Part shown: positions 1 to 64,000 of the stretch, piece after piece
Layout: the number at the start of each line of letters is the position of its first letter
How positions within the stretch are numbered: the first letter of the stretch is position 1
Origin: Klebsiella phage KpLz-2_45
Strand: one strand, 5' to 3'
Sequence record: MN871446.1
DNA: 64,000 bases
Made by a program: the position numbers and the translations under genes
Notes under the pieces: generated by a model
Told to the model about the DNA's origin: nothing
The model's database searches: none
The model's input: only the letters and a program-made list of their open reading frames with translations

Positions 1-24
1 AAAAAAAAACAAAGTAAACATAGA

Positions 25-52
25 CCTAGGAGAACCTTCGGGTTCTCCTAGG
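25..52 (-). terminator. rho-independent terminator-like hairpin
   Basis: CCTAGGAGAACC-TTCG-GGTTCTCCTAGG perfect 12-bp stem downstream of the HigA-like gene; T-rich tract follows on the minus strand. Confidence 0.5.
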
Positions 53-77
53 CTACATTTGCGCCAAAAAAGCGGAA

Positions 78-803
78 TTATTTAAACGCCGGGTGCAGTT
101 TGATCGCTTTCACTTCGGCGGCCAGCTCTTTATCAGCTTTGGCTTCAGCGAGGTCAACCGCCTGCTGGAGATTAACCCAGAATTCGACGGTGGTTTTGGT
201 AGCCTTTGCCAGGCGGTGCGCGGTGCGGATCGTCAGTTTGGTTTTGCCGTTGATCAGACGAGACAGCGTTGCCGTCGCCAGACCGATATGCGCAGCGAAA
301 TCAGTCGGAGAAATTTCTTTCGGTTCCAGGTATTCTTTCAAAAGAATTTCGCCCGGCGTAGAAGGTTTGCGTGCTTTTGCCATTTTCGGTTTTTCCTTTG
401 GTTTTTCAGGAGGTTGTGTACCATTACTGTTATTGCATAATACTACTTCTTGACGTGAAAGATTACCGAGGAACAGAATCGAGCCAACAGTGAAAATCGA
501 CTGCTTTACGCCGTCTGGTGTATTACGGAAAAGGGAGACCTGATTTTTATTTTTCTGCAGAAGATCAATGAGCAAATTAACGTGATAATCTGGCGGGTTA
601 TTCAGATCGCGGAAGAGCAGTGCTTCAGCTTCTGTAAAGCTGATCTTCTTCTCCTGTACCATCGCCATCTGAAGAGGGAATTTTAACTTATGGACTAAGA
701 TCCGATACGGTAATGAAACTACCGTTTTCAAATTACCCTCTTTATCGAGAATGAATCGGTTGAGCTCTTCGTCTGTAATGTCATTGTTAACGTAATGAAT
801 CAT
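78..803 (-). CDS. HigA-family XRE helix-turn-helix protein with a ~140-aa N-terminal extension of unknown function. The canonical HigA domain could also initiate alone at 383.
   Basis: The C-terminal 101 aa (MAKARKPSTPGEILLKEYLEP...TVEFWVNLQ) match the HigA antitoxin HTH family end to end. An in-frame ATG at 383 has an AAGGAAA SD. The N-terminal 140 aa resemble nothing I recognise and join via a PEKPKEKPK linker. Confidence 0.7.
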   Translation of the reverse strand: MIHYVNNDITDEELNRFILDKEGNLKTVVSLPYRILVHKLKFPLQMAMVQEKKISFTEAEALLFRDLNNPPDYHVNLLIDLLQKNKNQVSLFRNTPDGVKQSIFTVGSILFLGNLSRQEVVLCNNSNGTQPPEKPKEKPKMAKARKPSTPGEILLKEYLEPKEISPTDFAAHIGLATATLSRLINGKTKLTIRTAHRLAKATKTTVEFWVNLQQAVDLAEAKADKELAAEVKAIKLHPAFK

Positions 804-818
804 TTTTATTCCCTCGTC

Positions 819-1184
819 TTATGGCATCGCAACCCAATAAGGATTGTCGAGATTATCGGCACACCAGCGCGCAACTTTTAGAAATTCTTCAAAGTCAGAA
901 AAACCAATGTTATTGCGTTGTGTTTCTGTCATTGGCCAGCGGGTCAGTAATTGAAGTTTCTCCAGGAAAAATTCATCTATTTTACCGTAGAGAATCCCCT
1001 CTTTTTCTTGTCCACTGAAAACAATATTGAGATAATTGTTAGTGAAATTGACCACCGAATGATAATTGGAGTGGGTAATGAATAACGAGTTATCCAGAGG
1101 ACAAGTACTGGGAACCTGTGCGAAAGGTTTATTACCGTCCTCGCTGTCTTCTTTGAGTTCGCCGAATTGGAATAAGATCGCCAT
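819..1184 (-). CDS. hypothetical protein
   Basis: 121-aa minus-strand ORF packed between neighbours; no recognisable motif. Confidence 0.5.
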   Translation of the reverse strand: MAILFQFGELKEDSEDGNKPFAQVPSTCPLDNSLFITHSNYHSVVNFTNNYLNIVFSGQEKEGILYGKIDEFFLEKLQLLTRWPMTETQRNNIGFSDFEEFLKVARWCADNLDNPYWVAMP

Positions 1185-1208
1185 TTATTTTATCCTTTAT
1201 AGCGTAGG

Positions 1209-1233
1209 TCCTGGGAGATAGTCTCTCCCAGGA
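1209..1233. other. perfect 10-bp inverted repeat (TCCTGGGAGA-TAGTC-TCTCCCAGGA) without adjacent U-tract
   Basis: Read directly; lies between genes 1298-2104 and 819-1184. Confidence 0.45.
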
Positions 1234-1297
1234 CGATGAGGCCATTAAACGTTTTTATTTTTCTCTTGGGTTGTTATTGCTTCCCATCTAAGAGAAA

Positions 1298-2104
1298 TTA
1301 AATTCTCTCTACCACAGCTTTTAACCAGGCTTTAACGATGTCCTGATTCAGTAAAGAAAGTTCATTGCTACCAAACCCCGGTTCAACAATGTGTAACCGA
1401 TAATTCTGGTCGAGATTATCCACTCCTACGGCAGGGGAAATCGTATAAACTCGGTTTGAATTAAAACCAAACGAAGGCCCGTTTTCTGAGTTAAAACTAA
1501 CACCCGCCTTTAACATTACCCTCGTTTTAATTCCGGCAAAAAGCGCGTAGAAGACGACAGAGATTTTTGGTTTCAGGACTACCCCATCTTCGAATCTTCT
1601 TCCATCAAAAATAGGAACATTTATTTTACGTTCGTGACAGAATTCTGCAATTACGTCGAAGAATGGGTTTAAAGTAACAACCTTAACCGGTAACTGATTA
1701 TAAACGTCGATAACCTTATCATTCTTGAAACCAATGCCATGACGGTTTACAAGAAAATAATAAATATATTCGCCGAACCAATTCATAACCCGCCCAAGTT
1801 GAGAGACGAACTTCTCTTCTTGACCTTCAATATTTGAGTAAAGCCTATAGGGCTTCTGATTGATAAAACGAATAATTAAGTTATTGTCATCCACGCGTTC
1901 CGCAATCGATAACCAACGCATATCGGTTGTTTTGTCATGGGTAATCACCGGGATAATTTTATAATTCTCATTATCTCGTTCCGGCATAATATAATTTTTA
2001 AGCCCAGGACGTTCTTCGCCGAGCCTAATACGGAACTCTGGGGTATAAGGGTGCACCAGAGCAGTATCATTGGTGTTTTGGACTTCATTTGGTAAAATAA
2101 TCAT
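1298..2104 (-). CDS. hypothetical protein
   Basis: 268-aa ORF; conserved promoter-like motif and hairpin upstream (2181-2218). Confidence 0.55.
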   Translation of the reverse strand: MIILPNEVQNTNDTALVHPYTPEFRIRLGEERPGLKNYIMPERDNENYKIIPVITHDKTTDMRWLSIAERVDDNNLIIRFINQKPYRLYSNIEGQEEKFVSQLGRVMNWFGEYIYYFLVNRHGIGFKNDKVIDVYNQLPVKVVTLNPFFDVIAEFCHERKINVPIFDGRRFEDGVVLKPKISVVFYALFAGIKTRVMLKAGVSFNSENGPSFGFNSNRVYTISPAVGVDNLDQNYRLHIVEPGFGSNELSLLNQDIVKAWLKAVVERI

Positions 2105-2180
2105 CGTACAGTTTCCTTCTTCGTGACCAGTTAGTGGCCCGTTACGTTAGATAAGAGAATTTTAGATTCTCAGATATAAA

Positions 2181-2203
2181 GTGTAGAGATGTTGTCTCTA
2201 CAC
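2181..2203. other. perfect 9-bp inverted repeat (GTGTAGAGA-TGTTG-TCTCTACAC) adjacent to promoter motif 1; no U-tract
   Basis: Read directly; sits in the 5' leader of gene 1298-2104. Confidence 0.5.
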
Positions 2204-2207
2204 TAGA

Positions 2208-2218
2208 GTGATATAGAC
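2208..2218 (-). promoter_or_regulatory. conserved promoter-like motif copy 1 (GTGATATAGAC core)
   Basis: One of 8 near-identical intergenic copies; upstream of gene 1298-2104. Confidence 0.5.
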
Positions 2219-2219
2219 G

Positions 2220-2771
2220 TTAACCAGATTGGGTTTCGGTATCCTTTACGTAAATACCCGTTTCTACATCTAGTGTAAAACCCACGACCTCCAGATTAAC
2301 CCGCTCATTACCTTCGGCTGTAATCTTGAAACGTGCATTACAAGTCTCAATGTTAACTTCCCCGTCGACGCAGATAAATGCATCATCGATCAGCCCCGGT
2401 ATATCGATTTCAGTCCCGTTGACTAAATCGAATACTCGGAAGTTATACGTCGTATTCTGAGTGGGGCGAAAACGCGGGTACTGAACAACGACGTGACCTG
2501 AACTTTCGAGTTCACCATCTTCGTTAAATTTAGTGTAACGGATGAGCACTTTGTCCACCGCAAAATTTGACAGTGTACGTATTTGCATATCGGTGAATGT
2601 TAACTCCCCGCTAGCAGCCGCCAAACCAACCAAATTAAACCCGACGTCAGAGTTTGCTTTAAAGAACACTTGTCCTTCTGCCTCAGGAATTCCGGTAACA
2701 AAATACTCTTGGTTTTCTTTGATGATCTTAAACTGCATTTTCTTAATATCGGTAAACATAGCTTTGTCCAC
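2220..2771 (-). CDS. hypothetical protein (GTG start)
   Basis: 183-aa ORF; AGGA SD before the GTG start. Confidence 0.5.
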   Translation of the reverse strand: MDKAMFTDIKKMQFKIIKENQEYFVTGIPEAEGQVFFKANSDVGFNLVGLAAASGELTFTDMQIRTLSNFAVDKVLIRYTKFNEDGELESSGHVVVQYPRFRPTQNTTYNFRVFDLVNGTEIDIPGLIDDAFICVDGEVNIETCNARFKITAEGNERVNLEVVGFTLDVETGIYVKDTETQSG

Positions 2772-2779
2772 TTAATATC

Positions 2780-3211
2780 CTATTCGATGTTGCTGTATTG
2801 ATCACCCACCCATACTACGGGCGTTAATAGTCCTCGACCGATTTCCTGCTCGCGGTCTTTTTGTTTGTCTTCGTCGGAAAAACCGTCGATGCGCATGAGT
2901 TGATGAGGTCGAAAGGCAGCATTAAAATAAGTACCCCCTGAATCTAAGAAAGATTCTGCTAATCCCTTAAAGCATCCACCAACTAACCCCCAATGAAATT
3001 CCACATAGGACCGAACTTTACCATTAACCATCCAAACTTCCCGTCCCGAGATAACTTCTGCAACATTCTCTAATCCATTTTCGTTAACGGTGACTTGAAG
3101 CATATTTCCTGGCGAAATACTAACGCCAAGAATGACTTCTTTCCCGACATTTTCTGGATTTTTAGAGTCTCGGATGACTATTGCCCGACAACCGGGTTCT
3201 AAAGGTTTCAT
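2780..3211 (-). CDS. hypothetical protein
   Basis: 143-aa ORF; strong SD (AGGGGAAAG) before ATG. Confidence 0.5.
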   Translation of the reverse strand: MKPLEPGCRAIVIRDSKNPENVGKEVILGVSISPGNMLQVTVNENGLENVAEVISGREVWMVNGKVRSYVEFHWGLVGGCFKGLAESFLDSGGTYFNAAFRPHQLMRIDGFSDEDKQKDREQEIGRGLLTPVVWVGDQYSNIE

Positions 3212-3588
3212 TTATCTTTCCCCTGCACAAGGAAATATTCACGTATTCCCTCAGCTAATGGACCAAAGTCAGAAACCAACTGTAATAGGGATAATTGGTC
3301 ATCAGTCTGTCGCAGCCTTTCGAGCCCTATATGAGGAGGCTTCAGACCGACAGTAGAGAGCTCTAGTTTACCGAGGTATATCTTTGTCTGCCCTCGATCG
3401 AGGAACGCATGAAATGACAATTCCGGTCCAGTGGCAAGGATCATCCCGTCGAAGGGATTCTTTCCGTTATAAACACTCCCCCTTTGAAAGTGGAAAGCTG
3501 CTGCTACTTTCTCTCCCTCTCCTAATTCTTTTTGGCAATGTTTCAACCAACGTTCAGTGAGTTCCGCTTCTTTGAATTTGAATTCCAT
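3208..3588 (-). CDS. hypothetical protein
   Basis: 126-aa ORF; ATGA overlap with downstream gene; AGGAG SD. Confidence 0.5.
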   Translation of the reverse strand: MEFKFKEAELTERWLKHCQKELGEGEKVAAAFHFQRGSVYNGKNPFDGMILATGPELSFHAFLDRGQTKIYLGKLELSTVGLKPPHIGLERLRQTDDQLSLLQLVSDFGPLAEGIREYFLVQGKDK

Positions 3589-3607
3589 TTTGTACTCCTA
3601 TAATCAA

Positions 3608-3639
3608 AATAAAAAGTATAGGGGATTTCTCCCCTATAC
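3608..3639 (-). terminator. rho-independent terminator
   Basis: GTATAGGGGA-TTTC-TCCCCTATAC stem followed by a U-tract on the minus strand, after gene 3659-5350. Confidence 0.6.
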
Positions 3640-3658
3640 CGGCCTTATGTTCCCAAAC

Positions 3659-5350
3659 TTAGAAGTGGCGCGTCAGGGAATAGCGAACCATTACCCCGTC
3701 TTCATTTTCCGCCAGCAGTTGGAATTCACCCGTACTGCGGTAGATCTCCACACCGGTGTTTCCCGGAATCTGCAGACCGGCTACAACCTGCCCTTCGACC
3801 TGCTCCAGTGGATTCGCCTGAGAGAATGCTTCGACAACCCGACGAACGTCACGAAGTTCGTGATTGAGGTCTTCAGCAAACAATGCGGATTGTTTCGCTA
3901 CGTTATCTTTCCAGCCCTCAAGTACCAGGAGCATCCCGCGATCTGGTGTCTGATAGCTGAAGGTTTCTTTCCCGCCCCATACTGCTGGCGTGAGCGAAAT
4001 ACCCACTACCTTGACACGTTGACCCGCTGTCTCCGACCACTGACCGATCGGGCTTCCGTTCTGATAGCTGTAGCTCGCTACGCTGTTACGTTTCTCTTCG
4101 CTGTCCCAACGATAGATCGGTTTTGCATCCGGGTCGGCCTGCGCGGTGAATTGCGCAAAGTTATAACGGCCGTAGTGCCCGCCTCTTAACTCAACGAACA
4201 GCGCTTTCGCCTTCGGTAACACCTCCGCGATAAATTGCATCAGTGAAATATCCCCGCCACTTACTACCGAGCGCTGAGGCTCTGTTTTATTCTCTTTGGT
4301 TTTCAGGCCATCGAAAATACTTCCCTTAGCTTCAGTAGCCGCTTCTGTTTCTTTCGGTTGCCAGAACCATTCCTGAATATCAGCCAGCGTAGCGAAACGG
4401 CGACGGAACGCCGACTCAATCCCTAATTCAGCGACGAGCTTTTTCGCTTTTTCCAGCTGTTCTTCAGTCGGGGCTTCGGTTGCCCGCATGTAGTTGACGC
4501 CTTCGGTACGGATGCGGAATTGGTTAATCCCGTAACGCAGATTACCGTCTTTAATATCGTCGAGCAACACCCCAACCGCCGTAGTGTGGAAATGGATGAT
4601 ATCTTTGTTATCAAAGTCCATCGCTTCCCAAACCAGGTTGGTTTTGATATTGTTGTTTTTCGTTTCATGGAAGGCGGTGTAGAGTTTGTGCCACTTCATG
4701 AATTGGTTTTTGAACTTGGTGAGGTGCTTCAGTTCACCGTATTCAAACAGTTCATAAGCGGCGCGAACGGTATTCGATTCCCAGCGCAACAGACCGCTTT
4801 GAAGAATACGCACCAACTCACGCGCCTCTGCTTCTTTACCCAGACGCTCTTCGTCGTTCTGATAAACGAAGATCAATTCTTTCGACGCGCAGTTCAGGGT
4901 ACCGTTGAAATGGCGGAATTTACCGGAATGCGGGAAAGAATAGTCAGCGACGTTTTCAACCACGATGTTTGCCACCGGGCATTTTGAGATCACTTTGTTT
5001 AACGCAGCCACGAATGCGTAGACGTTGTTCGTCGGTTCGCCTTCTGCTTCCACGTCAACGTTGAACGCCATCGACTTCACTAACCCGTCGACAATCGTTA
5101 CGTATTGACCGTATTTGTTCAACCAACGCTCACAGGTTTTGCAGCGATACTGCTGACGTTCTTCTTCCGGGAAAAGTTCCAGGTAGTGCTGATATAAACT
5201 TTTCCCCGTGCTGTGTTCAACATCGACACGATAAATGTCATCGTTGATATCGTGCAGAGAAAGATTGTGTTCAATAACGTCTACTAAGGTTTCGTAGAAA
5301 CGATCAGAAGCTTCGGTGACGGTATTAACAGCAACAATTTGATCAGTCAT
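3659..5350 (-). CDS. large hypothetical protein (563 aa from ATG; ORF track extends to a TTG at 5386)
   Basis: Long uninterrupted ORF; AAGGA SD 7 nt before the ATG at 5350. No recognised domain. Confidence 0.55.
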   Translation of the reverse strand: MTDQIVAVNTVTEASDRFYETLVDVIEHNLSLHDINDDIYRVDVEHSTGKSLYQHYLELFPEEERQQYRCKTCERWLNKYGQYVTIVDGLVKSMAFNVDVEAEGEPTNNVYAFVAALNKVISKCPVANIVVENVADYSFPHSGKFRHFNGTLNCASKELIFVYQNDEERLGKEAEARELVRILQSGLLRWESNTVRAAYELFEYGELKHLTKFKNQFMKWHKLYTAFHETKNNNIKTNLVWEAMDFDNKDIIHFHTTAVGVLLDDIKDGNLRYGINQFRIRTEGVNYMRATEAPTEEQLEKAKKLVAELGIESAFRRRFATLADIQEWFWQPKETEAATEAKGSIFDGLKTKENKTEPQRSVVSGGDISLMQFIAEVLPKAKALFVELRGGHYGRYNFAQFTAQADPDAKPIYRWDSEEKRNSVASYSYQNGSPIGQWSETAGQRVKVVGISLTPAVWGGKETFSYQTPDRGMLLVLEGWKDNVAKQSALFAEDLNHELRDVRRVVEAFSQANPLEQVEGQVVAGLQIPGNTGVEIYRSTGEFQLLAENEDGVMVRYSLTRHF

Positions 5351-5402
5351 TCTTTTATCCTTTACAGTGAAATAGGTTCTATTCAAACAAATGAGAAGAG
5401 GT

Positions 5403-5915
5403 TTATTTTCGGAACAGCGAGAAGAAACGTTTAAAAAGACTCGGTTTCTTCTCTTCTGGAATAATGTTTTTCTCTACCTCAACCGCTTCAGTACTTTCTT
5501 CTGTGGCCCCTACATTCTTAAACCGTTTTTCGGTCATTGACCGGGTCAGGTACTCATTGCCGAGATAAACGTTTTTATTGCGAATAAAGTCACGGAAACT
5601 TTCTTGTGCTTCTACTGCTCGTCCTTTACTGTCGTAATAAACCCTATAGTTTCTGACACTGTTGTTATCGACGCCTTGTAATTGGATCGTGTAACCCTCA
5701 CCCGCTTCATTGATTTCGTCGGTAACCAGGTTTAAACACCTGGACGGAATAACAAACGTCGCGCTGTCCCCTAAGATTTCCAGTCCTTGGCCGTTATCAA
5801 CAATCACCCAATAGCGGGCACTAAATGTTTTCAGCATTTTGTCAAACGGGAGCGGAAGGAGACCCTCAACAGAACCCGTCTCGTTGGGAGTATCACTTTT
5901 AAACTCAGTTTTCAT
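5403..5915 (-). CDS. hypothetical protein
   Basis: 170-aa ORF; GGAG SD. Confidence 0.5.
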   Translation of the reverse strand: MKTEFKSDTPNETGSVEGLLPLPFDKMLKTFSARYWVIVDNGQGLEILGDSATFVIPSRCLNLVTDEINEAGEGYTIQLQGVDNNSVRNYRVYYDSKGRAVEAQESFRDFIRNKNVYLGNEYLTRSMTEKRFKNVGATEESTEAVEVEKNIIPEEKKPSLFKRFFSLFRK

Positions 5916-6273
5916 GCGGCAGCTCCGGTGTCAGGTCACCCACTTTCAGTACCGTGACAGCGTGATTCTCTCTATCGTACGGTACAAAAACAATACAAAA
6001 ATAACGTTCTTCTTGCATCAGCTGAACAATTTTCCCTTCTGCTTTGATGTCTTTCCCTTCCCACACAACGGCAGTGAAAACCGTATCAAAATCAAACACC
6101 GAATCGCCGGTTGATTTTTTACATTCTGCTTCGGTTTCACTGGTAACGACGATCTTCGTGTCACCTACGTAATAAAAACGTTTACCGTCACGAATATAGA
6201 AAGTGGCGTCGGCATCGCGCATAGGCTGAAAATCCACAAAATCCATTTCTTCTAAGATCATTGTTCTGGCCAT
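5905..6273 (-). CDS. hypothetical protein
   Basis: 122-aa ORF; 11-nt overlap with downstream gene. Confidence 0.5.
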   Translation of the reverse strand: MARTMILEEMDFVDFQPMRDADATFYIRDGKRFYYVGDTKIVVTSETEAECKKSTGDSVFDFDTVFTAVVWEGKDIKAEGKIVQLMQEERYFCIVFVPYDRENHAVTVLKVGDLTPELPHEN

Positions 6274-6275
6274 TT

Positions 6276-6581
6276 TTAATCCTCGTAATCGATAACTTCG
6301 TTAGTAAACGGAAAACGGTTCGCTAACATTTCCATACAGGTTCCAACCGAATCCCCGATGAAATAATAATCGTAAAGCATTCCGTTTTCATGGCGATGTT
6401 TGACGTGCAGGATCAGTCCTTTTCGATCAGCTGCGTAGAAGTCATTAAACCACGCAGAGGTGTTATACTCACCTGCGCCGAATACAGCACGCAGATAATC
6501 CTTCACGGTCATCTGGCTGTTTTCTGGGAAGAAACCAAACGACTTGATTTCAAATAGCTCAAAACGATGTTCTAACTGCAT
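6276..6581 (-). CDS. hypothetical protein
   Basis: 101-aa ORF. Confidence 0.5.
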   Translation of the reverse strand: MQLEHRFELFEIKSFGFFPENSQMTVKDYLRAVFGAGEYNTSAWFNDFYAADRKGLILHVKHRHENGMLYDYYFIGDSVGTCMEMLANRFPFTNEVIDYED

Positions 6582-6644
6582 ACCATATCTCCTTATTAAA
6601 AGTACATAGAAGCTCTCCTGAGGCTTTCGCCTCAGGAGACAATA

Positions 6645-7265
6645 CTATTTACGCTTTTTCTTTTTGGATTGCCCAGAAGCGTGTTTAGAGACCCGTTTCG
6701 GACGTGCCGGTGGCGCAGTAAAGAGATTGCGTTTTCCGCCCATACTGAAACCCCCGTTGAAAGAGAAACTGGTTTGGAATTCAGCCGGTAACGCTTCTTT
6801 GAATTTGGTTTTCCACGCCAACCGCAACGCTGACTGAATCACCTGGAAACTACCCGGAACAAACCAGTCACCGGGGTTACGTTCGATCAGCGTTTTCCCG
6901 CCGTAGCTCGCAGTAACACTCTTTTCTTCTTGGTTAACAACGACGCTGACAACGGGATGTTCGATCGCCGGTTTCTCATCACTGAGCTGAGACATACTGT
7001 CTATTTCGATAGTGTCTCCAGACTGCGAATGATTTTGAGCTTTACGCACATCGGGGATAAAAGCTGGCTCGTCTAAGTAAATAAGACGACTTTTTTCTAT
7101 CGGGGTTTCTGCTGTTATTAACTGCATTTTTTCTTCGGGAATAAAGGCAGGATCATCTACCGGAGTAGTGAATCGCGTCTGACCGCGACCGAGAACTTCA
7201 CGGCTCTCCGCGTGAGTTTCAGCAGTGATAGCACTTTCTACACCTTCAATTTTTTTACTTTCCAT
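6645..7265 (-). CDS. hypothetical protein with lysine-rich C-terminus (SKKKKRK)
   Basis: 206-aa ORF; strong SD AAGAAGGAAAG; basic tail. Confidence 0.5.
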   Translation of the reverse strand: MESKKIEGVESAITAETHAESREVLGRGQTRFTTPVDDPAFIPEEKMQLITAETPIEKSRLIYLDEPAFIPDVRKAQNHSQSGDTIEIDSMSQLSDEKPAIEHPVVSVVVNQEEKSVTASYGGKTLIERNPGDWFVPGSFQVIQSALRLAWKTKFKEALPAEFQTSFSFNGGFSMGGKRNLFTAPPARPKRVSKHASGQSKKKKRK

Positions 7266-7292
7266 TTTACTTTCCTTCTTTTATAAAAATGA

Positions 7293-7625
7293 TTAACGAC
7301 GGCGTTTAATTTTAATCGGTTTACTGCGCACTTTCTTCTTTGTCACCATCCGACCTTTAGCGTGTTTAGAAACACGGATTGCTTCCAGTCGTTCGATCTC
7401 ATGATCAATCGTTTTCCCATTCTCATCCAGAATACGATTAAGTACAGTGATTTCGATATTCTTTGCTTTTACTTTTAATAACGGAAAGTGTTTCTTAAAA
7501 ATGTCTGCAAGGATATCGAAATTGATAGTGGATGTCTTTGGATCTACGGCATCACGGAACATGGTGTGATGAAGAGCATGTCCCTGAACGCGCGCAGAGA
7601 GTGTATTCTTTACCCGTTCTTTCAC
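7293..7625 (-). CDS. hypothetical protein with highly basic C-terminal tail (KKKVRSKPIKIKRRR), GTG start
   Basis: 110-aa ORF; GGAG SD before GTG. Confidence 0.45.
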   Translation of the reverse strand: MKERVKNTLSARVQGHALHHTMFRDAVDPKTSTINFDILADIFKKHFPLLKVKAKNIEITVLNRILDENGKTIDHEIERLEAIRVSKHAKGRMVTKKKVRSKPIKIKRRR

Positions 7626-7680
7626 GGTGGCGTTCTCCAGAGGCGTTAGAGGATTCTGTTCACAGATACGTCACGCGCCT

Positions 7681-7713
7681 AAAAAATAATGAGAGGGGAC
7701 GAACCCCTCTCTC
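7681..7713 (-). terminator. rho-independent terminator
   Basis: GAGAGGGG-ACGAA-CCCCTCTC followed by TTATTTTTT on the minus strand. Confidence 0.65.
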
Positions 7714-7720
7714 TTCAATG

Positions 7721-8194
7721 TCAATTAACGAAATAGATGATCACATCTTCTGACAATGTAAAGTTGGTCAGTAACGCGTCGTAGAACTTTTCTTTGCGAA
7801 CGCGCGTAAAGTAGAAATACGCTTCGTCAATGTAGACGTGCGTAATCGGCGCTTCGCGGTAAAACTGAGTGTAACCGCGCTCATACGGTTTCCCAGCAAT
7901 AGCCCTGACCTTTTCCGTCGGTGGATTAGCGTCACCGTAGAGACGCGCCTCAAAGTCATCCAGAAGCGTTTCTGTCGGGAGAAAGACCATCGAGTACTTA
8001 GGGTTTTTCTTCACTCGATCGAGTACCCATTTCGTCTTACCGGTTTGACGCGGTATTTTAAACCCGATTGTCCGACATTCGCGGAGAATGGTACCACGTC
8101 GCCAATCAATTCGTTTCGCCATTTCCGAGGTCTCAGAAATCAACGTTTTCTCTAGTGTCTGCGCTATCAATTCGAAATCAACTTTCTTAGCCAT
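7721..8194 (-). CDS. hypothetical protein
   Basis: 157-aa ORF. It has PRQTGKT and VYIDEA motifs, but the spacing does not fit a canonical Walker A. Confidence 0.45.
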   Translation of the reverse strand: MAKKVDFELIAQTLEKTLISETSEMAKRIDWRRGTILRECRTIGFKIPRQTGKTKWVLDRVKKNPKYSMVFLPTETLLDDFEARLYGDANPPTEKVRAIAGKPYERGYTQFYREAPITHVYIDEAYFYFTRVRKEKFYDALLTNFTLSEDVIIYFVN

Positions 8195-8224
8195 GACGTC
8201 TTTAACCTTTTAACGTTTTAACGT

Positions 8225-8575
8225 TTACAAAGAATGGAACCATCCGTTTTCGTCTGGTTTCTCGGGGAATTTAAACGCGACAGTTTTATTGCGTTTAGCG
8301 AACTCTTGGTAGACCTTAGTACCGACCCAAAACCCACGCCGGATAATTTCAACATCGTCCCCGTTCAAACGGAAAGAGAACCGATGCTTCCCCGGGTCAA
8401 ACGCGATGTCCAGGAAATGACCATCTTCTAATTCGTCTACTGCGGACGTAAAGCGAAAATAGCCGCTTTTGTAAAGACACCCTGCCCGACTGGTTTGTCT
8501 GGAATTACCTACATTTTTAGGGACAGAAAGAAAACGCAAATTATCCAAATCAAGTTTCATGTTAATACCTGTCAA
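8225..8575 (-). CDS. hypothetical protein
   Basis: 116-aa ORF. Confidence 0.45.
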   Translation of the reverse strand: MTGINMKLDLDNLRFLSVPKNVGNSRQTSRAGCLYKSGYFRFTSAVDELEDGHFLDIAFDPGKHRFSFRLNGDDVEIIRRGFWVGTKVYQEFAKRNKTVAFKFPEKPDENGWFHSL

Positions 8576-8898
8576 TCGGTAAAGGTAATCGAAAAAGTTC
8601 CTTCGTTGCGATGCCAGTTAACCAGGAAGGGTAACCCTATTTCTTTTAAGATCTCGTTCAGAGCACTTGCAGGAGTTTCTTGTTGACTTCTCCCGAAAAA
8701 GGGATTAGCGATGGTATTTTGTAGCTCCCAGAAACGGTTACCGTTTTTCCGCTTCTTAGAGAAGCGTTTTCGAGACGTGACGGGTTGTTTCAGATAGAGA
8801 TGCAAAGGGCCTTTGTTACTCTGAACCACCACTAAACGTACAAACTGTTCGCTGTAACGTAACTCACCAAACAAAATGTCTTTGATTTTCTTTAGCAT
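8572..8898 (-). CDS. hypothetical protein
   Basis: 108-aa ORF; 4-nt overlap. Confidence 0.45.
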   Translation of the reverse strand: MLKKIKDILFGELRYSEQFVRLVVVQSNKGPLHLYLKQPVTSRKRFSKKRKNGNRFWELQNTIANPFFGRSQQETPASALNEILKEIGLPFLVNWHRNEGTFSITFTD

Positions 8899-9125
8899 TC
8901 GTTTAAATCTCCAGTAATCATCGTGGTTAGATTCCTGACTTTATTCAGGGTCGCAATGTCTTTTTCGACCGAGGCCACCGGGATGTTGTAAAAGAAAGCG
9001 ATCTCTTCTACTCGCATACCATGATTGGCAGCGTTCTCCATCGTTCGGGCGATCTGCGGATTTTCGAGTTGTGACATCAGTTCGTCAAACTCGGCCAGGT
9101 AAGCCAGATATTTGTCACGTTGCAT
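8892..9125 (-). CDS. small helix-turn-helix protein (sigma-70 region-4 / LuxR-like HTH)
   Basis: 77 aa; MRVEEIAFFYNIPVASVEKDIATL resembles a region-4 type HTH. Paralogous to the next gene. Confidence 0.45.
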   Translation of the reverse strand: MQRDKYLAYLAEFDELMSQLENPQIARTMENAANHGMRVEEIAFFYNIPVASVEKDIATLNKVRNLTTMITGDLNEC

Positions 9126-9157
9126 CCTTAGGTACCTTTTTACTGTGGCGGGTCAAA

Positions 9158-9457
9158 CTACTCATCGTACCCTTCTAATAGCGGGCTATGTCCGTTTTTA
9201 GAGATCCAAGCCTCCGCTAACTTATCAGATTTTTTCATAATCTCGGTGGCCTCGGTATAAATTTTAATATCATGATCGACATCATCTACCGGAACAGAAA
9301 AAGCGGCGGCAATGGTCTCGTCGTCTAAACCGTTTTCTCGGAACTGAATAAAGTAATGAGGTAAGTCAGTCCCGTGGTGTCTCGCGGTAAAAAGTTGATC
9401 GTATCCTTTCATCCAAAGTTGATGGATTTCCATTTCTTCCTGTTTTTCTTTTGTCAT
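9158..9457 (-). CDS. small HTH protein, paralog of 8892-9125
   Basis: 99 aa; LDDETIAAAFSVPVDDVDHDIKIY aligns with the HTH of the neighbouring gene. Confidence 0.45.
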   Translation of the reverse strand: MTKEKQEEMEIHQLWMKGYDQLFTARHHGTDLPHYFIQFRENGLDDETIAAAFSVPVDDVDHDIKIYTEATEIMKKSDKLAEAWISKNGHSPLLEGYDE

Positions 9458-9485
9458 ATTTTCACCTCTTTCTGAATTTTATACA

Positions 9486-10460
9486 TCAGTCTTCCTTACT
9501 GCTCCCGGAAACTACGCTAGTACGAATCCACTTTATTTTCAGTTGGCGATTAGGGCTATTACGAGCACCGGTCCAATAGCCGTGCCAGTGTGCCCGTCTG
9601 ATATGCGCTGCTCGCCCGGTCGTCTTCTGTCCTTTCTTTCGCTTCTCGATTTCTTCGAGGTAATCGACCCCTACCGGAAACTTACGGTGTGCGTTCAGGA
9701 ACCGTAGGCTATAGTGTTTACCCGACCGTTTCATCTGGGTAAGTCGAAAGGTATTACGGAAGTCAGCGCGGTCTTGCAACTCGTATTCCTGCGCAACAAA
9801 CAATGCCACGTTGAGTAGCTTAGTGTACGTTTCACGGTACCCGTCACGCATTAGAATATCGACAGCTTTAACCGTATCGATATTGTATTCTTTTGCAGCC
9901 CGTACAATAGTAGGGTCAGAAGCAATGACCTCCTCCAGTGTCAAACCTTCATCAAACGGGAAGAATAACGTTTGCGGGAAGCCGTTATCATTATACGGGT
10001 AAACGATCGTTAGACCCTCTTTCCCGCTCCAGTGTGTAACCGTAGAAAGGAAAATCCCTTCGATAGTCGGTTCCTCCGGGAGAGGGTGTTTGATAGGGCA
10101 CGCTGAAAGGTCGACGTACCCGGTCCAATGAGGGATAGTTTTCAAAACACTGAGCGGCAATTTACCGTTGAATTCAGAGTCCAATACATCGGGTAATAAT
10201 TCAGTAGGGATCTGATATTCAGGTTTAGTAATTTGCCAGCAATACGCCATGCTCATATGCCAAAAGATTTCACGATAATACGGGTTAGTTAAATCGATCT
10301 TATTGTTCCAGTTACGATTCTCTCCCCATATTTCGATAGGGTAGAAATACGGTGGAACCTCCCCTTTCTTTTCCGTGAGGATACGATTGAAGAAATCCTT
10401 CGCGTCCCATGCCCGTAAACGGGGTAAGAGCGTTTTCTCCACTGTCTCCAGTATTTTCAT
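9486..10460 (-). CDS. hypothetical protein
   Basis: 324-aa ORF; GAGGAG SD. Confidence 0.55.
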   Translation of the reverse strand: MKILETVEKTLLPRLRAWDAKDFFNRILTEKKGEVPPYFYPIEIWGENRNWNNKIDLTNPYYREIFWHMSMAYCWQITKPEYQIPTELLPDVLDSEFNGKLPLSVLKTIPHWTGYVDLSACPIKHPLPEEPTIEGIFLSTVTHWSGKEGLTIVYPYNDNGFPQTLFFPFDEGLTLEEVIASDPTIVRAAKEYNIDTVKAVDILMRDGYRETYTKLLNVALFVAQEYELQDRADFRNTFRLTQMKRSGKHYSLRFLNAHRKFPVGVDYLEEIEKRKKGQKTTGRAAHIRRAHWHGYWTGARNSPNRQLKIKWIRTSVVSGSSKED

Positions 10461-10724
10461 TTAGCTCTCCTCAGACTCGCGTGTTCCCAGGTTCCCGTTT
10501 CCGTTAAAGACGATTTGATAGTCTAACGTACCTTTACTGTTCAGCTCCTCTAAATGCTCAGAGACGGCCTCGTTATAGGGTTTGAGTAAGTGGTTCTTAC
10601 CCAGCGCCTCTAACGTCATGAAAATGATCAGGGTACTTTGATCAATCGGCGTAATGTTCTTATTCGTCAAGATCTCAATGACACGCGGAATATTCGCCTT
10701 GAGTTTCTCTAGGTCTTCATTCAC
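10461..10724 (-). CDS. hypothetical protein (GTG start coupled to upstream stop; track gives a TTG at 10763)
   Basis: AAGGGGA SD 6 nt before a GTG that overlaps the upstream stop. Confidence 0.45.
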   Translation of the reverse strand: MNEDLEKLKANIPRVIEILTNKNITPIDQSTLIIFMTLEALGKNHLLKPYNEAVSEHLEELNSKGTLDYQIVFNGNGNLGTRESEES

Positions 10725-11322
10725 CCGTAATCCCCTTATAAAACAATTCCATCCCTTTCTCAACGTTACTGCAAAAGACAGAGAAAAGCGCCTCTCGTAG
10801 CGATTGCGGCCGGAAGGGGTTATTGGCCTGCACGTGAACGTCGTAAACCGCTTTGTTTGCTAAACGTGCAGTGAACGTTTGTTTTGTCAATTTAAGCGTC
10901 TTGACGTCATGGCCGTAGGATTTACAGACCTTCCGTCCCTCGGTAAAGACCAACCCCATCGCACCGTGACCAACCAAAAGTTTGTCAGTCGGTACGAGTA
11001 GCGGGTGCTCTTTAGTACGGGGGCTAACAACCGTCCACCACATGTTCACAGGGATGAACCAATATGCATCTTTCGGGTTAAGATGCGTCCAGTCGCGGAT
11101 GCAGTTGTACATCTCTTCCTGCGTGGTCGGGCGGAAGTCGACCTGAACCCCGTTCATATTTTCACTGCGGTCATATTCGTAGATTTTACGACCCATCTTA
11201 ACCGAATAGACAAAAGCAATAATCGAATTATCTTGACGTAAAAGATTTTCTCTTGCCCATTTCCCGTATTCGATCTCTAACGCAATGACTTTTTCTGCAA
11301 TGCTGTTTTCCATCTCGTTCAC
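10717..11322 (-). CDS. hypothetical protein
   Basis: 201-aa ORF. Confidence 0.5.
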   Translation of the reverse strand: MNEMENSIAEKVIALEIEYGKWARENLLRQDNSIIAFVYSVKMGRKIYEYDRSENMNGVQVDFRPTTQEEMYNCIRDWTHLNPKDAYWFIPVNMWWTVVSPRTKEHPLLVPTDKLLVGHGAMGLVFTEGRKVCKSYGHDVKTLKLTKQTFTARLANKAVYDVHVQANNPFRPQSLREALFSVFCSNVEKGMELFYKGITGE

Positions 11323-11325
11323 CGA

Positions 11326-11700
11326 TTAATTAACTAATTTTTTCAGACTGACTTTCTCTAAGCCAGAGAACATTTCTGAGATTGAATTACCAAAACCTTC
11401 CCCTTTCAACTCTTTTTCAAGCGCGTGGTAAAGTTCGTCGAGCGTTTCATACTCTATTTTCGTTAATGAAGTTGAATAAGCCTTGGCCCGCGCCAAAATT
11501 TCTTCCTTGTAAACGTAAGCGAAAGCTTCGATTTTAGATAAATCGCGCACAGCAGCAACCGTAAGGGCACTGTGCAATTTCTGAGATGCTTTTGGGTTCT
11601 GTAGCGTCGCCGAGATATTCCCAACAAGAAACCCAATAACGTAGTCTGATTGTTTAAAGGCAGAGAATAATTTTTCATCGACGTTTTTCAGCGTGTTCAT
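11326..11700 (-). CDS. hypothetical protein
   Basis: 124-aa ORF. Confidence 0.5.
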   Translation of the reverse strand: MNTLKNVDEKLFSAFKQSDYVIGFLVGNISATLQNPKASQKLHSALTVAAVRDLSKIEAFAYVYKEEILARAKAYSTSLTKIEYETLDELYHALEKELKGEGFGNSISEMFSGLEKVSLKKLVN

Positions 11701-11733
11701 TTTGTTTACCTTTTGTGTTTTAAGAAAAAATAA

Positions 11734-11922
11734 TTAAATATCTAAAGTGGGGTTCCACCAAGTAGCCAGACCGTCCAGCTCTTTGACAACTTTCGCCGCC
11801 TGTCGTGCAGGAATACGATACTTTCTTGCGACTCGGCGTTTTGCGCTTTTTACCGTGGTCATACAGGTAGACAGATCGTAGGTGACCAAATTATCAATTT
11901 TCTTACGCAGTGATTCTTTCAT
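11734..11922 (-). CDS. small basic hypothetical protein
   Basis: 62-aa ORF in a gap between genes. Confidence 0.4.
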   Translation of the reverse strand: MKESLRKKIDNLVTYDLSTCMTTVKSAKRRVARKYRIPARQAAKVVKELDGLATWWNPTLDI

Positions 11923-11936
11923 TGTTTGGTTCTCTG

Positions 11937-12203
11937 TTATTGGATAATGATGGTGTTGTCGCTTTTCTTGAGGATCTGTTCACGGGTGTAGAGTTGACTA
12001 TCAAAACCCGTAGATGAGATAAAAACGCCGTTACCGAAATTGATGTAGCAGCCATCGCTATAAATGACTTCCACTTGTGAATAAAGCCGTTTCGTTAGTT
12101 TACACTGCTCTAAATCGTATTCTTTCTTTTTAGAAAGAAAATAAGGCGTTGCCAACAGCATTAGAATAACCAAACCAAGAAGAACATATGTCAATTTTTT
12201 CAT
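11937..12203 (-). CDS. small membrane-anchored protein (N-terminal TM, no lipobox Cys)
   Basis: 88 aa; MKKLTYVLLGLVILMLLATPYFL hydrophobic anchor. Confidence 0.5.
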   Translation of the reverse strand: MKKLTYVLLGLVILMLLATPYFLSKKKEYDLEQCKLTKRLYSQVEVIYSDGCYINFGNGVFISSTGFDSQLYTREQILKKSDNTIIIQ

Positions 12204-12460
12204 GCGAGTTTCTCTCTGAGTGCCATGTAAAGTAAACCGACTTGATCGGCGATGATTTTTCCTCGGCTGATGACAATCGGTTTCTGCGCTCCGTAGAACT
12301 CAATCGTTAACTTGATAAAAGGGACATCGCCAAGTATCCCTTTTATTTTACGACATTCTTCTTCCTTGCGGACGTTTCTGACATCACGAAGAAAGAAAAT
12401 GTAATTCTTATCGTTATCGTCAACAATGACTTTATTACCTACGATACTAAACTTAGGCAT
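12200..12460 (-). CDS. hypothetical protein
   Basis: 86 aa; ATGA-type coupling. Confidence 0.45.
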   Translation of the reverse strand: MPKFSIVGNKVIVDDNDKNYIFFLRDVRNVRKEEECRKIKGILGDVPFIKLTIEFYGAQKPIVISRGKIIADQVGLLYMALREKLA

Positions 12461-12794
12461 GTTTTCTTACCTTAACTAAGGGAACATTAATCGATTTAAC
12501 GTTGTTGATTTTATAGCGCTGATTAGAAACCCCAAAGGAGCGTACTCGGATTCCAGTCTCTCCGACAAAACGTAGGTGAGAAAGATCAGAGAGCAAAGTA
12601 ACAAAGTCTCTTTTGGTTATTCGGCTCCATCCCAGAATAGCAACGGCGTTTTCCCCGACCAAACTCTCGATACAGATTTGAACAGGGTGGGTGTTAGGGG
12701 CGGCCAGAGACCGCCCCTCAATGACTGATTCTAACCAATTGCTAAGAGGAGTAGATTCCTCTAACGTGGGGATACGGTATTCTTTAACTGCCAT
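12453..12794 (-). CDS. hypothetical protein (ATG start; track gives a TTG at 12806)
   Basis: ATG 11 nt before the upstream stop. Confidence 0.45.
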   Translation of the reverse strand: MAVKEYRIPTLEESTPLSNWLESVIEGRSLAAPNTHPVQICIESLVGENAVAILGWSRITKRDFVTLLSDLSHLRFVGETGIRVRSFGVSNQRYKINNVKSINVPLVKVRKHA

Positions 12795-13284
12795 AGCTGT
12801 TCTCAAAGCGGAAGAAAGAACCCTCGATGGAGACCATCACCTTGCTTTCCGCAGGGTACAATTCGTCTAAGGCATCTGCCATCACTTTCTCAATATCGAT
12901 GTCGCCCCTCACACACGGACAAATACCGCCAGTGATTTCTTTAGTGGCGGTCGAGTCAAGCGTGAGCTTCATGACAAGGTCACAGTCAGCATCGACACAC
13001 GCCATGACACTGACGTTGTCTCTTTCATAGTCCAACTGGAAGCGGTAGTTATCATTGCCTGAATTATGGATACGGAATTCCTCAGGGATTTCCCCCGTCT
13101 TGTTACATTTCTCAAGAAGCGAAAGGACAAGATTGACGTGTTCTTTGACTAAATGAACAACGTTGTTTTTCATTTTCTCTACGGCTTCTTTTTGTCCTTT
13201 AACATGGGACATAATCGCTTTGAAAGCGACGTCAGAAGAAACAAAGGTTTTTAAAACTGCAGCAGAACGAAATTCAGTGGACAT
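12784..13284 (-). CDS. hypothetical Cys-rich protein
   Basis: 166 aa; first gene after promoter motif #2. Confidence 0.5.
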   Translation of the reverse strand: MSTEFRSAAVLKTFVSSDVAFKAIMSHVKGQKEAVEKMKNNVVHLVKEHVNLVLSLLEKCNKTGEIPEEFRIHNSGNDNYRFQLDYERDNVSVMACVDADCDLVMKLTLDSTATKEITGGICPCVRGDIDIEKVMADALDELYPAESKVMVSIEGSFFRFENSYGS

Positions 13285-13340
13285 TTTTTATCTCCGTGTT
13301 AAGTACAAACTATTTAAAGACCAAGTAATTTTTGTTACCT

Positions 13341-13367
13341 TCACTCAAGTGATATAGGCTTTAAAAC
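13341..13367 (-). promoter_or_regulatory. conserved promoter-like motif copy 2 (TTCACTCAAGTGATATAGGCTTTAAAAC)
   Basis: Immediately after terminator 13376-13409 and 60 nt upstream of gene 12784-13284. Confidence 0.55.
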
Positions 13368-13375
13368 GAATCGAA

Positions 13376-13409
13376 ACAAAAAAAAAGAAAGAGGGAATGA
13401 CCCCTCTTT
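13376..13409 (-). terminator. rho-independent terminator
   Basis: GAAAGAGGG-AATGAC-CCCTCTTTC followed by T9 on the minus strand, after the AAA ATPase gene. Confidence 0.7.
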
Positions 13410-13421
13410 CTTTTATTAGCC

Positions 13422-14738
13422 TTAGTTCAGAGAACGCCCTGTTTGAACGACGACTTCGCCTTCTTTCAGGTAGATTTTCTTGCGTGGCTTACGCAGCGCC
13501 GTTGCCAGCGGGATATCGCTTTTAGGAACGACATCAAACTTCGGTAAACCCGCAGCAGCGCGGGCTTCAACAGCCTCCATCGGAGTCAGCATACGGAAGT
13601 GTAACGGCTCGCCAAGATAGTGACGGCCATCGCGCATCAGTGCTGGTTCGATTTTTGATTTGTCGGTCAGGTTAGTGGTAATAATGATTTTACGCGTGGT
13701 GGCGCTCCCTACACCATCAGTTTCGTTCAGCAATTCTGACATCATCGTGTTACCGTCAGCACGCGGACGTAAGAGGATATCCCCATCTTCCACAATCACG
13801 ATTGGGAAGGTAGGCTCTTTACGGGTTTTCGCATCGTGGCTGTTTGGCAGCGTCAGCATATTACGGGTATTTTCAAAATGCGAACGGTCTTTGAAAAGTT
13901 CATAACGCGCATTTTCACCACTGGAGATTTCAACCCTTTCCATTTTGTCGTCGCTGAACGCGAAGATCTTAGAGATGAATTCTGGGTTTTCGAGGACCTC
14001 AGTTTTCTTCGCGTAGATCGGGAAAAGGTTCAGCGCCACGCAGGCAGCGGAAATGGCGGTCGATTTCCCGGTGCCCGGTTCGCCCATGAGAATCAGAACC
14101 GATTCATCAGACTGAATAAAGTCTTCGATGAGCGCTTCCACACCGCCGTTCAGGAACGGATAGAACTCCTTCTTCGTTTCGCCGCTATGACGCATGACTC
14201 TAGGTTCAAGGTGAGTCATTTCACCCATTGGCGTTTTCCGAATAACGACTTCAGAATAATAAAATTCCTCTTTCGTTTCGTCAGTACGGTGATCGATTTT
14301 GATATTTTCTTGGATCTGAATCAACAGATCGTCGTAGATATCTTTCGCCATCATACCTTCGATAGAGAGGTTAGACCTAATGTCGCTTTGAACGCGGATA
14401 CAGGCGATCGGACGATTGTATTTATCCAGTCCGATGAACTGGTCATCGTCGTGCTGGAAGAAGCGATGTTTTTCCAGGAACGCAGTTAACCACTGCGTGG
14501 ATTCGAAGTAGTATTTATTCTGATCGAACATTCGATCGGTATCGATGTTGAAGATAGGGAGTCGATTTGCAGTCAGGAAATGACGTACCATTTTATTGAC
14601 ACGAATTTCTTCCTCGTTATTGCCTACGAAACGTGCGTAGCTCCCGTAAGCTTCGCCGAACGATTCGAAGATATCATTCAGTGATTTAATAGGTGCGTTA
14701 TCAGAGAGAGATCCAGAGAAAAAAGCGTGCTTGTCCAT
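13422..14738 (-). CDS. AAA+ ATPase (classic AAA/BCS1-like clade) with an N-terminal ~220-aa domain of unknown function
   Basis: Walker A GEPGTGKST, Walker B IVIVEDGD, LLNETDG second region of homology, PALMRDGR arginine finger; AAGGAA SD. Confidence 0.8.
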   Translation of the reverse strand: MDKHAFFSGSLSDNAPIKSLNDIFESFGEAYGSYARFVGNNEEEIRVNKMVRHFLTANRLPIFNIDTDRMFDQNKYYFESTQWLTAFLEKHRFFQHDDDQFIGLDKYNRPIACIRVQSDIRSNLSIEGMMAKDIYDDLLIQIQENIKIDHRTDETKEEFYYSEVVIRKTPMGEMTHLEPRVMRHSGETKKEFYPFLNGGVEALIEDFIQSDESVLILMGEPGTGKSTAISAACVALNLFPIYAKKTEVLENPEFISKIFAFSDDKMERVEISSGENARYELFKDRSHFENTRNMLTLPNSHDAKTRKEPTFPIVIVEDGDILLRPRADGNTMMSELLNETDGVGSATTRKIIITTNLTDKSKIEPALMRDGRHYLGEPLHFRMLTPMEAVEARAAAGLPKFDVVPKSDIPLATALRKPRKKIYLKEGEVVVQTGRSLN

Positions 14739-14780
14739 TTAAAGTTCCTTAACGTTGTTTGTATCAGGGTGGGTTTATTT

Positions 14781-14807
14781 CAATAACGTGATATAGATCT
14801 TAAAACT
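14781..14807 (-). promoter_or_regulatory. conserved promoter-like motif copy 3
   Basis: Between hairpin 14822-14845 and the AAA ATPase gene start. Confidence 0.55.
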
Positions 14808-14821
14808 TTTAGAAAACAGGA

Positions 14822-14845
14822 GAGAGGAGGCGTTTGCCTCCTCTC
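14822..14845 (-). terminator. terminator-like hairpin
   Basis: GAGAGGAGGC-GTTT-GCCTCCTCTC, T-rich downstream. Confidence 0.5.
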
Positions 14846-14847
14846 GA

Positions 14848-15201
14848 TTAATGAAACCAGTCGTAGCTGATCAGTCCGAGATGAACAGAGCACCAAACGA
14901 TAAAATAAAAGGTCAATAACACCGCCGCTACTAATACCTCCGGTTCCTTCTTAAATTGATAACGCTTAAAAAGGTAACCCGGATAGAATATTAGCCACCA
15001 GTAACTGGGCGATTGATCATTTTTCCCGGTACTTAATTGGAATTTATCCAGGAAGATCGAGAAGAACAACCAGACGATATAAAGGAAACTGATTACCCAA
15101 AGGTTATCAAACGGGAACGAATGATTTTCTGACTGGGAAAAGCAAATCGAGTAATAGCCGAAGGTAAGTAGATAACCGATTAACCACCACGCTATTTTCA
15201 T
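14848..15201 (-). CDS. small polytopic membrane protein
   Basis: 117 aa, 3-4 hydrophobic segments. Confidence 0.5.
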   Translation of the reverse strand: MKIAWWLIGYLLTFGYYSICFSQSENHSFPFDNLWVISFLYIVWLFFSIFLDKFQLSTGKNDQSPSYWWLIFYPGYLFKRYQFKKEPEVLVAAVLLTFYFIVWCSVHLGLISYDWFH

Positions 15202-15665
15202 TGTAGCATATCCGTACTGTAGGTTGAGATTAGAGCCTTGAGCTGTTTAAGGTTATATTTTCCTTTTAATTCCTCCCATGGGCCGTCTTTAAAAAACTGC
15301 ATTTCAATGCTACGACAGTCAACATAACTAGAATAACCTTCTACTTTAATAACTAGTCGTAAACCGACCAACCGGCTAGGGGGTACTTTGGGTAACTTCA
15401 GCGGGATATGAATACTGAAATTATTCTTTCGCATAATCCCTTGGTTATTGGAATCGGGAATACGGTAGACTTTAGCCGAACTCCACGGATCGACGTAATT
15501 GGCTTTGGTAATATCGTTAACGTCGAAAAGAGAATACGCGGTGCGCTCTAGCGCCTGCAAGTAAAGATCAGTCCTTAGCCAAGGAAGATCTAAATCGTAG
15601 ATGTCTTTTAAAGACCGACTAAGCGGAGTGTTGAGTTTAAATTCCATTGCGTTTTCTTTTACCAT
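15198..15665 (-). CDS. hypothetical protein
   Basis: 155 aa; ATGA coupling. Confidence 0.5.
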   Translation of the reverse strand: MVKENAMEFKLNTPLSRSLKDIYDLDLPWLRTDLYLQALERTAYSLFDVNDITKANYVDPWSSAKVYRIPDSNNQGIMRKNNFSIHIPLKLPKVPPSRLVGLRLVIKVEGYSSYVDCRSIEMQFFKDGPWEELKGKYNLKQLKALISTYSTDMLQ

Positions 15666-15967
15666 TAAAAGATGAGTCTGATTTCAAAACGCACAGGTAT
15701 TTTCAAGTGCTTCAATTTTGCTCTTGCTTTTCCTGAACAGGCGACTTCAAGCACCAGTTTCTCTGGTAAGTGGTAATCGAACTTGTTCAGATACTCGATA
15801 CGTTTCTTGATAGACTCGATTGCAGTATTAATCAAGAACGGCGACCCTGTCGGTTTCCCGTCTAACGTGAAATAACCTTTAAGCGGGAGAATACCGAACA
15901 AGGAATTAATAGAGGCTGCCCATTCGGGCAGCCCTTCTATCGCGCGATAATACGGAAGTTGTTTCAT
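15665..15967 (-). CDS. hypothetical protein (ATG start overlapping upstream TGA)
   Basis: ATGA overlap; track start at 15970 is a GTG one codon earlier. Confidence 0.45.
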   Translation of the reverse strand: MKQLPYYRAIEGLPEWAASINSLFGILPLKGYFTLDGKPTGSPFLINTAIESIKKRIEYLNKFDYHLPEKLVLEVACSGKARAKLKHLKIPVRFEIRLIF

Positions 15968-17295
15968 CACTTACCTTTCATCACCAATGTGCACGATTGC
16001 CAGATACCGCGTTCCCAAGCCGCAATCTGGGCGTTCTGTAAAAGTACGACCTGATCAGAAAGGTCGCCGTTTTTAGGAACGACTTCATTAGCAGGAATAG
16101 TCATACGCAGCTCTTCCCCTTCGAAGTAGACCTCTGTAATAGCATCCGCACTGAGATTCTCTTCGACGTTGAGCATAATCCATTGATCTGCTTTACGTAC
16201 TTCATTCTCAGCCATGATATCCGCGTATTGAGTAATCAGTTTACGATTACGCACTGTCTCCTCAGAACTCGATACACGCCCGCTGTGGATGGTCCAGAAT
16301 TCTCCACCAAAATGCGCATAGCCGCTCTTCTTAACGTCCCCGTCTTTAAGCCCAGCAGAGCCAAATAAACGGATAGCCGGAGAGGCCATCAGGCCACGCC
16401 AACGTAACGCGTCGCGTACTAACTCGTTGTGCTCATCGATGGTATTAGCGCCATTAGTGAAAGTCTCTTTAAAACCGAGGTTTTTAATTTCATCGGTGCT
16501 CGGGGTTTTTAGTGTAACTGATGCCCCGGATGCGGGTAACTCAATATTTACTTTTTTCGCTAATTCACCGCGGATAAAAGCCTGAAGTTCATCAGACGTT
16601 TCAGTGACGGGGATAGCGAAACGATCGTTGACGTCAGGGACTGGTTTCAGGTTAAAACCGAGCAGGTTGTTCCGGCCATTACGGAAGGTGATCAACACGG
16701 TACTGTTGTCGTTCTGGACGCGGACGTCATTGATAGGGCCGTTATAATCGGAACCGCTTAGAGTTTCATACAGCGCCCGGATTTCCGTTTCAACATCTTC
16801 GCTAAACTGCGCTTTCGGGTAAGGTTTAGTCATCCCCGGTTCCTGAAGTCCAAAATCCCATTCGATTATCTCGTGAATCTCTCGCCTTGGTTTGTTGGGT
16901 TCAATAACCGATTGACGACGAAGCTCAGTCAGCTCTTGCGCCATACGGCGGACTTCGTACATGAATACCGTACAGCCGTCAGGTTGAGTAGGAAGAGTTT
17001 GATAATATTCGATACGATTCAGCGGGATGCGATCTTGCTTGTCCATTTCAACCTCGGTCAGTTTGTCTAATAAAGTGATTTCGTTGTAAGCGCCAAATAC
17101 GGTATCTAAGCCATATTTGTACTCATGAATTTGTTCGATGGGTAATTTACCGTAAAAGATATAATCGATACCGTTACACGGTTCGCAAATAACCCCGCCG
17201 AGTGCTTCAATACGCTTAGTATACTGTTCACGGCTGAACCGACTAAACTCACCCACTAATGCAATGTGCATTTTATCCAGAGTATCACCTGACAT
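15967..17295 (-). CDS. hypothetical protein with N-terminal BRCT-like domain
   Basis: 442 aa; IALVGEFSRFSREQYTKRIEALGGVICEPCNGIDYIFYGK fits the BRCT pattern seen in NAD-ligase C-termini. Rest unknown. Confidence 0.55.
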   Translation of the reverse strand: MSGDTLDKMHIALVGEFSRFSREQYTKRIEALGGVICEPCNGIDYIFYGKLPIEQIHEYKYGLDTVFGAYNEITLLDKLTEVEMDKQDRIPLNRIEYYQTLPTQPDGCTVFMYEVRRMAQELTELRRQSVIEPNKPRREIHEIIEWDFGLQEPGMTKPYPKAQFSEDVETEIRALYETLSGSDYNGPINDVRVQNDNSTVLITFRNGRNNLLGFNLKPVPDVNDRFAIPVTETSDELQAFIRGELAKKVNIELPASGASVTLKTPSTDEIKNLGFKETFTNGANTIDEHNELVRDALRWRGLMASPAIRLFGSAGLKDGDVKKSGYAHFGGEFWTIHSGRVSSSEETVRNRKLITQYADIMAENEVRKADQWIMLNVEENLSADAITEVYFEGEELRMTIPANEVVPKNGDLSDQVVLLQNAQIAAWERGIWQSCTLVMKGK

Positions 17296-17314
17296 TCGTT
17301 ACCTCTTTAATTAG

Positions 17315-17878
17315 TTAAAACCAATCTTCAATAGCGCGTTCTAAGTCGTTTACACTACTGCTCAACCACTGACTCTCGTCTGTCCACTCTACCCAAGGGT
17401 GAACGACGTCAAGTAGACTACAGTCTTTCCTGACTTTGATAACACTGAGATCATGGTTGGCGACGATTTCGTGTTGGGGTAGGGAGAAATAGATCAGCCC
17501 GGTTTGTGACGACTCGTCCCAGTATGTCCCCGTACTACACGGAAGTTTACAACCTTCCTCATTCAGTCCAGAAATCCCATTCTCCCAGAAGGTTTTCACC
17601 CAAGGACCGCTTTCATCTAAGTCCCGCATTGCCCTATCGGCAAAATCATCAAAAGAAAATTGCCAGCGGTCTAAGCAACGTCCTACTTTCTCGAGAAATA
17701 CTTTACGGGTAAGGGGTTCTTCGGCAAAGGTAGGGCTATTGAAAAGCGGTTCGTCTTTCCGATTCATCTGTTCACGGATTGTCCCGGTGAGATCCCAACG
17801 TTCTGTGCTGTCAGACAACACTGTCAAGATCTCGTCTACGAGTTCACGAGTCAATACAACAACTTTATCATTCGGCAT
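17315..17878 (-). CDS. hypothetical protein
   Basis: 187 aa; AGGAAGGAAA SD. Confidence 0.5.
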   Translation of the reverse strand: MPNDKVVVLTRELVDEILTVLSDSTERWDLTGTIREQMNRKDEPLFNSPTFAEEPLTRKVFLEKVGRCLDRWQFSFDDFADRAMRDLDESGPWVKTFWENGISGLNEEGCKLPCSTGTYWDESSQTGLIYFSLPQHEIVANHDLSVIKVRKDCSLLDVVHPWVEWTDESQWLSSSVNDLERAIEDWF

Positions 17879-18380
17879 TTCGCAATTTCCTTCCTATCAA
17901 TTCTATTTCATCCAACAAGGGTTTCAACGTATAAAGACCCTCGATCGCTTCTAGTGGGTTATCCGCCCGTAATCGAGACACGGTTTCGCGGTGACGTTCA
18001 AACCACTCAGCGTCGGTCTCAGGAACTTCTAGTATCTCCCACCACCTCGCTTCCGATTTCTTTTTCTTCCCGAAACGTTTTCCTTCGTGAAGTTGAACCT
18101 CTTGAACAACAAACCGGCCTCTTCCGGTGGTGATCTCTTCAGGTTCACCAATAGGGGAATACTCTTCAGTAATACTCCCTACCCATTTCTCTTTGAAGTT
18201 TATTTCCCAACGGCATTTACTCCCCCAGGCAAAATAAATCCCCGTGGTTTCGATCAGTAAGACTTTACCGTTTTCGGATGCGAATGAGGCCGCCGGAGAA
18301 ATTCCACGACGGTAAAGCGTTCGATTACCAACAATTAACATTTTACCGTGTTCGCTAGAGACGAAAGAGGCCAGAATCAT
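17868..18380 (-). CDS. hypothetical protein (TAATG-coupled ATG; track extends to 18404)
   Basis: GAGGAAAA SD before the ATG at 18380. Confidence 0.5.
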   Translation of the reverse strand: MILASFVSSEHGKMLIVGNRTLYRRGISPAASFASENGKVLLIETTGIYFAWGSKCRWEINFKEKWVGSITEEYSPIGEPEEITTGRGRFVVQEVQLHEGKRFGKKKKSEARWWEILEVPETDAEWFERHRETVSRLRADNPLEAIEGLYTLKPLLDEIELIGRKLRNAE

Positions 18381-18625
18381 TATTTCATTTTCCTCAGGTT
18401 CCATTGCACGATAATTTCTTCGTATTTCTCAATGGCCGTTTCTTGGTCATGAAATACCAACCAACCCATCTTGCTTGGGTTAGACGTATAGAGCAGCCCA
18501 ATTGAAGGTTTAGCGCCGCCCCAGTTTGTATTGAGTTTTGAAATAGGCGGAGTAACATGTACCAATTCGCCAAAGTCAATGACATGATCGTTGATAATAA
18601 CACTTTTAATTTCTTCGTCGGTCAC
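18380..18625 (-). CDS. hypothetical protein
   Basis: 81 aa; first gene after promoter motif #4. Confidence 0.4.
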   Translation of the reverse strand: MTDEEIKSVIINDHVIDFGELVHVTPPISKLNTNWGGAKPSIGLLYTSNPSKMGWLVFHDQETAIEKYEEIIVQWNLRKMK

Positions 18626-18662
18626 GGTAGGAACTCCTTATAAACGATTTTGTTTACGTTCT

Positions 18663-18689
18663 TTCACTAGGGTGATATAGGTGTGAAAC
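18663..18689 (-). promoter_or_regulatory. conserved promoter-like motif copy 4
   Basis: After hairpin 18683-18705, upstream of gene 18380-18625. Confidence 0.55.
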
Positions 18690-18721
18690 AGGGTCGAGTT
18701 GACCCTGTTCCCATAGTACGT

Positions 18722-20101
18722 TTAACTTACAGCTTTTAAGACGTTATAACTTACTGCTTCGACAGGTTTAGTGACGTCGTACGTCCGTAGCGCGTTTTCA
18801 TAGGCTACCGGGTCATGTTTGTTCAGCATGAAAAGCGCTTGAACAGATGCACCTGGTAAAGGAGAGAAAGGAAGGTTATTACTAGGTTCCGTATCAGGGA
18901 ATGCCATTTTGAAGAACTGACGAATTTCTTTATCGCCTAATACTTCTACTTCAGCCCTGACGTCTATTCTCCCGTCCCGCAGCAGCGCATCGTCAAGTTT
19001 CTCAGGGCGGTTAGTCGTCAGGAAAACGATAACATCATTCAACCGCAAGACGCCGTCTAACGCGTTGAGGAAATCTGACAAGCTACCGTTTAGGTACTCG
19101 TCCATTGCTTTATCGTCAGAACTTTGTTCTTCAACGACGAAAGGGGTATTTTTGAGTTCTTCTGGGTTTTCCGGTTTGTTTCCCTCTTTTAAGTCAATGA
19201 TAACCTTTTCTTTACTCCGCGCTTTCGTGAACGAATACGTATCAATATCCTCGATAATCACAACCCCGCCAGCTGCTCGTTGGAAAAGCGCTTGGTATTG
19301 TAATCCACCGGCGGGTTTGAGGATATGAATATCGCGCCCTAACGCGGCCGCTAATGCCGAAATCAAACTGCTCTTTCCGGTGCCTGGTAAACCGTATAAC
19401 AACACTGTGAACTTATAAGCCAGTCCTCGTGATTCGTACCAGTCTTTACTCTTATTAAAATCGAAGATAGGGTCGATTAACTCGCGCTGGACTTTATCCG
19501 TAACGACTATGGTTTTAAGGTCTCTTTTCTTCAGTCGGCACAAATAATTCCAACTGTCGGTAGTATTGACAAATGTCCGTATGTTGTCTTTACCCGTGTC
19601 TTTCAGCATAAACTCATCCATCAGGTTTAAGATAGGTTTATGGCTGCGACCGAATTTACTAATGCTAAGACGGTATTTCGAATTACTCGCAGCGTTAGCA
19701 TCAATTTCCGTGATAGAGAAAACAAACACAGTGCCCTTATGAAGAAAGAAATGTGACCCCACACCAGGCCCCACTGCGGCGGACTCTCCATTCACGTCGC
19801 CATCAATAGTTATCGTCCTACTCCAATGGAACCAGCTATTCTTAGCAAACCATTTCAGGAACGCCCCGTATTGTTCGGAGTTATAATTACTCCAGTTGGT
19901 TCCTGAGGTGTTAAAGACCAAACTGGTAACAAATTGACGTTTGACCCATTGTACTACCGCCTTGGGCGTTTTGATTAACCCCCAACCAATCGCCCCTGAT
20001 ACCGCGATAGAGCTCGCGGCGACAATCGCGTTCTGTGCCATGGGGTAGTCTTTAAAGTTAGAAAGAATATGGTCGTAAAATGACATTAGTTGTTCGAGCA
20101 T
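18722..20101 (-). CDS. BCS1-like AAA+ ATPase with N-terminal membrane anchor
   Basis: TM helix at residues ~20-45, then LLYGLPGTGKSS (Walker A), VVIIEDID (Walker B), LLNALDG, TTNRPEKLDDALLRDGR. Organisation is like the BCS1 family. Confidence 0.8.
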   Translation of the reverse strand: MLEQLMSFYDHILSNFKDYPMAQNAIVAASSIAVSGAIGWGLIKTPKAVVQWVKRQFVTSLVFNTSGTNWSNYNSEQYGAFLKWFAKNSWFHWSRTITIDGDVNGESAAVGPGVGSHFFLHKGTVFVFSITEIDANAASNSKYRLSISKFGRSHKPILNLMDEFMLKDTGKDNIRTFVNTTDSWNYLCRLKKRDLKTIVVTDKVQRELIDPIFDFNKSKDWYESRGLAYKFTVLLYGLPGTGKSSLISALAAALGRDIHILKPAGGLQYQALFQRAAGGVVIIEDIDTYSFTKARSKEKVIIDLKEGNKPENPEELKNTPFVVEEQSSDDKAMDEYLNGSLSDFLNALDGVLRLNDVIVFLTTNRPEKLDDALLRDGRIDVRAEVEVLGDKEIRQFFKMAFPDTEPSNNLPFSPLPGASVQALFMLNKHDPVAYENALRTYDVTKPVEAVSYNVLKAVS

Positions 20102-20162
20102 TATTATTCCCCGTTATGGTAATTATAGTCGCACCATATTCTTACTCTCTGCCGTAAAAAGC

Positions 20163-20194
20163 AAAAAAAAAAGAGGAGGGAAACCCCTCCTCTT
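20163..20194 (-). terminator. rho-independent terminator
   Basis: AAGAGGAGGG-AAAC-CCCTCCTCTT followed by T10 on the minus strand. Confidence 0.7.
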
Positions 20195-20199
20195 TTAGC

Positions 20200-20364
20200 T
20201 TAGTCTAAATCGTTGAGTTCCTGACGTACGATCTTTTTACTGATACGACGTTCAGCGCGGTGAGTCAAGAGTTTAGAGTATGGACCGGGGATTGTTGGAT
20301 TACCTGGCCGGGCGCTCCAGAATTCTTGACTTTGAGCCTTAGAACCGCGTTTGGTTCTTGCCAT
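20200..20364 (-). CDS. small basic protein MARTKRGSKAQ... (54 aa; not in ORF track)
   Basis: ATG with a GAGGA SD 9 nt upstream; sits between a strong terminator (20163-20194) and gene 20423. Confidence 0.35.
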   Translation of the reverse strand: MARTKRGSKAQSQEFWSARPGNPTIPGPYSKLLTHRAERRISKKIVRQELNDLD

Positions 20365-20422
20365 GATTTGAGTCCTCGAGTTAAATTAGGTAATCGAGGA
20401 CGGACTTGAAAATAATGCATTT

Positions 20423-20806
20423 TTATCCCGCAGTAAAAATAAACCAGTCTTTATCAAAATCAAATGATTTATTTTTAAGAATTAAAAAGAGTTTTAATCC
20501 TTCGTAATCGTTCCATCGATCGTCGGTTTGCTCGTTATTACGCGCAGTAATCTCAGAGACGATTAATGGGATATCATTCTTAGTAATAACCCACGGCCCC
20601 AAGTCATCGTTAGAGCAGAGGTTCGCAGCAGCCATAATTTCGGCTAATGTATGCTGATTCTTCCAGGATGCTATTCTCTTTGGTGAGACAGCATCATTGT
20701 TAAAAACTTCATCGTATTCAAATGTTTTCCCTACACCACCTTCACCTGTAACCGGTTCCAATACCGTGTCTTTATCGACCGAATAAAACGTGAGAAAAAA
20801 TCCCAT
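20423..20806 (-). CDS. hypothetical protein
   Basis: 127 aa; GGGGAGGGG SD. Confidence 0.5.
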   Translation of the reverse strand: MGFFLTFYSVDKDTVLEPVTGEGGVGKTFEYDEVFNNDAVSPKRIASWKNQHTLAEIMAAANLCSNDDLGPWVITKNDIPLIVSEITARNNEQTDDRWNDYEGLKLFLILKNKSFDFDKDWFIFTAG

Positions 20807-21172
20807 CTATTCCCCTCCCCAAAAATAAGTTAAGATTGAATCGAAGTCAGCGATGCACCAGAAGGTATCTAACTCAATCCAAGAATCAATAATGTCGGAA
20901 GAACCCTCTACTATCCAAGTATCCAACAGTTCCCTGATCTCATCACCCGTTAAAACAAAATGAATTCCGGGTCGAGGGAAATTATACTTGGCCTGTACCA
21001 GTTTATGGAAAGACTCCGCGCTTTTTCCGCTGATTCCACGCACCGCTAACACCGGTCCAAGGTTATGTCCGTAGGTTAAGTATTGCCGTGTTTTCCCTGC
21101 TTCTGTTTCGTAGTTGTCTATCTTTTCGGGTATCACACAGTCACGCTGAAATTCCCTCAGTTCAACAAACAT
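20807..21172 (-). CDS. hypothetical protein
   Basis: 121 aa; GAGGG SD. Confidence 0.5.
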   Translation of the reverse strand: MFVELREFQRDCVIPEKIDNYETEAGKTRQYLTYGHNLGPVLAVRGISGKSAESFHKLVQAKYNFPRPGIHFVLTGDEIRELLDTWIVEGSSDIIDSWIELDTFWCIADFDSILTYFWGGE

Positions 21173-21175
21173 AGT

Positions 21176-21649
21176 TTAACCCTCGAACCGATAAACAATG
21201 ATTTCAAGATTGGTATCCTTAAAAGCCCGCTCAATGTTTTGGCGGACCATTTCCCAATCACCACCGGCCAGCCCGCATCCGATTAAAGGAAAACCAACTT
21301 TTAACGGCTTCTCTTCCTTTTTGAGAATCGATGCCATTATCTTCATTGCCAGATACTGTGCGCTATAATGCGTTTTATATCCCGGATCTGAATGGTCGTG
21401 GTGAAATTGGCCACAAAGATTGAAACCCCACTGCTCATCCTTTTTGGCGGCCGTTAATTTCCCCAATCTGTTTTTGACAGGGCGTTTGTCAGCAAAGTAA
21501 GGCTCAGCTATCCAGGGAAAAGCTTCGAAGATCTTAACAGCGATGCCACTCTTTGCGATCCCAAAGCAGTTTACTTGGTGGGCAATGACGTCGACTTCCT
21601 TATTAAAGAAAGCCTCAATCAAATCCCCTTTAATTTCGGTATAGGTCAT
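21176..21649 (-). CDS. macro-domain protein of the TARG1/OARD1/DarG-macro type (ADP-ribose or O-acetyl-ADP-ribose hydrolase)
   Basis: 157 aa. KGDLIEAF...DVIAHQVNCFGIAKSGIAVKI and KVGFPLIGCGLAGGDWEMV...LEIIVY match the TARG1-family motifs (KGDLF, PRIGCGLDRL..W). Confidence 0.75.
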   Translation of the reverse strand: MTYTEIKGDLIEAFFNKEVDVIAHQVNCFGIAKSGIAVKIFEAFPWIAEPYFADKRPVKNRLGKLTAAKKDEQWGFNLCGQFHHDHSDPGYKTHYSAQYLAMKIMASILKKEEKPLKVGFPLIGCGLAGGDWEMVRQNIERAFKDTNLEIIVYRFEG

Positions 21650-21667
21650 TGCCCAAACTCTCCGTAT

Positions 21668-22282
21668 TTAATTGATGATAAACTTACAATCTTCGAGATG
21701 GTATTCTCGCCCGCCAAAACAAAGTTTCTTAACGTAGTTAGGACGAGGAAGATTAACGTTGTCCATGTAGGCATTATGGGAAACTAATGACTTGTTAATT
21801 ATTTTCCCTTTGTTGTATTCGACGAGTTTCCCTGGGTGTTCTTGGGAAAAGCCAAACCCTGAGAATTTCAACTTTACATGAGAATGAAAAGAGAGATTTC
21901 GCCAGCCTGGGAATTTCAACCCTTTAACGTGCGCGGCGATAAAACGAATCAGAGCGGTATAAATTTTACCCAGTTCGCTCACTGTCAGTCGTTCTTCTTC
22001 ATCGCCAAAACGGAAAATAATCTTGACGTCATGACCGTCCAGATTACGATGCCAGTCGATGATAAAACGAGAATAATAACCGTACAGTCCATTCTCGGCG
22101 ACAGTGCGGTTGCGATAGGTTTGTGCCGTCTCAGAGTCGTAACGATAGGCGCCTGGCTCCAAAGGCTGCCCGCGTCTGAAACCAATAAACTGTGCGAGCT
22201 GTACCGCTTGGATTAAAGTCAGGTGCACGGCGGTACCGAACTTGTTAGTGATAATAAAAATGGGACTTGAAGACGTATGCAT
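21668..22282 (-). CDS. hypothetical protein
   Basis: 204 aa, immediately downstream of the macro gene. Confidence 0.5.
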   Translation of the reverse strand: MHTSSSPIFIITNKFGTAVHLTLIQAVQLAQFIGFRRGQPLEPGAYRYDSETAQTYRNRTVAENGLYGYYSRFIIDWHRNLDGHDVKIIFRFGDEEERLTVSELGKIYTALIRFIAAHVKGLKFPGWRNLSFHSHVKLKFSGFGFSQEHPGKLVEYNKGKIINKSLVSHNAYMDNVNLPRPNYVKKLCFGGREYHLEDCKFIIN

Positions 22283-22887
22283 TAATTTGACTCCTGTAGT
22301 AGTTTGGCTATTTCAGTAACGAATTCGGAATGATCCTCTAATTTATCGCTACCGATCTCTGAACGTCTTATTTGATCATCGACATATTTAGAGATTAAGG
22401 CGTTGATTTTACCAGCTGGGCTGGAGAGAAATTCTTTTGATTCGGCGTAGTCATTATTCCAATGACGAATATAATACTCTGGAGAAAATCTTTCCGGCGT
22501 GTTGAAGTTTTGTAATTCTCCCTTTGCGAGTAACTTGAGGCTCTCTGAAAACAAAACATCAATACTGCGACCTGGGTAGTCATCCCTATAGCTAAATTGG
22601 ACGGAAATCGAAAATGTATTAATAACAGGGTGATCGCCACATCGTTCGATGACTTCCTTTTTCCAATTGGCTAAAGGCCCATTTTGTAAAGCGAATGTTA
22701 ATACATCCTCGGAAATAATCTCGTCACCATAGTGCTCTCGGTTGAAATTTTCGATTTTATCTGTTAATGACTTGAATAAATATGTTTGATTTGAACGAAT
22801 AAAAACCGGGTAATAATCATTAGTGATTAAGTCCCTTTCTTCCTGATTTAACGGCTCTTTAAGAAAACCGAGTTTTGTTCTTGACAT
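22282..22887 (-). CDS. hypothetical protein
   Basis: 201 aa; TAATG coupling. Confidence 0.5.
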   Translation of the reverse strand: MSRTKLGFLKEPLNQEERDLITNDYYPVFIRSNQTYLFKSLTDKIENFNREHYGDEIISEDVLTFALQNGPLANWKKEVIERCGDHPVINTFSISVQFSYRDDYPGRSIDVLFSESLKLLAKGELQNFNTPERFSPEYYIRHWNNDYAESKEFLSSPAGKINALISKYVDDQIRRSEIGSDKLEDHSEFVTEIAKLLQESN

Positions 22888-22897
22888 ACCCTATCCC

Positions 22898-23302
22898 CTA
22901 ATTGAAATTAAACACTAAACGCTCAACACCTTTTGATTTAAGAATATTTAATTTCTCAAACCACTCTTCTCCAAGATGTTCTCGCCAAGTCGCTGTTGTC
23001 CCTTGTCCCTCAGGTAGAGTATCGTGACCGTCTCGGCGATCCTCCACTAACTGATCGTAATCAAACTCGAACAGATATTTTGTTTCCAGTGTGTAATTAT
23101 AGTCGCAGTCGTAATTAATTGGCTCTCCTGCCTTTTCCCACTTGTAAGGTAACGGAGGGACTCCGGCGTGGTTCCGGACATCAGCAAACCAACCGTAAAT
23201 GAAATAAGATTGGAAATCAAACCAATCTACACCGCCAGAGATTCCTTCCCACTTCCCATTTTTATTTTTCTTTTCAAACCGCCCGTAAATGTAAGCGCCC
23301 AT
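22898..23302 (-). CDS. hypothetical protein
   Basis: 134 aa. Confidence 0.5.
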   Translation of the reverse strand: MGAYIYGRFEKKNKNGKWEGISGGVDWFDFQSYFIYGWFADVRNHAGVPPLPYKWEKAGEPINYDCDYNYTLETKYLFEFDYDQLVEDRRDGHDTLPEGQGTTATWREHLGEEWFEKLNILKSKGVERLVFNFN

Positions 23303-23303
23303 T

Positions 23304-23627
23304 CTATTTTTCCTCTACCTTGTAGTAAAGAGTAAGACCGTATTCGAAAGGATGTATCAAAGAGAGACTATGCCAGCAATTATCGTTTACAGGGAGCCCT
23401 TCTTCTGAGGCAGTGACTCCTTGTAGACGTTTGAGAAGACTGAAGAGAGTGTCGTTGTCGGTCTCATTCATCCACTCTTTAAGTTGAGACATCAGATTGG
23501 CGACACCGATAGTTAGCCTATAGTTAATAGTTGTAACATCCCGATCTTCTGGTGTTACTGTAACCGCCGCGACTTTTCTGTCCAGTAAGTCCATTCGAGT
23601 GTAAATAACTGCTAAATAAATTTTCAT
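23304..23627 (-). CDS. hypothetical protein (ATG with AAGGGGGA SD; track extends to a TTG at 23651)
   Basis: Strong SD 5 nt before the ATG at 23627. Confidence 0.45.
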   Translation of the reverse strand: MKIYLAVIYTRMDLLDRKVAAVTVTPEDRDVTTINYRLTIGVANLMSQLKEWMNETDNDTLFSLLKRLQGVTASEEGLPVNDNCWHSLSLIHPFEYGLTLYYKVEEK

Positions 23628-23682
23628 TAGTATCCCCCTTATTAAACACAAGGTGAGAGGAAAGACCCCTCACCTTTTTACC

Positions 23683-23997
23683 TTATTTTTGCCTGATACG
23701 GAGTTCGAGTTTAATCGATAAATCGTCACCGTCAGTTTCATCAAATGAGAGACTCCGCCAGATTCCTATTTCTCCGCCGTACGCGTAGAAATAAATCTCC
23801 CTTTCGAAAATAACGAAGAGCTTCTCAATAATCGCTGTTTCTTCATTCGTAAAAGCAAATGACGGAGAAAGCGATTCCGAACGATGTTTAGGTAGTCCCT
23901 GTAACAATTCTACGGAATCATTAAACTCCGTCGAAGTAACACCGGAGTGACGAGCGTGACCAACTACCAGACACGTTTCTAAAACGCACGTTGTCAT
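23683..23997 (-). CDS. hypothetical protein
   Basis: 104 aa; ATGA-coupled to the ThyA-family gene. Confidence 0.45.
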   Translation of the reverse strand: MTTCVLETCLVVGHARHSGVTSTEFNDSVELLQGLPKHRSESLSPSFAFTNEETAIIEKLFVIFEREIYFYAYGGEIGIWRSLSFDETDGDDLSIKLELRIRQK

Positions 23998-25373
23998 ACC
24001 GACACCTGTAATTTAATGGCTGGGTGATGCTTGTACTCAGTGAAGACGAAATCTTCATAGGTGAGTTCAAACAACCCTTTCTTCGGCATCTCTGAGTTAT
24101 AGTAGTGCTCAGAGCGAACGTAACACTCAACCGGTTTGTAAGGCTCGCGAGTTAACTGTAACTTCGCTTCCTCTAACTGATTATTGTAGATATGGACGTT
24201 AGTCAGATTACCAACCAGCTTATTGGGCGCCATACCGAGCTCATGAGCAAATGACAGCAACATGAAGGCGTAGAAAGCCTGGTTAAAGGGCTCACCGGTC
24301 ATTGTGTCACAGCTCCGCATACTGTATTTCAAACTCAGCCACTGCGTCGGTACGTGGTTCTCCGTCAACCATTCCGCTTTACGCTCAGGGGACATTTTCG
24401 GCTGGTCACAATGTTCTTCGCTGTAGCAGTCCGACATATGGTCTTCCCAAAGATCCTGGAAGTACGGGTTAGCATTGTTCCTGCACCATTTTAACCGCTC
24501 GCTCAATGTCATCTCTTCTACGTAGAACTCTACCAGGAAATGACACGGGGTAAGGCATGGTTTACCCTCCACAATATTTTCCTGCGGCGTAACCTTAACG
24601 GTCTTAGTGCGTGGTACACCATGACTTGCTAAGAACTCTTCGCAGTTATCGGTCTTGCCATGATATTCCAGGCGCGGCCAGAAAATAGCATAAAGGTCCG
24701 GACTGTGAGTTTTTAAATGTTCCCACATCTCGTCACTACTGAGAGTAACTTCTTTCGTTTCTTCCGGCATCCAAAGCGGGTTCCACGCCGAGATCAGGAT
24801 ACGACGCGATTCCGGATTGTTCCGTAGGAGATCGAGCGCATACGCGATTTGGTCAACGCCCTTCTTCTCTAATGGATTCTCGGAGAAGTTTCGCCATGCT
24901 GACCCGTAAGGGGCATTAAGGTCACCCGCTTTGTTCACGGTGACCTGGCGAGTACGCGGTACACCTTTTTCATCTAGCCAACGATGGCCGTCTTCAACAG
25001 GCTGAATGGAGATCCCTTTGCTGTAAAACTCGATGTGAGCTTCTTTGTTGTTCTCTTCAAGCCACTTCAGGCGCTCGTAGTTTTCCAGAGGAACTTCTTT
25101 CACCACGTCAGCTTCTAAACGCCACGGGTCCCAGAACTTGACATTATTCTCCACCATGGTATCGAGGTGGAGTTCCCCGTTTAACATTGCCTTGTACTCA
25201 AACCACGCAGATTTACGCGGAACGAACTTCGTGGTGAGCAGAGGGAATTCCCCGGTCGAAAGGTCGTACTTCAGTTTCGCATCAAAAATAGAAATCGTCC
25301 CCGTTCCCGTCCTGTCTCCTCGCTGACGACCGGTTTCGATAATTTCACGTAGTAGATCGAGATACTGTTTCAC
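23994..25373 (-). CDS. thymidylate-synthase-family enzyme (dUMP-specific; thymidylate synthase or dUMP hydroxymethylase) with three inserted ~55-aa repeat modules; GTG start
   Basis: MKQYLDLLREII..DRTGTGT..F..PLLTTK, RRILISAWNP, TPCHFLVEFYV (catalytic Cys), SMRSCDTMTGEPFNQAFYAF (Asn specifying uracil). 459 aa versus ~264 for E. coli ThyA. Confidence 0.85.
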   Translation of the reverse strand: MKQYLDLLREIIETGRQRGDRTGTGTISIFDAKLKYDLSTGEFPLLTTKFVPRKSAWFEYKAMLNGELHLDTMVENNVKFWDPWRLEADVVKEVPLENYERLKWLEENNKEAHIEFYSKGISIQPVEDGHRWLDEKGVPRTRQVTVNKAGDLNAPYGSAWRNFSENPLEKKGVDQIAYALDLLRNNPESRRILISAWNPLWMPEETKEVTLSSDEMWEHLKTHSPDLYAIFWPRLEYHGKTDNCEEFLASHGVPRTKTVKVTPQENIVEGKPCLTPCHFLVEFYVEEMTLSERLKWCRNNANPYFQDLWEDHMSDCYSEEHCDQPKMSPERKAEWLTENHVPTQWLSLKYSMRSCDTMTGEPFNQAFYAFMLLSFAHELGMAPNKLVGNLTNVHIYNNQLEEAKLQLTREPYKPVECYVRSEHYYNSEMPKKGLFELTYEDFVFTEYKHHPAIKLQVSV

Positions 25374-25765
25374 TATTCTTTTTCCTCTTTAGCGATTTTA
25401 TAGTGTTTAGGGGCTTTATTCACACTTACGAATTCCCCGGTAAACCAACCTTCCGATTGCTCAATGATACGGTAATAGAACATCCGGTTATACCTCGTTC
25501 CGCTCCGGGAAGTAATCAGCCGGGTTAATTCGGCCGGAAGCGAAAACGCACCAGAGAGCACTTTATACAGGTAATCTTTCCCTACCCGAAAACGAAACTC
25601 TAACGTGATAGGGTCGTATTCGAATTCGAGCGACGAATAAGGTTCAGGCTGTAAGTCCCTGAACCCTGCGGAGAGGTAACAACTCCCGCCTGGTGCAATA
25701 CGGAGATAGACCGGTTTTAGGTTAGGAAGTTTATTGGTCTTCGGAACAAACTTTTCAAAGGCCAT
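25373..25765 (-). CDS. hypothetical protein, paralog family A (shares EFEYD..T..FRF.VG and GWxxGEF with 26953-27366)
   Basis: ATG with AGAGAG SD; track starts at a TTG at 25792. Its N-terminus MAFEKFVP parallels MPFIKVP of the paralog. Confidence 0.5.
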   Translation of the reverse strand: MAFEKFVPKTNKLPNLKPVYLRIAPGGSCYLSAGFRDLQPEPYSSLEFEYDPITLEFRFRVGKDYLYKVLSGAFSLPAELTRLITSRSGTRYNRMFYYRIIEQSEGWFTGEFVSVNKAPKHYKIAKEEKE

Positions 25766-25807
25766 TTTGTTCTCTCTTATTAATTTAATCAAATAAAATC
25801 AAGACGG

Positions 25808-25840
25808 AATAAAAAGAGAGAGGGGAGTACCCTCTCTCTT
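25808..25840 (-). terminator. rho-independent terminator
   Basis: AAGAGAGAGGGG-AGTA-CCCTCTCTCTT followed by TTTTTATT on the minus strand, after macro gene 2. Confidence 0.7.
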
Positions 25841-25843
25841 CAT

Positions 25844-26440
25844 TTATCTACCTGTACGCTTATTTGTCCAAGAAGACAATCGTTTCAAATTATCTCGATG
25901 AACCAATAAATCACCCCAATTTTTCTCGGGAGAGTTATCACCAGATGTAGCTCTCTGGTAGGCATACATAATTTGCTCGTAAGAAACCTCTACAGGCATC
26001 CCGCCTGTCGCTGTGCAGAATAACGGCATAACGACGTTTTTTATCGCCCGATCTGGAGAAATACGGTTGAAATATTTTATCTGGCAAAAAGCAGCCAGCG
26101 CCGCGTGATATGCAATATCTTTACTTTTTGTCGGGCTAGGGAATCGCATCGTCGGTGCATAGCACAATTGAACTGCTTCACTCAGTGAAACGGTGATAGC
26201 CTGCCCCACTGGCATTTCTTTACCCCAGAATTGTTTGATGACCGTTTGGACAGTTTCTTGGGAGCGAGGAAACTTGTCCCTTACTACTTTGTCAAAACCA
26301 CCGTCCATAATACCAAACGAGTTACCAGGTGTAATAATGCAGTCGTAATCCTTACCCGGGACCATCGTTCTGAAATCCCGTTTTTCAAAATTTGGCCAGC
26401 TATCAAAGCCAGATAAATCAATTATCTTTAGATTAAACAT
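25844..26440 (-). CDS. macro-domain protein (second, divergent)
   Basis: 198 aa; YDCIITPGNSFGIMDGGFDKVV resembles the N-A-A-N..GGGV loop. AITVSL...CYAPTM and NVVMPLFCTATGGMP resemble the macro P-loop-like GxG motif. Confidence 0.65.
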   Translation of the reverse strand: MFNLKIIDLSGFDSWPNFEKRDFRTMVPGKDYDCIITPGNSFGIMDGGFDKVVRDKFPRSQETVQTVIKQFWGKEMPVGQAITVSLSEAVQLCYAPTMRFPSPTKSKDIAYHAALAAFCQIKYFNRISPDRAIKNVVMPLFCTATGGMPVEVSYEQIMYAYQRATSGDNSPEKNWGDLLVHRDNLKRLSSWTNKRTGR

Positions 26441-26454
26441 TTTTGGTTACCTCT

Positions 26455-26934
26455 TTAATTAAAAAAGAAATTAGGGAATGGAAGCATTGACTTTTTCTTG
26501 TAGTCGCGATAGACGATTTCAATCGTTAACTTAGCCCCTGCTTTTGAGGTGAGAAGAAGCACGTCAGAAATGTAATGCGTATTCGTTATCTTCTTTTTCC
26601 GGTAAAGGCCAAGAACTTTTTCGGACTTCTCATTAATTACGTAGTCGCTTTCCAGCCTTACTCGGATTTCTCCTTCGGAATTAGTTCGAATGGCCAGTTG
26701 GAAGTTGATAGAAAGTAGTGGCGTAGTAACCTTAACTTCCCCTTTCTCTCCGATACCCTTCTTCAGTTTTTCTTGGAAAGTGGTACTTTCTGCGTTACTT
26801 CGTAAATACTCAGTAACCTCATCGATTACTTTTGAGATTACTACAATCAAATCCCCTTCCGAAAAAACCTTTTCTTCTTGTTTCGGTTCTTCAAGTGCCT
26901 GAAATAGTTTAGCGAGCGGGTCACTGGATGCCAT
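26455..26934 (-). CDS. hypothetical protein
   Basis: 159 aa. Confidence 0.5.
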   Translation of the reverse strand: MASSDPLAKLFQALEEPKQEEKVFSEGDLIVVISKVIDEVTEYLRSNAESTTFQEKLKKGIGEKGEVKVTTPLLSINFQLAIRTNSEGEIRVRLESDYVINEKSEKVLGLYRKKKITNTHYISDVLLLTSKAGAKLTIEIVYRDYKKKSMLPFPNFFFN

Positions 26935-26952
26935 ATAATTTCCCCTAGTTAC

Positions 26953-27366
26953 CTATTTAACCCAAGTGTCAACCGGGCGAATAAAACTTTTGAATTCGCC
27001 GTACCACCACCCGTCTTCTTTTAACACGGGTTTAAAGTACGCCGATCGTCTGGCAAAACCTTTTGTGTGTTGGCCGTCTGCCAAGAGTTGTTTATTCCAG
27101 ATTGTACGTAATACTGTTGTCGGGAGAAGAAACGTACCACTCCCTGACAGCGGACGATCGAAATAAGGGCCAACCTGAAAACGAAAATGACCTGTTTCAG
27201 TATCGTATTCAAAATCAATCGTATCGTCGCCAATGTCAAATTGATTCAAAAATGTTTTCGATAAAGAACAATCGGAATCCCGAGAGAGGCGTACGTACTC
27301 TACGTGATAACTGCGTTCCCGGTGAATATCTTTCACTTGTGAATAAGGGACTTTGATAAAGGGCAT
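26953..27366 (-). CDS. hypothetical protein, paralog family A
   Basis: 137 aa; AAGGAG SD; paralogous to 25373-25765. Confidence 0.5.
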   Translation of the reverse strand: MPFIKVPYSQVKDIHRERSYHVEYVRLSRDSDCSLSKTFLNQFDIGDDTIDFEYDTETGHFRFQVGPYFDRPLSGSGTFLLPTTVLRTIWNKQLLADGQHTKGFARRSAYFKPVLKEDGWWYGEFKSFIRPVDTWVK

Positions 27367-27418
27367 TCACTACTCCTTGAAAAATAAAAAGACGGAGGAA
27401 TAACCCCCGCCTGATAAA

Positions 27419-27781
27419 TTAACAAATGACCGCGTCTACAAACAGCGCCGACATCGAACGGACTGGCGTAAGCGACTCTTTTAACGTAGGGAAGAATTTA
27501 CCTTCCGAACTGATGAATAAACACGCGCAGTCTACTTGACCCCGATTTATCCGCTGCGCCATTGCTAAGGTATTCGGTAACGGAATGACCTTGATCGAAG
27601 CGATCAATTTCGGTCCGAGGTAATCAGTAATGACCTCTTTGAATTTCGCGCGAGTCCGCGGGTCACCGTATACCTTTACGGTCTTACCCTTCATCAGGTT
27701 ATTCGCAATGAAAGCGGAATAATGCAACATCGCAGATTCGTTGAAGGTGCCTAACACTTTAATGGACTGGATTCGTTTCAT
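27419..27781 (-). CDS. hypothetical protein (ATGA-coupled start; track alternative at 27796)
   Basis: ATG overlapping the upstream TGA. Confidence 0.45.
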   Translation of the reverse strand: MKRIQSIKVLGTFNESAMLHYSAFIANNLMKGKTVKVYGDPRTRAKFKEVITDYLGPKLIASIKVIPLPNTLAMAQRINRGQVDCACLFISSEGKFFPTLKESLTPVRSMSALFVDAVIC

Positions 27782-28323
27782 TTTGTAAAAACCCAATAAA
27801 CGTCGTAAAATGGAATAGCATGGATTCCCGAGGGGAGGTTGTCGATCTCTTCGATATCTTTCATATCGAGTAAATTGACAACTAACCCGGTGGATAATAA
27901 TCGCTTGAGGCTATACGCCACCGCACCAAGCGGAATTTCGAAGGTAATCGCCTTTTGACATTTGAAATGACTGACCAGTTTGCGCGGATTATCCGCTAAC
28001 CGTTCGAGATAATCTTTATACGTTTCCCCGTCGTGACCACGCAGCGGCCACTGCCAGATAATTCCGTCTGCGGCTACTATCGCCTCCCCTCGAAAACGAT
28101 AAGGATTTTGATATTGCTCCCATTTGAGATACCCCGGTTGGTACATAGAGCCGTGATCAAGGATCTCCAATTCTTTCCCTGCTATGGCTTCACGAATCAT
28201 TTCTGCAAGGGCCGGTATGAGAACAGTTTCCCCTGCGGCATTTTTACCAAGAGCGACCTTCTCTCCTTCCACTAAACCGTAGACGTCAGCCGCGTAAGCG
28301 CCCCGTTCAAACTTAAATTTCAT
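27778..28323 (-). CDS. hypothetical protein, translationally coupled downstream of Tpt1
   Basis: 181 aa; ATGA overlap with Tpt1 stop; Gly-rich KVALGKNAAGETV segment. Confidence 0.5.
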   Translation of the reverse strand: MKFKFERGAYAADVYGLVEGEKVALGKNAAGETVLIPALAEMIREAIAGKELEILDHGSMYQPGYLKWEQYQNPYRFRGEAIVAADGIIWQWPLRGHDGETYKDYLERLADNPRKLVSHFKCQKAITFEIPLGAVAYSLKRLLSTGLVVNLLDMKDIEEIDNLPSGIHAIPFYDVYWVFTK

Positions 28324-28883
28324 TCTTTTTTCTCCTCTACTTTAAAACACCCAACTGGAACATGTTCGACCAGCCAAACCCCGTTCAACGCTTTGTAGAA
28401 CACGTAGCCGCGTTCCAATAGTTTCTGGGTATCAATACTCAAGACTACGAGCGACCCTTTCTTAGCGTACCGTAATCCCACTAACCGCGCGGTCTCGATG
28501 TGATCGGTTAAATGGACAAACTGGCGGGATTGCGGATTGAGTCCATTCTCAAAAATACTCTCTAAATTCCCCGATGCAGTGCCGTGGTAAAGTACCTCAG
28601 GCGGTACCTCTTCATTGAAGGCCATTTCATTTACCGGGAATGAATGCCCCTGTACAGCACGGATAGAAGAAAGATCATCGGATAACCCAAATCGTTTCTT
28701 ATCGTCCGTCTCTACAACGTGCATAATTTCCTGTAACGTAACTACCTTATTCTGTTCAGAGAATGCTGCAATCAGGTCGTCGAGTCTGACATAGCCAAGT
28801 TCATCAGGCGTTAATTTCAAAGCCTGAGGCCGATGGCGTAAAATGAAACACAGTGTTTTTGATAACTTAATTGGATCGTTCAA
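28320..28883 (-). CDS. kptA: RNA 2'-phosphotransferase Tpt1/KptA family (NAD+-dependent)
   Basis: 187 aa. KLSKTLCFILRHRPQALKL..D..GYV.LDDLI, DKKRF, IRAVQGHS, LYHGTASGNLESI, VHLT, VGLRYAKKGSLVVLSID, NGVWL align with E. coli KptA along the full length. TTG start with an AAGGG SD. Confidence 0.85.
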   Translation of the reverse strand: MNDPIKLSKTLCFILRHRPQALKLTPDELGYVRLDDLIAAFSEQNKVVTLQEIMHVVETDDKKRFGLSDDLSSIRAVQGHSFPVNEMAFNEEVPPEVLYHGTASGNLESIFENGLNPQSRQFVHLTDHIETARLVGLRYAKKGSLVVLSIDTQKLLERGYVFYKALNGVWLVEHVPVGCFKVEEKKE

Positions 28884-28887
28884 ATTA

Positions 28888-29415
28888 TTACCCTTGGAGC
28901 GTATAACCTGCGCCGTAAACTTCGATCAATTGATCCCAAATAGGATCTACCCAAACGGGTACTTTGAACCCAAGATGTTCTTCTTCACGGTATAACCAGC
29001 CTTTCTTCTCGGTGAAAGAGAAGAAGTTATCTCTGCTCTTTTTAAGGTTATCGTAATAGGCAAACATTTTGTGGTCGGTCGCTTCTGCTTTATATTTCGC
29101 ATAAAGCCATTTACGGTATTGCGCTTCGATTTCAGTATATTCCACTGGCTCATACCCAGAAAGAATCGTCACACCACCCGTTGAATTCTCCGGGTAGCGC
29201 TGGAGTCCATCCCAAATAGCGGGTAGGGGGATAAAATCCCCTAATTCCCAAATATCGAACATGGGTGTCAGAACAGAGCGGGGTTCGTCCGGGCAAACAC
29301 TGAACGTTGCATTGCGGAACGCAGCTTCTTTATTTTCAGCGGCGATTAATAACACTGTCGCTTCTTTAGATTCAGGGAGATCGTAAAACTTCTCACTCGC
29401 CAGAAACAGTTTCAT
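28888..29415 (-). CDS. hypothetical protein between Tpt1 and HD hydrolase
   Basis: 175 aa; AGGGGAA SD. Confidence 0.5.
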   Translation of the reverse strand: MKLFLASEKFYDLPESKEATVLLIAAENKEAAFRNATFSVCPDEPRSVLTPMFDIWELGDFIPLPAIWDGLQRYPENSTGGVTILSGYEPVEYTEIEAQYRKWLYAKYKAEATDHKMFAYYDNLKKSRDNFFSFTEKKGWLYREEEHLGFKVPVWVDPIWDQLIEVYGAGYTLQG

Positions 29416-30121
29416 TGTTATTCCCCTGTGCAGTTAGGCCAAAATAATGACAACTACCTTGCGCAACAACTCGGTATTTTTTCGCGTGTGCCGCGCCTAA
29501 CGCAGTGTAAAACTTGAGATTGCTGATGTAGTCAATGTTTCTTTTCGTAAACTCTTCTCGTGACTGACCGAAGCGAATACCGATCTCTTGGTAAAGTCCG
29601 TTGAAGATGTCTTCATCGAGATAAGACATCGCGTAGAGTTGATCGGCGTCCCGGATAATGCCGAATAAATAACGCATACCGGTACCGCCGGGATACTGCG
29701 GAAAAGGGTCGTCGAAGTTATAATGCGTGAATCCGACTAATAAAGTGATCATCGCTTTGTTAGCCGTAGGAAACTCACGCCAGAAACCTAATTGCTCAAG
29801 TTGCTGTAAAGTGTACTCAATATTCTTCCAGTCATCTTTCTCTCCTAAGTGACAGAAATCGTGAACTAGTCCTGCGATGACGGCTGATTCAAAATCCTTC
29901 TCAGAGAGCCCGTAATTTGATGGCTCAAGATTGGAAAGAAGATAACCTGTCAGTACACCTACGCCAATTAAATGGCGTGTGGAGTGGTACGGTCGCCCTG
30001 CGTTGTGTTCTTCTACCCAGCGAATGATCCCATTGTAGTCATTGAAGAAACAACGTCCCCAGATCGGGTTCATTTCCTTCAGTCCGTAATTATCCCAGAA
30101 GACTGAGAACTCACTGTGCAT
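29393..30121 (-). CDS. HD-domain metal-dependent phosphohydrolase
   Basis: 242 aa; H..H (YHSTRHLIGV), HD (AGLVHDFCH) and a downstream D (IIRDADQLY) are the characteristic HD signature. Confidence 0.7.
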   Translation of the reverse strand: MHSEFSVFWDNYGLKEMNPIWGRCFFNDYNGIIRWVEEHNAGRPYHSTRHLIGVGVLTGYLLSNLEPSNYGLSEKDFESAVIAGLVHDFCHLGEKDDWKNIEYTLQQLEQLGFWREFPTANKAMITLLVGFTHYNFDDPFPQYPGGTGMRYLFGIIRDADQLYAMSYLDEDIFNGLYQEIGIRFGQSREEFTKRNIDYISNLKFYTALGAAHAKKYRVVAQGSCHYFGLTAQGNNNETVSGE

Positions 30122-30827
30122 TTTTAACCTCGTTATACGCGTTGTTTACTGCCACCAACGTTTTGCTCACCGCCTCATTGTCTGGGAGAGTAAGCGGCCA
30201 GCTGGGGTGCATGTTGATGTAATATTCGTTCTCGCCAGGAGCGAAGACGATAAAGAATGTATGGTCAGCGTTCACTTCCGCAGAGAGCCGATTAATGGCG
30301 ATATTGTAATAGACCCGACACCCTGCTTTCTCTCCGACTGCCTTTAGTTTGTCTGGGTTGATTAATGGGTTGTTTAAGAAGGACTCAACTGTCCCTTTAA
30401 ACGGGAGAATATTCATTTCGCCGTTAGAGGAATCCGTCGGGCCGCGATACAGTTTAACGGCATCCTGACAATACTCTTCTACCCGATCGCAATACGTCGC
30501 AATCAACGCTTCAGGTACTGCCGAGAGTTTGTCGGTGAGTTTATCAATCAGTACCGCGGTATCGGCTTCATCTGACCGGACCATGATCATCGGAAACCAT
30601 TTATTCAGCAGACAGAAGAAACGGGGGTCTACGCCGTGATTAACGAGGTAAGAAACGAATTCACTGGTAGCGATCCCTGCCACCCAGCCGTAGGGCTTAA
30701 AGGTACCCGGAGGAGCCCAATCTTCATCAGACCAAAATTTACGGAGATAAAATTCGTCCCGTTTAAGACGTTGGATGAAGAAAGTGAACTCTGGTTTATG
30801 ATTCAGAAAACGTTCGATGAAATCCAT
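30111..30827 (-). CDS. hypothetical protein
   Basis: 238 aa. Confidence 0.5.
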   Translation of the reverse strand: MDFIERFLNHKPEFTFFIQRLKRDEFYLRKFWSDEDWAPPGTFKPYGWVAGIATSEFVSYLVNHGVDPRFFCLLNKWFPMIMVRSDEADTAVLIDKLTDKLSAVPEALIATYCDRVEEYCQDAVKLYRGPTDSSNGEMNILPFKGTVESFLNNPLINPDKLKAVGEKAGCRVYYNIAINRLSAEVNADHTFFIVFAPGENEYYINMHPSWPLTLPDNEAVSKTLVAVNNAYNEVKNAQ

Positions 30828-31276
30828 TATTTATCCTCGAGGTGAAAACGAATTTTAAAGACGGGATAATCAGTGATCTCGTCTTCATTGAGTAAAAGGA
30901 TGCGAATAGCTTTGATATTAAAGCCGAAAATCAATTTGAAATCTATAGCCTGCTCTTCACAATACGTAGTGCGACAGACATTATTCGAAATGAGATCGTT
31001 ATCGGGATTAACAAACAAACAATTCTCCGGCAATTGACAGTCTACCCCACGATAGCAAATCGATAGAATCTCTAGACGGGTTATTTTTCTGTCGACAGGA
31101 AGTTGGTCTCTAAGCTTGTAAATCTTGTCTTTATCAACGATGAGATCAGCGTAGTCGAGTTTAGGTCCGAATAGGTTAAGGGTTATTTCTTCATTCAACA
31201 GTCTATTGATCTCGAAAACTTTTACTTTATCAGAAATATCCCTTTTCAAGATTTCTTTAATTTTTTCGATGGACAT
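30827..31276 (-). CDS. hypothetical protein
   Basis: 149 aa; AAAGGAG SD; first gene after promoter motif #5. Confidence 0.5.
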   Translation of the reverse strand: MSIEKIKEILKRDISDKVKVFEINRLLNEEITLNLFGPKLDYADLIVDKDKIYKLRDQLPVDRKITRLEILSICYRGVDCQLPENCLFVNPDNDLISNNVCRTTYCEEQAIDFKLIFGFNIKAIRILLLNEDEITDYPVFKIRFHLEDK

Positions 31277-31300
31277 TTATTTCTCCTTTTATTTTTCCTC

Positions 31301-31328
31301 TACATCTAAGTGATATAGACTTGAAAAC
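31301..31328 (-). promoter_or_regulatory. conserved promoter-like motif copy 5
   Basis: After terminator 31358-31385, upstream of gene 30827-31276. Confidence 0.55.
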
Positions 31329-31357
31329 AAATCCAAAAGAAAAAGAGAACATAGAAC

Positions 31358-31385
31358 CTTCCTCTCTCCCGAAGGAGAGAGGAAG
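31358..31385 (-). terminator. terminator-like hairpin
   Basis: CTTCCTCTCTCC-CGAA-GGAGAGAGGAAG, T-rich tract downstream. Confidence 0.55.
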
Positions 31386-31392
31386 CGTCAAA

Positions 31393-31797
31393 CTATAGTT
31401 GCTGACCCATGGCCGCCGCTACAATCACTGCAACGAAGATCGAAACAATGCCGGAGAGAATGTACCAGACAAACCACAGGCGGGAGTTACCGTTGCGATT
31501 CTGGCGCTTATAGACATAAACCGGAGAGAGCAGCCACCACCAACCCGATGGGACAAAGGCCCCTTCTTTCTTCAGCATTTCACGGTCGGTGATGAACCAA
31601 CCCGTAAACAGTATCAGTGAGATCAGCCAGCCGATGGTTGGTAAGGCGACCTGAATCGCAGTGAAGATCGGCTGTGAGAAAATGATGAAAAGCATGAAGA
31701 ACGGCGTCATCAGCTGAGGCTTAGTGCCTTTCTTGAAGAAAGTGTAACCGTTCGCGTTTTGGTATTGGATTTCTGTTTCAATAGTGTTCTGGGACAT
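31393..31797 (-). CDS. polytopic membrane protein
   Basis: 134 aa, four hydrophobic segments; first gene after promoter motif #6. Confidence 0.5.
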   Translation of the reverse strand: MSQNTIETEIQYQNANGYTFFKKGTKPQLMTPFFMLFIIFSQPIFTAIQVALPTIGWLISLILFTGWFITDREMLKKEGAFVPSGWWWLLSPVYVYKRQNRNGNSRLWFVWYILSGIVSIFVAVIVAAAMGQQL

Positions 31798-31862
31798 TTT
31801 ATTACTCGCTTAGTTAAAGGTTGTTGTTAAATGATTTTAAAGTGACTTATCTGTCGTATATG

Positions 31863-31887
31863 CAATCAAGTGATATAGATGTTAAAT
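31863..31887 (-). promoter_or_regulatory. conserved promoter-like motif copy 6
   Basis: Overlaps the stop of 31882-32433; upstream of membrane protein gene 31393-31797. Confidence 0.5.
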
Positions 31888-32433
31888 GATTTCGATATTG
31901 AAGGCGGGTTCGGGGATGCCTTTAAAAGCGCATTCGTTACTGACGAGTTCACTCAGACCACCGCCGATATAAACATCTTTAAGTCCGCGTTTGCTATAAG
32001 TACGTTTGCCGATGGGACTTTCTGCGGAGCAATCGTTCCGGAAAAGAAGATAAATTCTTTGCCCATCAAAATCGGTGTAGATTGAATAATCAGTAACGTC
32101 TTCTTGTTCGCCAGGTTCAGCAAAACAAAAATCAATAACGTTCGCGGAGAGTAGCCAGAAAAACCGAAGGTATTCCCGTAACAGATCGATATGAATAACA
32201 GAGAACTCGCCGCCTTTGTTAATTTTTTCTATCAGCTCTTTAACCGGAACTTCAGAAGAGGGCGAACCAACACCGTGAAGATCTCCCAGAATTTCCCACG
32301 CTGGATCGTTATCCCGTTGAACAAAAAGAAACTCTCCACTTTTCTCGTCATACATCACTGATGCCAACTCGGATTCGAGAAGTTTTAACCCTGCACGGTA
32401 ATTCTCAATTAAAGAAGTTTCTGTGTTTTCCAT
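31882..32433 (-). CDS. hypothetical protein
   Basis: 183 aa. Confidence 0.5.
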   Translation of the reverse strand: MENTETSLIENYRAGLKLLESELASVMYDEKSGEFLFVQRDNDPAWEILGDLHGVGSPSSEVPVKELIEKINKGGEFSVIHIDLLREYLRFFWLLSANVIDFCFAEPGEQEDVTDYSIYTDFDGQRIYLLFRNDCSAESPIGKRTYSKRGLKDVYIGGGLSELVSNECAFKGIPEPAFNIEII

Positions 32434-32862
32434 TTAAAATACCTCTATTTGCAAAAAGTTTTGATGTGGATTGACTTCTAGTTCAAACTGAACATCGTCA
32501 TCTGAGATGTAACTCCCAAGATCAATTTTCTCAAAGAAAAATCGATAGATCGTTGGCCACCCGCAATAAACATCGATATGCTGAGAGAACTTCTCAAAGA
32601 CCTCGTATAACCTATCTGGGTTGTCAGTAGGCGGGGGATCCTCAGCGCTGTCTGGGTAACAGGGCTCGATAAATTGGTGGTAGGCTTGCTCTGAAAACGC
32701 CTGATGTAAAATTTTCCCAGCATACTTTGAATCTGCGTTTTCAGCGGTAAGAATGACCGCCCAGAAAAGGGCTGTCATGACGTAAATGCGGTCATCAGGA
32801 TCCTTGATCTTCCGCAAACCCATCGAGAGTCTCTCCGGAATCCCCAAAATGAACGTTCCCAT
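32434..32862 (-). CDS. hypothetical protein
   Basis: 142 aa; strong AAAGGAAAAAG SD; overlaps the 3' end of the upstream gene by 68 nt. Confidence 0.45.
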   Translation of the reverse strand: MGTFILGIPERLSMGLRKIKDPDDRIYVMTALFWAVILTAENADSKYAGKILHQAFSEQAYHQFIEPCYPDSAEDPPPTDNPDRLYEVFEKFSQHIDVYCGWPTIYRFFFEKIDLGSYISDDDVQFELEVNPHQNFLQIEVF

Positions 32863-34000
32863 CTTTTTCCTTTATCCTCATGATAAACGAGTAGCAATAA
32901 CTGATCTTTCTGCCAAATCTCCGGAGATGATCACGGTCGAAAGAGTCAGTCACGTTAGGAATCAAACCCATAGACAAAAAGCTTTCGTCAAAGATTTCTA
33001 CGTCTTTACCGTAGTCAGAAAAGAAACCACGGAGATTGACTTCGAGACGCTCGATCAAACGAGTTATGTCTAGTTCAACTTCTGGTATCGTTAATCTAAG
33101 GTTAAGAACAAAGTCATTTTTGTCCAGCGTTAAAGAAGCTTCTAGTACAAAAGATTGATCCATTGTTAAATCGATAATCGATTGACCTTTTAACTCCATA
33201 ACGGAAATGTTCTGTAACGTTGTCTCGGAAATGTAGTCCGAGATTTTCCGTGAGAAAAAGCCGATGCTATCGATGTACTCTTTTTCCAACTTCCTCTTCA
33301 TTTCGTTGGTGAATGACAAAAGCTGATGATAAACCTCTACCGGTTTTCCTTTTACCGAGAATTTATTTACGTCAGCATCAGGTAAACAAAAGACGATTTC
33401 CTCGGACTTTTCGTCTCTGCTGGAAAAAATGTCCCAGGGGGAATTAAGGGTAACATACCCAAGATCATTAGATAACGTATCCATTATCCACTTTTTCCAA
33501 TGCCATTCAATGACAGAGCTATTCTGATCGTTAATAGACGATCGAATAATGGTTCGGATATCCGAACCATTCAGACCCGGGAAAGACTGAGTAAGTTGAA
33601 ACCTAATCGCATCTTCCCATTCCCATCCAAACGTAGGGATTTCTACCGTAATACGCCACAGACCCATGAAATCCCGCGTCAATGAAAACTTTACACTGTT
33701 TTCTGGGAATATTGAGTCCGCTTTATTTCTCAGTAAGATTCCTTCCTCCGTCGTTTGAACAAGCATATTTTGATTACTCGATAACAACTTACGTAACAAA
33801 GTTAAAGACTCTTCGCCGGGATAAAGTTGTTTTGCCATTTCTTCTTGGATTTCGTTTACTTTCTCCTTGACCAAATTGTCATCAATCACCGAGTAAGAAA
33901 GAGAAGACTTTCCTTTATTTTTTACTAAAACAAAATAGATCGAAGTCACGCCGGCACCAATTAATGCCAAGAGCCCTAACGCAAAAAGAATTTCAGCCAT
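32795..34000 (-). CDS. membrane-anchored protein (N-terminal TM) of unknown function
   Basis: 401 aa; ILFALGLLALIGAGVTSIYFVLV anchor. Confidence 0.55.
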   Translation of the reverse strand: MAEILFALGLLALIGAGVTSIYFVLVKNKGKSSLSYSVIDDNLVKEKVNEIQEEMAKQLYPGEESLTLLRKLLSSNQNMLVQTTEEGILLRNKADSIFPENSVKFSLTRDFMGLWRITVEIPTFGWEWEDAIRFQLTQSFPGLNGSDIRTIIRSSINDQNSSVIEWHWKKWIMDTLSNDLGYVTLNSPWDIFSSRDEKSEEIVFCLPDADVNKFSVKGKPVEVYHQLLSFTNEMKRKLEKEYIDSIGFFSRKISDYISETTLQNISVMELKGQSIIDLTMDQSFVLEASLTLDKNDFVLNLRLTIPEVELDITRLIERLEVNLRGFFSDYGKDVEIFDESFLSMGLIPNVTDSFDRDHLRRFGRKISYCYSFIMRIKEKDGNVHFGDSGETLDGFAEDQGS

Positions 34001-34184
34001 TTACTTTACCCTTTGAGAATTCAACGAATTCACCTGCGAACTGAATCAGCTCAGCACCGTTCGGTTGAGTATCGGTATTTAACATACCGGCTGCGACGAG
34101 GACATCGTATAATGCCTCGGCTAATAACTGACGCTGATGAAAAACATCAGCAGGATCATTATCGGGCAGATAGACTTTAGACAT
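33993..34184 (-). CDS. small hypothetical protein
   Basis: 63 aa ORF filling a gap; 8-nt overlap with the next gene. Confidence 0.35.
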   Translation of the reverse strand: MSKVYLPDNDPADVFHQRQLLAEALYDVLVAAGMLNTDTQPNGAELIQFAGEFVEFSKGKVNG

Positions 34185-34185
34185 G

Positions 34186-34674
34186 TTAAATTTCCTCTAT
34201 GATTGTGTTTTCATCCAATGTTGATGACAGAAGAACCAGTAAATGCCCTGCTGCCATTGATACATCATTACCTAAGGCTTTTATCACTACTAAGTTTATA
34301 AATTCCAAATTAACTCTGGGTAAGCCACCCCTGAGTTGTTTTACGACTTGATCCTTTACGTCTTGGGAAGTTAAGATCAATCTTTTGCGTTCTATCTTTA
34401 CCCTTACTTTCCCATAAGGATCTTTCTCAATACGAGTATTATTCTTCCTCATTGTGACGTTATTAACTGCTCCGGTTTTGACCGCTTTTATCGCGATTAA
34501 AATGGAAAATGTTTGATTAGAAGCTTCTTCGACAATTGCATTAGTTAACGTGGTAATATATTCTTCGGATATATTGCGTTTTGTAGAGGATGTACGTTTT
34601 CGATAAATAAGCAATCCTTTTGAGATAACAATAATTGCTAGTAATACTACCATTGTTATTCCAATAAAGTCCAC
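34186..34674 (-). CDS. membrane-anchored hypothetical protein (GTG start)
   Basis: 162 aa; GGAGGGG SD before GTG; N-terminal TM. Confidence 0.5.
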   Translation of the reverse strand: MDFIGITMVVLLAIIVISKGLLIYRKRTSSTKRNISEEYITTLTNAIVEEASNQTFSILIAIKAVKTGAVNNVTMRKNNTRIEKDPYGKVRVKIERKRLILTSQDVKDQVVKQLRGGLPRVNLEFINLVVIKALGNDVSMAAGHLLVLLSSTLDENTIIEEI

Positions 34675-34691
34675 TTTCGTCCCCTCCGGAA

Positions 34692-35096
34692 TTAGTGCTT
34701 GTCTTTTACTACCACCGAGGCTTTCTCGGGGTCTGTGTCGTGCGCCAAAGAAATGTTTCCCAGATCTTCGCGGAAAGCGTAGTGCAGAACTGTCGTTGTT
34801 GCGTCATTTTGGGTGATATCTACAACGCCACTTTTCTCGTTCTGACTTTGGATCGTTAAATCAATACTTTCCCATTCAACGGTATCCAATTCACGATTAG
34901 ACGACAAGAACCAAACGTTATCGCCTACAGCCTCTTCATTGTCCATGAAAACGGCCAGATAACGTTCACCGGGAACTAAATGAGTGAAGCGATCACTGGC
35001 GATCCAGAAGGGGATGAGTTCATTACCAAATTTTAAGACGAGATTGGCTTGCTCGCCTTTGTCATTGAGAGGGACTTCGTTAGGATTCAATTCCAT
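34692..35096 (-). CDS. hypothetical protein (ATG at 35096 with GGAGGAG SD; track extends to 35111)
   Basis: SD lies in the last codons of the upstream gene. Confidence 0.5.
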   Translation of the reverse strand: MELNPNEVPLNDKGEQANLVLKFGNELIPFWIASDRFTHLVPGERYLAVFMDNEEAVGDNVWFLSSNRELDTVEWESIDLTIQSQNEKSGVVDITQNDATTTVLHYAFREDLGNISLAHDTDPEKASVVVKDKH

Positions 35097-35097
35097 T

Positions 35098-36015
35098 TTA
35101 TTCTCCTCCAAAAGATTGTTGTATGGCAGTACGAATATCGATGGTTGGGGGAGGAATGATTACATCCCAATCTAAATCGGGTCGTACTGCAATAAATGCA
35201 CTACGGCGTTTCTGTAGCTCTACTTTTAAAAGGTCGTCATCTTTAAAAAGGTATCCCTTCTCTAAGAGATCAAACACTTCTATTTCACCTACGCCGAATT
35301 CATCAACCAAAGCCCAGAATACTTCATAGCCTTTTACAGATAACCACCCGCCCGCTGACCCGCCATGTTCCTCCCAATCTAAATTACCGAGCTGATAAGC
35401 CACCCAAAAATAAACCGGCTGAGGTAATCTCGCCCAGATCTCCCCTCGTTTTTCATAAAGGTCTGTTGTATCCGTTTTAGTAGGGGAGACAGCACGTTTA
35501 CGCAAGGCGAGATGAGTCATGAATTTGAATAAGAACCACTTACTATTACGTTTAGCGGCGTCTGGGATACTGAGAGTCGGGGTGAAATCCCCGGGGACTT
35601 CGTCGTCGCCGTCCGGACAGATCTCAATATATTTTTCGACAAAAAGTATCGTGAGTTTACCCAAATTTGTTAAGTTCCCTTCGGGGGTAATAATACCCTG
35701 ACGAATCGCTGTTTCCGTGAAAAACTCCACGCCACCAGGGTACCCCATGTAATCCATTTTTGTCCCTGACACAACAGCATTAATCTGAGCTAACCAAAAT
35801 ACCTGTGCCTCGAAAGGCATACCGCAGCCGCAAAAACCGAGAACGTCGTAAAGGAAGTACTGCTTAGCATCGTCTAAAACTGTTTCCACTCCGTTAAGAA
35901 TAATGGGGGAATTATCTCCCCAATCCTCTTTTAGTTCGAAAGTTGGCGTTTCCAGCAATGGAATAATTGGATTTTTGCCACGGATATTGCCATATTTAAT
36001 TTCAATACTTTCCAT
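35098..36015 (-). CDS. hypothetical protein
   Basis: 305 aa. Confidence 0.55.
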   Translation of the reverse strand: MESIEIKYGNIRGKNPIIPLLETPTFELKEDWGDNSPIILNGVETVLDDAKQYFLYDVLGFCGCGMPFEAQVFWLAQINAVVSGTKMDYMGYPGGVEFFTETAIRQGIITPEGNLTNLGKLTILFVEKYIEICPDGDDEVPGDFTPTLSIPDAAKRNSKWFLFKFMTHLALRKRAVSPTKTDTTDLYEKRGEIWARLPQPVYFWVAYQLGNLDWEEHGGSAGGWLSVKGYEVFWALVDEFGVGEIEVFDLLEKGYLFKDDDLLKVELQKRRSAFIAVRPDLDWDVIIPPPTIDIRTAIQQSFGGE

Positions 36016-36025
36016 CTTTTTTTCC

Positions 36026-36382
36026 TCAGTGCAGTTTTCTTTTATCTTCTTCGGTCAACCTATACCGCATCTTGATAGGTGGGTCATTATTGAATAAGGC
36101 GTCTAGCGTCACCGTTGTTTCGTCTTTATCCGTGACCCGAACCCATGTGAAAATATATTCCGAATCAGACTCGTTGATATATTTTAACACTCGCGCCATA
36201 AAGGGCATTTCAAGGTCTTCGTCACAAAACATCGGATTGATGTAAACTCCTATCGAAAGAGGGTCCTTTAAACGGGATAACAGGTAAACTTTCCCTATTT
36301 CCATTCCGGACGGACCGCCTTCCACGGGGTAAAAGTTGACATCGCCAACGTTGGATTTTAACACCATAATTGCTTCGCGCAT
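36026..36382 (-). CDS. hypothetical protein
   Basis: 118 aa; GAAAGGAGGG SD. Confidence 0.5.
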   Translation of the reverse strand: MREAIMVLKSNVGDVNFYPVEGGPSGMEIGKVYLLSRLKDPLSIGVYINPMFCDEDLEMPFMARVLKYINESDSEYIFTWVRVTDKDETTVTLDALFNNDPPIKMRYRLTEEDKRKLH

Positions 36383-36420
36383 AAATTAAACCCTCCTTTC
36401 ATTCAGAGCAATTGACGAGA

Positions 36421-36450
36421 AAATAAAAAAGGAGAGGCAAAAGCCTCTCC
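36421..36450 (-). terminator. rho-independent terminator
   Basis: AGGAGAGGC-AAAA-GCCTCTCCT followed by TTTTTTATTTT. Confidence 0.7.
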
Positions 36451-36456
36451 TCTCAT

Positions 36457-36744
36457 TTAATGTCTTTTTTGCCGTATCCAAAGATTCTTAGTTGGAATCC
36501 AGATAGCAACAATTTCCCCATGAACATGTTTAACGCGCGCCCCTTCTGGCCATCTGGGAATTACTTTTGTAATCTCTTCAACTTCATGATACCAAAGACG
36601 ATCAGGCAAAGTAAAAGCCAAAACACGCAAGTAACCGTACTTCATGGAACTTTCTTTACCGTCTATGACCATTTCGATCCACTTCCCGGAATGTTCATAA
36701 CTTTCAAGAATTCCTATTTTTTCTACGGAATCAGAATCGCTCAT
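36457..36744 (-). CDS. hypothetical protein
   Basis: 95 aa; AGAGGTG SD. Confidence 0.45.
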   Translation of the reverse strand: MSDSDSVEKIGILESYEHSGKWIEMVIDGKESSMKYGYLRVLAFTLPDRLWYHEVEEITKVIPRWPEGARVKHVHGEIVAIWIPTKNLWIRQKRH

Positions 36745-36756
36745 TTACACCTCTGG

Positions 36757-37197
36757 CTATTTTTCAGGCGGTAGGCCGTTATTAAAACGGTTCGCTTCCA
36801 TCACCGGGAGATTCGCTTCTGTCGGGACGTAGATCACTTGGTTCTTAGTTTGCTGTAAGCTATCTACCCAAAGGTAACGGAGATACGCTTCGTTGTTCTT
36901 CAAGCTGTCACCAATGATCTTGTTCGCCTTGGCGACACCGCCTGCACGAATAACCTCTGCCTCCGCCAAACTTTTAGCGGACTCTTTCTTAGCCTCTGCT
37001 TCCTGTACGGCGATCTGACGATCCTGCGTGGCTTTCATCAGAGCGGCTTTCCCCGCCATCCCCTGCTGCCAAACATTGTAGTACGGGCACCCCGCCATCA
37101 GCAGCACTATAAACGCAACAATGCCGATGGCCGCCCATTTACCCACCTTCTTTAATAACGACTTTACGTCGAAATCATTATCAGCGTAACGATTCAT
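36757..37197 (-). CDS. membrane-anchored protein with SPFH/band-7 (HflC/prohibitin) C-terminal-like coiled region
   Basis: 146 aa; N-terminal TM, then AEAEVIRAGGVAKANKIIGDSL..N..YLRYLWV...VIYVP...LPV resembling the C-terminal part of the SPFH family. Confidence 0.5.
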   Translation of the reverse strand: MNRYADNDFDVKSLLKKVGKWAAIGIVAFIVLLMAGCPYYNVWQQGMAGKAALMKATQDRQIAVQEAEAKKESAKSLAEAEVIRAGGVAKANKIIGDSLKNNEAYLRYLWVDSLQQTKNQVIYVPTEANLPVMEANRFNNGLPPEK

Positions 37198-37227
37198 TTC
37201 TATTTCCTATTTTTTAAACCAGTAAAC

Positions 37228-37917
37228 TTATTTGTTGGTTTTGGTGATATACCACTTCCAAAGGCCGTAGAAAGCATTCATCAAGAATACTGCCCACTGT
37301 GCCACCTGCGCCCATGAACCCGGTTGATTAAGCGCCGGGATCACCCACAGATAAATCGTGACGCAGTTGATAATGATCCAGAGAATCCATTGTTCTGGCT
37401 GCTGCTTGATCATCATCCACATGGCGATGAGCGATGCGACTAAGCAGAACGCGTCTAATGCAGGAAACGGATCCTGCGTAGTTTTCAGGTATTCGGTCAG
37501 GCCATACCAGAAGATAACCCCAACAACCAGATAAGTTATCACGTCACGTAAAGTGATCGTTTTAACCGCTACGTCAGCTTTGGCTGGAGTTTTGCCCAGG
37601 TCTTTCGTCCAGTAATAAATACCGATAAACTGCATGGGAAGGTAAATAGCGTTCAACGCCGCATTGGCATAAAGGCCGGTATTGTACGAAACAATACCGT
37701 AGGTAATTACGCCAATCGTCCCCCAGTAATAATTAGAGACGCGACCCTTCGCCACCAGAATCACGCAGACGACGTTAGTCAGCGCTGCCGTGAATTCTAA
37801 CGGACTGGCTTGCCAGCTCCCTAATCCGACGACGATTAACGCTACGATCAGCCAAAAGTATTCGACTTTCTTCCAGTGCGCAAAGTCAGTGAAAGTTTTC
37901 ATTACCAATGAGTTCAT
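37228..37917 (-). CDS. pnuC: nicotinamide riboside transporter PnuC
   Basis: 229 aa. Collinear with E. coli PnuC: multi-TM profile, WxxVE, NVVCVILVAKG, IYYW, ILWIIIN-type conserved stretches. AAGGA SD. Confidence 0.85.
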   Translation of the reverse strand: MNSLVMKTFTDFAHWKKVEYFWLIVALIVVGLGSWQASPLEFTAALTNVVCVILVAKGRVSNYYWGTIGVITYGIVSYNTGLYANAALNAIYLPMQFIGIYYWTKDLGKTPAKADVAVKTITLRDVITYLVVGVIFWYGLTEYLKTTQDPFPALDAFCLVASLIAMWMMIKQQPEQWILWIIINCVTIYLWVIPALNQPGSWAQVAQWAVFLMNAFYGLWKWYITKTNK

Positions 37918-38061
37918 CTATTAAATCCTTCGAGAAAAGTTGAGATGTAACTTGCGGATCTCAGATTAAGTTTGTCGCCAAATACAGCGTGGTAAAAGCG
38001 ATAGTTATCGCCTAACATCCGCTTTATTTTGCGTTGCGTACGCCGTTGTTGAGTCATGAAA

Positions 38062-39273
38062 TCATCCACCCCAATCAGCGGGGTTCTGATGAGAACCAGC
38101 CTCGATGCTTTCTACCATACTCCAATCTTTATCAAAGTTACCACCGCTGGCAGCAGGAGGGAACTTATTTGGAATTTCTGGAGCGCTCTGGCCGGCAGTG
38201 CCGTTACCGGATAACAAGTTATCAACCGCTTCACGTGATTGATCTAAACGACCTTTGTAAGAGTCCCCTTTAATGAATACAGTGCGCCCCCATGGTGTTT
38301 GGTTTTTAAATTCCCAAAGCATTTGTTGGAAGAGACTCTCTGTTTTCTCGCGGTCAGGATTCAGCCGCAGACCATCATCGACCCATGGTACTTCCGGCGA
38401 AAGAATCAACACGAGATCGTAATGCTCTTCAGCCGCGATAGCAGAAACAATAGGGTTAGGTTTACCCTCGTACAGCCGATGGTAATATTCCGTAATGAAG
38501 GCGTTCGTATCGATGAAACAGAGTCGATTAGAAGTACGTAATGCTTCCTCCTCCAGCTCTTTGTGACGATACGCAATCAACGGGTAGTCAGAACTACGGA
38601 GAGTCGCTTCCGAACCCGCTAAGACCGTTTCACAGTACGTACGGCCGTACTCTTCAACCCAGCTGGTATTGTAGAGTTTGGCGAGGTTCTTGACGAGGGA
38701 ACTTTTCCCAGAACTCTCAACGCCTAATACGACCACCCGCAAACAATAATCTTTACGGACAATGCTCGGGAGATATTCCCAATGGTCGTAAAGGTTTTCA
38801 CGGATCATCGTGGCGGAGATGGGGACGCGGGTACGGTTACTGTCAACGATAACGTGTTCTACAAAACCGAGGTGCGTTTTGTATTTTTCATCGTAATCCA
38901 GCTCGCTACTGAAAATAGCAATGCTCTGCGCCTGACTGTGATTAGCTGCCAGTCTACCTGCCTCGTTGAAAATCTTAGCGCCGAGCAGAGCAGCGTATTC
39001 TTTCCAGCCGTTCGGGTATTCCGGTACAGAAGCCTCATCAATGAAATCGATCGTGACGTGCTCTGTATCCGCGTAAGTCTGTTGCAGCCAGCGCAGACGA
39101 TTCTTGAAATTGAGTACCTTTTGGTCTCGTGGCGATTGTTTATCCAGCCAACGTTGGTCGTGGGAAAGAATGACGAGGACATGCTTAGACTGCACAGCAG
39201 CCTCTGTGATTAAGTTGATGTGCCCCAACGTAAGGGGTGCGAATTTACCGATTACTACGCCTAAGTCAAACAT
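38062..39273 (-). CDS. nadR: NadR-type bifunctional NMN adenylyltransferase / ribosylnicotinamide kinase. It lacks the N-terminal HTH repressor domain and has a ~50-aa C-terminal Gly/Ser-rich extension.
   Basis: GKFAPLTLGHINLI (NMNAT H-x-G-H), LRWLQQT, YPNGW, ISATMIRENLYDHWEYLP, VVVLGVESSGKSSLVKNLA (RNK P-loop), RLCFIDTNAFIT, YDLVLILSPEVPWVDDGLR match E. coli NadR throughout. Confidence 0.9.
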   Translation of the reverse strand: MFDLGVVIGKFAPLTLGHINLITEAAVQSKHVLVILSHDQRWLDKQSPRDQKVLNFKNRLRWLQQTYADTEHVTIDFIDEASVPEYPNGWKEYAALLGAKIFNEAGRLAANHSQAQSIAIFSSELDYDEKYKTHLGFVEHVIVDSNRTRVPISATMIRENLYDHWEYLPSIVRKDYCLRVVVLGVESSGKSSLVKNLAKLYNTSWVEEYGRTYCETVLAGSEATLRSSDYPLIAYRHKELEEEALRTSNRLCFIDTNAFITEYYHRLYEGKPNPIVSAIAAEEHYDLVLILSPEVPWVDDGLRLNPDREKTESLFQQMLWEFKNQTPWGRTVFIKGDSYKGRLDQSREAVDNLLSGNGTAGQSAPEIPNKFPPAASGGNFDKDWSMVESIEAGSHQNPADWGG

Positions 39274-39291
39274 CTGATATACCCTTCCTTA

Positions 39292-39606
39292 TTAGCCTAC
39301 GAAATGGTGATAAAGACGATGCAAGTCCCAGCCCTTATGATTCATCGCATTGAATCCCTGCTCATTCTTGACTACCACCTTGACGGCGTAGTCTTCCATC
39401 AGAAGGAAATCCCGCCCTGACTTAGAATGAATATCGCCATCGTAGACCGGACCATCTACAATCAGCTGGTTCATCGTGCCGATAACATGGCCAACGTCAT
39501 TCCGCTCGAGTAACATCGTCACGGTTTTCTCTAACTCGGCAGCGTACGCCATATCTACTTCTTCATCGGCATCTAGACCACAAATCTCAATAATCTGATT
39601 CAACAT
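39292..39606 (-). CDS. hypothetical protein
   Basis: 104 aa; AAAGGAAA SD. Confidence 0.45.
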   Translation of the reverse strand: MLNQIIEICGLDADEEVDMAYAAELEKTVTMLLERNDVGHVIGTMNQLIVDGPVYDGDIHSKSGRDFLLMEDYAVKVVVKNEQGFNAMNHKGWDLHRLYHHFVG

Positions 39607-39619
39607 GTTTTAGTTTCCT

Positions 39620-40012
39620 TTATTCGGTCCAGGGACGGAAAGTCCATGTACGAACTTTGTATTTACGATTATCAAAACGACGGCTACGGATATAGACCTC
39701 TACAGTTAAACTCGTTGCCGTTGGGGTGAGAAAAACAACCAGGTGTGCGGGTTCGTACTGGTACACCTCCGCTAAAGAAACAAACGCCGAGAACGGCAGA
39801 CTTTTCTTTTCAGCGGAACGGAGATTCCGATAGAGCAGTTTCACTGCGCGTTTAGCGAACACCTGGTCGTGGTAACTGGCGTGACGGAGACTTTTCCGAT
39901 TAGCGTTTAACTTCATCAGAAACAAACGCTTCTCCGCCCATGGGAGGTAATAGCTCAAACTGATCCCTGCCCCAGAAAACAATATTGCTGATAGTGTTTT
40001 CATTAACGCCAT
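39620..40012 (-). CDS. hypothetical protein
   Basis: 130 aa; AGGAG SD. Confidence 0.45.
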   Translation of the reverse strand: MALMKTLSAILFSGAGISLSYYLPWAEKRLFLMKLNANRKSLRHASYHDQVFAKRAVKLLYRNLRSAEKKSLPFSAFVSLAEVYQYEPAHLVVFLTPTATSLTVEVYIRSRRFDNRKYKVRTWTFRPWTE

Positions 40013-40025
40013 TAATTTTCTTCTC

Positions 40026-40268
40026 CTATCGTATATCGTTGTTGTCTTTCTTGAACGGGTTATAGATGTTCAAGTACCAAACCAACCCGACGAATATTCC
40101 GATGCAGATAAAAGGCCATGCAATACCAATTGTCAAAACCTTCCAGATCTCCATACGGAGGACGACGCGGCGATACTTGGGGTTAACAATTGGTTTCCAA
40201 ACAATCATCAGAAACACAACCGCCCAGAGCGCCCCGCCGGCAGATATCAACATTCCCGCTGTACTCAT
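40026..40268 (-). CDS. small two-TM membrane protein
   Basis: 80 aa; ATGA coupling. Confidence 0.45.
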   Translation of the reverse strand: MSTAGMLISAGGALWAVVFLMIVWKPIVNPKYRRVVLRMEIWKVLTIGIAWPFICIGIFVGLVWYLNIYNPFKKDNNDIR

Positions 40269-40579
40269 GACTTCACACCTACCGTTAAAAGGAGGGTTCG
40301 CAGGTAATCCGCATCCGGGTTGAGTACAACACTGAACCGACTGTTGTCGTGAATCAGAATCAAATCACCAGGATAAAGAACTGCGGTGTGATTTCCGTCG
40401 TACACGAAATTCAAGGTCGCGTAATCTAACGCGTCTTGTTCAGGAAACCGTGGCGTGACGGGTGGTTCATTCAGGATATCGGCGGCGGGGTCGCCTGCCA
40501 GGATACGTAAGAACCCGTTGTACTCAGTCGGAACAATAGGGAGTTCCACATATTTCAGTTCAATCACGTGCGTTAACAT
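40265..40579 (-). CDS. hypothetical protein
   Basis: 104 aa. Confidence 0.45.
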   Translation of the reverse strand: MLTHVIELKYVELPIVPTEYNGFLRILAGDPAADILNEPPVTPRFPEQDALDYATLNFVYDGNHTAVLYPGDLILIHDNSRFSVVLNPDADYLRTLLLTVGVKS

Positions 40580-40596
40580 GATTCACCTCTTTATCG

Positions 40597-41091
40597 TTAG
40601 TTATTAAAGGATCGAAAGAATTCGTTGCCGTGTTTAACCCCGTCGAGAATGTCGTTACAGAGCTTTGGTATTTGTCTGATAACTAGGATATCCATAATCT
40701 TGAAATCGGCACAGTGGATAGCCCGGAGTTTTTCATAAGCGAGATCACCTTTAAGTGAACGCGTAATGCCGAGGAGATCACAGGTGTTTGTAACAGGGCA
40801 AAGAGAAAACCAACCTTGCTTTGCGTAGGTGTCAAAGTCCATGATTAGTTTTCTTAGACCGACTTCTTTAAACGGGTCATTACCCGCTGAGGGCCAGTTG
40901 ATAGCCCTGGTTAACGGGTGAAGCGAATTTAACCAGAGAACGAAAGGGTCCGACTCTTCATAGGTCGCGTTTTCAGGAGCAAGATTACTCAGCGCTGTTC
41001 CGTTACCAATGCCGCTAAATTGTTTCTGATTTTCCATCGTTACCTTATCCACACCCGTCGCAAAGACTTTACCAAAAAATTTAATAAGCAT
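40597..41091 (-). CDS. hypothetical protein
   Basis: 164 aa. Confidence 0.5.
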   Translation of the reverse strand: MLIKFFGKVFATGVDKVTMENQKQFSGIGNGTALSNLAPENATYEESDPFVLWLNSLHPLTRAINWPSAGNDPFKEVGLRKLIMDFDTYAKQGWFSLCPVTNTCDLLGITRSLKGDLAYEKLRAIHCADFKIMDILVIRQIPKLCNDILDGVKHGNEFFRSFNN

Positions 41092-41351
41092 TAGAGCCCC
41101 TCGGTTGAGAACATTTTTAACCCGTGTCGATAGTGAACGCGGTTTTTCAATAGATGACCCATCTCAGCACATTTTTTCAGCCTGGTCGCAAGTAACGTTT
41201 TCCCCATCCGGCGTGGCGCTGAAATTGTGAGATTACTGTCTAAATCATCAAAATAGGGTTTGGATACTTTAATGAGGAAAATATGGTTGGCGGTGACGGA
41301 ACTTCTTTTCAGTTTCCCTCTCTGTATTTTCAAACATTTTTTCAAGGCCAT
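41091..41351 (-). CDS. hypothetical protein
   Basis: 86 aa; 1-nt overlap. Confidence 0.4.
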   Translation of the reverse strand: MALKKCLKIQRGKLKRSSVTANHIFLIKVSKPYFDDLDSNLTISAPRRMGKTLLATRLKKCAEMGHLLKNRVHYRHGLKMFSTEGL

Positions 41352-41360
41352 AGCGTCTCC

Positions 41361-41486
41361 TTATTCTAGTGAATCATAGAGCTTCTTACCAATAGCAAAC
41401 AGTATCTTAAGTATCGCACCGGAGATGTACCAAGCACCACCGTAACAGAAGATTACGAAGATAACGATTTTCCATTCTACTGGCAT
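41361..41486 (-). CDS. small hydrophobic peptide MPVEWKIVIFVIFCYGGAWYISGAILKILFAIGKKLYDSLE (41 aa; not in ORF track)
   Basis: GGAGGTG SD 4 nt before the ATG; single predicted TM; fills an otherwise empty 190-nt gap. Confidence 0.4.
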   Translation of the reverse strand: MPVEWKIVIFVIFCYGGAWYISGAILKILFAIGKKLYDSLE

Positions 41487-41548
41487 AGTACACCTCCGGT
41501 ATTTAAGAAATAATAACTGAGAGAGGGCATTATCCCTCTCTCAGTCGG

Positions 41549-42175
41549 TCAATATAAGTTTTCGGAATAAAGTTCGTTGTTAATAATGATAACGTTGGGA
41601 CGTGTGGCGTTAATTTGTCCGGCGTGTTTCGCAATGACAAACGCGTCTTCTCGATTCCAATAACGATCCCATTGATCGATAAACCCTTGTCCGCTACCGT
41701 GCGGGAAATTGACAGGTTCTTCACCTGCCTTTGCTCGGAGGCGTTTGATCTCATCGCCGAGGATATGCTGTAGAAGCGAACCGTGGCGCGAAGAAGGAAT
41801 GACCAAAGGCTCTTCTTCTTTTAACCCCAGTGCTTCTCCGAGTCTTTCATTCGGTTTCACTGTTCCCCAGATATTTGCCGCTGAAACGATACGGACCTGA
41901 ACAAAGATACCTGGTGACGGCTCGTGTACGCAAATAGCCGGGAGGGTTGCTCTTTGTTCTTCAGTGAGTACTTCGTCATCAGCGTAGCCTTCCTCTTTAC
42001 GGAAATGAGATTCGGCTAATTGACACGACGCGAGGATATCCATGGCCAATTTGCGAGCAGAGTCGATATCAAACTCGTACTGCCCGCTCTTTAACTGAAT
42101 AACCTTATCATCGCGAATGTCGTAATCGCGGATATCTACTCGACTGTAGTCACCTTCATGAATCATTTTAGTCAT
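41549..42175 (-). CDS. hypothetical protein
   Basis: 208 aa. Confidence 0.5.
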   Translation of the reverse strand: MTKMIHEGDYSRVDIRDYDIRDDKVIQLKSGQYEFDIDSARKLAMDILASCQLAESHFRKEEGYADDEVLTEEQRATLPAICVHEPSPGIFVQVRIVSAANIWGTVKPNERLGEALGLKEEEPLVIPSSRHGSLLQHILGDEIKRLRAKAGEEPVNFPHGSGQGFIDQWDRYWNREDAFVIAKHAGQINATRPNVIIINNELYSENLY

Positions 42176-42458
42176 TAAGATTCTTCCTCAAGGAAAGTTT
42201 CTGTCCCAGTTTGAGGGTGCGGATCGGAAGTTCGATTGACCCACACGCATTGGCGATAATGGTTCCTGTCGGTGTTCCGACCACCGCAGTGAATTCATCG
42301 GGATGTTTCTCAATCAACCCGATGCTGGCGGAGAACAGATCTTCATCGCGCGCGAGTAGATGTAAATCAGTTTCACTTACGATGTCGCCGATGTAAGGGT
42401 AATTTGGATTGCGGTCATAGGCGACAGTTGGAGACTGCTTGACTTTCTTTGCCGACAT
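42168..42458 (-). CDS. hypothetical protein
   Basis: 96 aa; 8-nt overlap. Confidence 0.45.
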   Translation of the reverse strand: MSAKKVKQSPTVAYDRNPNYPYIGDIVSETDLHLLARDEDLFSASIGLIEKHPDEFTAVVGTPTGTIIANACGSIELPIRTLKLGQKLSLRKNLND

Positions 42459-42886
42459 TATTCCTTCCCTCCGGAGATAACCGAAAATGGGTTTGGTTTC
42501 TTAGTTTCTTTTACCGGTTCAGCGGGTTCGTCAGAACGCCCGTCAGCAGTGATGAGTTTTTGCGGGAGTTGAATCATCTGTTCCGGGTTATCAGGGTTAA
42601 ACATCTGAATGACGGACCCCCACGGGAAAGTGTCTGAGGCGAGTTTACCCCCGAAACGCCCTTCGAAGAACAACCCTTCGTCCAGTGAAGAAAGCTGACA
42701 GGAATGCGGAGAAACATTCAGTGTCAATACGTGATAACCCTGCATGTTAGGTACCGGTTTGACATATTGACGAAGAATGGGATTCACGGTGATTTCGGTA
42801 CCAAAGACCGTGATGTAAATACGACTGCCATTATCGATAAGCCAGCTATAACCTGCATCAAACAACGCTTTATTTAAAGAAGACAT
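42458..42886 (-). CDS. hypothetical protein
   Basis: 142 aa; first gene after promoter motif #7. Confidence 0.5.
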   Translation of the reverse strand: MSSLNKALFDAGYSWLIDNGSRIYITVFGTEITVNPILRQYVKPVPNMQGYHVLTLNVSPHSCQLSSLDEGLFFEGRFGGKLASDTFPWGSVIQMFNPDNPEQMIQLPQKLITADGRSDEPAEPVKETKKPNPFSVISGGKE

Positions 42887-42915
42887 GTGTTACTCCCGAT
42901 TGTTATTTAATTACC

Positions 42916-42943
42916 TTCACTCAGGTGATATAGATTTTAAAAG
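42916..42943 (-). promoter_or_regulatory. conserved promoter-like motif copy 7
   Basis: Overlaps the stop of 42917-43411; upstream of 42458-42886. Confidence 0.5.
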
Positions 42944-43411
42944 CCGTCGAGTTTCTTCCCAAAACTCCACTAACCATTCTCCGCTTTTAGGCGTAACAAC
43001 TTTAACGTCGTCTTCCCAGACACGCGCCCCTTTCTCCATTCGCCAATTACCGAAAACGTAGTAATGGGTAAAAGGTAGGGTTGAATTGACCAGCGCTTGG
43101 TATTGGTGTTTGTAAGTATTCAATTTCGCCAGATTAGCAGCTTTGATAATCGAGAGGAAATCGGGATGATGAACCACTTCCAGTTTCTTCCCAAATGCTT
43201 TCGCCTCGTTACCGTACAAGCCTCTGAGGTATTGGTGTTTAAAACCGGTTTTTGCGTAATACCAAAACCCTTCCATACTTTCAAAGTTTCCGTACTCAGG
43301 GTGAATGAAAGGTGTCTTTGGAAAGTGAGAGAGAAAGAACCCGAGACGGTTCTTGGACTTAGAGTAAATGTTGATGTGGTCAATACCGTCATTGTTTGGG
43401 TTCAAAGTCAT
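42917..43411 (-). CDS. hypothetical protein; possible NADAR (YbiA/DUF1768-like) ADP-ribose-processing domain (tentative)
   Basis: 164 aa. INIYSKS..LGFFLSHFP and EGFWYYAKTGF loosely parallel YbiA INFYS..YGDFSNFA and EHYFQAQKF. C-terminal LVEFWEETRRLL parallels LGYLLMELREQL. By-eye similarity only. Confidence 0.45.
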   Translation of the reverse strand: MTLNPNNDGIDHINIYSKSKNRLGFFLSHFPKTPFIHPEYGNFESMEGFWYYAKTGFKHQYLRGLYGNEAKAFGKKLEVVHHPDFLSIIKAANLAKLNTYKHQYQALVNSTLPFTHYYVFGNWRMEKGARVWEDDVKVVTPKSGEWLVEFWEETRRLLKSISPE

Positions 43412-43667
43412 CAGGTGCTACCTTCCTGTACGCGTAAGTTTTTCGGAGAATATGTTTTTTCATCGGGCCCCAATAATTATTTTTGATACGATAGATTAAA
43501 TGAAGTTGTTTAATCGTATAGTTGAACCGTCTTTCCGCTGTATCGAGGAATAATAACACAGGGGTCATCAATTTACGGGCTTTAACGATTTTTCTTTTAT
43601 TTGTCCATATGACTTTAATCAGAACTTGATTCAACAAGTTATTCAAATCGCTGTTATCTATCGCCAT
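43389..43667 (-). CDS. hypothetical basic protein
   Basis: 92 aa. Confidence 0.4.
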   Translation of the reverse strand: MAIDNSDLNNLLNQVLIKVIWTNKRKIVKARKLMTPVLLFLDTAERRFNYTIKQLHLIYRIKNNYWGPMKKHILRKTYAYRKVAPDDFEPKQ

Positions 43668-43668
43668 T

Positions 43669-43896
43669 TTAGAACCCCGGTGTAGTTATCCAAAACCAAA
43701 CTTCTTCGTAGATACGAAAAAATGTCGGCCACAGCAGTAGAGTCGTTCCCAAAACAAATGCGAAATTGTTTATTTTTTTCTTTAGGGGTAATCTTCGAAA
43801 TAGATCAAGAATAAAAGACAGTATCATAAGGGCAAATAGTAAAGCAGCAAAAAGCAACATCCACTCCCCGACAACAGTGGTTGAGTAAAGGTTCAT
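43669..43896 (-). CDS. small membrane protein (ATG at 43896 with GGGAG SD; track extends to 43971)
   Basis: Strong SD directly after the upstream stop; two hydrophobic segments. Confidence 0.45.
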   Translation of the reverse strand: MNLYSTTVVGEWMLLFAALLFALMILSFILDLFRRLPLKKKINNFAFVLGTTLLLWPTFFRIYEEVWFWITTPGF

Positions 43897-43907
43897 TTTC
43901 TTACTCC

Positions 43908-44312
43908 CTAGCACCAGTAAAAGATAGACCCCAATACCACCAACGCAGCAATAATGAAGGTTAATACCCATTTATCGTGTAGAAAACTTCCTTTTGTTTT
44001 TCCCGCTGAAAAGGCTGGCTTCCCATCATTGAGTCGCCTTACGATCGTCTCTACTTCGTAATAGTAATTTTCATACCGGTCAGAAATACCCTTCTCGTCG
44101 TAAAGTGAACCGTCCATTTTATATCTTAACGGTAGAAGGTTACGTGATAGAATATAACCGTCACTGTTTTTTATCACTGCCCATTTCGGTTCAATGGAAG
44201 GACTAGTACGCGGAAACAGTTTAATATCGGGACTTCGTTTTGCTTCGAGAACAAAAAACTTAGGTTCCTTACTCTCTTCTATCTTTATATCCCCACCTAT
44301 TATTTCCACCAT
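43908..44312 (-). CDS. C-terminally membrane-anchored protein, paralog family B
   Basis: 134 aa; shares LPL.Y...RLNDG and a C-terminal TM with 44300-44728. Confidence 0.5.
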   Translation of the reverse strand: MVEIIGGDIKIEESKEPKFFVLEAKRSPDIKLFPRTSPSIEPKWAVIKNSDGYILSRNLLPLRYKMDGSLYDEKGISDRYENYYYEVETIVRRLNDGKPAFSAGKTKGSFLHDKWVLTFIIAALVVLGSIFYWC

Positions 44313-44728
44313 ACCGTTATCCCCTGTTGAATGAGAAAACCGACAGAAAAAAGAAACCCTGCTAATAACATTCCCGCCGCCATTTGTAATAATGGACTTT
44401 GATTGAAAACGGCTTTAAACCGGTTCCATCGGGTATTATAGAAGTCTATTTCAAATCCTGCGATGACACGATCATTTAAACGCCCTGCTTCTTTTTCTGC
44501 ACCTTCTTTAAAACGATAAGCGAATAATTCCTGACAACCTAATGCATCGGCTAGGTTTCCGTTCGGCCCTGGGTAACACAACGGAAGTTCATTAGAAGAA
44601 ATGACTGCGCCGTTGATATTCACGACAACCCAACTCCCCTTTGCGTCAGGGTGTTCAATCGCTCGAAAGAATTTTCTTTCGATGTAATAAAATTGAGGGC
44701 CCGAAGGCCCTCTTTTATTTTTTTCCAA
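44300..44728 (-). CDS. C-terminally membrane-anchored protein, paralog family B
   Basis: 142 aa; ELPLCYPGPNG...RLNDRV and a C-terminal TM. Confidence 0.5.
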   Translation of the reverse strand: MEKNKRGPSGPQFYYIERKFFRAIEHPDAKGSWVVVNINGAVISSNELPLCYPGPNGNLADALGCQELFAYRFKEGAEKEAGRLNDRVIAGFEIDFYNTRWNRFKAVFNQSPLLQMAAGMLLAGFLFSVGFLIQQGITVWWK

Positions 44729-44749
44729 AAGGAACGTCCTCTTTAGAAC

Positions 44750-45337
44750 TTATTTAACGCCTGATGAACCAAAGCCGTTAGTTCCGCGTTCTGACGATGC
44801 GCTGAACGCGGTCACCTCTTTCAAGTCCAGGTGCCAGATCGGTACCACGATCAGTTGCGCGATACGGTCACCGGGGTTGATAGTGAACGGAACGTCAGAA
44901 CGGTTCCAGGCGGGGATACCGATGATATTTTGGTAGTCGCTGTCGATAATGCCTGTCAGGTTACCCAAAACAATTCCGTTCTTGTACCCTAACCCGGAGC
45001 GCGGATGGGTATTCAACATGAAGTTCGGGTTATTCAGGTGAATAGCAACACCGGAGGAAATCATCTTGCATTCTCCCGGATTCAGTACAACAGGTTCATC
45101 GATTGCCGCCCGCAGATCGACCGCAGCAGAACCAGGGGTCGCGTAGTCCAGTTTACCCCATTCGCTCTCATAACGCGAGTCATGGTAGATAATTTCTGCT
45201 GGGATGAACTGACGCGGATCCGGGTCCGCGATACGAAAACGCTGAACGGTATCAACGGTAGATCCCAGCTGGGAGTGGTGTACGATAGTCCCTGTTTCGG
45301 TCTTAAAATAATTCAGGATTTCTTTTGGCTCAGACAT
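44750..45337 (-). CDS. dut: dUTP diphosphatase (dUTPase) with ~45-aa N-terminal extension
   Basis: All five Dut motifs are present: ATPGSAAVDLRA, PRSGLGYKNGIVLGN, GIIDSDYQN, PGDRIAQLI, ERGTNGFGSSG. Near-collinear with E. coli Dut. Confidence 0.9.
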   Translation of the reverse strand: MSEPKEILNYFKTETGTIVHHSQLGSTVDTVQRFRIADPDPRQFIPAEIIYHDSRYESEWGKLDYATPGSAAVDLRAAIDEPVVLNPGECKMISSGVAIHLNNPNFMLNTHPRSGLGYKNGIVLGNLTGIIDSDYQNIIGIPAWNRSDVPFTINPGDRIAQLIVVPIWHLDLKEVTAFSASSERGTNGFGSSGVK

Positions 45338-45437
45338 TTTTAAACTCTCTTAGGTTATTACGGTGATTAATCAAACAAAGTCGGTGTGCCGTTGAAAAAT
45401 ATAGCCGGGAGAGAGCCGTAGCTCTCTCCCTAAACTA

Positions 45438-47507
45438 TTAAGCGGTTTCGTAATCAGTAATCTGACGACTGGTGTAAATGAACCGGTAAGGGTTAGGTTT
45501 GCTGTACTGTGCTACCGCACCGATCGGCGTATTGTAGAGATGAATCTCGCCGCTTCCATACGTTTGGAAGCTTGACTTCACGCCGTTGTCGTAACTACAG
45601 CTGTAGAAGTAAGATGCCCCTCTACCATAAACGTTAGAACCTACCGTATCTTTCCCGACGACGTACAACGCACCTTTAATACTGTCGGTGCTTTGGTTGC
45701 CGCTGGCGATCGTTTCGAGGTGAGCCACGAAGGTATTCAACCCGTACTCTTCGATAGGGTAACCGTCTACATTTCGGTAAGTCGATTTGAATCGAATCCC
45801 GGTTACACCCGGCCCCACTAATGACCCACGTTTTTGTCCATTACCCGAACCGAAGTGATTCTCAGATACGCAACTGACTTCGAGGAACGTACCTTGTACT
45901 CCCAACGGAATTGTCTGACGGTCACTGCCGTGATAGGTACCGTAAGTCCCGCCGTTACTGAAATGGCAATCTTGAGAGAAGACCTCAGCCCCGTAGTTGT
46001 TCAGACACGCCGTTGAACAGGTTCCGGTAACCTCCACGCCCTTCAACCATAAAGACGGTTTCGCGTTGATCGCCACAGACTCAGCGCCCAAACCAATGTC
46101 GGTGTCAGAGACTTTCACATTGGAAACGTAAATTGTGCTGTTCCCAGTGAAATTCAGTCCCGTGTTCTTCACGACAACTTTAACGTTACTGTCAGGCTTA
46201 CGGCTGTTCGACGTCTGGACAATGATCGCAGTGGACGTCACGCAGTAGCTTCCTACTGTGGCCACTACCGCAGCAGGACCGTCTACTTCCACTAAGCGTT
46301 TAGGTAACCCGTTACTGTCTAACGTGCCGTAGTCAAAGACACCGGCGATATTTAGACCTGTTGCTAAATATTGATAGACAACGTTAGAGTCGGAGTAAAG
46401 CGACCAGTTAGTGATCCCCAGATCGCCCGTAAAGGTCGGTACGGTGCCACCGGTGCCATAGATACCGATCTTACGGTCATTCACTGTACGTTGAACGAAG
46501 AACGGTTTAGAGCCCTTCACGACGATACTGGTGGCAATAGGCGATTTATCAATTGCAGCGTTAAGAGTTTTCAGTGGGTTAGCTTCACTTCCATCATTCC
46601 CGTCTGCACCGAGATCAGAGTCAACGTAGTAGACCATCCCGTAGGGGAAGTACCATTCGCTCAGATCAAAGTCGGTTGAGAATCGCATCAGTCCCTGGGC
46701 CAACGCTCCCTCGTAAGGGAAGACCGCAGCGAGTGGATCAAAAACCGCAGGGAGTTTAGGAACTACCGGCAAACAGTTATTTGCACTGTCGTAACTGGTC
46801 TCGTAAGAAGGACCGGTCAGTTCCAGTAATTGCCCAGCGCGGAAACGCGCCACTGTATTACCCGATTGTAGCGAACTTTGAGTCATTGACAACGATCCGT
46901 CATTCCCTAAAATAATCCCAGTATTCGCGGCAGTCGGTAAGAAACTCCCTTGTTTCCCAACCACAAAGTTTTCGCCGTTAATTCGGCTCTTCCCAGAGAG
47001 CGTAAAGGTTTTACCGTCTGACTGATAAAGTTGATACGGGGTGCGGAGCCAATCGCGAATCGTGGTTTCTTGACCGAAATAAACTTCGAGTGTCCCGATG
47101 TACATCAATGAAGTAGCAACGGTTTTCAGTGTAAAGACACCGATTGTGGTCGTCAACGCAGTGGGAATGAAGACTTCCTGTTTGATATCGGTCATGTCCA
47201 GCTGTAGGCCGTACAACGTATTCAAACGGGTAACGATATCTTCGGCCGTGAATATTCCGGCAGTAGACATGAACACCACGGGCTCGGTCAGGACTCTATT
47301 GAGATTGACCCGGTTGTAATCAAAGACTGCTGAATCACGGTAGTCACCTGCATCGGTCGCTACCGCGGTGATACGCGTGTTAAAATTCCCGGTCGTCAGG
47401 GCAGTGAGGTTGATGAAATCCAAATCGCTTTCTTTAAAAAAGGCACCGTACTGCGTGTTCAGCTGACGAACCAGAAGCGCTTTACTTTTTAACGAGAAAT
47501 CTGTCAT
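45438..47507 (-). CDS. tail fibre / tailspike protein (receptor-binding protein), paralog of 47524-49584
   Basis: 689 aa; Gly/Ser/Thr/Asn-rich beta-rich composition; shared SRKPDSNV motif and similar N-terminus with the next gene. Confidence 0.7.
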   Translation of the reverse strand: MTDFSLKSKALLVRQLNTQYGAFFKESDLDFINLTALTTGNFNTRITAVATDAGDYRDSAVFDYNRVNLNRVLTEPVVFMSTAGIFTAEDIVTRLNTLYGLQLDMTDIKQEVFIPTALTTTIGVFTLKTVATSLMYIGTLEVYFGQETTIRDWLRTPYQLYQSDGKTFTLSGKSRINGENFVVGKQGSFLPTAANTGIILGNDGSLSMTQSSLQSGNTVARFRAGQLLELTGPSYETSYDSANNCLPVVPKLPAVFDPLAAVFPYEGALAQGLMRFSTDFDLSEWYFPYGMVYYVDSDLGADGNDGSEANPLKTLNAAIDKSPIATSIVVKGSKPFFVQRTVNDRKIGIYGTGGTVPTFTGDLGITNWSLYSDSNVVYQYLATGLNIAGVFDYGTLDSNGLPKRLVEVDGPAAVVATVGSYCVTSTAIIVQTSNSRKPDSNVKVVVKNTGLNFTGNSTIYVSNVKVSDTDIGLGAESVAINAKPSLWLKGVEVTGTCSTACLNNYGAEVFSQDCHFSNGGTYGTYHGSDRQTIPLGVQGTFLEVSCVSENHFGSGNGQKRGSLVGPGVTGIRFKSTYRNVDGYPIEEYGLNTFVAHLETIASGNQSTDSIKGALYVVGKDTVGSNVYGRGASYFYSCSYDNGVKSSFQTYGSGEIHLYNTPIGAVAQYSKPNPYRFIYTSRQITDYETA

Positions 47508-47523
47508 TTTAAATTCGCCCCAG

Positions 47524-49584
47524 TTAAGCGGTATAAATGAATTGATACGGGGTCAGAAGCTGTGTGGCCGGTTTAGTGCCAATGTCGGTATCGAACAGGG
47601 CGATTTTCCCTACTCCGTTTGGAATGAACGAGAACGCCGAGTTATCCCCTTTACAACTCCAGTACTGAGCCGATGCAGCGGTCGTCGCATTCGCACCGGT
47701 GGTAAAGTGCGCCAGATTACTCAACGTGTTCGTCACGCTATTGGACTGGCAAGCGATATTCACCGAGAACGTTCCTTCACCGGAGTCTTTGACGTGAGAA
47801 CCGTCACAATGGCTGTATACGGAGTTCAGACGCAGGATTGTCCCGTACGCAGAGAGACCGGAGGCCGCAGAGGTATGGTTACTATCAAAACCGCAGTAGC
47901 TGACTGTTGCTCTATTCTCCACGATCCAATACTTACTGTTCATCGCAGGTAATACACGGTCACTGTTGTAACTGAATCCGCCACTGAAACCAAATTGTGC
48001 AACACAGTCTTGGTGTGCAACGTTATAACCGTAGCTTCCGAAGGATGGGCCCTTGAACGTCCACCCGAACCGACAGGCGTTCATGTACAGATACCCGTAG
48101 GTTCTCGGTGTGGTCATGTCTGCGATAAAGCCATTGTAGGAGAGATCAAAATTACATTTCTCCATGAACACGTTACCCGCATCGGCGACTGACCCTGAGA
48201 GCGTTTTTGCAATCAGGTAAACATTACTGTCTGGCTTGCGGCTATCGGTTAATCGAACGTAGACCCGATTATTGGTGTTGTCGATGTAATACGAGTGCGG
48301 AGTGTTCGCACAGTCAGCAATCGAGGTCTTAGCAGTCATTCTCCCGTACCCGGCATCGCTGTATACCGTTTTGTCTACCACGGCAGCAATGTCACTGATT
48401 TTACTGTACCAGGTGTTGGCATCGTACCCTGACCAATCAGTACTTTGACGGGTGGAGGTAAAGGTAGGGTTAACGTCACCGTAACCAATAATATCGACCG
48501 TACGTTGGCGAATAGTTTGTGTCCAGCCAGAGTCGGCATCGTAGTAAAGATCCGCGTAACCTTTTACGCGAATAACTCTGGCAGCAGGCAGTCGGTTTAT
48601 CGCACGACGGAAGGTTTTGAACGCAGTCGCTGCGGTCGAACCGTCATTGGTGTCGGAACCGTCTTTGACATCAACGAAGACCACTGTACCTGTACCGGCA
48701 CGTTTACTGGTGACGTCGAAACCCAGAGAGTAGGTCAATGTCCCCGCATTCAACGACGCTGTTAACCCTAACGTTTCAGGGATCACTGCAAGCTGAGACG
48801 GTAACATCGGCACTTTAGGAAGCAAGTTACCCGTGGCGTCGTAAGACGTTTCACCGTTGACTCCTAAGGTCTCCAGTAGACGACCATTGCGGAAGCGTCC
48901 TATCAACGTGTTCTTGCTGTTTGGGTGATAGTCGATTGCCGGGATAATATTCCCAGTAGGAGAAAGATAAAGCGCAGTTAACCCGGAACGTTGCGAAATA
49001 GTACGGCTGACGTCAACGATGTCTTTCCCAGCCAGTTTCCAGTGACCGCCTAAAAAGCTGAGGGTGTTATAGTCACTTCCCACGGTAAACTGTAGCGCAT
49101 TGAAATATTGGTAAACCGCCTCTTGTTTGCCGAGATAGATAGTTACGCTACCGGTGTACACGAGGTGATTATCTGCCACGCTGACTGTGATCTTTCTGAC
49201 GCCAGTGGCAATGTCATCTGGGCGATACGGGCCGTCTACGAGATCAGTGGTAGTTAGGGCGAGTTGGTATTTCTCGTTCAGGTACGGAATTAAATCAACG
49301 ATACGAGAAAGGGTATAGTCTTCCAGTTGACAGTAGGGTCGGGCCAATAGCGTTTTAAAGCTCAGGCGATTATACTGTAATGTTACACCGAGCGATTGCA
49401 GGGACGAGCCGTTAGTGACGTTAATCGTCGTATTCAAACCGTTAACAACGGTAGTGTTAACAGCGGGTGTACCTAACGAGATTGACGAAGTCGTGTACAT
49501 TGTCCCGTTTGCTTCGTTAATCAGGTCAACGGCAATCTGTTTTGGGGTCTGTTTTAAATCAACCATTTTCAATTCATCCCTCAT
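47524..49584 (-). CDS. tail fibre / tailspike protein
   Basis: 686 aa; TDSRKPDSNVY motif; composition typical of beta-helix RBPs. Confidence 0.7.
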   Translation of the reverse strand: MRDELKMVDLKQTPKQIAVDLINEANGTMYTTSSISLGTPAVNTTVVNGLNTTINVTNGSSLQSLGVTLQYNRLSFKTLLARPYCQLEDYTLSRIVDLIPYLNEKYQLALTTTDLVDGPYRPDDIATGVRKITVSVADNHLVYTGSVTIYLGKQEAVYQYFNALQFTVGSDYNTLSFLGGHWKLAGKDIVDVSRTISQRSGLTALYLSPTGNIIPAIDYHPNSKNTLIGRFRNGRLLETLGVNGETSYDATGNLLPKVPMLPSQLAVIPETLGLTASLNAGTLTYSLGFDVTSKRAGTGTVVFVDVKDGSDTNDGSTAATAFKTFRRAINRLPAARVIRVKGYADLYYDADSGWTQTIRQRTVDIIGYGDVNPTFTSTRQSTDWSGYDANTWYSKISDIAAVVDKTVYSDAGYGRMTAKTSIADCANTPHSYYIDNTNNRVYVRLTDSRKPDSNVYLIAKTLSGSVADAGNVFMEKCNFDLSYNGFIADMTTPRTYGYLYMNACRFGWTFKGPSFGSYGYNVAHQDCVAQFGFSGGFSYNSDRVLPAMNSKYWIVENRATVSYCGFDSNHTSAASGLSAYGTILRLNSVYSHCDGSHVKDSGEGTFSVNIACQSNSVTNTLSNLAHFTTGANATTAASAQYWSCKGDNSAFSFIPNGVGKIALFDTDIGTKPATQLLTPYQFIYTA

Positions 49585-49658
49585 TATACGGGGCGGTTAA
49601 AGTACGAGTCATAGAAAGGTTTTGGGACAAAAAAGAAAAGCGCGAGAAGGAGACAACA

Positions 49659-49686
49659 GGAGAAGAGAGCAGACGCTCTCTTCTCC
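49659..49686 (-). terminator. terminator-like hairpin after the acidic-protein gene
   Basis: GGAGAAGAGAGC-AGAC-GCTCTCTTCTCC 12-bp stem. Confidence 0.5.
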
Positions 49687-49692
49687 TGGGAA

Positions 49693-50100
49693 TTATTCAT
49701 CGTCTTCGAAGTCTTCCGGTACAGATTGGTAATCGTCATCGTCGTAGTCGTCCCAATCCTCTTCCTCGCTGTCGTCAAGTTCATCGATGATCTTGTTGTC
49801 AGCTTCTTCCATGAACCAGCCTTTCTCAGCCAGTGTAGCAGCAAAGACGTTGTTCCCTTCTTCGATCAGCGTTTCGGTCACCGCCCCTGAGTCATTCTCA
49901 GTAACGGCAACCACCGTGAGTTCTTCGCCGTCAGCGGTCTTATCGTTGACATCCGTTTTATAGAGTTCAAACCCTAACTGTTCGTTGACACTTTCTAATG
50001 TTTCAGAAAGGTCGAGTGGGTCAACCGGACGGCCGTCGTTGTCGATGACTTCGAAAGTCTCTTCGTCGGTACTGAATTTCAGGATAGTGCGATTTGTCAT
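49693..50100 (-). CDS. highly acidic protein (C-terminal DDSEEEDWDDYDDDDYQSVPEDFEDDE)
   Basis: 135 aa, >30% Asp+Glu; ATGA-coupled; own terminator hairpin downstream. Confidence 0.5.
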   Translation of the reverse strand: MTNRTILKFSTDEETFEVIDNDGRPVDPLDLSETLESVNEQLGFELYKTDVNDKTADGEELTVVAVTENDSGAVTETLIEEGNNVFAATLAEKGWFMEEADNKIIDELDDSEEEDWDDYDDDDYQSVPEDFEDDE

Positions 50101-50426
50101 TTCCAGTCCTCCTGGGTGCGTTTAATAAAGAGTGCGTCAACGACAGTCAGATCGACAGGGATCAGCTCAGTCGCCGCATGGGGTTGTATAAAGTAAAGCG
50201 TCAGAGTTGTGTCGTTGGTGAGTTTTCCAACCACGTTGTAAAGAACACCGTTGTACATTCCGGATGTGCCGGTTTTCAGATTGAGTGCAACAATGAGTTG
50301 TCGTCCCAGTAAATCGCAGTTGTTACCAGGGTAAGTGTCGCGGAGTTTAAAGAGTACTCGACCCACCTTTTCTTGCCATTCTTTCATTAACACATTGAGA
50401 ATCGTTTCTCTTGTAATAACCTGCAT
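50097..50426 (-). CDS. hypothetical protein (ATG at 50426 with AAGGAAG SD; track extends to a TTG at 50534)
   Basis: Shorter start leaves a plausible 120-nt divergent intergenic region. Confidence 0.45.
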   Translation of the reverse strand: MQVITRETILNVLMKEWQEKVGRVLFKLRDTYPGNNCDLLGRQLIVALNLKTGTSGMYNGVLYNVVGKLTNDTTLTLYFIQPHAATELIPVDLTVVDALFIKRTQEDWK

Positions 50427-50547
50427 CTTGTCTTCCTTATTGGTCGTTATCATAGAAAGTTTACTTAAAAATAGATTTGGGGTAGTCAAGAAAAACAGGC
50501 GGTATATTGCTATGTTAACACCTAAAATGAACAAGGCATAAGTAGCG

Positions 50548-50760
50548 ATGAACTATTCAATCATTCCCACCACAGCGCAAAAGATTGTTGAGATTACCCG
50601 CAGTAAAATTGACCCGAATGCGGTCACGCTCATTTTCGAAGACGGGGCAAACGAAACATTTCTGGATTGGTTTGTCCAGAAACATAAACCAGCAATCGGT
50701 CGTTTTCTGGCCAAAGACACCGACGGTTTCCTGCACGTAGTAGACACGATCGACGCTTAA
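50548..50760 (+). CDS. hypothetical protein. It is the only plus-strand gene in the window.
   Basis: 70 aa; convergent with 50800-51045 across a shared bidirectional terminator hairpin. Confidence 0.5.
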   Translation: MNYSIIPTTAQKIVEITRSKIDPNAVTLIFEDGANETFLDWFVQKHKPAIGRFLAKDTDGFLHVVDTIDA

Positions 50761-50769
50761 AAGAACACA

Positions 50770-50800
50770 GAAAGGAAAGGGGTTAGTCCCCTTTCCTTTC
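50770..50800. terminator. bidirectional terminator between convergent genes
   Basis: GAAAGGAAAGGGG-TTAGT-CCCCTTTCCTTTC 13-bp stem between the plus gene 50548-50760 and the minus gene 50800-51045. Confidence 0.6.
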
Positions 50801-51045
50801 TAGTCTATATTGTTTTTCAGGATGTCTTCGGCAGGGTAGAAATGATCTTCTACGATTTTACCGAATTGATGGGCGCCAGTGAGTGCGTTTTCTACGGGGG
50901 TGATGTAAGCGGCTTTATTGTCCCACGGCGGGAGAAGCTCTGAGAGCAACAGTGCGGCTTCGTTTAATAAAGCTAGGTTCTCGTCAGGGACGAATGATAT
51001 TGTCTCTTGTAGGCTCTCTAAGAGCGCTATACGGGGAGTAAACAT
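50800..51045 (-). CDS. hypothetical protein
   Basis: 81 aa; AAGGG SD; first gene after promoter motif #8. Confidence 0.45.
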   Translation of the reverse strand: MFTPRIALLESLQETISFVPDENLALLNEAALLLSELLPPWDNKAAYITPVENALTGAHQFGKIVEDHFYPAEDILKNNID

Positions 51046-51178
51046 AGTTGACCCTTAAAGGTGAAATAAGACAGGGACCGAAGTCCCTGAACTTATAAAT
51101 TAAAATGAATGTCTCGTTATTAACCGGCACTGTGAGAAACGGTTAAATAGGAGTAATCGGAGGGTGTCTTATTTCCTC

Positions 51179-51206
51179 TTCACACTTGTAATATAGATGT
51201 GAAAAA
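51179..51206 (-). promoter_or_regulatory. conserved promoter-like motif copy 8 (GTAATATAGAT variant)
   Basis: In the 170-nt gap after the tailspike gene 51216-52943, upstream of 50800-51045. Confidence 0.5.
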
Positions 51207-51215
51207 GAATCGAGA

Positions 51216-52943
51216 TTAAGTAATTTTCATCCACCAAATATCATTAATAAAATTCCCATCGATATCGGTGGTGGTAGTATTAGATCCCGACCCTTTCAAA
51301 ACAGTACCTGGCATAGTTTTAATCTTTCTTGCACTTGCAACGGACACTGGTGGTTGAGATGGAATATAACCGATTTTAGGATCGGTAATATTAACATTGG
51401 TGCACGTTCCTGCTAATTGCACGGCGGCAGCGGCGGCTGTAATGTCAGCTGCTGACCATACTTGTGAAAAAGCAACAACGTTAGTTAAAACAGTGGCTGC
51501 TTTACTGTAATTGACCGTGTCTGTTATAGGTTTAAGAATATTTAAACCGTCATTATATCTGGCGTAATAGACCGAGTCCTGAATAACTAATCGAGGAACT
51601 TCACCCTGTAACAACGGGAAATTATTATTACTAGCGAGGTATTTACTGGTTCGAGAAACGGTGTCAATAAAGACGCAGTTCCTGACCACATTGTTGTAAT
51701 TAATGTTACCAGAACGAATGTTGGTGCAATAGTCGTAACCGGAAGAAGGATATGGTAATCGTTGAATACCGTCATTGAAAAAGAACGAAAACTCAACAAC
51801 ATTGTTACCTTGGCCATTCCTTCGATCATAGAACCATTGCGCCTGTGTATAAGTGCCGGAATAGGGGGCGTACGCCGCTCGTGCTCCACCTTGTACACTT
51901 GTAGAAGAATTGCCCATAAATAGAATCGAGGCGCCATTGTTGAAGCCAATGATATTTCTTGCCACCGAATCCCACGTACAGTAATCAAAATCAATGATTT
52001 CATTATCGGTAACCGAAGGGTGCATACCACCGCCGAAAATGTTTTCAATCATGATTCGATTACAACGCCATGTCCAAAACCCCGCATCGGCATATAGCGT
52101 TTCAGTGTTCTCTAACGCGTTATCCCATCGGTATTTTGAATACGTAATATTCCGCATGACTGACTGATATTTGTCCACAACGTAGGCGGAGTTTAAAGAC
52201 TCCACGCCAGCAAACTGACAGCCTCCTTTTGAGATTCCTGTCATCTCAATATTCTCTACTTTGACCCCGCGAGAATAATACGTCCCTTTAGAGTTGTCAG
52301 TAATATCATCTGCTTTCCAATGGTTCCCCACGATGTTAATGGATCTCGCTACATTGAAAAATGAAGAATTTCTGACACCAAAAACATTCGCCCTATTTGT
52401 GGCGGCACCATCTAAACGTATATTGACGGCGGAATCATAGTCTTTATGATTTCCGCTTCTGCCAATCGGATCGCTAATAAATTTACAATTATCAATCCAT
52501 ACGTCGACATCAGTTTCCACAGTTACCGGTGGCAATTCAAACCAAATAAAACAGCTACTGTTATTATCGACCGAAACAAGATTGTTTCGGGCATAAAACT
52601 CTATTCCGCTGACGGTAACGCTTTGTACCTTACGTGCGGTCAAATGCATTGCACGATAGCTATACCCATCGAGCGCAGTGGCAGCTTTAAAATAGTCTGT
52701 GTTAATCCATTTTGGTTTTGGTCCAGTCCCATAACTTGTAATATAAGACATGGTCCCCGTTGTGTTGTACAAAGAGGTTAAGCCAAAATTAACGTTCTCA
52801 TAAATAGTTGTCCCTGCTTTTAGTGCAATAGTACAAGGGTGACTGAAACCTTGTGCAATCAATGCAGAAAACGTTTTAAATGGTGAGTCTTTTGTCCCCG
52901 TACCGTTCACTGATACGGTAGGATCAATGTAATAATAGTTCAT
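51216..52943 (-). CDS. tailspike-like right-handed beta-helix protein (pectate-lyase-fold depolymerase candidate)
   Basis: 575 aa; repeated Asn/Gly/Val-rich short beta-strand pattern; AAGAGG SD; own terminator. Confidence 0.65.
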   Translation of the reverse strand: MNYYYIDPTVSVNGTGTKDSPFKTFSALIAQGFSHPCTIALKAGTTIYENVNFGLTSLYNTTGTMSYITSYGTGPKPKWINTDYFKAATALDGYSYRAMHLTARKVQSVTVSGIEFYARNNLVSVDNNSSCFIWFELPPVTVETDVDVWIDNCKFISDPIGRSGNHKDYDSAVNIRLDGAATNRANVFGVRNSSFFNVARSINIVGNHWKADDITDNSKGTYYSRGVKVENIEMTGISKGGCQFAGVESLNSAYVVDKYQSVMRNITYSKYRWDNALENTETLYADAGFWTWRCNRIMIENIFGGGMHPSVTDNEIIDFDYCTWDSVARNIIGFNNGASILFMGNSSTSVQGGARAAYAPYSGTYTQAQWFYDRRNGQGNNVVEFSFFFNDGIQRLPYPSSGYDYCTNIRSGNINYNNVVRNCVFIDTVSRTSKYLASNNNFPLLQGEVPRLVIQDSVYYARYNDGLNILKPITDTVNYSKAATVLTNVVAFSQVWSAADITAAAAAVQLAGTCTNVNITDPKIGYIPSQPPVSVASARKIKTMPGTVLKGSGSNTTTTDIDGNFINDIWWMKIT

Positions 52944-52952
52944 CTAAACCTC

Positions 52953-54776
52953 TTAATTTGCGAGTTTTACCAACACGTCTATCCAAACTGCCGGGCCCAG
53001 ATCTACTGGGGAGCTACTCAACGCTTCTGTTACCGTGATCGCGTTAGTTGTTGTATTCAGTGTGGCAGTAGTAAGGACTTGCCTAACGCTAAACGCAAAT
53101 GTATGTGCAGTTGTATCCGTTGCACCAATAACGTATCGATAACTGTTAGCATTATTTGGTATCTGAGGTAGCCTTATCTGCCAAGGCATATCTGTCGCAA
53201 GATCAGCACCTGTGATCGTGAAATTAAGACTCGGTATTGTGCATGTTAATGAATCAACACCACTTTCAAAATTGGTGGCGTAACAAAAAGAAGAAACGAA
53301 TTTCTTAAAGGGAGCGGCATTGATAACCGAATCAGCCGGGTGGTTGTAATGACAACGCAATACAGCATAACCCTCTGGTACGTCAAAACTCGAACCATCA
53401 TTGAGTAACACGCGACGATAGTTTGACCCTGTATAGGCGGTGTTCGCCCAAATAATCCCTGCAGGGGTCGAACCACTGAGCGACGTCAATTGTGACCCGC
53501 CCATGTATTTATTCCAATTCCATGTGATCAAGTTTGCATTTCCGGAGTTCACGCAAGTAGAACTCAAATAAGTGGAATGCGCCGGAGTTCTTAGGTAGAA
53601 ATTCACCGTTCCGGTTGTTGTATCTTGAACCAAACCAATAACCGGTTGGAGGGCGTTTTTTACATCGCTATTATCCAACATCTTACCCGAACCAATCCCT
53701 GTAAAACGAACGTACTTATTAATGTTGTATTGAGTAAACGCGGTAACGACATCTGGTAAATTGACATCGAGAACATATGTCAAAACATTGCTATTTGTCG
53801 CGTTCCCAATATTAATTAAGCAGGAGAAACGTGCGCCGATAAGATTGGATGGGTTTACAATAGTTGCGAAATTAATGAAGTTAGCATTAGCACTGTCTAC
53901 GGTGAAGTAGGTGTCGTAAGAATTGGCCAGACTCCGTCCAATAGAATCAAGCTGAGCTAATTCTCTGACAGCTGTGCCGTTCGCCCAACTCCAACGATAA
54001 CGCCCAGCGTCAGTGAAAGGGACTAACCCTGTTTGGAGCGGAGAAACAGTAAAGATTCTTGGGAGATTTGTGGTTTTATCATAACTCCACATGATCGCTG
54101 GGGAGGTTTCATCATCCGCTTGGCCGTCTACAGGGAATCGCGCAATGACGTCTTGATAAGGACCTCTCCAGTAGCCTGTGCCTTCAGCAAAAGGTACATG
54201 AATGTTTCTTGCAGTTCGGTGTCCGTCAACGGTAGCTGAGGTTTTCAGTCTTCCGCGGTTATCAATGAGAATGGTACCCAGATTTTTCTTTCCGCCGAAG
54301 TTAATGCCAGCTACCGCTTGAATATCTTCAGGGGCCGGGTTGACGTCGTATTGACCTTTTACGCTCATTTGATCTTCAACGGAAATATCGTCAGAAGCAG
54401 AGGGCCCGTTTCCGTCAGTTGTTCCTTTATTATCAATTTCGCCCTTAAATTCCGCTAACAAATTTTCAACGACGCTCAAAGCCTGATCAATTACCCCAAG
54501 ATCTCTCCATGGGCCAACGTTAAAACTTCCTGTTGTCGTTACCAAGTTTAAAGTTCCATCTTGGTTTCTGGTGAAACTTTGCAACGTTCCCGTAGCTGAA
54601 ACTGTTTCGAAACAGTTGTTTGTATTAAAATCAAAAAGCACGTTTACATTGGAAAGGTCGACATTTGTCTCGAGTACCGCTATTTGATTTGTTTCTAATC
54701 CCAGTAGAGTACAAAGGTTACGAAGAATGATCTCTTTTGTTGTACTTCCGTTGGGTTGGACTAAACGATTTAACAT
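52953..54776 (-). CDS. tail fibre / tailspike protein
   Basis: 607 aa; N-terminus (LNRLVQPNGSTT...NVDL) is similar to that of 59875-62145. Confidence 0.65.
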   Translation of the reverse strand: MLNRLVQPNGSTTKEIILRNLCTLLGLETNQIAVLETNVDLSNVNVLFDFNTNNCFETVSATGTLQSFTRNQDGTLNLVTTTGSFNVGPWRDLGVIDQALSVVENLLAEFKGEIDNKGTTDGNGPSASDDISVEDQMSVKGQYDVNPAPEDIQAVAGINFGGKKNLGTILIDNRGRLKTSATVDGHRTARNIHVPFAEGTGYWRGPYQDVIARFPVDGQADDETSPAIMWSYDKTTNLPRIFTVSPLQTGLVPFTDAGRYRWSWANGTAVRELAQLDSIGRSLANSYDTYFTVDSANANFINFATIVNPSNLIGARFSCLINIGNATNSNVLTYVLDVNLPDVVTAFTQYNINKYVRFTGIGSGKMLDNSDVKNALQPVIGLVQDTTTGTVNFYLRTPAHSTYLSSTCVNSGNANLITWNWNKYMGGSQLTSLSGSTPAGIIWANTAYTGSNYRRVLLNDGSSFDVPEGYAVLRCHYNHPADSVINAAPFKKFVSSFCYATNFESGVDSLTCTIPSLNFTITGADLATDMPWQIRLPQIPNNANSYRYVIGATDTTAHTFAFSVRQVLTTATLNTTTNAITVTEALSSSPVDLGPAVWIDVLVKLAN

Positions 54777-54795
54777 GATTATTCCTTGTAGAAAG

Positions 54796-54817
54796 CCAGA
54801 GAGGGATTCCTCTCTGG
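54796..54817 (-). terminator. terminator-like hairpin between two RBP genes
   Basis: CCAGAGAGG-GATT-CCTCTCTGG. Confidence 0.4.
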
Positions 54818-54822
54818 TGTTA

Positions 54823-57501
54823 TTATACCGTATAACGCCACGTCGAGTTCGTTAGCGTGACTGCGCCGGTGATCGTAATGTTGACCCTTTCTTGGTAATA
54901 CAGCACCAAGTTCAACGGGTAAGTACCCGCGGCTGTATAATTGTACAATATTTGGTCGTTCACTTTGATAACGCATGTACCACCAGAAGGGACAGTCAAA
55001 TCACCGTGGTACTTACCCGCGCGACGATAATTATAGACGTAGTCAACGCCTGTTAATGGTAGTGCGGTTGTCGTCAAATCAACATGGGTAGCGTCCCGCA
55101 TTCCAAAAGATGATTGTGTCCCGTCCCCATATCGAATACGTGAGTAGCTTGTTTGTGCGCTCTGGAAATACGCCAGTTGACTTTGTAGCTTAAGGTAAAT
55201 GACGTAATTAAAATTATTATCGTCCCATTTACAGTTCCGAGTACTAAAGAAGAAATTGGGATTAGGACTGTCTACACGGACGATGTACATCTGATCTTCG
55301 GTGAGGTTAGTCCACCCAGAATGGGTATTATAGAATTCGATATTATCGAGCGTCATTTTCCCGTAAAGAACAGTTGCGTCTACGTAGAACACAGGTTGCG
55401 CTGCGTAACCTCCAGCGTAGTAATCGAGATTGTAGAAGATCCCTTTCGAAATTGTGACAATACCAGTATCATTAGGTTGACCAATGCGTTGTCCGGTATA
55501 TTGTAACTTGGTCGTATCGTTAGTGACGTAGACCACTCTTGACATATACCAGCCCGTAATATCGGCAATGCCAACGTAAGCATTGTAGCCCATGCGAATA
55601 AACTCGCCAGGATAATACGCATTAACAAGGCCGATTGAAACACGGGAGTTACAGATTTCAATACAGTACGCGCCGGGGAGGGTTTGGGCAAGAGTCGGGC
55701 CGCCTTGGACACCAAAGATCTTGTTGATAGTGATCGCTGGAGTATCCCAAATTCTGACGTGAGGACCGCCGCCTGAACCTACTAACAGACTTCCTATCGT
55801 TACTGTTCCGCAAGTATCAATAATCAATCCACCTGTCGCCAGCAGCGGTGGGACAAAGTCTTCGTAATGTTCTAGTCCTACATCGTACATTTCTTTCAGA
55901 ACGGAAGCTTGGGAATTATTCTGCTCCCAAAGGTATTCAACTTTACCTAAGCCTGAACCAGTGTTTCGAAGATAGAACCCGCGACCCACTGTTTTGTTAT
56001 TCATCCTTAATGTACCAAGATTCTGAATGGACGGTAGGACGACGGTAAGATCTGGCCACTTCGCTGTTACATCGGTATAATTAGACTTCCCTAAGGAGTA
56101 AAGTACGGTTCCTGCGTAAGCACCTGCCGATATCTTAATATCCGGGGCGTTAACCATACTTTCCAGTCGTAACGCGTAGTTAGTGTCCACCAAGCCAGCA
56201 ATCTGTGCAGTGGTGTAATTATTGACTTGGAATGTCAGCGAGGTGTTGTCAATCTCAATATCGAACAGCGGACGGTTCGCTTGCACCACAAACCAACCCG
56301 CCCCTTGATCTAACGCATAACGCCCCGTAATACCGAAACGATCGCCGGAATTAGTTGGAAGAATCCACGACAGAGATTCAGGGAATGTTCCACAGCGAAT
56401 ATAATGGCGCTGAGCAAGGTAGACCACGCCTTTATCTAACCCGGTAATAATCGATTGCGGGTAACCGTTAGAGGAGAGTTGTCCGGCTGCTTTCAATGCA
56501 TTTTTAAATGCGGTATCTTGGGGTGCGGTGGTTTGGTCGTAACTCTTAACGCCTGCCCAGGCGAGCTTCACTACGTTCCCATTGATTCGACGTTTCCAAA
56601 GTCTGCCTAATTTATCAACAAGATGAACGCAGTCATCATCTGTTTTACTACCAGCTACGCTTTGTCGATCGAAAATCCCTTCCCCACCATCACCGGCGGT
56701 GCTGTAACCGTAAAGAGACAACGTGCTTGCATAACCCGTATAGTTGCGAAGATCAGCGTAATTCCCTGTACCGACCAGCCCTGCTCCATAGACGCTACTT
56801 AAATCAGCAGTAGCTACCCGCGCGCCTATGGCGGCCTCTACGGTGCCGCCTGCTGCCATTCCGATATTTGCAGCACCTGTCGGCCCGCTAAATAGACTGA
56901 GCAACGCTTCGTTGACTTTCTCAATGTCATCGCTACCAAAACAGATCGCTACTACGGTTTGATTTTCTTTTACTGGTGTAGCGAGTTTAAAGCTCAACAT
57001 ATCGCCAGCAACTAATTCAAAACCTACGTCTTTAAACTGACGCAAACCATCGACGTACACTTCCTGTACTGCGACATTCCCCGCTAAAGGAACCGTGAAG
57101 GTTTGCTCCCCGCCGTTACTTAACCCGCCATTATAAACCCACTGTACAATCGCCCCTTTATTCTTCAGAGCTTTATTCAACAGCGCGTAAGTACCGTAAG
57201 TGATTTGTTCACTATTAGCATTCAATAACGGGGTGGCGCCACCGGCACTGTTAACCCAGCCTTGAACATGCTCTTTAGTATCGTCAGTGTAAACAAAGAA
57301 CACATCGCCAGGAACCGTTGCCGAAACACCCGCCGCAGTACTCGAGTAGGCGTTCTCAAACATGATACTTTCACGTAACGCACGGAGTGTTGTTTTATAC
57401 GTGTCGTTTTCTTCTTTAACTTGAGCAATGGGGATAAACCCATTCTCTGAGGCTACCGACAAAGCCGGTAATTCGGTAATCTTTAAGCTAGACTTATCCA
57501 T
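54823..57501 (-). CDS. tailspike protein (largest, 892 aa)
   Basis: Long Gly/Thr/Asn/Tyr-rich ORF between two terminator hairpins. Confidence 0.7.
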   Translation of the reverse strand: MDKSSLKITELPALSVASENGFIPIAQVKEENDTYKTTLRALRESIMFENAYSSTAAGVSATVPGDVFFVYTDDTKEHVQGWVNSAGGATPLLNANSEQITYGTYALLNKALKNKGAIVQWVYNGGLSNGGEQTFTVPLAGNVAVQEVYVDGLRQFKDVGFELVAGDMLSFKLATPVKENQTVVAICFGSDDIEKVNEALLSLFSGPTGAANIGMAAGGTVEAAIGARVATADLSSVYGAGLVGTGNYADLRNYTGYASTLSLYGYSTAGDGGEGIFDRQSVAGSKTDDDCVHLVDKLGRLWKRRINGNVVKLAWAGVKSYDQTTAPQDTAFKNALKAAGQLSSNGYPQSIITGLDKGVVYLAQRHYIRCGTFPESLSWILPTNSGDRFGITGRYALDQGAGWFVVQANRPLFDIEIDNTSLTFQVNNYTTAQIAGLVDTNYALRLESMVNAPDIKISAGAYAGTVLYSLGKSNYTDVTAKWPDLTVVLPSIQNLGTLRMNNKTVGRGFYLRNTGSGLGKVEYLWEQNNSQASVLKEMYDVGLEHYEDFVPPLLATGGLIIDTCGTVTIGSLLVGSGGGPHVRIWDTPAITINKIFGVQGGPTLAQTLPGAYCIEICNSRVSIGLVNAYYPGEFIRMGYNAYVGIADITGWYMSRVVYVTNDTTKLQYTGQRIGQPNDTGIVTISKGIFYNLDYYAGGYAAQPVFYVDATVLYGKMTLDNIEFYNTHSGWTNLTEDQMYIVRVDSPNPNFFFSTRNCKWDDNNFNYVIYLKLQSQLAYFQSAQTSYSRIRYGDGTQSSFGMRDATHVDLTTTALPLTGVDYVYNYRRAGKYHGDLTVPSGGTCVIKVNDQILYNYTAAGTYPLNLVLYYQERVNITITGAVTLTNSTWRYTV

Positions 57502-57550
57502 TTCGGTACCTGTATAGTCTGGGTAAATAAGAGGGTATCTAGATCGTCAT

Positions 57551-57585
57551 AAAAACACAAGAGTAGGGCCGATCGGCCCTACTCT
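57551..57585 (-). terminator. rho-independent terminator
   Basis: AGAGTAGGGCC-GATC-GGCCCTACTCT followed by a U-rich tract on the minus strand. Confidence 0.6.
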
Positions 57586-57600
57586 CTATATTTTCAGCGC

Positions 57601-57810
57601 TTAACTTCCTTCTTCTTCAAAACGATTATAGGTTACCGATCTGGTGTCATCAATCAGTCCAGAGCTCTGAAGTGTCTGGTCAGCCAACATTAGGATAACG
57701 CTATCGTTGGTTTCCTCCGTCTCGAAGGTTGCTACCGCACCTTCTGAATGAGTAGAAGAAACCAAATAATTATTCTCTAATGCGGTTGTCGTAATATAAA
57801 AAGTTTTCAT
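57601..57810 (-). CDS. small acidic protein (possible tail-fibre-associated)
   Basis: 69 aa; coupled 3 nt after the upstream gene; followed by a terminator. Confidence 0.4.
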   Translation of the reverse strand: MKTFYITTTALENNYLVSSTHSEGAVATFETEETNDSVILMLADQTLQSSGLIDDTRSVTYNRFEEEGS

Positions 57811-57813
57811 GTC

Positions 57814-59796
57814 TTAACCTATCAAAAGTCGGTCACAAGTAACCGTCGGATTTTTTAATGTTATCGTCCCCACGAAACCGGTAATACGCAACCCGACTCT
57901 AGCAAATTGCATAGGGTTTGTTGTGTTAGTGTACGAGTTGGCCACTACTGCTTGAGTACAAAAACCTTGATAAGCCCCTAATAAATTATTAGCAGTCGCT
58001 AAAGCGCCGACATCAACGGCTGCGCTGTATACGGTTGATGTTGTTTTATCGGCAATCGCGGTGCTGTTCAGTGTTAAAGTGCTATGGACCTCAACACCGC
58101 ACGATACGTTCACGTTACCTGTCAAAGCACTGTCAACGATAATAGAACCTAACGCACGGAATTTATCATAAGGTAATAGATCGAATGGCATAGAGCACAT
58201 GATATAAAAGACACTACTTGTTGATGCAGATGTTACAGAGATACCCTGTAAATTGTCGGTAGGATCAACTGCCGAGTAGGTCCATGCGCCGTTTACATTA
58301 TACCAGCCGTATGAATCCGCAGTATTGATATTTGTCGAATATGCCGACCCAGCCGTCCCAGAAAATCTATTGGTGCTAATAACCCGTTCATCTGTTGCTG
58401 TAGGGTTAAATTTGGCAAGGAAAATACTAGCGGAAGTTAAGACGTCTTCTTTCGACTTTTGCCAGTCGACATCAATAGCATTATTAGCCGGCGCTCCGTT
58501 AATAATCAAAGATTGATATCCGGTTGTAGCCTGTAAAAAGGTCTCGTTACCCATGAATACTCGGGTTTCTTTGTCTATATTTACATAGCTGTTAATAGTA
58601 GAAGAGAAAAACCAAGTTCTATTCCATACCGTTTGTCCGGTACGTAAGTCAATTACGCACCCAGTGAAATTTATCTTTTTCCCTTGTTTTGGGTATAGTG
58701 TTGAGTTAACAACATTAACCAACATTCCTTGGACGCCTTCGATATGACATCTATCAAAAACAATATTAGCATTCCCACTTTTAGTGATTTTCACCATATC
58801 ACCGGTAGGGTAATCTAGCGAACAGTTAGAAAAGAACATTTCGAATGCGTTGTTTTCAATGTAGATTAAATCTGAATCTGAATCTGCGATAGTGGCATTA
58901 TCGAAAGTAAGTTTTTCCCCAGAGTTTGTCTTGCTATCGCCGAGTATAGCAATCGCATAATTATTACGACCTAAATGAAATGTCGAGAACGTATTGATGT
59001 AGTTATCGACGGGGTTAATCTTGATTCCATAAAAGAAACCCAGTGACTGAAAGTTGTTAATTGTGGCGCCACGAACATCGATAAAACCAGAAACTGAATT
59101 TCCGATTGTAATTCCTGCATTACTGGTTCTAGCGGCGCCAGTAGGGTGCGTCAATGTTAACCTGCCACCAACAAAAATAGAACGTTCGGATTCCCATAAT
59201 AAAACTTGTCTTGCCCTAACAGTACTGGTGAAAAGTGTATCTAATAAAGTAGGGAAATGACTGTTATCAATCACAATACCGTCGGTATTAGTGACCCCGT
59301 AGAAATCGAAATAAGTATCCGATTCCATTTTTAAGGTGACGAATGACGGAAGATAAATTGTACCCGACAGAGCGTACCTATTTGCGCCAAATTTTATTGC
59401 GGGGATTTTGATAGTGGTCGTAAAATTAATAATTCCTAATGCAGTGCTATACTTGATAGCGAGGTCGGTAGCAATTTTATTAATGCACGCCGAGAGATCT
59501 GTAAAACCTGGCTTCCCTAATAAGAAAAGTGGGTTGTAACCCTCTGAAAGATCAGCCCTCCAAAACTTTCCAGTGACTGACAAAAAGAGAGAATAGCCAT
59601 CATCTACAGCACTAGAAAGGGTGTCATCGTAATAGAGGACTTCGTTTAATACAGGACCGCCTGTGAATGCACGCTGAAGAATCACACTTTGTCCACTAAC
59701 CCAGGGTTTAAAACTACGTAAATCGTCAAGAGTACTGAGTACAACTCTTGAATATTCGCCGTTACTGCCTCGCGGTTTATTAAAATCAGTTAACAT
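57814..59796 (-). CDS. tailspike protein, N-terminal module homologous to 59875-62145
   Basis: 660 aa; LDDLRSFKPWVSGQSVILQRAFTGGPVLN versus IADLRKFEPWYAGQKIILERAVQGGPLIN in the next gene; GAGGT SD. Confidence 0.7.
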   Translation of the reverse strand: MLTDFNKPRGSNGEYSRVVLSTLDDLRSFKPWVSGQSVILQRAFTGGPVLNEVLYYDDTLSSAVDDGYSLFLSVTGKFWRADLSEGYNPLFLLGKPGFTDLSACINKIATDLAIKYSTALGIINFTTTIKIPAIKFGANRYALSGTIYLPSFVTLKMESDTYFDFYGVTNTDGIVIDNSHFPTLLDTLFTSTVRARQVLLWESERSIFVGGRLTLTHPTGAARTSNAGITIGNSVSGFIDVRGATINNFQSLGFFYGIKINPVDNYINTFSTFHLGRNNYAIAILGDSKTNSGEKLTFDNATIADSDSDLIYIENNAFEMFFSNCSLDYPTGDMVKITKSGNANIVFDRCHIEGVQGMLVNVVNSTLYPKQGKKINFTGCVIDLRTGQTVWNRTWFFSSTINSYVNIDKETRVFMGNETFLQATTGYQSLIINGAPANNAIDVDWQKSKEDVLTSASIFLAKFNPTATDERVISTNRFSGTAGSAYSTNINTADSYGWYNVNGAWTYSAVDPTDNLQGISVTSASTSSVFYIMCSMPFDLLPYDKFRALGSIIVDSALTGNVNVSCGVEVHSTLTLNSTAIADKTTSTVYSAAVDVGALATANNLLGAYQGFCTQAVVANSYTNTTNPMQFARVGLRITGFVGTITLKNPTVTCDRLLIG

Positions 59797-59831
59797 TGCC
59801 TATACCTCAGAATTGAAAGACTAAGTCATAG

Positions 59832-59863
59832 AAAAATCAGAGGAGGTCATGTACCTCCTCTGA
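59832..59863 (-). terminator. rho-independent terminator
   Basis: TCAGAGGAGGT-CATGT-ACCTCCTCTGA followed by ATTTTTCT. Confidence 0.6.
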
Positions 59864-59874
59864 TTAATTTGTTA

Positions 59875-62145
59875 TTATTCGTTAATGAACCAAAAAACAG
59901 GTAACTTAACGAAAACGGAACCAGTAAAACCGGTTAAGTTAATAGAAAGGCTAAGCTGATCCGCATAACTGGCTTTTCTAACTACCATCGGGAACGCTAT
60001 ATAACCAACATCCGATAAACCGGTGATCGTTTTTTTCTTCGTAAAATGTGTATCTGTCGAAATAGGGGTTCCGTTATCAGTGGCTATAAGTGCCCTACTC
60101 TCTGTCACTGTTGCAACGCTTCCTGAGACAGTCCCCGCATAGGTCGGGTAATCTAAATACTTAATTGTGTTGTAAACGCTCAATCCACTAGTGTAGTCCG
60201 ATCCTTGTTTGATGGAAATAACTGACGCTAAAATAGGATTCAAAAGACCGTTTGAGGTTACTCTTTTCATCAGCTCAAGCGTTGTTATATTACTGGTTGC
60301 AGTACTATTTATTTTTACAGTAACATAGCCGTCGTCATCTAAAGCAGCTAATTTGGTGATAGTGACTCCAGCGCCTGTGAAACTAAATTTAATCTGTGAT
60401 TGGGAATCTGTTTGGTTTATCATATCGGTATCTGTAGCAACCGAATTAAAATAGTGTCGCCATCCCATAATCGACTGTTGATAATCCCCGATCAGAGGAG
60501 TTAATGAACGTAAAACCCCGGACGGGTGAATTGTATTATATCCGCCTTTTACTACGCAGACAAACTGATCTCCGGTCCCATCACCGTAGTCGCCGCCTTT
60601 GTTAGTTTGACCGGTTAAAGAATAATACGGGGACCAATATTCATTAGGTAACTCCCATGCGCATGAATCAAAGGTCACACCTAAATCTTTATCTGGTGCT
60701 GAAATCATTTGGCGAACATAACTCGCTCTGAAAGTACTAGAATAGTAAGCAGATTTAAAATTATTAGGGTAAATAAAAGTCCCGAGGAACTCAAAAATAT
60801 TACGAATATTCCAAGTGCTATTCGTAAACATTTGGGTTTTTTCTGGCTGGTTAATTAATTTCCCCCCGAACCCTTCAATCCAACCCCTTTCCATTCTGAC
60901 CCTAACCCCGGAACTATATTTATTACATTTGAAAACATCGCCATCGGTATAATCAAGGCTACAATCCACGATAGAAATTATCCCGGCCCTGTCAAAGAGG
61001 AAATGAGCCAATGTAGTGTTCCCGATAACTCCATTTTTGAATACTATTTTTTCCCCTGAATTTATCGGAGTGTCGTTACTTTCAAAAAAGACTCCGGCTA
61101 CGCAATCTGCAATGTTAAAATCTGAAAAAGTATTGCAATAAAAGTTAATGTAATTAATTCTGATCCCGTACTTAAAGCCTTTCACGCGGAAGTTCTTGAT
61201 ATTTAAATCGCGAACCGACATTGGTGAAGTACCATATGTCGCTAACCTTATTCCCGCTCCAGTTGTTGTATCTTTACCTGGGCCTAAAATAAAGAAAGAC
61301 CCGCCATTAGCGTTAAAGAAATTCGACCCCTGAGTATCGACGAAATTACTATCCGGCATCTGGCCAGCTGCAACACCAGTGATACCTTCATTCGTGATAA
61401 CGATCGCGTCATCGTTTGTTAGAGAAGTGACTAAATAAATATTCCCATAAGAGACTAAAGAAAAGAACGAGGGGATTTTAACTTGTTTCTCTAGCACGTA
61501 TTTATCAGAAAACTGAGGAAAGAAAATCTGAGTGCTAACACCGAAAGTATTCTTGTTAGCGGAAACTTTGGCGGTAGTAAAATCAACAATTTTTTGGATT
61601 GCGGCTCCTGTACCCGTACCGTCGCTTTTCACTCCGGCCAAACGAATATCTACCCCTTTAGAGACATCAACTTTCCAACGGGCACCTTTGGGAGTCACCA
61701 TAATTGAGAAGTCATTATCAGCGGAAGCAACGTCGCTAGAATCATAATTGGCAATAATATTGATTAGCGGACCGCCTTGTACAGCACGCTCTAAAATAAT
61801 TTTTTGCCCTGCGTACCACGGCTCAAATTTTCTGAGGTCGGCAATCGTCGCGATAGAAACGGTTGTCAACGCTGCGGGAAACGCCGCTCCCTGGAATACC
61901 CCTTTATCAGTCGTTATCGTCGCCACGGTACCGCTGATACTGATCCCTGAAACAACCCCCGTGACGGCACTGACGTTGAAGATTTCTTTTGACGCTGGAT
62001 CAACGCCGAAAGAAAAAATGGTCAGGTCTACATTTTTATCGAGTGTAGCAATACTACTCAACGGGATATTTAATAACTGAGAGAACATTTCTGCGCTTGA
62101 CTGAACAGACGTCGTTCCGGATGGTTGGATGAAATTGGTTTGCAT
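59875..62145 (-). CDS. tailspike protein
   Basis: 756 aa; AAGGAA SD; terminators on both sides. Confidence 0.7.
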   Translation of the reverse strand: MQTNFIQPSGTTSVQSSAEMFSQLLNIPLSSIATLDKNVDLTIFSFGVDPASKEIFNVSAVTGVVSGISISGTVATITTDKGVFQGAAFPAALTTVSIATIADLRKFEPWYAGQKIILERAVQGGPLINIIANYDSSDVASADNDFSIMVTPKGARWKVDVSKGVDIRLAGVKSDGTGTGAAIQKIVDFTTAKVSANKNTFGVSTQIFFPQFSDKYVLEKQVKIPSFFSLVSYGNIYLVTSLTNDDAIVITNEGITGVAAGQMPDSNFVDTQGSNFFNANGGSFFILGPGKDTTTGAGIRLATYGTSPMSVRDLNIKNFRVKGFKYGIRINYINFYCNTFSDFNIADCVAGVFFESNDTPINSGEKIVFKNGVIGNTTLAHFLFDRAGIISIVDCSLDYTDGDVFKCNKYSSGVRVRMERGWIEGFGGKLINQPEKTQMFTNSTWNIRNIFEFLGTFIYPNNFKSAYYSSTFRASYVRQMISAPDKDLGVTFDSCAWELPNEYWSPYYSLTGQTNKGGDYGDGTGDQFVCVVKGGYNTIHPSGVLRSLTPLIGDYQQSIMGWRHYFNSVATDTDMINQTDSQSQIKFSFTGAGVTITKLAALDDDGYVTVKINSTATSNITTLELMKRVTSNGLLNPILASVISIKQGSDYTSGLSVYNTIKYLDYPTYAGTVSGSVATVTESRALIATDNGTPISTDTHFTKKKTITGLSDVGYIAFPMVVRKASYADQLSLSINLTGFTGSVFVKLPVFWFINE

Positions 62146-62175
62146 TTAATTGAATTCCTTTAGGCATCAAGAAAG

Positions 62176-62208
62176 AATAAAAGAGGGAAAGGTTTTCCTT
62201 TCCCTCTT
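62176..62208 (-). terminator. rho-independent terminator
   Basis: AAGAGGGAAAGG-TTTT-CCTTTCCCTCTT followed by a T-tract. Confidence 0.65.
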
Positions 62209-62212
62209 TACG

Positions 62213-62515
62213 TTAACTACCGAGTGTAGCGCCTAACAATAAAGCCAGCTCGCTCTCGGCTTGTTGCAAAATCTTTTCCCCATCCGTCGTCTCAGTCAGG
62301 ATTTTAAAGGTCGTTTCTCCCGGAGAAAATTCATCTGCTTCAATACTGAAATAAACTTCCGCGGTATCTCCGACAAATTTCCCGCCGTAGTTTATGCTCA
62401 GCGCAGTGTATGTTAAAGAAATTGTTCTTGGAATAGGGTTGCTGAACATCCCGAATTCTTCGACAGATTCTTTAACAAAGACCTCTTTCGTTATTGTAAA
62501 ACTCATTGTGAGCAT
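62213..62515 (-). CDS. hypothetical protein
   Basis: 100 aa; 3 nt after the upstream stop. Confidence 0.45.
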   Translation of the reverse strand: MLTMSFTITKEVFVKESVEEFGMFSNPIPRTISLTYTALSINYGGKFVGDTAEVYFSIEADEFSPGETTFKILTETTDGEKILQQAESELALLLGATLGS

Positions 62516-62518
62516 TCC

Positions 62519-64000
62519 TTAGAGTTGAGTGATTTCAATTTCAATCCCGTAGACATTCCCCGCAACAGCAGTATCGGTGTTTTGGGACGTCCCGCGATAT
62601 AAGGCTGGAGGGATAACAATGTCAAAACACTGTCCATTGTTTGCTGAGAAATATCCCGCTTGCATACCCATGTAGGTTTGTGCATAAATCGTGTTTGTCG
62701 TGAAAGACGAATAAGGAGATAATGTCGTCGTATAAACACTATTTGACAGCGTAGTCTCTGCTTTTAATTTTTCGTGTTCAATGACCGAAGCAACATAACT
62801 TTGACCCTGGGTACTAACAGTATACGTTCTACTGTTGACGTGGTTAGAGCCATTTATTCTGATTTCAACCTTGAAGGTACTGTTCACGGGCAAATTCGTG
62901 ACCCTGATAATTCCGTTATCAGTTGTAGCCGTTGCTGTTGAGGTTAGGCTGGTTCGATAACATATACGGGCTCCCTTGGTCTGGATTGGGGAACGCGCAC
63001 CGTATGGCGAATTGCCGTAGTTACAGCGCCCATATGTATACGTACTCCCATCAGATGTCGGGTACGCAAGATTATCCCAGGCCGGATAACTGTTAACATT
63101 ACCCGCTGTAGGAACAATAAGGACTCCGTCCGTATAGCCGAATTGGTTATCATCATTTTGCCATCTAACATCAACGCAACTGTTCAATGTTTCCGTAACG
63201 AAGGTTCTGACCAACGTACCGAAGTTAGATTGTTTAAGGCCATCAAAACGGGTTTGTACTTCTCCCTGCACAAAACCAGAATAAGCCCTGACGTAGAAAA
63301 TTATTTGGGGATCGTTCGCATAAGTTACCCCTATCCAGCCGCCAACATCGAAATGACTAGAGTACATGAAGGCGCGATCAACGTTATTACCGCCACCTAA
63401 AACAACGGCTTTCGATGCCTTCCCTACCCCAGAACCAAAGTTAAAATAATAACGTTTAACTGTTGTACCGTAGAAACTTTGCCACGCCGATTTCGAATAA
63501 AAGAGGATACCTTGTAAGCAGTGACGAATGTTTAAGTTCTCTGCATAGAAGTTCTCTGTCCAAGAAATCTCGTTACAAACCACGACGGCCGCCGAAAGAA
63601 CATAACCATGTGCATGGAAGTTCTTGAGTTCATTACCCCAACCATCTGCGAACCGGACAAAGTGAAGCGGATTGACCGTATCGGTGCAATAAGCGTAAAT
63701 TCCGGACAGTTTACCTGGGTTCCAACAAGGAGCCCCTGCTACGGTATTGAAGAATTTAATACCGTAGGTTTCCCCACCTGTCTTAAACTTATGATTTAAC
63801 TGGACAGAATCCATCCCCGTCCCATCACCGCCACGAATGTGCAATGGGCATTTGGTGACGTCAACTGCGACGCTGCCATAAAACGTGTACATGGTATTGG
63901 AAGGTGGGATAGTAATCAATGTGATATTTTTCAGGCGACTGAATGCTACGGCAGCGGTAAGTGCGTTCGTAATATCAGAGCCTGCAATCACTCCGTAATT
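62519..64000 (-). CDS. tailspike/beta-helix protein, 5'-truncated by window edge
   Basis: ORF open to the window end (no in-frame stop between the GTG at 63991 and position 64000). Composition is like the other RBPs, and it lacks the N-terminal anchor domain seen in them. Confidence 0.6.
   Translation of the reverse strand, partial: NYGVIAGSDITNALTAAVAFSRLKNITLITIPPSNTMYTFYGSVAVDVTKCPLHIRGGDGTGMDSVQLNHKFKTGGETYGIKFFNTVAGAPCWNPGKLSGIYAYCTDTVNPLHFVRFADGWGNELKNFHAHGYVLSAAVVVCNEISWTENFYAENLNIRHCLQGILFYSKSAWQSFYGTTVKRYYFNFGSGVGKASKAVVLGGGNNVDRAFMYSSHFDVGGWIGVTYANDPQIIFYVRAYSGFVQGEVQTRFDGLKQSNFGTLVRTFVTETLNSCVDVRWQNDDNQFGYTDGVLIVPTAGNVNSYPAWDNLAYPTSDGSTYTYGRCNYGNSPYGARSPIQTKGARICYRTSLTSTATATTDNGIIRVTNLPVNSTFKVEIRINGSNHVNSRTYTVSTQGQSYVASVIEHEKLKAETTLSNSVYTTTLSPYSSFTTNTIYAQTYMGMQAGYFSANNGQCFDIVIPPALYRGTSQNTDTAVAGNVYGIEIEITQL

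Follow-up and report, generated by a model that had tools for sequence, protein, structure and literature searches.

Thymidylate synthase of Klebsiella phage KpLz-2_45 carries three homologous copies of a small inserted module

Within the window, i.e., the whole stretch of 64,000 nucleotides from Klebsiella phage KpLz-2_45 (MN871446.1) that was analysed, a thyA-type thymidylate synthase (TS) is encoded on the minus strand at 23994..25373, with a GTG start and the stop codon inside this range, giving a protein of 459 aa. This ORF matches the Pfam family PF00303 (Thymidylat_synt) in two stretches (E 1.3e-65, 221.6 bits for a cutoff of 24.3) and the TIGR03284 thyA equivalog at 189.6 bits (cutoff of 108.35), its scores against the narrower PRK01827 sub-models falling under their cutoffs because inserts break up the match. 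From an N-terminus that matches E. coli ThyA (EcTS) position by position, the protein is colinear with this 264-aa enzyme over residues 1-86, 150-205, 260-285, and 346-459. Respective to solved TS chains, e.g., 4fog_A, the matching stretches are 2-86, 149-198, 272-292, and 345-459, i.e., a match broken at three places, which indicates three inserts. The core itself is intact, as stated in the original prediction, with all the motifs then named being found (DRTGTGT, SAWNP, PCH, RSxD, and PFN) and the family cutoffs passed. The EcTS residues Arg21, Glu58, Trp80, Trp83, Tyr94, and Arg126/127 correspond to R21, E59, W81, W84, Y156, and R190/R191, and Cys146, His147, Arg166, Ser167, Asp169, Asn177, His207, and Tyr209 to C277, H278, R353, S354, D356, N364, H394, and Y396, respectively. 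Most of these catalytic and substrate columns are invariant in alignments of 36 and 68 sequences, including both columns of the catalytic pair Cys277-His278 (codons at 24540..24545, minus strand). Around PFN, the clade of the window reads D-T-M-T-G-E-P-F-N-Q-A-F-Y-A-F, the near-universal form elsewhere being D-x-F-L-G-x-P-F-N-I-A-S-Y-A-L. By alignment to EcTS, checked by translation, a TS-type C-terminal tail, namely PAIKLQVSV, is encoded at 23997..24023 on the minus strand, the protein ending in HPAIKLQVSV where EcTS ends in HPGIKAPVAI; in TS, this tail closes over the folate site and makes hydride transfer possible (PMC6400193).

Judging from its residues, this enzyme is to be read as a synthase forming dTMP and not as a dUMP hydroxymethylase. 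TS and pyrimidine hydroxymethylases can be told apart by the C-terminal tail and by the residues Trp83 and Leu143 of EcTS; in the hydroxymethylase branch, an Asp is found three residues before the catalytic Cys (Asp145 of T4dCH), Trp83 is replaced and the site is open to water (PMC6400193). In the 459-aa protein, every one of these discriminators is of the TS type, namely Trp84, Leu274 (EcTS Leu143), three codons upstream of the catalytic Cys277, and the tail. Used as a control, the SPO1 gp29 hydroxymethylase scores 58.2 bits against TIGR03284, i.e., below the cutoff, exhibits Asp at Cys-3, lacks Trp83, His147, the DRTGTGT loop and the TS tail, and in place of the latter has an unrelated C-terminal extension of ~110 aa. 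In addition, the 98%-identical phage genome KpXa_1 encodes a dihydrofolate reductase (DHFR; Pfam 1.7e-29), which a hydroxymethylase would not need since it leaves the folate unoxidised. Inside the window, the sole DHFR candidate was rejected as a chance match (E 0.17) within a 575-aa ORF. The option formerly raised of a dUMP hydroxymethylase making 5-hmdUMP for a genome with modified thymidine draws on membership of the TS fold family, on His278 and Asn364, which point to a uracil substrate, and on an LNAPYG motif common to the window protein and SPO1 gp29, but in the face of the equivalog scores, of Trp84, Leu274 and the tail, and of the DHFR of a near-identical phage, it deserves hardly any credence. 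The substrate dUMP is predicted to be supplied by a trimeric dUTPase, located via the annotation of a relative at 44750..45337 on the minus strand (Pfam dUTPase E 7.5e-27 over residues 63-193). Both this gene and its N-terminal extension (~62 aa) had been rightly announced, but not as regards its neighbouring position, as 19.4 kb separate it from TS and Pfam found no dUTPase among the ten ORFs nearest TS, only weak macro-domain matches. The enzyme would then make dTMP from dUMP and methylene-tetrahydrofolate, alongside the phage dUTPase and a DHFR such as that of the relative.

The three inserts, 54-63 aa in length, lie on the same minus strand at sites hereafter designated S1 to S3. Delimited from the alignment with E. 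coli ThyA and from translation, the first copy (I1) comprises residues 87-149 (24927..25115; module HMM E 5e-23) and sits at S1 in the small domain, in the interval between EcTS Asp85 and Gly88, i.e., the loop after Trp84. The second (I2), residues 206-259 (24597..24758; module HMM E 9e-23), is delimited by an exact 162-nt indel in the DNA alignment with L002 and occupies S2, the loop leading into the catalytic Cys277. The third (I3), residues 286-345 (24339..24518; module HMM E 5.5e-15), again delimited from the E. coli ThyA alignment and translation, replaces at S3 the beta-hairpin turn EcTS Ala155-Lys158. The insert spans initially proposed overlap these refined ones, being out of register by ~5-10 codons. 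In single-sequence local alignments, I1 is similar to I2 (z = 5.6) and to I3 (z = 4.9), none of 2000 shuffles scoring as high in either case, and the I2-I3 pair is not significant in the same 2000-shuffle test. When profiles built from homologues of each insert are compared with hhalign, the probabilities are 98.9% for I1-I2 (E 3.4e-17), 98.0% for I1-I3 (E 1.7e-13), and 97.2% for I2-I3 (E 3.7e-11). At the level of profiles, then, the three inserts are shown to be mutually homologous, which bears out the claim of related sequences inserted in different surface loops; similarity is significant on formal alignment for all three pairs with profiles and for two of the three with single sequences. 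The modules are also shown to be unnecessary for the conserved catalytic apparatus.

The AlphaFold2 model of the full protein (pLDDT 91.6, pTM 0.86) exhibits at each site the same strand-three helices-strand unit, and the isolated module is modelled with a pLDDT of 90.2; the modules are thus confidently modelled as folded units both in the full protein and alone. The predicted elements are a strand (90-95), three helices (98-108, 110-118, and 126-135) and a strand (141-147) for I1, a strand (206-210), three helices (213-223, 225-237, and 245-250) and a strand (256-260) for I2, and helices 290-299, 303-313, 315-321, and 329-338 flanked by the core strands 278-287 and 344-352 for I3. As modelled, each module would consist of a three-helix bundle held away from the enzyme by a two-stranded beta stalk. 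The consensus of the module, ~55 residues long, is L-x3-E-R-x2-W-L-x2-N-x-P ... W-L-D-x2-G-V-P-R, where the residues conserved family-wide look structural: they cap helices, form the N-x-P turn and the G-V-P-R exit, or are buried Trp and Leu, with no obvious conserved surface patch among them. The mean net charge of inserted copies is -3.7, and free-standing copies, found in other phages, are mostly at -5 to -8 (pI 4.1-5.0), with two 77-aa free forms at -1 and -2 (pI ~6).

This module is a small acidic helical domain without existing description. It was found neither in Pfam nor in PHROG families, and its profile gave no sequence match against all PDB sequences, with no TS chain even at E<=10. 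Neither the jumbo-phage comparative paper nor the Kp24 genome paper nor papers on nucleus-forming phages were found to describe the inserts. A search of 1.84e9 representatives returned 31 matches at E<=1e-3, and all 29 tblastn matches in the phage collection fall in TS genes. Outside the TS gene, the module HMM detected no other copy in the six-frame translated window or across the entire 304-kb genome of KpXa_1, so that a dispersed in-frame element of the RPE type was rejected; DNA repeats between module copies are just 15-nt stretches coding for conserved peptides. Relatives widely bear modules, at S3 alone, at S1 and S3, or at all three sites, S3 being the most widespread site, followed by S1, with S2 the most restricted and the nearest to S1 by profile score. 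While the segments are indeed widely carried by homologues, they do not constitute a known or annotated domain. The family is essentially restricted to jumbo-phage TS genes and to tiny free-standing genes; current annotation has the former simply as "thymidylate synthase" and the latter as "hypothetical".

The search for the module in other proteins, as originally advised, uncovered these mini-genes beside TS in other jumbo phages. In L003, L004 (two copies), L005/L006, and L011, free-standing modules begin on the TS stop codon or overlap it, and in L013 three ORFs downstream of TS exon 2 together contain four modules. TS-adjacent copies represent only about two independent synteny types. For the free-standing subfamilies P0129/P0148 and P0141, there is no adjoining TS within the DNA available, and in IMG/VR the P0152 query retrieved no further free-standing copies and the P0129 query a single locus, without TS.

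As cassettes, the modules are shown to be exchanged without regard to the TS core around them. Between genes 98-99% identical, I2 is present or absent as an exact block of 162 nt, with junction codons altered over a short patch; the alleles without I2 encode 405 aa and are located on a ~300-kb contig. Decoupling is also apparent in the pairs P0020/P0024 (core identity of 90%, I1 of 22%), P0012/P0014 (core 91%, I1 32%), and P0019/P0021 (core 71%, I2 98%). On a 246-kb contig, a ThyA close to that of E. coli (208 identical residues out of 264) bears one S1 module. The modules are shown to be under purifying selection as well, with an insert dN/dS of ~0.04-0.06 where measurable; between the window and FBKp24, I2 has a dN of 0.030 and a dS of 0.79 (dN/dS ~0.04), against a dN of 0.142 and a saturated dS (3.46) for the TS core. 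Although absent from near-identical proteins, I2 is under strong purifying selection. In distant pairs, its pN is 0.13-0.16 versus 0.32-0.38 for the core, pS being saturated. Where I2 is 74-79% identical and cores only 48-53%, a recent transfer of I2 between distant lineages was considered and rejected for those pairs because I2 synonymous sites are saturated like those of the core; this pattern means either stronger constraint or an old transfer. A younger ancestry of I2 is supported only for the window and FBKp24 (dS 0.79 vs. 3.46) and for P0019/P0021. I1 and I3, for their part, evolve faster than the TS core.

The sites of insertion are those visited by other elements in relatives. An intein lies directly before the catalytic Cys, 16 residues past I2; ~10 residues past I3 comes a td-type intron bearing a GIY-YIG gene; and in P0039 a segment resembling an HNH endonuclease stands in the exact place of I1. 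The modules themselves are of another kind. As inteins, they were rejected on account of their length, i.e., 54-63 aa where at least ~130 aa are needed, and of the I2 junctions, which start with T-K-E and end with K-T-V where an intein has Cys or Ser first, His-Asn last and a nucleophile at +1; true inteins, with C...HN|C and Hint domains, are found in P0015, P0023, and P0040, and Pfam gave no Hint match in the window TS. As a retained group I/II intron, they were rejected for being in frame in all relatives with a dN/dS of ~0.04-0.06, and no Rfam match of any kind was obtained in the TS gene at E<=1.

With respect to function, the most likely role of the modules is that of an acidic protein-docking surface dedicated to TS, and the overall reading, namely a dTMP-forming ThyA with three homologous modules acting as such a surface, has in our estimation about an even chance of being right. 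One module would have been reused serially to give the copies, which would have spread as phages infecting the same cell recombined homologously, probably with the aid of homing endonucleases targeting TS genes at or beside the same three sites. The surface would be provided in cis, by inserted copies, or in trans, by the mini-proteins, and would tether TS to a partner varying between phage lineages, with no part in the chemistry. The added interaction surface first envisaged thereby remains the most reasonable reading, and it gains indirect support because other jumbo phages also encode the module as mini-genes immediately following TS. Counting against docking are the dispensability of I2 in nature, as attested by the 405-aa alleles, the structural appearance of the conserved module residues, the free-standing subfamilies P0129/P0148 and P0141, which are not beside TS within the DNA available, and the small number of independent synteny types, about two, among the TS-adjacent copies.

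Alternatively, the modules could be functionless passenger cassettes, well-folding and tolerated in three loops, where homing-endonuclease cuts in TS genes stimulate recombination with co-conversion of the flanks and where purifying selection merely reflects the need to fold without harming an essential enzyme. Such an origin would suit the exact presence or absence of I2 with its changed patch of junction codons, the cassette histories decoupled from the core, the coincidence in relatives of an intein, a td-type GIY-YIG intron or an HNH-like segment with each of the three sites, to within ~16 codons at most, the mostly structural nature of the conserved positions, and the pace of I1 and I3, which outrun the core. 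It sits poorly, however, with the I2 type A protein being more conserved than the TS core while synonymous sites are saturated, and with separate intact ORFs translationally coupled to TS, up to four per locus, of which a passenger of TS loops has no need. That the same module was fixed at three sites, as well as in the backbone of a ThyA resembling that of E. coli, speaks against it too, as does the fact that no nuclease or DNA-level repeat is tied to the module in this genome. On balance, we regard this alternative as rather unlikely, albeit worth keeping in mind.

The same observations can be read in a more speculative manner, with the module as a portable cassette dedicated to one enzyme, hopping among TS genes, the three sites and mini-genes and kept as a rapidly exchangeable surface in a conflict. 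The conflict could be an escape from a host factor sensing or inhibiting the phage TS, the exclusion of mixed dimers with the TS of the host or of a rival phage, or an immunity of the allele to homing endonucleases targeting TS. This view is doubtful and would make the module a mobile element at the level of the domain, kept in the mature protein, unlike introns and inteins, and residing in a core metabolic enzyme.

Still less probable is a direct action of the modules on the enzyme, either by gating or regulating its activity or by enforcing a self-specific dimerisation vis-à-vis host or competitor TS. The two subunits of TS, which functions only as a dimer, share their active sites (Arg126'/Arg127'), and in human TS the equivalent loop (181-197) toggles between active and inactive conformers. 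In this respect, S2 lies in the loop positioning the catalytic Cys and S3 on a hairpin of the dimer-interface sheet, and a lineage-specific replacement of cassettes would befit a specificity device. In known TS structures, though, S1 is distant from the dimer interface, the free-standing copies are left unexplained, and alleles without I2 occur in otherwise identical enzymes.

Finally, it is very improbable that the modules are HeH/SAP/Ish1-like nucleic-acid-binding motifs by which TS would be tethered to DNA or its own mRNA: Pfam Ish1 matches recur on W-L-D-x2-G-V-P (E 0.016-0.13), but all below the gathering score (16 bits at best for a cutoff of 26.6), and most module copies are acidic, which argues against nucleic-acid binding for them; nearly all copies have a negative net charge, the two 77-aa free forms being near neutral. 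The resemblance to the Ish1/HeH motif is a short one, covering one helix and the G-V-P turn, after which the model has a strand and not a second helix, and the motif usually has a basic surface where the module is acidic; the fold search gave no support for equating the two.

TS is among the most conserved and best-studied enzymes, and its variation in length has been attributed mainly to one insert in the small domain and to splicing elements. Here, the TS of jumbo phages is decorated up to three times by an undescribed domain, with one copy in the loop of the catalytic Cys. The organisation of dNTP synthesis in large phages is a question dating from the proposal of the T4 dNTP-synthetase complex, and, should the modules be a docking surface, they would offer a concrete handle on it. 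Should they instead be driven by conflict or propagated by endonucleases, they would represent a new mode of mobility for protein segments, without splicing out. The natural alleles with and without I2 in near-identical phages constitute a ready-made experiment.

When compared with known systems, the window TS belongs to the fold family of canonical ThyA (E. coli ThyA; 4fog_A, 1tys_A), has all of its catalytic and folate-site residues as well as its C-terminal tail, and differs by ~177 additional residues in the form of three homologous inserted domains. The TS-fold hydroxymethylases, i.e., SPO1 gp29 for dUMP and T4 gp42 for dCMP, are of the same family by fold and likewise possess the catalytic Cys and the equivalent of Tyr94; SPO1 gp29 is also lengthened (383 aa), but via its C-terminal extension and not via loop inserts. 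The ThyA of the L. casei type (PDB 1lca and relatives) possesses an insert of ~50 residues in the small domain, once and at one site. This insert is an extra helical segment at the same variable position of the small domain as I1, and L. casei-type chains align across the I1 region in the search against solved TS chains; the two nonetheless have no detectable sequence relation, as judged from the PDB profile search (no TS chain at E<=10), and we know of no free-standing gene for the L. casei insert. A parallel is also provided by the mobile elements of phage TS genes, namely the TS inteins and, with its I-TevI, the group I intron of T4 td, which are found in the same gene and at nearly the same places as the modules. 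Like the modules, TS introns and inteins are sporadically present or absent and have a history discordant with that of the host gene. Introns and inteins, however, are removed from the RNA or the protein and usually bear a nuclease, whereas the modules, with neither splicing motifs nor nuclease, stay in the mature enzyme.

The thymidylate synthase (TS) of the window carries three inserts, all copies of a module dedicated to TS; they are homologous, under selection and modelled with confidence. Its gene lies at 23994-25373 on the minus strand, opens with GTG and encodes 459 aa assigned to the TS family by Pfam (E 1.3e-65) and also by NCBIfam and PHROGs. Solved TS chains match this protein in four pieces only, namely residues 2-86, 149-198, 272-292 and 345-459, and alignment to E. 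coli ThyA (EcTS) sets the boundaries of the inserts on the same strand, i.e., I1 (residues 87-149, 24927-25115), I2 (residues 206-259, 24597-24758) and I3 (residues 286-345, 24339-24518), located at sites S1, S2 and S3, respectively. Their mutual relatedness, as put forward in the original prediction, is borne out: compared as single sequences, I1-I2 (z 5.6) and I1-I3 (z 4.9) score above all 2000 shuffles and I2-I3 is not significant, while comparison of site profiles, built from the homologues at each site, is significant for all three pairs (E 3.4e-17, 1.7e-13 and 3.7e-11), in alignments spanning essentially the entire module. The consensus reads L-x3-E-R-x2-W-L-x2-N-x-P, a variable stretch, then W-L-D-x2-G-V-P-R. 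A common fold of the inserts is recovered by AlphaFold2 (68-sequence alignment, mean pLDDT 91.6, pTM 0.86), where each is predicted to run from a strand through three helices (four in I3) into a returning strand, i.e., a two-stranded stalk tipped by a small helical bundle; modelled alone, the isolated module would retain this fold (pLDDT 90.2).

Across the collected TS homologues, the sites are occupied in a nested manner, with S3 alone in 13 proteins, S1 and S3 in 30 (including the Erwinia RAY/Ea35-70 group), all three sites in about 18 and no module in 70, mostly bacterial enzymes. Regarding the possibility that homologues carry the inserts as a known domain, carriage is indeed wide but the domain matches no family in Pfam or PHROG, the sole Pfam signals being sub-threshold Ish1 matches on W-L-D-x2-G-V-P. 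Among PDB sequences no match was found either, in particular to any TS chain, nor did a search of the literature turn up a description of these TS inserts. Of 1.84 billion cluster representatives searched by profile, only 31 proteins were retrieved at E<=1e-3. Where long, contigs with a module-bearing TS measure 220-325 kb, the size of jumbo phages. A Pseudomonas RefSeq 'MULTISPECIES' TS (P0080, WP_074829671.1, 318 aa) has an S3 module (…FYSREMSVGQRL…YLDEHGVPRRVLSC…), showing that its occurrence extends, strictly speaking, beyond phage records. Unrelated non-TS repeat proteins (P0127, P0138, P0134, P0139 and P0124) match half the module only, with repeats reading M-T-x2-(E/Q)-R-x-E-W-x3-H-x-P in one group and A-W-L-A-K-L-D-V-P-(T/S)-W-G in another, which is probably motif-level resemblance rather than homology.

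The module also occurs as free-standing genes. Module-only proteins of 45-77 aa account for five of the 31 representative matches, and a further search yielded ten more. In several contigs (L003, L004, L005/L006 and L011), module ORFs start at the TS stop codon or overlap it (TS of 457-782 aa), as a tandem pair in both L003 and L004. In another locus (L013:971-3372), TS is split at the td-type position (…QLYQR/LGIPFN…) by an intron with an I-TevI-like GIY-YIG, NUMOD3 endonuclease gene, and three ORFs come next (68, 161 and 72 aa), holding four modules among them. Most free copies terminate directly after G-V-P-(K/R), which is where inserted copies exit. As the TS-linked free modules fall into about two independent gene orders, their linkage is real but not widely sampled; two subfamilies (P0129/P0148 and P0141) have no adjoining TS within the DNA available, and no free-standing copy was found anywhere in the genome of the window's phage type.

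Inserted copies come and go between otherwise similar enzymes. The TS of relatives P0002-P0006 is 98-99% identical to that of the window in shared columns and exactly lacks I2. In the DNA, this indel is of 162 nt with nearly identical flanks and a few differing codons at both junctions (GAAGAA...AAGGTTACG versus GATGAG/AAAATCTCT), the expected trace of short-tract replacement by recombination. Module histories are decoupled from the TS core, as pairwise identities between relatives indicate: 90% in the core and 22% in I1 for P0020/P0024, 91% and 32% for P0012/P0014, 71% in the core and 98% in I2 for P0019/P0021, and 70% in the core, 69% in I1 and 32% in I2 for P0018/P0020. An E. coli-type ThyA (P0041/P0157; 208 of 264 core residues identical, ~79%) with a single S1 module is encoded at L026:5001-5975, on a 246-kb contig of a Salmonella enterica assembly; this very different backbone bears the module at the same site, and the neighbouring genes are mostly unknown, a few being metabolic.

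Homing elements are found at the same places. In relatives of the window TS, inteins with Hint and LAGLIDADG-type domains (P0015, P0023, P0040 and L011:1653-4001) sit immediately before the catalytic Cys (…LTP/CF…HN/CH…), 16 residues after I2, and the TS nucleophile therefore also serves as +1 extein residue. The td-type intron of relatives falls ~10 residues after I3, and in P0039 a 208-aa HNH-endonuclease-like segment (residues ~85-295; phrog_2081, E 1.2e-34) occupies the exact place of I1. The gene caller reads this segment in frame, and it may represent a homing endonuclease at S1, either borne by an intron or in frame. Sequence flanking an endonuclease cut is converted during repair, which would provide a plausible engine for the exchange of module cassettes.

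The 10 kb surrounding TS are 98.3% identical to the record 'Serratia phage KpXa_1' (~304 kb; listed host Klebsiella pneumoniae) and, over alignable parts, 78% and 83% identical to Klebsiella phages vB_KpM_Centimanus and vB_KpM_FBKp24 (genus Maaswegvirus), respectively; judged from these identities, the window is a piece of a ~300-kb Klebsiella jumbo myophage. The TS region, on the minus strand, is flanked by a KptA/Tpt1 RNA 2'-phosphotransferase (28320-28883) and a BCS1-like AAA ATPase (18722-20101), with two weak macro-domain proteins (21176-21649 and 25844-26440; Macro E 7e-4 and Macro_2 E 4e-5, both below gathering score), and PnuC and NMN adenylyltransferase genes are also close by in relatives, which suggests a NAD, ADP-ribose and RNA-repair neighbourhood. 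Upstream of TS, two minus-strand ORFs of 139 aa (25373-25792) and 137 aa (26953-27366), apparent paralogues sharing …FEYD..T..FRF.VG… and …GW(F/W).GEF…, gave no match in a Pfam search.

In terms of function, we hold at about even confidence that the module serves TS as an acidic surface for protein docking, which would be supplied in cis (inserted) or in trans. Inserted copies average a net charge of -3.7, and most free copies lie at -5 to -8, the two 77-aa forms being near neutral. A nucleic-acid-binding HeH reading of the module is opposed by its acidity and by the structural model. The main rival, to which we give about half that credence, views the copies as well-tolerated passenger cassettes spread through endonuclease-stimulated recombination; it accommodates the dispensability of I2 and the structural look of the conserved module residues, but sits poorly with mini-genes maintained separately and with the very strong constraint on I2. 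The inserts are under purifying selection: between the window and FBKp24, dN is 0.030 and dS 0.79 in I2 versus dN 0.142 and saturated dS in the TS core, and in distant pairs, whose synonymous sites are saturated, pN is 0.13-0.16 in I2 versus 0.32-0.38 in the core, I1 and I3 evolving faster than the core. That the modules gate the catalytic loop or render dimerisation self-specific appears less probable still. Natural alleles with and without I2 make the question of module function a testable one.

As regards the enzyme itself, SPO1 gp29, a characterised hydroxymethylase, was run as a control. TIGR03284 (cutoff 108.35) gives 189.6 bits to the window TS and 58.2 bits to gp29; the DRTGTGT loop, EcTS Trp80/Trp83, His147 and Phe176, and the C-terminal tail (PAIKLQVSV) are present in the former and absent from the latter, and at Cys-3 the residues are Leu274 and Asp, respectively. 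The switches between the two activities, namely a missing tail, a replaced Trp83 and Leu143 to Asp (PMC6400193), are all three in the TS state in the window enzyme, where every sequence mark of a dTMP-forming ThyA is present and Asn364 and His278 point to uracil as the base of the substrate. Within the clade of the window, the motif QRS-D-x-F-L-G-x-PFNIASYAL, near-universal in TS, reads MRSCDTMTGEPFNQAFYAF (24306-24332, residues 348-356, and residues 356-372), with changes at the equivalents of EcTS Phe171, Leu172, Leu174, Ile178 and Ser180, positions lining or approaching the folate site. The KpXa_1 genome has a DHFR gene (Pfam 1.7e-29) 27 kb from TS. The dUTPase with an N-terminal extension described in the original prediction does exist (44750-45337, minus strand) but, at 19 kb from TS, is not adjacent; its extension (~62 residues) has no family match, and Pfam favours dUTPase (94 bits) over a dCTP-deaminase-like model (22.5 bits, below cutoff), 'dCTP deaminase' being the annotation in a relative. 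As read from sequence, the product would be made by the usual path from dUTP through dUMP to dTMP, in which folate is recycled. The alternative of a dUMP hydroxymethylase is very improbable given the TIGR03284 score, the TS-type Trp83, Leu143 and tail, the opposite states of gp29 and the DHFR of KpXa_1. What emerges is a conventional enzyme with three copies of an undescribed and apparently exchangeable domain; for a TS, both its anatomy and the way it evolves are out of the ordinary.

Follow-up and report, generated by a model that had tools for sequence, protein, structure and literature searches.

In yeast, the by-products of tRNA splicing are passed from Tpt1 to the 2H cyclic phosphodiesterase Cpd1 and then to the macro-domain Appr-1''-pase Poa1p/YMR087W, and in phage T4, Pnkp-Rnl1 repairs tRNA cleaved by anticodon nuclease via 3'-phosphatase, kinase, and ligase steps. 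In Runella slithyformis, Tpt1 is encoded in an RNA repair cluster together with MTase-HIT, a ligase, and HD-Pnk (Munir et al. 2018, PMC6097658), and each residue of the tetrad R16, H17, R64, and R119 of this enzyme, RslTpt1, is essential (PMC6097658). Removal of internal 2'-PO4 is performed by all surveyed Tpt1 enzymes and capping of 5'-phosphate ends by a subset of them (PMC6182162); terminal 2'-phosphates are poorly removed by RslTpt1 (PMC6573784). KptA/Tpt1 of jumbo phages has been catalogued in two surveys (Iyer, Anantharaman, Krishnan, Burroughs, Aravind, Viruses 2021, PMC7824862; Iyer et al., Viruses 2022, PMC9503650), which explicitly name the "group 1" phiKZ-like nucleus-forming jumbo phages, and its prediction as an RNA repair enzyme is already published.

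The window analyzed here, a stretch of 64,000 nucleotides from Klebsiella phage KpLz-2_45 (MN871446.1), belongs to an FBKp24-like, nucleus-forming Klebsiella jumbo phage. It agrees with the surveyed phages in the enzyme family, the host type, the NAD+ salvage genes in the same genome, and the logic of an NAD+-dependent RNA 2'-phosphate clean-up whose by-products go to macro/2H domains. Surveyed KptA, however, is tied to RNA ligases and 2H enzymes, neither of which was recognized in this lineage, and the HD, p175, and p181 genes described below appear in no described KptA neighborhood. The overall best explanation, to which we assign a probability of roughly one half, is that the phage Tpt1 cleans up RNA 2'-phosphates and that the HD-domain protein has a separate accessory function.

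The Tpt1 cassette and its orphan genes

Tpt1 is encoded at positions 28320 to 28883 (187 aa, TTG start) in an accessory region of the phage genome, as part of a seven-gene cassette with the 5'-to-3' order p149-p238-HD-p175-Tpt1-p181-p120, all genes of which lie on the minus strand. The coordinates and strand of the four ORFs listed in the initial annotation were confirmed. The unit preceding the cassette is closed by a terminator-like hairpin with a 12-bp stem (31358 to 31385, minus strand) within the 116 nt that separate p134 from p149, and the cassette itself ends with a second terminator-like hairpin (27390 to 27412, minus strand; 9-bp stem with six GC pairs) followed by a T-run with the tail TTTTTATTTTT. 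The motif TCTATATCACTT at 31308 to 31319 (minus strand) is present in six copies at ≤1 mismatch, all of them on the coding strand and in or at intergenic gaps 5' of genes, from which we infer that it is a candidate phage promoter that may drive the cassette.

All six cassette junctions overlap or abut. Specifically, p149 (30827 to 31276) shares 1 nt with p238 (30111 to 30827), the 3' end of which overlaps the start of the HD gene (29393 to 30121) by 11 nt; p175 (28888 to 29415) overlaps the end of HD by 23 nt and is followed by a 4-nt gap to Tpt1; and p181 (27778 to 28323) and p120 (27419 to 27781) each form a 4-nt ATGA overlap with the stop codon of the preceding gene. The TTG at 27796 given by the ORF finder is probably not the start of p120, which begins with the ATG within this overlap. 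The ATGA overlap between Tpt1 and p181, the ORF initially described as coupled, is thus real but not peculiar to this pair: genes in this genome commonly overlap, as do 19 of 59 neighboring pairs in the relative MJ359. The arrangement is kept in 11 sequenced phages and in the metagenomic contigs L012 and L020, which throughout represent a single phage lineage. L012 lacks p175, has HD directly abutting Tpt1, and carries an additional 120-aa gene that separates Tpt1 from p181.

The first cassette gene, p149, is hypervariable, with 35% identity to its MJ359 counterpart between flanks that are about 97% identical; a Pfam search gave no match, and homologs outside the clade were not found. Clade-restricted as well, p238 is without match in Pfam, PHROG, NCBIfam, and PDB, and its HMM found nothing beside the HD homologs of other phages. 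For the clade-restricted p175, the structure model matched no known enzyme fold, and for p181, also confined to the clade, the AF2 model has a pLDDT of 39.6 and a PDB search gave no match. The final gene product, p120, annotated with 120 aa in MJ359, LPKP23, and Centimanus, matches phrog_12807, a family with no function label. Judged by these comparisons, p175, p181, p238, p149, and p120 are lineage-specific orphans and neither ligases nor kinases; among the cassette proteins, neither a KxDG motif nor a P-loop was found.

Tpt1, the repair enzymes sought, and the ADP-ribose genes

The product of 28320 to 28883 matches PF01885 with an E value of 3e-43 (148.4 bits, cut-off 26) over residues 5 to 173 and profile positions 4 to 176 of 177, and phrog_5470 with 2.6e-56. 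The closest solved homolog is the Runella Tpt1 (structure 7kw8), to which it aligns end to end with 41% identity (1e-40). Its residues R16, H17, R64, and R120 align to R16, H17, R64, and R119 of RslTpt1, and the Arg-His-Arg-Arg tetrad is invariant in the six phage Tpt1 sequences compared. By sequence, the protein is therefore a canonical Tpt1/KptA with intact catalytic tetrad, as initially annotated, and a predicted NAD+-dependent RNA 2'-phosphotransferase; GenBank records of close relatives name the gene RNA 2'-phosphotransferase. The best score against the NCBIfam PRK00819 equivalog models, 196 bits, lies under the cut-off of 239, which places the protein, as a divergent member, outside the curated bacterial equivalog groups and leaves family membership unaffected. 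The TTG start, described before as having a good Shine-Dalgarno sequence, stands: an AAGGG Shine-Dalgarno-like sequence is located 7 nt 5' of it, and its position is shared with ATG in FBKp24 and Centimanus, GTG in MJ359 and L012, and TTG in L020, all of which yield the N-terminus M-N-D/N-P.

We know of no source of internal RNA 2'-phosphate, such as a fungal/plant-type ligase, in the phage or in enterobacteria. T4 Rnl1, Rnl2, PseT, and DNA ligase served as phmmer and blastp queries for which every ORF in the window and in the complete genome of phage Centimanus was compared. No PseT-like kinase was found in either, and the ligase queries gave nothing below an E value of about 0.8, although a very divergent ligase could escape such searches; the earlier failure to recognize an RNA ligase or polynucleotide kinase in the window is thereby confirmed, and the complete relative is likewise without an Rnl-type match. 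A ligase is not listed in PHROG-based annotations of relatives, a 2H cyclic phosphodiesterase was not recognized in the phage annotations, and the "polynucleotide kinase" annotated in Centimanus is without a Pfam match. With no 2H enzyme, ligase, or supported kinase, the RNA repair pathway is incomplete. The presumed purpose, restoring RNA damaged by host defense RNases, is shared with T4 Pnkp-Rnl1, whereas the phage chemistry would be NAD+-dependent 2'-phosphate transfer, and no PseT, Rnl1, or Rnl2 homolog is present in the window or the complete relative. Similarly, the phage resembles yeast in having Tpt1 and a macro protein whose sole solved relative is YMR087W, but neither a Trl1-type ligase nor a 2H enzyme was recognized, and the macro match is weak.

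This macro-like protein of 198 aa and of the YMR087W/Macro_2 type is encoded 2 kb downstream of Tpt1 (25844 to 26440, minus strand). It matches phrog_2613 and, under the cut-off of 27, Macro_2 (4e-5, 23.5 bits), and its sole PDB match is YMR087W (1njr, E value of 9e-6); no counterpart was found in the 24-kb Centimanus stretch compared. This weak match is in line with the initial proposal of macro domains acting as Appr-1''-p phosphatases as in yeast, and the protein is a candidate ADP-ribose-1''-phosphate phosphatase. A TARG1/SCO6735/DarG-like macro domain of 157 aa (21176 to 21649, minus strand) is encoded 6.7 kb from Tpt1, and 9 to 10 kb upstream of Tpt1 are the genes for PnuC, a nicotinamide riboside/NMN transporter (37228 to 37917, minus strand; PF04973, 3e-43), and for a NadR-like NMN adenylyltransferase and ribosylnicotinamide kinase (38062 to 39273, minus strand; CTP_transf_like and AAA_28). 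NadR is annotated likewise in relatives, which additionally carry Nampt, PRPP synthetase (Prs), and a third macro domain.

The neighborhoods of 80 viral (IMG/VR) and 80 bacterial Tpt1 loci were surveyed, with HMMs for HD, p175, and p181. The most recurrent neighbor of viral Tpt1 is the TARG1-like macro family, of which the 157-aa protein is a member (38 of 80 loci, 4 of 17 Tpt1 lineages), usually positioned about 0.4 kb downstream. Thg1-like genes are found near viral Tpt1 in five lineages; the dominant lineage has NADAR, YAcAr-SLOG, RlaP, and a PNK-HD fusion as neighbors; in the gut-phage lineage, about 8 kb separate the viral PNK-HD fusion from Tpt1. That viral Tpt1 tends to be accompanied by ADP-ribose and RNA repair genes agrees with the published jumbo-phage KptA predictions (PMC7824862, PMC9503650).

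HD and Tpt1 occur independently across lineages

As a single sequence, the predicted metal-dependent phosphohydrolase HD scores under the cut-offs of Pfam HD (PF01966; E value of 0.03, 15 bits, cut-off 22) and PDEase_I (PF00233; 0.012, 15.8 bits, cut-off 24.8, profile positions 1 to 54 of 238), and it matches the "phosphohydrolase" family phrog_16069 with 2e-21. Its family comprises 539 sequence clusters. Among 73 diverse relatives (20 to 59% identity), 30 match HD (E<1e-3), 22 match PDEase_I, and 5 weakly match PRK10119, and residues H46, H50, H87-D88, D97, and D160 are invariant. From these matches and the invariant residues, the assignment to the HD superfamily is secure at family level, with H46, H87-D88, and D160 as the H...HD...D metal-binding residues and the family signature YH..xH ... 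HDFxHxG ... D..NI ... RDADQLY. The PDE elements sought, YHNxxH and HDxxHxG(x2)N, correspond to Y45-H46-S-T-R-H50 and H87-D88-F-C-H91-L-G93, with the conserved Asn (N100) shifted by three residues; the H...HD...D ligands and the YHxxxH and HDxxHxG elements are likewise those of class-I PDEs, YedJ (PRK10119), and the 2pq7 HD hydrolases. The family profile matches PDE10A, PDE5, PDE8, and PDE9 with E values of 6e-11 to 1e-8, confined to residues 29 to 96 in the N-terminal part, i.e., about 68 residues; the catalytic domains of eukaryotic PDEs are far longer than the phage protein. A full class-I 3',5'-cyclic nucleotide phosphodiesterase was rejected, as PF00233 scores under its cut-off and no whole-domain match was obtained. 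The class-I-PDE-like active-site signature makes cyclic-phosphodiesterase chemistry plausible for HD, whose nearest bacterial relatives include none with a characterized substrate; its use of RNA>p or Appr>p as substrates is conceivable but not supported.

Members of the HD family are found in jumbo phages without a Tpt1 match, among them Eowyn, KpHz_2, and Aeromonas and Burkholderia phages, and in pEa_SNUABM_1 the family member lies 16 kb from Tpt1. Across the surveyed loci, HD, p175, and p181 were found beside Tpt1 in FBKp24, the window's own lineage, alone among the 80 viral loci and in none of the 80 bacterial ones. HD and Tpt1 are thus independent across lineages. Furthermore, two HD+p175 alleles with about 70% nucleotide identity occur among genomes that share about 97% identity elsewhere, and recombination has broken the sequence between p175 and Tpt1 and between HD and p238, so that HD+p175 is an allele block exchanged and co-inherited separately from Tpt1. 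Loci engaged in an arms race, or accessory loci that are readily exchanged, typically show such a pattern. Consequently, the initial description of Tpt1, p175, and HD as a gene set is not supported in the sense of a functional set, and since HD and the orphans are not conserved Tpt1 partners, this Tpt1 is a known kind of phage gene with a predicted role.

These distributions fit a chance neighborhood of unrelated accessory genes, in which HD(+p175) would be a nucleotide-directed enzyme, breaking down cyclic-nucleotide signals of immunity or regulation, say, or sanitizing the dNTP/dNMP pool, and would have only its transcription unit in common with Tpt1, in this one lineage; we regard this explanation as close to an even bet. 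It is in line with the PDE-like signature and profile matches, with the two exchanged alleles, with the frequent gene overlap in this genome, and with the position of the BcepSauron homolog among replication genes, and the fusion of three family members to dihydrofolate reductase hints at nucleotide metabolism. On the other hand, the PDE similarity is limited to the N-terminal 68 or so residues; moreover, this explanation concerns HD alone, is largely contained in the best explanation, and is compatible with its Tpt1 part.

That HD and Tpt1 would be co-transcribed from the same cassette speaks weakly for a link between them and is possibly under-weighted here. Such a link would make the cassette a functional module for ligase-independent or host-ligase-dependent RNA end-healing, in which HD opens cyclic phosphates (RNA 2',3'>p, yielding 2'-p, and/or Appr>p, yielding Appr-1''p), Tpt1 takes off the 2'-phosphate, and the macro protein the 1''-phosphate. 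The shared, terminator-bounded cassette with its overlapping ORFs, the direct HD-Tpt1 junction in L012, the cyclic-nucleotide phosphodiesterase type of the signature, the YMR087W-like macro nearby, and a cyclic-phosphate step for which no phage 2H enzyme was recognized are consistent with this proposal, as are the PNK-HD fusion of the gut-phage lineage and the clustering of Runella Tpt1 with an HD 2',3'-phosphoesterase-kinase (PMC6097658). The Runella HD, however, is fused to a polynucleotide kinase beside a ligase, neither of which was found here, and the phage HD is of the PDE-like subfamily, its family profile showing no similarity to viral PNK-HD (hhalign probability of 2.7%). An HD-Pnk-type enzyme was therefore rejected, and by the sequence tests the protein is not of the CCA-adding enzyme type either, to which it had been likened. 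Together with the separate distribution, the independent swapping of HD+p175, and the dihydrofolate reductase fusions, this renders the module unlikely.

Proposed role of the phage Tpt1

The preferred reading, Tpt1 as an RNA 2'-phosphate clean-up enzyme with HD aside, assumes that the phage Tpt1 most likely acts as tested Tpt1 enzymes do. We infer that it would serve in counter-defense by cleaning up 2'-phosphorylated RNA, probably tRNA that host RNases have damaged and that has been opened to 2'-phosphate, with NadR and PnuC (Nampt and Prs in relatives) keeping NAD+ available and the macro domains handling ADP-ribose by-products or adducts. As no phage ligase was found, sealing would be performed by the host or be unneeded; and as RslTpt1 removes terminal 2'-phosphates poorly, an "end-healing" version rests on an activity of a Tpt1 subset. 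HD would be a PDE-like phosphohydrolase, most likely with an independent accessory function together with p175.

Alternatively, Tpt1 could act as an ADP-ribosyltransferase that caps 5'-monophosphate RNA or DNA ends, protecting phage transcripts or disabling host nucleic acids, with the macro domains as erasers or regulators. Capping by some Tpt1 enzymes (PMC6182162), removal of phosphate-linked ADP-ribose from RNA ends by macro and TARG1-type hydrolases (PMC11833690), the recurrence of the TARG1-like macro beside viral Tpt1, and the failure to find a 2'-phosphate-generating ligase are in keeping with this role. However, strict conservation is seen for R64, a step-2 residue on which transesterification selectively depends while ADP-ribosyl transfer does not, and this argues that the full phosphotransferase cycle is retained; we consider the capping role improbable. 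Least probable of all, and in our estimate a long shot, is that Tpt1, in a phage without RNA ligase, would work on its own, fuelled by NAD+, to erase 2'-phosphate marks from RNA. Such marks would be set on tRNA by a host kinase- or CPDase-type defense, in analogy to the archaeal ArkI/KptA writer-eraser pair, or be left by host RNase and ThpR, and HD+p175, rapidly exchanged and on the same transcript, would provide a variable, host-matched cyclic-phosphodiesterase step.

What role Tpt1 plays in organisms that lack tRNA ligase of the fungal type has been explicitly posed as a question still to be answered (PMC6573784, PMC6182162). Should Tpt1 prove to be an eraser of such marks, this would provide the first physiological substrate for bacterial and phage Tpt1. 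The PDE-like HD family, with about 540 clusters, is frequent in nucleus-forming jumbo phages and uncharacterized, and it displays here an allele swapping typical of conflict genes. For both Tpt1 and HD, current concepts would be altered only if experiments yield a surprising substrate; a lytic phage with an intact Tpt1, no ligase, its own NAD+ supply, and several macro domains offers a tractable genetic system for finding the natural substrate of Tpt1.

Tpt1 and the surrounding gene cassette

The 187-residue product of the gene at 28320-28883 (minus strand) is Tpt1 (KptA), predicted to be an RNA 2'-phosphotransferase that depends on NAD+. It matched PF01885 with an E value of 3e-43 (148 bits versus a cutoff of 26) and phrog_5470 with one of 2.6e-56, and it missed the NCBIfam equivalog cutoff (196 versus 239 bits). 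An end-to-end alignment was obtained with the structure 7kw8 of Tpt1 from Runella slithyformis (RslTpt1; E value 1e-40, 41% identity). In RslTpt1, alanine substitution of each of the residues R16, H17, R64, and R119 abolishes function (PMC6097658); the equivalents in the phage protein, R16, H17, R64, and R120, are invariant in six phage Tpt1 sequences. As R64 of RslTpt1 is selectively required for the second step, transesterification (PMC6097658), its conservation argues for retention of the full phosphotransferase cycle. The proposed TTG start with its Shine-Dalgarno sequence is plausible: at this position the relatives have ATG, GTG, or TTG, all giving M-N-D/N-P, and an AAGGG is located 7 nt 5' of the start. 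The nearest bacterial Tpt1 relatives are only about 48% identical and are spread over many phyla, which led us to reject a recent capture from a host; the sequence represents a phage lineage of the family that is both old and divergent.

All genes around the locus lie on the minus strand. Over an 8-kb stretch surrounding it, "Serratia phage KpXa_1" (host Klebsiella pneumoniae) is 98.6% identical and the Klebsiella phages LPKP23 and MJ359 are 91 to 92% identical, whereas FBKp24 and Centimanus (OZ240615) reach about 76 to 82% over part of the length only. Each of these five genomes comprises about 300 kb. Since Centimanus is annotated with a nuclear shell protein, a PhuZ tubulin, and split multisubunit RNA polymerases, the window derives from a nucleus-forming (phiKZ-like) jumbo phage. 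No tRNA genes were found in the window; the relatives carry about nine outside the region matching it, located in Centimanus at 116612-121483 and including a suppressor-like tRNA(tta). The complete Centimanus genome also encodes Nampt and PRPP synthetase (227059-229676), a RelA/SpoT-type HD_4 hydrolase (200514-201212), and a third macro domain (132246-132692).

The open reading frames of the initial annotation were all present as described: besides Tpt1, these are p238 (30111-30827), an HD-like hydrolase termed HD (29393-30121), p175 (28888-29415), and p181 (27778-28323), all on the minus strand and, except for HD, named after their length in amino acids. Together with p149 at the 5' end and p120 at the 3' end, they form a cassette of seven genes, which is exactly enclosed by terminator-like hairpins at 31385-31358 and 27412-27390. 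Coupling of Tpt1 and p181 had been suggested, and the start of p181 indeed overlaps the Tpt1 stop in an ATGA; such overlaps are, however, not special to this pair, as they measure 1 nt for p149/p238, 11 nt for p238/HD, 23 nt for HD/p175, and 4 nt for both Tpt1/p181 and p181/p120, and occur in 19 of 59 adjacent gene pairs of MJ359. Downstream of the upstream hairpin we found the sequence TCTATATCACTT, which recurs on the coding strand at five other intergenic sites. With at most one mismatch, the six copies (2206-2217, 13347-13358, 14786-14797, 31308-31319, 31868-31879, and 42923-42934, all minus strand) are all positioned in or at intergenic gaps 5' of genes, several of them after terminator-like hairpins; with up to two mismatches, the total of 10 does not exceed chance (5.6 expected, and 10 is reached in 8 of 100 shuffles). 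The motif may be a phage promoter. A scan for sigma-70 promoters performed no better than chance (33 found versus 31.6 expected in shuffled sequences).

The HD hydrolase and the unknown neighbors

Comparative evidence from distribution, distance, and allele exchange speaks against the earlier proposal that Tpt1, p175, HD, and p181 constitute a functional set. The 96 records with Tpt1 include none of the phages in which these HD homologues were detected, namely the Klebsiella phages Eowyn and KpHz_2, jumbo phages of Aeromonas, Burkholderia, and Pseudomonas, and one phage of 735 kb; the flanks of these HD genes contain no homologues of Tpt1, p238, p175, or p181. Both genes are present in Erwinia phage pEa_SNUABM_1, yet 16 kb apart (Tpt1 at 221,234 and HD at 238,030). 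For a survey of viral loci, the best 80 IMG/VR contigs with a Tpt1 gene, representing 17 lineages at 60% identity, were inspected within ±10 kb; hidden Markov models (HMMs) for HD, p175, and p181 matched only FBKp24 itself among them and gave zero matches over 80 bacterial Tpt1 loci. In the contig L012, which belongs to the lineage of the window, HD is followed directly by Tpt1 without p175, and an unrelated 120-aa gene is inserted between Tpt1 and p181. Compared with LPKP23, nucleotide identity drops from about 97% to 65 to 76% precisely over p175 and HD (about 28,800-30,190), and it amounts to 37 to 52% over p149 (30,794-31,313); compared with KpXa_1, identity is 100% over p175-HD-p238 and only 88 to 93% over Tpt1 and p181. 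This sharp mosaicism marks HD and p175 as an allele block exchanged separately from Tpt1, its breakpoints falling where p175 meets Tpt1 and where HD meets p238. A functional link between HD and Tpt1 is therefore unlikely, and we retain it at all because of their co-transcription, which is weak evidence of some relation, and because of the Runella precedent, in which Tpt1 is clustered with an HD end-healing enzyme. A conserved p238-HD pair was also considered and rejected: an 11-nt overlap likewise occurs 5' of the homologue in Aeromonas phage AerS_266, but BLAST and HMM searches find no p238 there. On the available sequences, the most suitable view of HD is that of a phosphodiesterase (PDE)-like accessory enzyme that is independent and travels with p175.

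As a single sequence, HD stays below the Pfam thresholds (HD, 0.03; PDEase_I, 0.012). Using a profile made from its close relatives, a full HMMER search retrieved 539 cluster representatives at an E value of <1e-3, most of them stand-alone proteins of 200 to 260 residues. Across 73 family members, Y45, H46, H50, H87, D88, D97, and D160 are invariant; 30 of the 73 match Pfam HD and 22 match PDEase_I. The family profile matched human PDE10A, PDE5, PDE8, and PDE9 (6e-11 to 1e-8) over the N-terminal ~68 residues only, which carry YHxxxH...HDxxHxG, as well as 2pq7, an uncharacterized HD hydrolase. From the family residues and the Pfam and PDE profile matches, HD is predicted to be a phosphohydrolase of the HD type whose active site resembles that of PDEs. 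Assignment to a named NCBIfam family was not sustained, given only weak PRK10119 (YedJ-like) matches in 5 of the 73 members, and neither was a role as ppGpp hydrolase or HD-GYP protein, as matches to HD_4 and HD_5 are absent. HD is not of the RelA/SpoT type; the genuine HD_4 protein of the relatives is a separate one, encoded at another site. No profile similarity was seen between the HD family and the polynucleotide kinase-HD fusion that other phages encode near Tpt1. Three of the 73 members are fused to dihydrofolate reductase. Such C-terminal fusions (L019:8001-9224; P0029, P0032, and P0038), encoded outside the window on phage-like contigs of small genes, are a hint at a possible function of the family in nucleotide- or folate-linked metabolism.

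The proteins p175, p181, p238, p149, and p120 occur in this phage lineage only, and P-loop, KxDG nucleotidyltransferase, HIT, and HAD motifs are absent from all five. The model of p175 was moderately confident (pLDDT 71.8, pTM 0.64; one of five models good) and agrees with an independent BFVD model of an orthologue (TM score 0.84), whereas AlphaFold2 gave no usable model for p181 (pLDDT 39.6). Profile searches of the PDB with the unknown neighbors returned nothing. The idea that such neighbors supply a ligase or kinase found no support, at the level of motifs and profiles for p181, p238, p149, and p120. Further downstream, two small paralogues of about 30% identity, p139 (25373-25792, minus strand) and p137 (26953-27366, minus strand), flank the macro198-p159 pair; in Erwinia phage pEa_SNUABM_54, an open reading frame close to the HD homologue gives a weak match. 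A thymidylate synthase homologue of 459 residues (23994-25373, minus strand), 3 kb downstream of Tpt1, has a split Pfam match (residues 1 to 202 and about 344 to 459); the extra sequence contains some three segments of about 45 residues that resemble one another and end in GVPRT(R/K)xV or HVPTQW. This long form is kept in the relatives (459 to 461 residues), a 407-residue homologue occupies the position in contig L020, and a thymidylate synthase gene directly adjoins Tpt1 in two other viral Tpt1 lineages (L084:10534-11484; lineage 12/13 loci).

NAD+/ADP-ribose genes and the RNA-repair pathway

The window encodes PnuC (3e-43) and a NadR-like adenylyltransferase/kinase, to which the relatives add Nampt, PRPP synthetase, and a third macro domain. 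A 198-residue macro-like protein is encoded 2 kb downstream of Tpt1; the one relative with a solved structure, YMR087W from yeast (1njr; E value 9e-6), was reportedly described by Kumaran et al. in 2005 as an ADP-ribose-1''-phosphatase. A second macro protein of 157 residues, resembling TARG1, SCO6735, and DarG, lies 6.7 kb downstream (21176-21649, minus strand) and could also be an ADP-ribose eraser of the anti-DarT type. TARG1-like macro proteins are the only family recurring beside viral Tpt1, usually about 0.4 kb downstream (38 of the best 80 IMG/VR loci, 4 of 17 lineages). Thg1-like tRNA-repair enzymes are encoded near Tpt1 in five viral lineages, and NADAR, YAcAr-SLOG, RlaP, and the kinase-HD fusion in the dominant gut-phage lineage. 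These recurrent neighbors indicate that viral Tpt1 genes keep NAD+/ADP-ribose and RNA-repair company, as predicted by Iyer et al. (PMC7824862, PMC9503650). The fit of the window to this pattern is a loose one, which it owes to its macro and NAD+ genes rather than to HD.

As had been considered, the RNA-repair pathway is incomplete as far as can be seen, with no ligase, 2H enzyme, or supported kinase. Queries with T4 Rnl1, Rnl2, PseT, and DNA ligase against all open reading frames of the window and of Centimanus gave a best E value of about 0.8, a small unscanned part of the Centimanus genome being covered by the window. PHROG-based annotations list neither a ligase nor a 2H enzyme, Pfam gave no match for the protein annotated as "polynucleotide kinase", and the complete Centimanus genome contains no recognizable DNA or RNA ligase.

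Possible role of Tpt1 during infection

Our main reading, to which we assign a probability of about 0.5, is that Tpt1 performs its canonical reaction: it would act on 2'-phosphorylated RNA during infection, phage salvage would keep NAD+ available, and the macro domains would take care of products or adducts of ADP-ribose. RslTpt1, the nearest characterized enzyme, is poor on terminal 2'-phosphates (PMC6573784), and no enzyme making internal 2'-phosphates is known in this system. Use of Tpt1 to cap 5'-phosphates by ADP-ribosylation has a precedent (PMC6182162) and is rated as quite improbable here.

For jumbo phages, including nucleus-forming ones, a role of Tpt1 in RNA repair has been predicted in the literature (PMC7824862, PMC9503650), and GenBank records of the relatives already annotate the gene; our literature searches yielded no experimental work on a Tpt1 encoded by a phage. 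Modestly new, as judged from sequence comparison, are the apparent lack of a ligase in this lineage, the HD neighbor that demonstrably does not behave as a conserved partner of Tpt1, and the swapping of HD and p175 as an allele block. The Tpt1 locus offers a useful, tractable means of identifying the natural substrate of Tpt1.

Follow-up and report, generated by a model that had tools for sequence, protein, structure and literature searches.

A NadR-like enzyme and a PnuC transporter as a probable NARP3-type NAD+ reconstitution module in a Klebsiella jumbo phage

Results

Organization of the nadR-pnuC locus

The stretch of DNA analyzed here, in the following referred to as the window, comprises 64,000 nucleotides of one strand of Klebsiella phage KpLz-2_45 (record MN871446.1). 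The open reading frame (ORF) listing of the window confirmed a nadR-like gene and pnuC on the minus strand at the positions given in a preliminary description of this DNA. The locus has the following features:

38062..39273, minus: nadR-like gene; 403 aa, nicotinamide mononucleotide (NMN) adenylyltransferase and ribosylnicotinamide kinase without a helix-turn-helix (HTH) domain; orthologue of Bas30_86
38743..39273, minus: NMN adenylyltransferase (NMNAT) domain; residues 1-177, boundary set from residues 1-166 of Bas30_86 with an offset of 11 residues (domain limits of Bas30_86 as given in PMC13464706)
38212..38742, minus: ribosylnicotinamide kinase (RNK, P-loop) domain; residues 178-354
38065..38211, minus: C-terminal tail; residues 355-403, 49 aa, clade-specific, rich in Gly, Ser, Ala and Pro, predicted to be disordered
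37914..38057, minus: small ORF between nadR and pnuC; 47 aa from the ATG at 38057
37228..37917, minus: pnuC; 229 aa, nicotinamide riboside (NR) transporter; orthologue of Bas30_87
36757..37197, minus: gene for a 146-aa membrane-anchored protein directly downstream of pnuC; phrog_11227 match
36427..36454, minus: terminator-like hairpin from a consensus scan; 12 pairs, then a T-run

nadR and pnuC are separated by 144 nt on one strand, with the single small ORF residing in this segment, and the spacing of the three ORFs is tight: only 4 nt lie between the stop of nadR and the ATG of the small ORF, whose own stop overlaps the pnuC start (ATGA). If started at the GTG at 38069, the small ORF would comprise 51 aa. 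The preliminary description omitted the small ORF; the two genes share a strand and are tightly packed but not directly adjacent. As the genes abut directly in phages TrudiRoth and YC1, the arrangement represents a variant. The 146-aa protein matches phrog_11227 ('protease') at 1.3e-60; its gene is kept downstream of pnuC in the relatives FBKp24, Centimanus, MJ359 and LPKP23 and is probably part of the same transcript as pnuC. The candidate hairpin at 36427..36454 likely marks the end of the transcription unit, and the FBKp24 record annotates a terminator at the equivalent place.

A bifunctional NadR-family enzyme without HTH domain

With the NadR equivalog NF005988 (cut-off 201), the enzyme reached 260.5 bits. 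As this match covers model positions 65-408 of 411, the protein runs collinear to enterobacterial NadR except for the ~64 N-terminal residues of the latter that hold the HTH. Against TIGR01526 it scored 269.9 bits, below the cut-off of 341. PF01467 and PF13521 both match, as does phrog_3462 (4.9e-125), and the crystal structures 9X6F/9X6H of Bas30_86 from phage TrudiRoth match residues 2-354 with an E-value of 2.8e-142. The AlphaFold2 (AF2) model has a pLDDT of ~95 over residues 1-360, and Foldseek gave a target-normalised TM-score of 0.84 to 8X7F as well as to 1LW7, the nearest structures being the NadR proteins of E. coli, H. influenzae and L. lactis.

No HTH family was matched in the enzyme by the Pfam search. 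An N-terminal extension of the gene is impossible, since the ORF listing takes the first start codon after a stop as the ORF start, the nearest upstream gene ends 18 nt from nadR, and the ATG has a good Shine-Dalgarno sequence (AAGGAAGGG) in front of it. A hidden or split HTH upstream of nadR was similarly ruled out: the 104-aa ORF located there has no HTH match, and nadR is not extendable. Thus, the start of the NF005988 match, the fixed ORF start and the missing HTH match bear out the proposed HTH-less, purely enzymatic NadR. The protein does not, as had been assumed, start directly at an H-x-G-H motif; the motif is a T-x-G-H variant, T15-L-G-H18, at residues 15-18. Judged by its sequence, the protein is a bifunctional NadR-family enzyme and not a regulator, despite the GenBank names of its relatives.

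In the NMNAT domain, K10, F11, S37, E80, P84, Y86, G89, W90, Y93, F121, S123, D126, V150, I152 and the stretch I-S-A-T-x-x-R158 are conserved. The kinase domain is matched by PF13521 (AAA_28) at residues 179-323 (1.7e-30) and has the Walker A motif G184-x4-G189-K190-S191 along with conserved D255, E241 and D286. The dN/dS ratio of the enzyme body (0.02-0.04) indicates strong purifying selection, to which the kinase domain is subject in the same way as the rest of the body.

The PnuC transporter

PF04973 (NMN_transporter) matches the transporter at 3.1e-43 with 148.2 bits (cut-off 27.3) over profile positions 1-174 of 175. The score against TIGR01528 (PnuC) is 121.9 bits at a cut-off of 42.45, phrog_1880 matches at 3.8e-56, and the solved PnuC structure 4QTN of N. 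mucosa at 3.6e-29. The E. coli-type subfamily NF011926 reached 58.9 bits, below its cut-off of 335. The near-collinearity with the E. coli counterparts suggested in the preliminary description applies to NadR, minus the HTH; PnuC fits the general PnuC family and not the E. coli subfamily. Residues N48, Q96 and N184 align with N45, Q94 and N180, by which Bas30_87 binds NR, and are identical at all three positions.

These data bear on a further reading, in which the enzyme would mainly act as an NMNAT recycling intracellular NMN, or the transporter would carry another Pnu substrate such as thiamine or riboflavin, NR import being incidental. Pnu-family transporters with substrates other than NR do exist, and intracellular NMN is formed by the NAD+-dependent DNA ligase. 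However, all three NR-binding residues of Bas30_87 defined by mutagenesis are conserved, the transporter passes the PnuC equivalog cut-off, and the kinase retains the Walker A motif along with D255, E241 and D286 and is under the same strong purifying selection as the rest of the enzyme body; moreover, neither gene alone rescues phages in the tested orthologue. We regard this reading as very improbable.

The C-terminal tail and the variable nadR-pnuC junction

The presence of a Gly/Ser/Pro-rich tail of ~50 aa that is absent from bacterial NadR was confirmed: the tail has 49 residues (355-403; eight Gly, six Ser, six Ala and five Pro), and none of the solved NadR structures aligns past residue ~355. 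The AF2 model has a pLDDT below 50 at residues 361-403 and a single short helix at 385-390. Among 54 aligned homologues, the tail was seen only in the ~404-aa Maaswegvirus-type proteins (P0001-P0003). Forty-seven of the 50 other sampled homologues stop 1-9 residues past position 354, and the remaining three have unrelated tails of 25, 26 and 156 residues; Bas30_86 and the NadR of YC1 likewise end within 8 residues of this position. The tail is present in the NadR proteins of FBKp24, LPKP23, MJ359 and Centimanus in strongly diverged form, with only 14-25 of ~45 positions shared between relatives that have 94-99% identity in the enzyme body. With a dN/dS of 0.2-0.4, its rate of evolution is about tenfold that of the body.

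In comparison with the nearest annotated relative, DNA homology ends precisely where the tail-coding sequence begins, indicating that the tail travels with a swappable cassette that separates nadR and pnuC and is peculiar to the Maaswegvirus-like clade. Between nadR core and pnuC, the window phage and FBKp24 harbor an ORF of 50-51 aa, LPKP23 and Centimanus one of 156-157 aa, and MJ359 two ORFs of 156 and 133 aa. The small ORF of the window phage is 67% identical to FBKp24 gp136 and has a basic N-terminus; it matched no Pfam, NCBIfam or PHROG family, and the 156-aa ORF of the relatives no Pfam or PHROG family. We considered the 51-aa ORF as a remnant of the 156-aa ORF, but a forced alignment gave 22-24% identity, and the two are accordingly not homologous. 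It might be speculated that the junction is a recombination hot spot at which small accessory genes are swapped along with the enzyme tail, and that the tail or cassette proteins could modulate the pathway, although we consider this quite unlikely. If true, the tail or cassette might tether NadR to PnuC or add a counter-defence function to an anti-defence operon.

Most likely, the tail is a non-catalytic, disordered extension under weak constraint that originated together with the variable cassette between the genes. Alternatively, it might be a functional docking segment that, for example, anchors the enzyme at the membrane or on the cytoplasmic side of the PnuC trimer and couples import to phosphorylation. 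Its length is held at 45-50 residues across all four divergent alleles, its dN/dS is below 1, and a loose motif, P-[GN]-K-[FL]-x-x-A ... [VM]-[ED]-S-[IV]-[ED], recurs and overlaps the only predicted helix. Such a role appears unlikely in view of the low pLDDT, the divergence of the tails among nearly identical enzyme bodies, their absence or unrelatedness outside the clade and the mobility with the cassette; furthermore, Bas30_86 functions without a tail, and no second ORF of the window carries the tail sequence. The tail was also considered as a localisation or packaging tag shared between proteins; a lax BLASTP and motif search of the six-frame ORFs of the window returned only nadR.

Discussion

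A NARP3-type module

Based on sequence, the locus appears to be a NARP3-type NAD+ reconstitution module of a Klebsiella jumbo phage (~300 kb) from the Maaswegvirus (FBKp24) group, a reading to which we assign a probability of about 0.85. NARP3 comprises Bas30_86 and Bas30_87 of Escherichia phage TrudiRoth (Demerecviridae), which mediate NR import and the conversion of NR via NMN to NAD+ and rescue phages from NAD+ depletion by Sir2-HerA and DSR1 (Sci Adv, August 2026, PMC13464706; PDB 9X6H, 9X6F); a nadR/pnuC operon had been put forward as a third pathway already in 2024. For Bas30_86/87, NR binding was shown, and T7 and lambda were rescued 10^3- to 10^4-fold from Sir2-HerA, K. pneumoniae included, with no rescue by Bas30_86 or Bas30_87 alone (PMC13464706). 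The TrudiRoth module was tested by plasmid expression only and not in its native phage.

The window locus encodes both of these proteins, with gene order and shared strand as in TrudiRoth. Identity to Bas30_86 is ~63% for the enzyme, which is likewise HTH-less and equipped with a T-x-G-H motif (T-R-G-H in Bas30_86); the transporter shares 47% identity with Bas30_87. Of 18 Bas30_86 residues cited as ligand-contacting or mutated (PMC13464706), 16 are identical in the window enzyme, the exceptions being K168 (R179) and R167 (L178). The NMNAT residues K10, F11, S37, E80, P84, G89, F110, S112, D115, V139 and I141 are all identical (the last five being F121, S123, D126, V150 and I152 in window numbering), and the RNK residues K163, E230 and D275 are kept (K174, E241 and D286) together with the Walker A motif. 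R167 is replaced by Leu in all five phages of the window clade; it is an NR-site residue predicted by docking and is not among the reported mutants (PMC13464706). The two systems differ in several further respects: the window phage is a ~300-kb jumbo myovirus, whereas TrudiRoth is a T5-like siphovirus; the window enzyme is extended by the disordered tail of 49 residues and by an insert of 11 residues around position 100; and its gene is parted from pnuC by the ORF of 47-51 aa, whereas the TrudiRoth genes abut.

In the window phage, transport, catalysis and anti-defence effect would follow by orthology. During infection, PnuC in the host inner membrane would admit NR, the kinase domain of the NadR-like enzyme would phosphorylate NR to NMN, thereby also trapping it in the cell, and the adenylyltransferase domain would form NAD+ from NMN and the AMP moiety of ATP. 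The net effect would be that NAD+ is kept or rebuilt against host NADase defences (Sir2-HerA, DSR1 and similar systems) or against NAD+-consuming enzymes of the phage. Without an HTH, the enzyme has no repressor role, and we therefore propose that it is unregulated during infection. The NR import and two-step NAD+ synthesis foreseen in the preliminary description are exactly what the orthologous pair Bas30_86/87 performs, with the mutated residues conserved here; its distinction of this route from the NARP1 and NARP2 pathways matches the separate status of NARP3, and the suggested outpacing of NADase immunity is in line with the phage rescue by that pair (PMC13464706).

Counter-defence or general NAD+ supply

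The main benefit of the module may be counter-defence or a general supply of NAD+. The pair might act as a general auxiliary metabolic module that provides NAD+ for NAD+-using reactions of the phage, such as RNA repair by KptA/Tpt1, and for the large-burst infection of a jumbo phage, in which case selection would not be directed mainly against NADase immunity; this is compatible with the NARP3 explanation. Surveys find NadR and PnuC to be common in medium-sized and jumbo phages beside NAD+-using enzymes (PMC9503650, PMC11662467). In the window, a NAD+-consuming enzyme is located nearby, as had been presumed: KptA/Tpt1 is encoded at 28320-28883 on the same strand, 8.3 kb from the pair (PF01885 at 3e-43). 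In addition, a macro-like protein encoded at 25844-26440 resembles the yeast structure 1NJR at 9.1e-6, which we take to be the ADP-ribose-1''-phosphatase YMR087W. However, Tpt1 (KptA) consumes NAD+ in stoichiometric proportion to the RNA ends it repairs, a small drain, and the orthologous pair has a large demonstrated anti-defence effect. Selection mainly for metabolic supply is thus possible but the less probable case. A 164-aa ORF at 42917-43411 was suspected to contain a NADAR domain, which was not supported by Pfam (E <= 1) or by the PDB sequence search; it only matched phrog_652, a family of unknown function.

Distribution

Each of the two genes occurs in about 790-800 of the 50,697 phage records of the searched collection (~1.6%), a per-gene count far above the 124 modules, mostly enterobacterial, counted in the NARP3 paper (PMC13464706). 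The hosts of these phages include Vibrio, Salmonella, Klebsiella, Escherichia, Bacillus, Lactobacillus, Prevotella (Lak phages) and others. None of the 11 relatives in the phage collection lacks the pair, the five annotated ones among them name the genes NadR and PnuC, and both proteins belong to established PHROG families. The novelty implied for the pair is therefore not upheld: it is core equipment of the relatives, widespread among phages, and its pathway is published and named. Thus, the salvage pair is already known as NARP3, and its functional reading was right but ordinary. The NARP3 counter-defence route would hence also be part of the core gene set in a clade of Klebsiella jumbo phages with genomes of ~300 kb, certain members of which are of therapeutic interest against K. 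pneumoniae.

Comparison with other systems

The Klebsiella phages vB_KpM_FBKp24 (Maaswegvirus), LPKP23, vB_kp_MJ359 and vB_KpM_Centimanus possess the same locus and flanking genes, with NadR 86-90% and PnuC 94-100% identical to the window proteins. Compared to the trifunctional NadR of E. coli and Salmonella (8X7F), the window enzyme has the same NMNAT and RNK folds and chemistry but lacks the HTH repressor domain; it is ~34% identical to bacterial NadR and carries T-x-G-H in place of the H-x-G-H type motif of E. coli (H-T-G-H). While nadR and pnuC are unlinked in E. coli, they form one operon here. The transporter belongs to the same PnuC family as that of N. mucosa (4QTN). HTH-less NadR proteins are not restricted to phages, as the alignment with L. 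lactis NadR (6GYE) starts at residue 15 of the latter and a further homologue (P0043) resides on a 2.6-Mb bacterial contig. With NARP1 (ADPR-PP synthetase and Namat) and NARP2 (Nampt and NMNAT, e.g. NadV/NatV of KVP40) the module would share the outcome that the phage rebuilds NAD+. The substrates differ, being ADP-ribose and nicotinamide for NARP1 and nicotinamide and PRPP for NARP2; both pathways operate without a transporter, whereas the module described here would depend on external NR.

A NadR-like enzyme and a PnuC transporter in the phage genome

Both genes were found on the minus strand in the ORF listing, at the place given for them in the preliminary description. The small ORF between them, which that description had missed, interrupts the pair:

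38062-39273 (-), order 1: nadR, NadR-like enzyme, 403 aa (cytidylyltransferase-like domain, residues 7-159; P-loop kinase domain of AAA_28 type, residues 179-323)
37914-38057 (-), order 2: small ORF, 47 aa if counted from its ATG, 4 nt past the nadR stop (51 aa with the GTG at 38069)
37228-37917 (-), order 3: pnuC, transporter, 229 aa, ATGA stop/start overlap with the small ORF
36757-37197 (-), order 4: 146-aa membrane protein (phrog_11227, 'protease', 1.3e-60)
after the 146-aa gene, order 5: 95-aa ORF
36454-36427 (-), order 6: terminator-like hairpin, 12 pairs

The 403-aa ORF passes the NadR equivalog NF005988 (260.5 bits versus 201), and since the match spans model positions 65-408 of 411, it covers all of NadR there except the HTH domain. 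The ORF is not extendable upstream, as a Shine-Dalgarno sequence is located 5' of its ATG and the stop of the previous gene lies 18 nt before it. Thus, the domain is absent, as had been noted, which indicates a NadR-like enzyme without repressor function. The nucleotidyltransferase motif, in contrast, had been described as H-x-G-H directly at the protein start, but is T15-L-G-H18. Structural modeling by AlphaFold2, built on 54 homologues, yielded a mean pLDDT of 88.6 (~95 in the body, the enzyme part before the C-terminal tail), with E. coli NadR 8X7F and H. influenzae NadR 1LW7 as top structural matches (target-normalised TM-score 0.84 each), followed by L. lactis NadR. Based on its matches to PF04973 (3.1e-43), the TIGR01528 equivalog (121.9 bits, cut-off 42.45) and the solved PnuC 4QTN (3.6e-29), the 229-aa ORF is assigned as a full-length PnuC. 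The likeness to E. coli that had been claimed for both proteins holds for NadR, which follows the NF005988 model minus the HTH domain, but not for PnuC, which falls outside the E. coli subfamily (NF011926, 58.9 bits, cut-off 335). Both proteins belong to PHROG families of the class auxiliary metabolic genes (NadR, phrog_3462, 4.9e-125; PnuC, phrog_1880, 3.8e-56).

Conservation of functional residues and proposed function

The closest characterised counterparts are Bas30_86 and Bas30_87 of Escherichia phage TrudiRoth, which together form NARP3 and were published on 12 August 2026 (PMC13464706). Bas30_86, solved as 9X6F/9X6H, is a NadR without HTH domain that converts nicotinamide riboside (NR) via NMN to NAD+, and Bas30_87, a trimeric transporter of the PnuC type, binds NR with a Kd of ~0.66 uM (PMC13464706). 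Residues 2-354 of the phage NadR match 9X6F/9X6H with E = 2.8e-142, and alignment with the TrudiRoth locus and relatives gave 63% identity to Bas30_86; PnuC is 47% identical to Bas30_87. Of the ligand-contacting or mutated Bas30_86 residues cited in PMC13464706, 16/18 are identical, the two exceptions being K168, which is R179 here, and R167, a docking-proposed residue, which is L178. The T-x-G-H motif, D255 and the I-S-A-T-x-x-R stretch are intact, as is Walker A, whose last residue is S191 as compared to T180 in Bas30_86. Similarly, all three NR-binding residues of Bas30_87 (N45, Q94, N180) are kept as N48, Q96 and N184. Gene content and residue conservation are directly visible in the window; by analogy with the tested orthologues, transport, catalysis and an anti-defence effect may be expected in this phage as well. 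External NR would be admitted by PnuC, phosphorylated to NMN by the kinase domain and adenylated to NAD+ by the adenylyltransferase domain. NR import and two-step NAD+ synthesis, as originally proposed, are thus supported, and the underlying observation is confirmed.

The genes from nadR through the small ORF, pnuC and the 146-aa and 95-aa ORFs to the hairpin appear to form one transcription unit, which we only infer, since promoter and terminator scans gave no enrichment over shuffled sequence. The 146-aa protein, which has one N-terminal membrane helix and also a weak lipoprotein phrog match, is encoded directly 3' of pnuC, a position kept in all annotated relatives, and its gene is probably co-transcribed with pnuC.

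The C-terminal tail and the nadR-pnuC junction

The C-terminal tail that had been noted comprises 49 residues (355-403; G8, S6, A6, P5), and every alignment to a solved NadR ends before it. Among 53 aligned database homologues, a comparable tail occurs only in three clusters of ~404 aa from Maaswegvirus-type phages; 47 of the other 50 stop 1-9 residues past position 354, mostly with an x-x-N-x-G-x-[FC] motif, and the remaining three end in tails of unrelated sequence (25, 26 and 156 residues). The AlphaFold2 model has pLDDT < 50 for residues 361-403, with a single short helix at 385-390. Within the clade the tail is constant in length, with just 14-25 of ~45 positions identical, in contrast to residues 1-320, which are 94-99% identical. 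With synonymous sites unsaturated, its dN/dS ranges from 0.2 to 0.4, while the body, at 0.02-0.04 in every pairwise comparison of five clade members, is under strong purifying selection.

Synonymous divergence is far higher in the last ~80 nadR codons than elsewhere in the gene: between the window phage and LPKP23, dS is already ~1.5 at residues 321-354, compared to 0.13 in the body. DNA homology to LPKP23 and MJ359 is lost between 37923 and 38213, a stretch that coincides exactly with the small ORF and the codons of the tail. The replaceable segment (37918-38211) compares with 13141-13786, 2637-3680 and 2198-2695 in loci of relatives (L002, L005 and L004, respectively). Different, unrelated ORFs occupy the junction: one of 50-51 aa in the window phage and FBKp24 (gp136, 67% identical), one of 156-157 aa in LPKP23 and Centimanus, and two of 156 and 133 aa in MJ359; none of these junction ORFs gave a family match. 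The N-terminus of the small ORF is very basic (MTQQRRTQRKIKR...). The simplest reading is a variable cassette inserted at the nadR-pnuC junction, with the tail as a disordered extension under weak constraint, exchanged by recombination along with the cassette. The tail might serve in docking, given that a loosely defined motif, P-[GN]-K-[FL]-x-x-A ... [VM]-[ED]-S-[IV]-[ED], recurs in the tails; the DW-x-x-VES core of the window tail is common to Centimanus only. However, 47/50 homologues sampled outside the clade lack it, and Bas30_86 is fully active although it has no tail; on balance, the tail is more likely dispensable.

Neighbouring genes

NAD-consuming enzymes had been suggested nearby, and they are indeed present:

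28320-28883 (-): KptA/Tpt1 RNA 2'-phosphotransferase (PF01885, 3e-43)
25844-26440 (-): macro-like protein (yeast structure 1NJR, 9.1e-6; Pfam Macro_2 below threshold)
29393-30121 (-): phosphohydrolase-like ORF (phrog_16069)

The three genes are near one another and resemble an NAD+-dependent set for RNA-end repair, as described for jumbo phages (PMC9503650); given this set, a general NAD+-supply role beside counter-defence is plausible. Further genes in the window include a 459-aa thymidylate synthase (23994-25373, -), whose Pfam match falls into two parts, with residues 2-202 spanning just profile positions 1-138 of 266, which suggests a sizeable insertion; an SspB-like adaptor (42458-42886, -; phrog_8945, 4.8e-7; Pfam SspB, just E = 0.15); a BCS1_N plus AAA ATPase (18722-20101, -; PF08740, 1.5e-10; PF00004, 2.7e-15); and a second AAA ATPase at 13422-14738.

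Distribution and comparison with known systems

By megablast, 11 phage records match window 36700-39700, all of them ~300-kb Klebsiella pneumoniae jumbo phages, and all 11 carry the nadR and pnuC pair. Six were deposited as 'Serratia phage Kp...' with K. pneumoniae as stated host; the others are Klebsiella phages LPKP23, MJ359, Centimanus and FBKp24 (genus Maaswegvirus, two records). One 'Serratia phage' record, MN871451 (KpYy_2_45), is 100% identical at this locus but only 95.5% (90% coverage) across 15967-20101, a stretch that MJ359 and KpZh_1 match more closely; such locus-dependent identity points to mosaicism among these phages.

Among 50,697 phage records, tblastn detected 789 with the enzyme and 800 with the transporter, at almost equal numbers per host genus (enzyme/transporter): Vibrio 354/394, Salmonella 174/173, Klebsiella 45/45, Escherichia 38/37, Bacillus 24/24, Lactobacillus 18/18, Prevotella 15/15 and Erwinia 14/14. 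Where a sampled record appears in both listings, nadR and pnuC are no more than ~1 kb apart. Enterococcus phages have 27 NadR-like matches, yet are not among the top PnuC host genera, so that in some phages the enzyme may occur with no transporter that can be recognised. In KVP40-type phages the matches are weak (~22% identity). According to the preliminary description, the pair would be less novel if it proved to be core equipment of the phage family, and its occurrence in all 11 clade records lowers its novelty accordingly.

For NARP3, 124 modules had been counted, mainly enterobacterial ones (PMC13464706); the spread found here is broader. In that study, Bas30_86 and Bas30_87 together, and neither alone, refilled NAD+/NADH pools drained by Sir2-HerA or DSR1, rescued T7 and lambda 10^3- to 10^4-fold in an NR-dependent manner, and were also effective against Sir2-HerA in K. 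pneumoniae (PMC13464706). Iyer et al. in 2022 had included NadR in their list of enzymes for NAD+ synthesis in medium and jumbo phages (PMC9503650). The 2024 NARP1/NARP2 preprint described phage NadR as usually in an operon with PnuC, put NadR-PnuC forward as an additional pathway of reconstitution and named BASEL phages with it, and a 2024 survey found pnuC in 68/174 NAD-gene-bearing jumbo phages (PMC11662467). The GenBank entries of FBKp24, LPKP23, MJ359 and Centimanus already name both genes at this locus. What is left over, the fast-evolving disordered tail and the swappable junction cassette, is minor; the system itself is not new, having been named and its mechanism characterised before, and its occurrence in this clade has been recorded.
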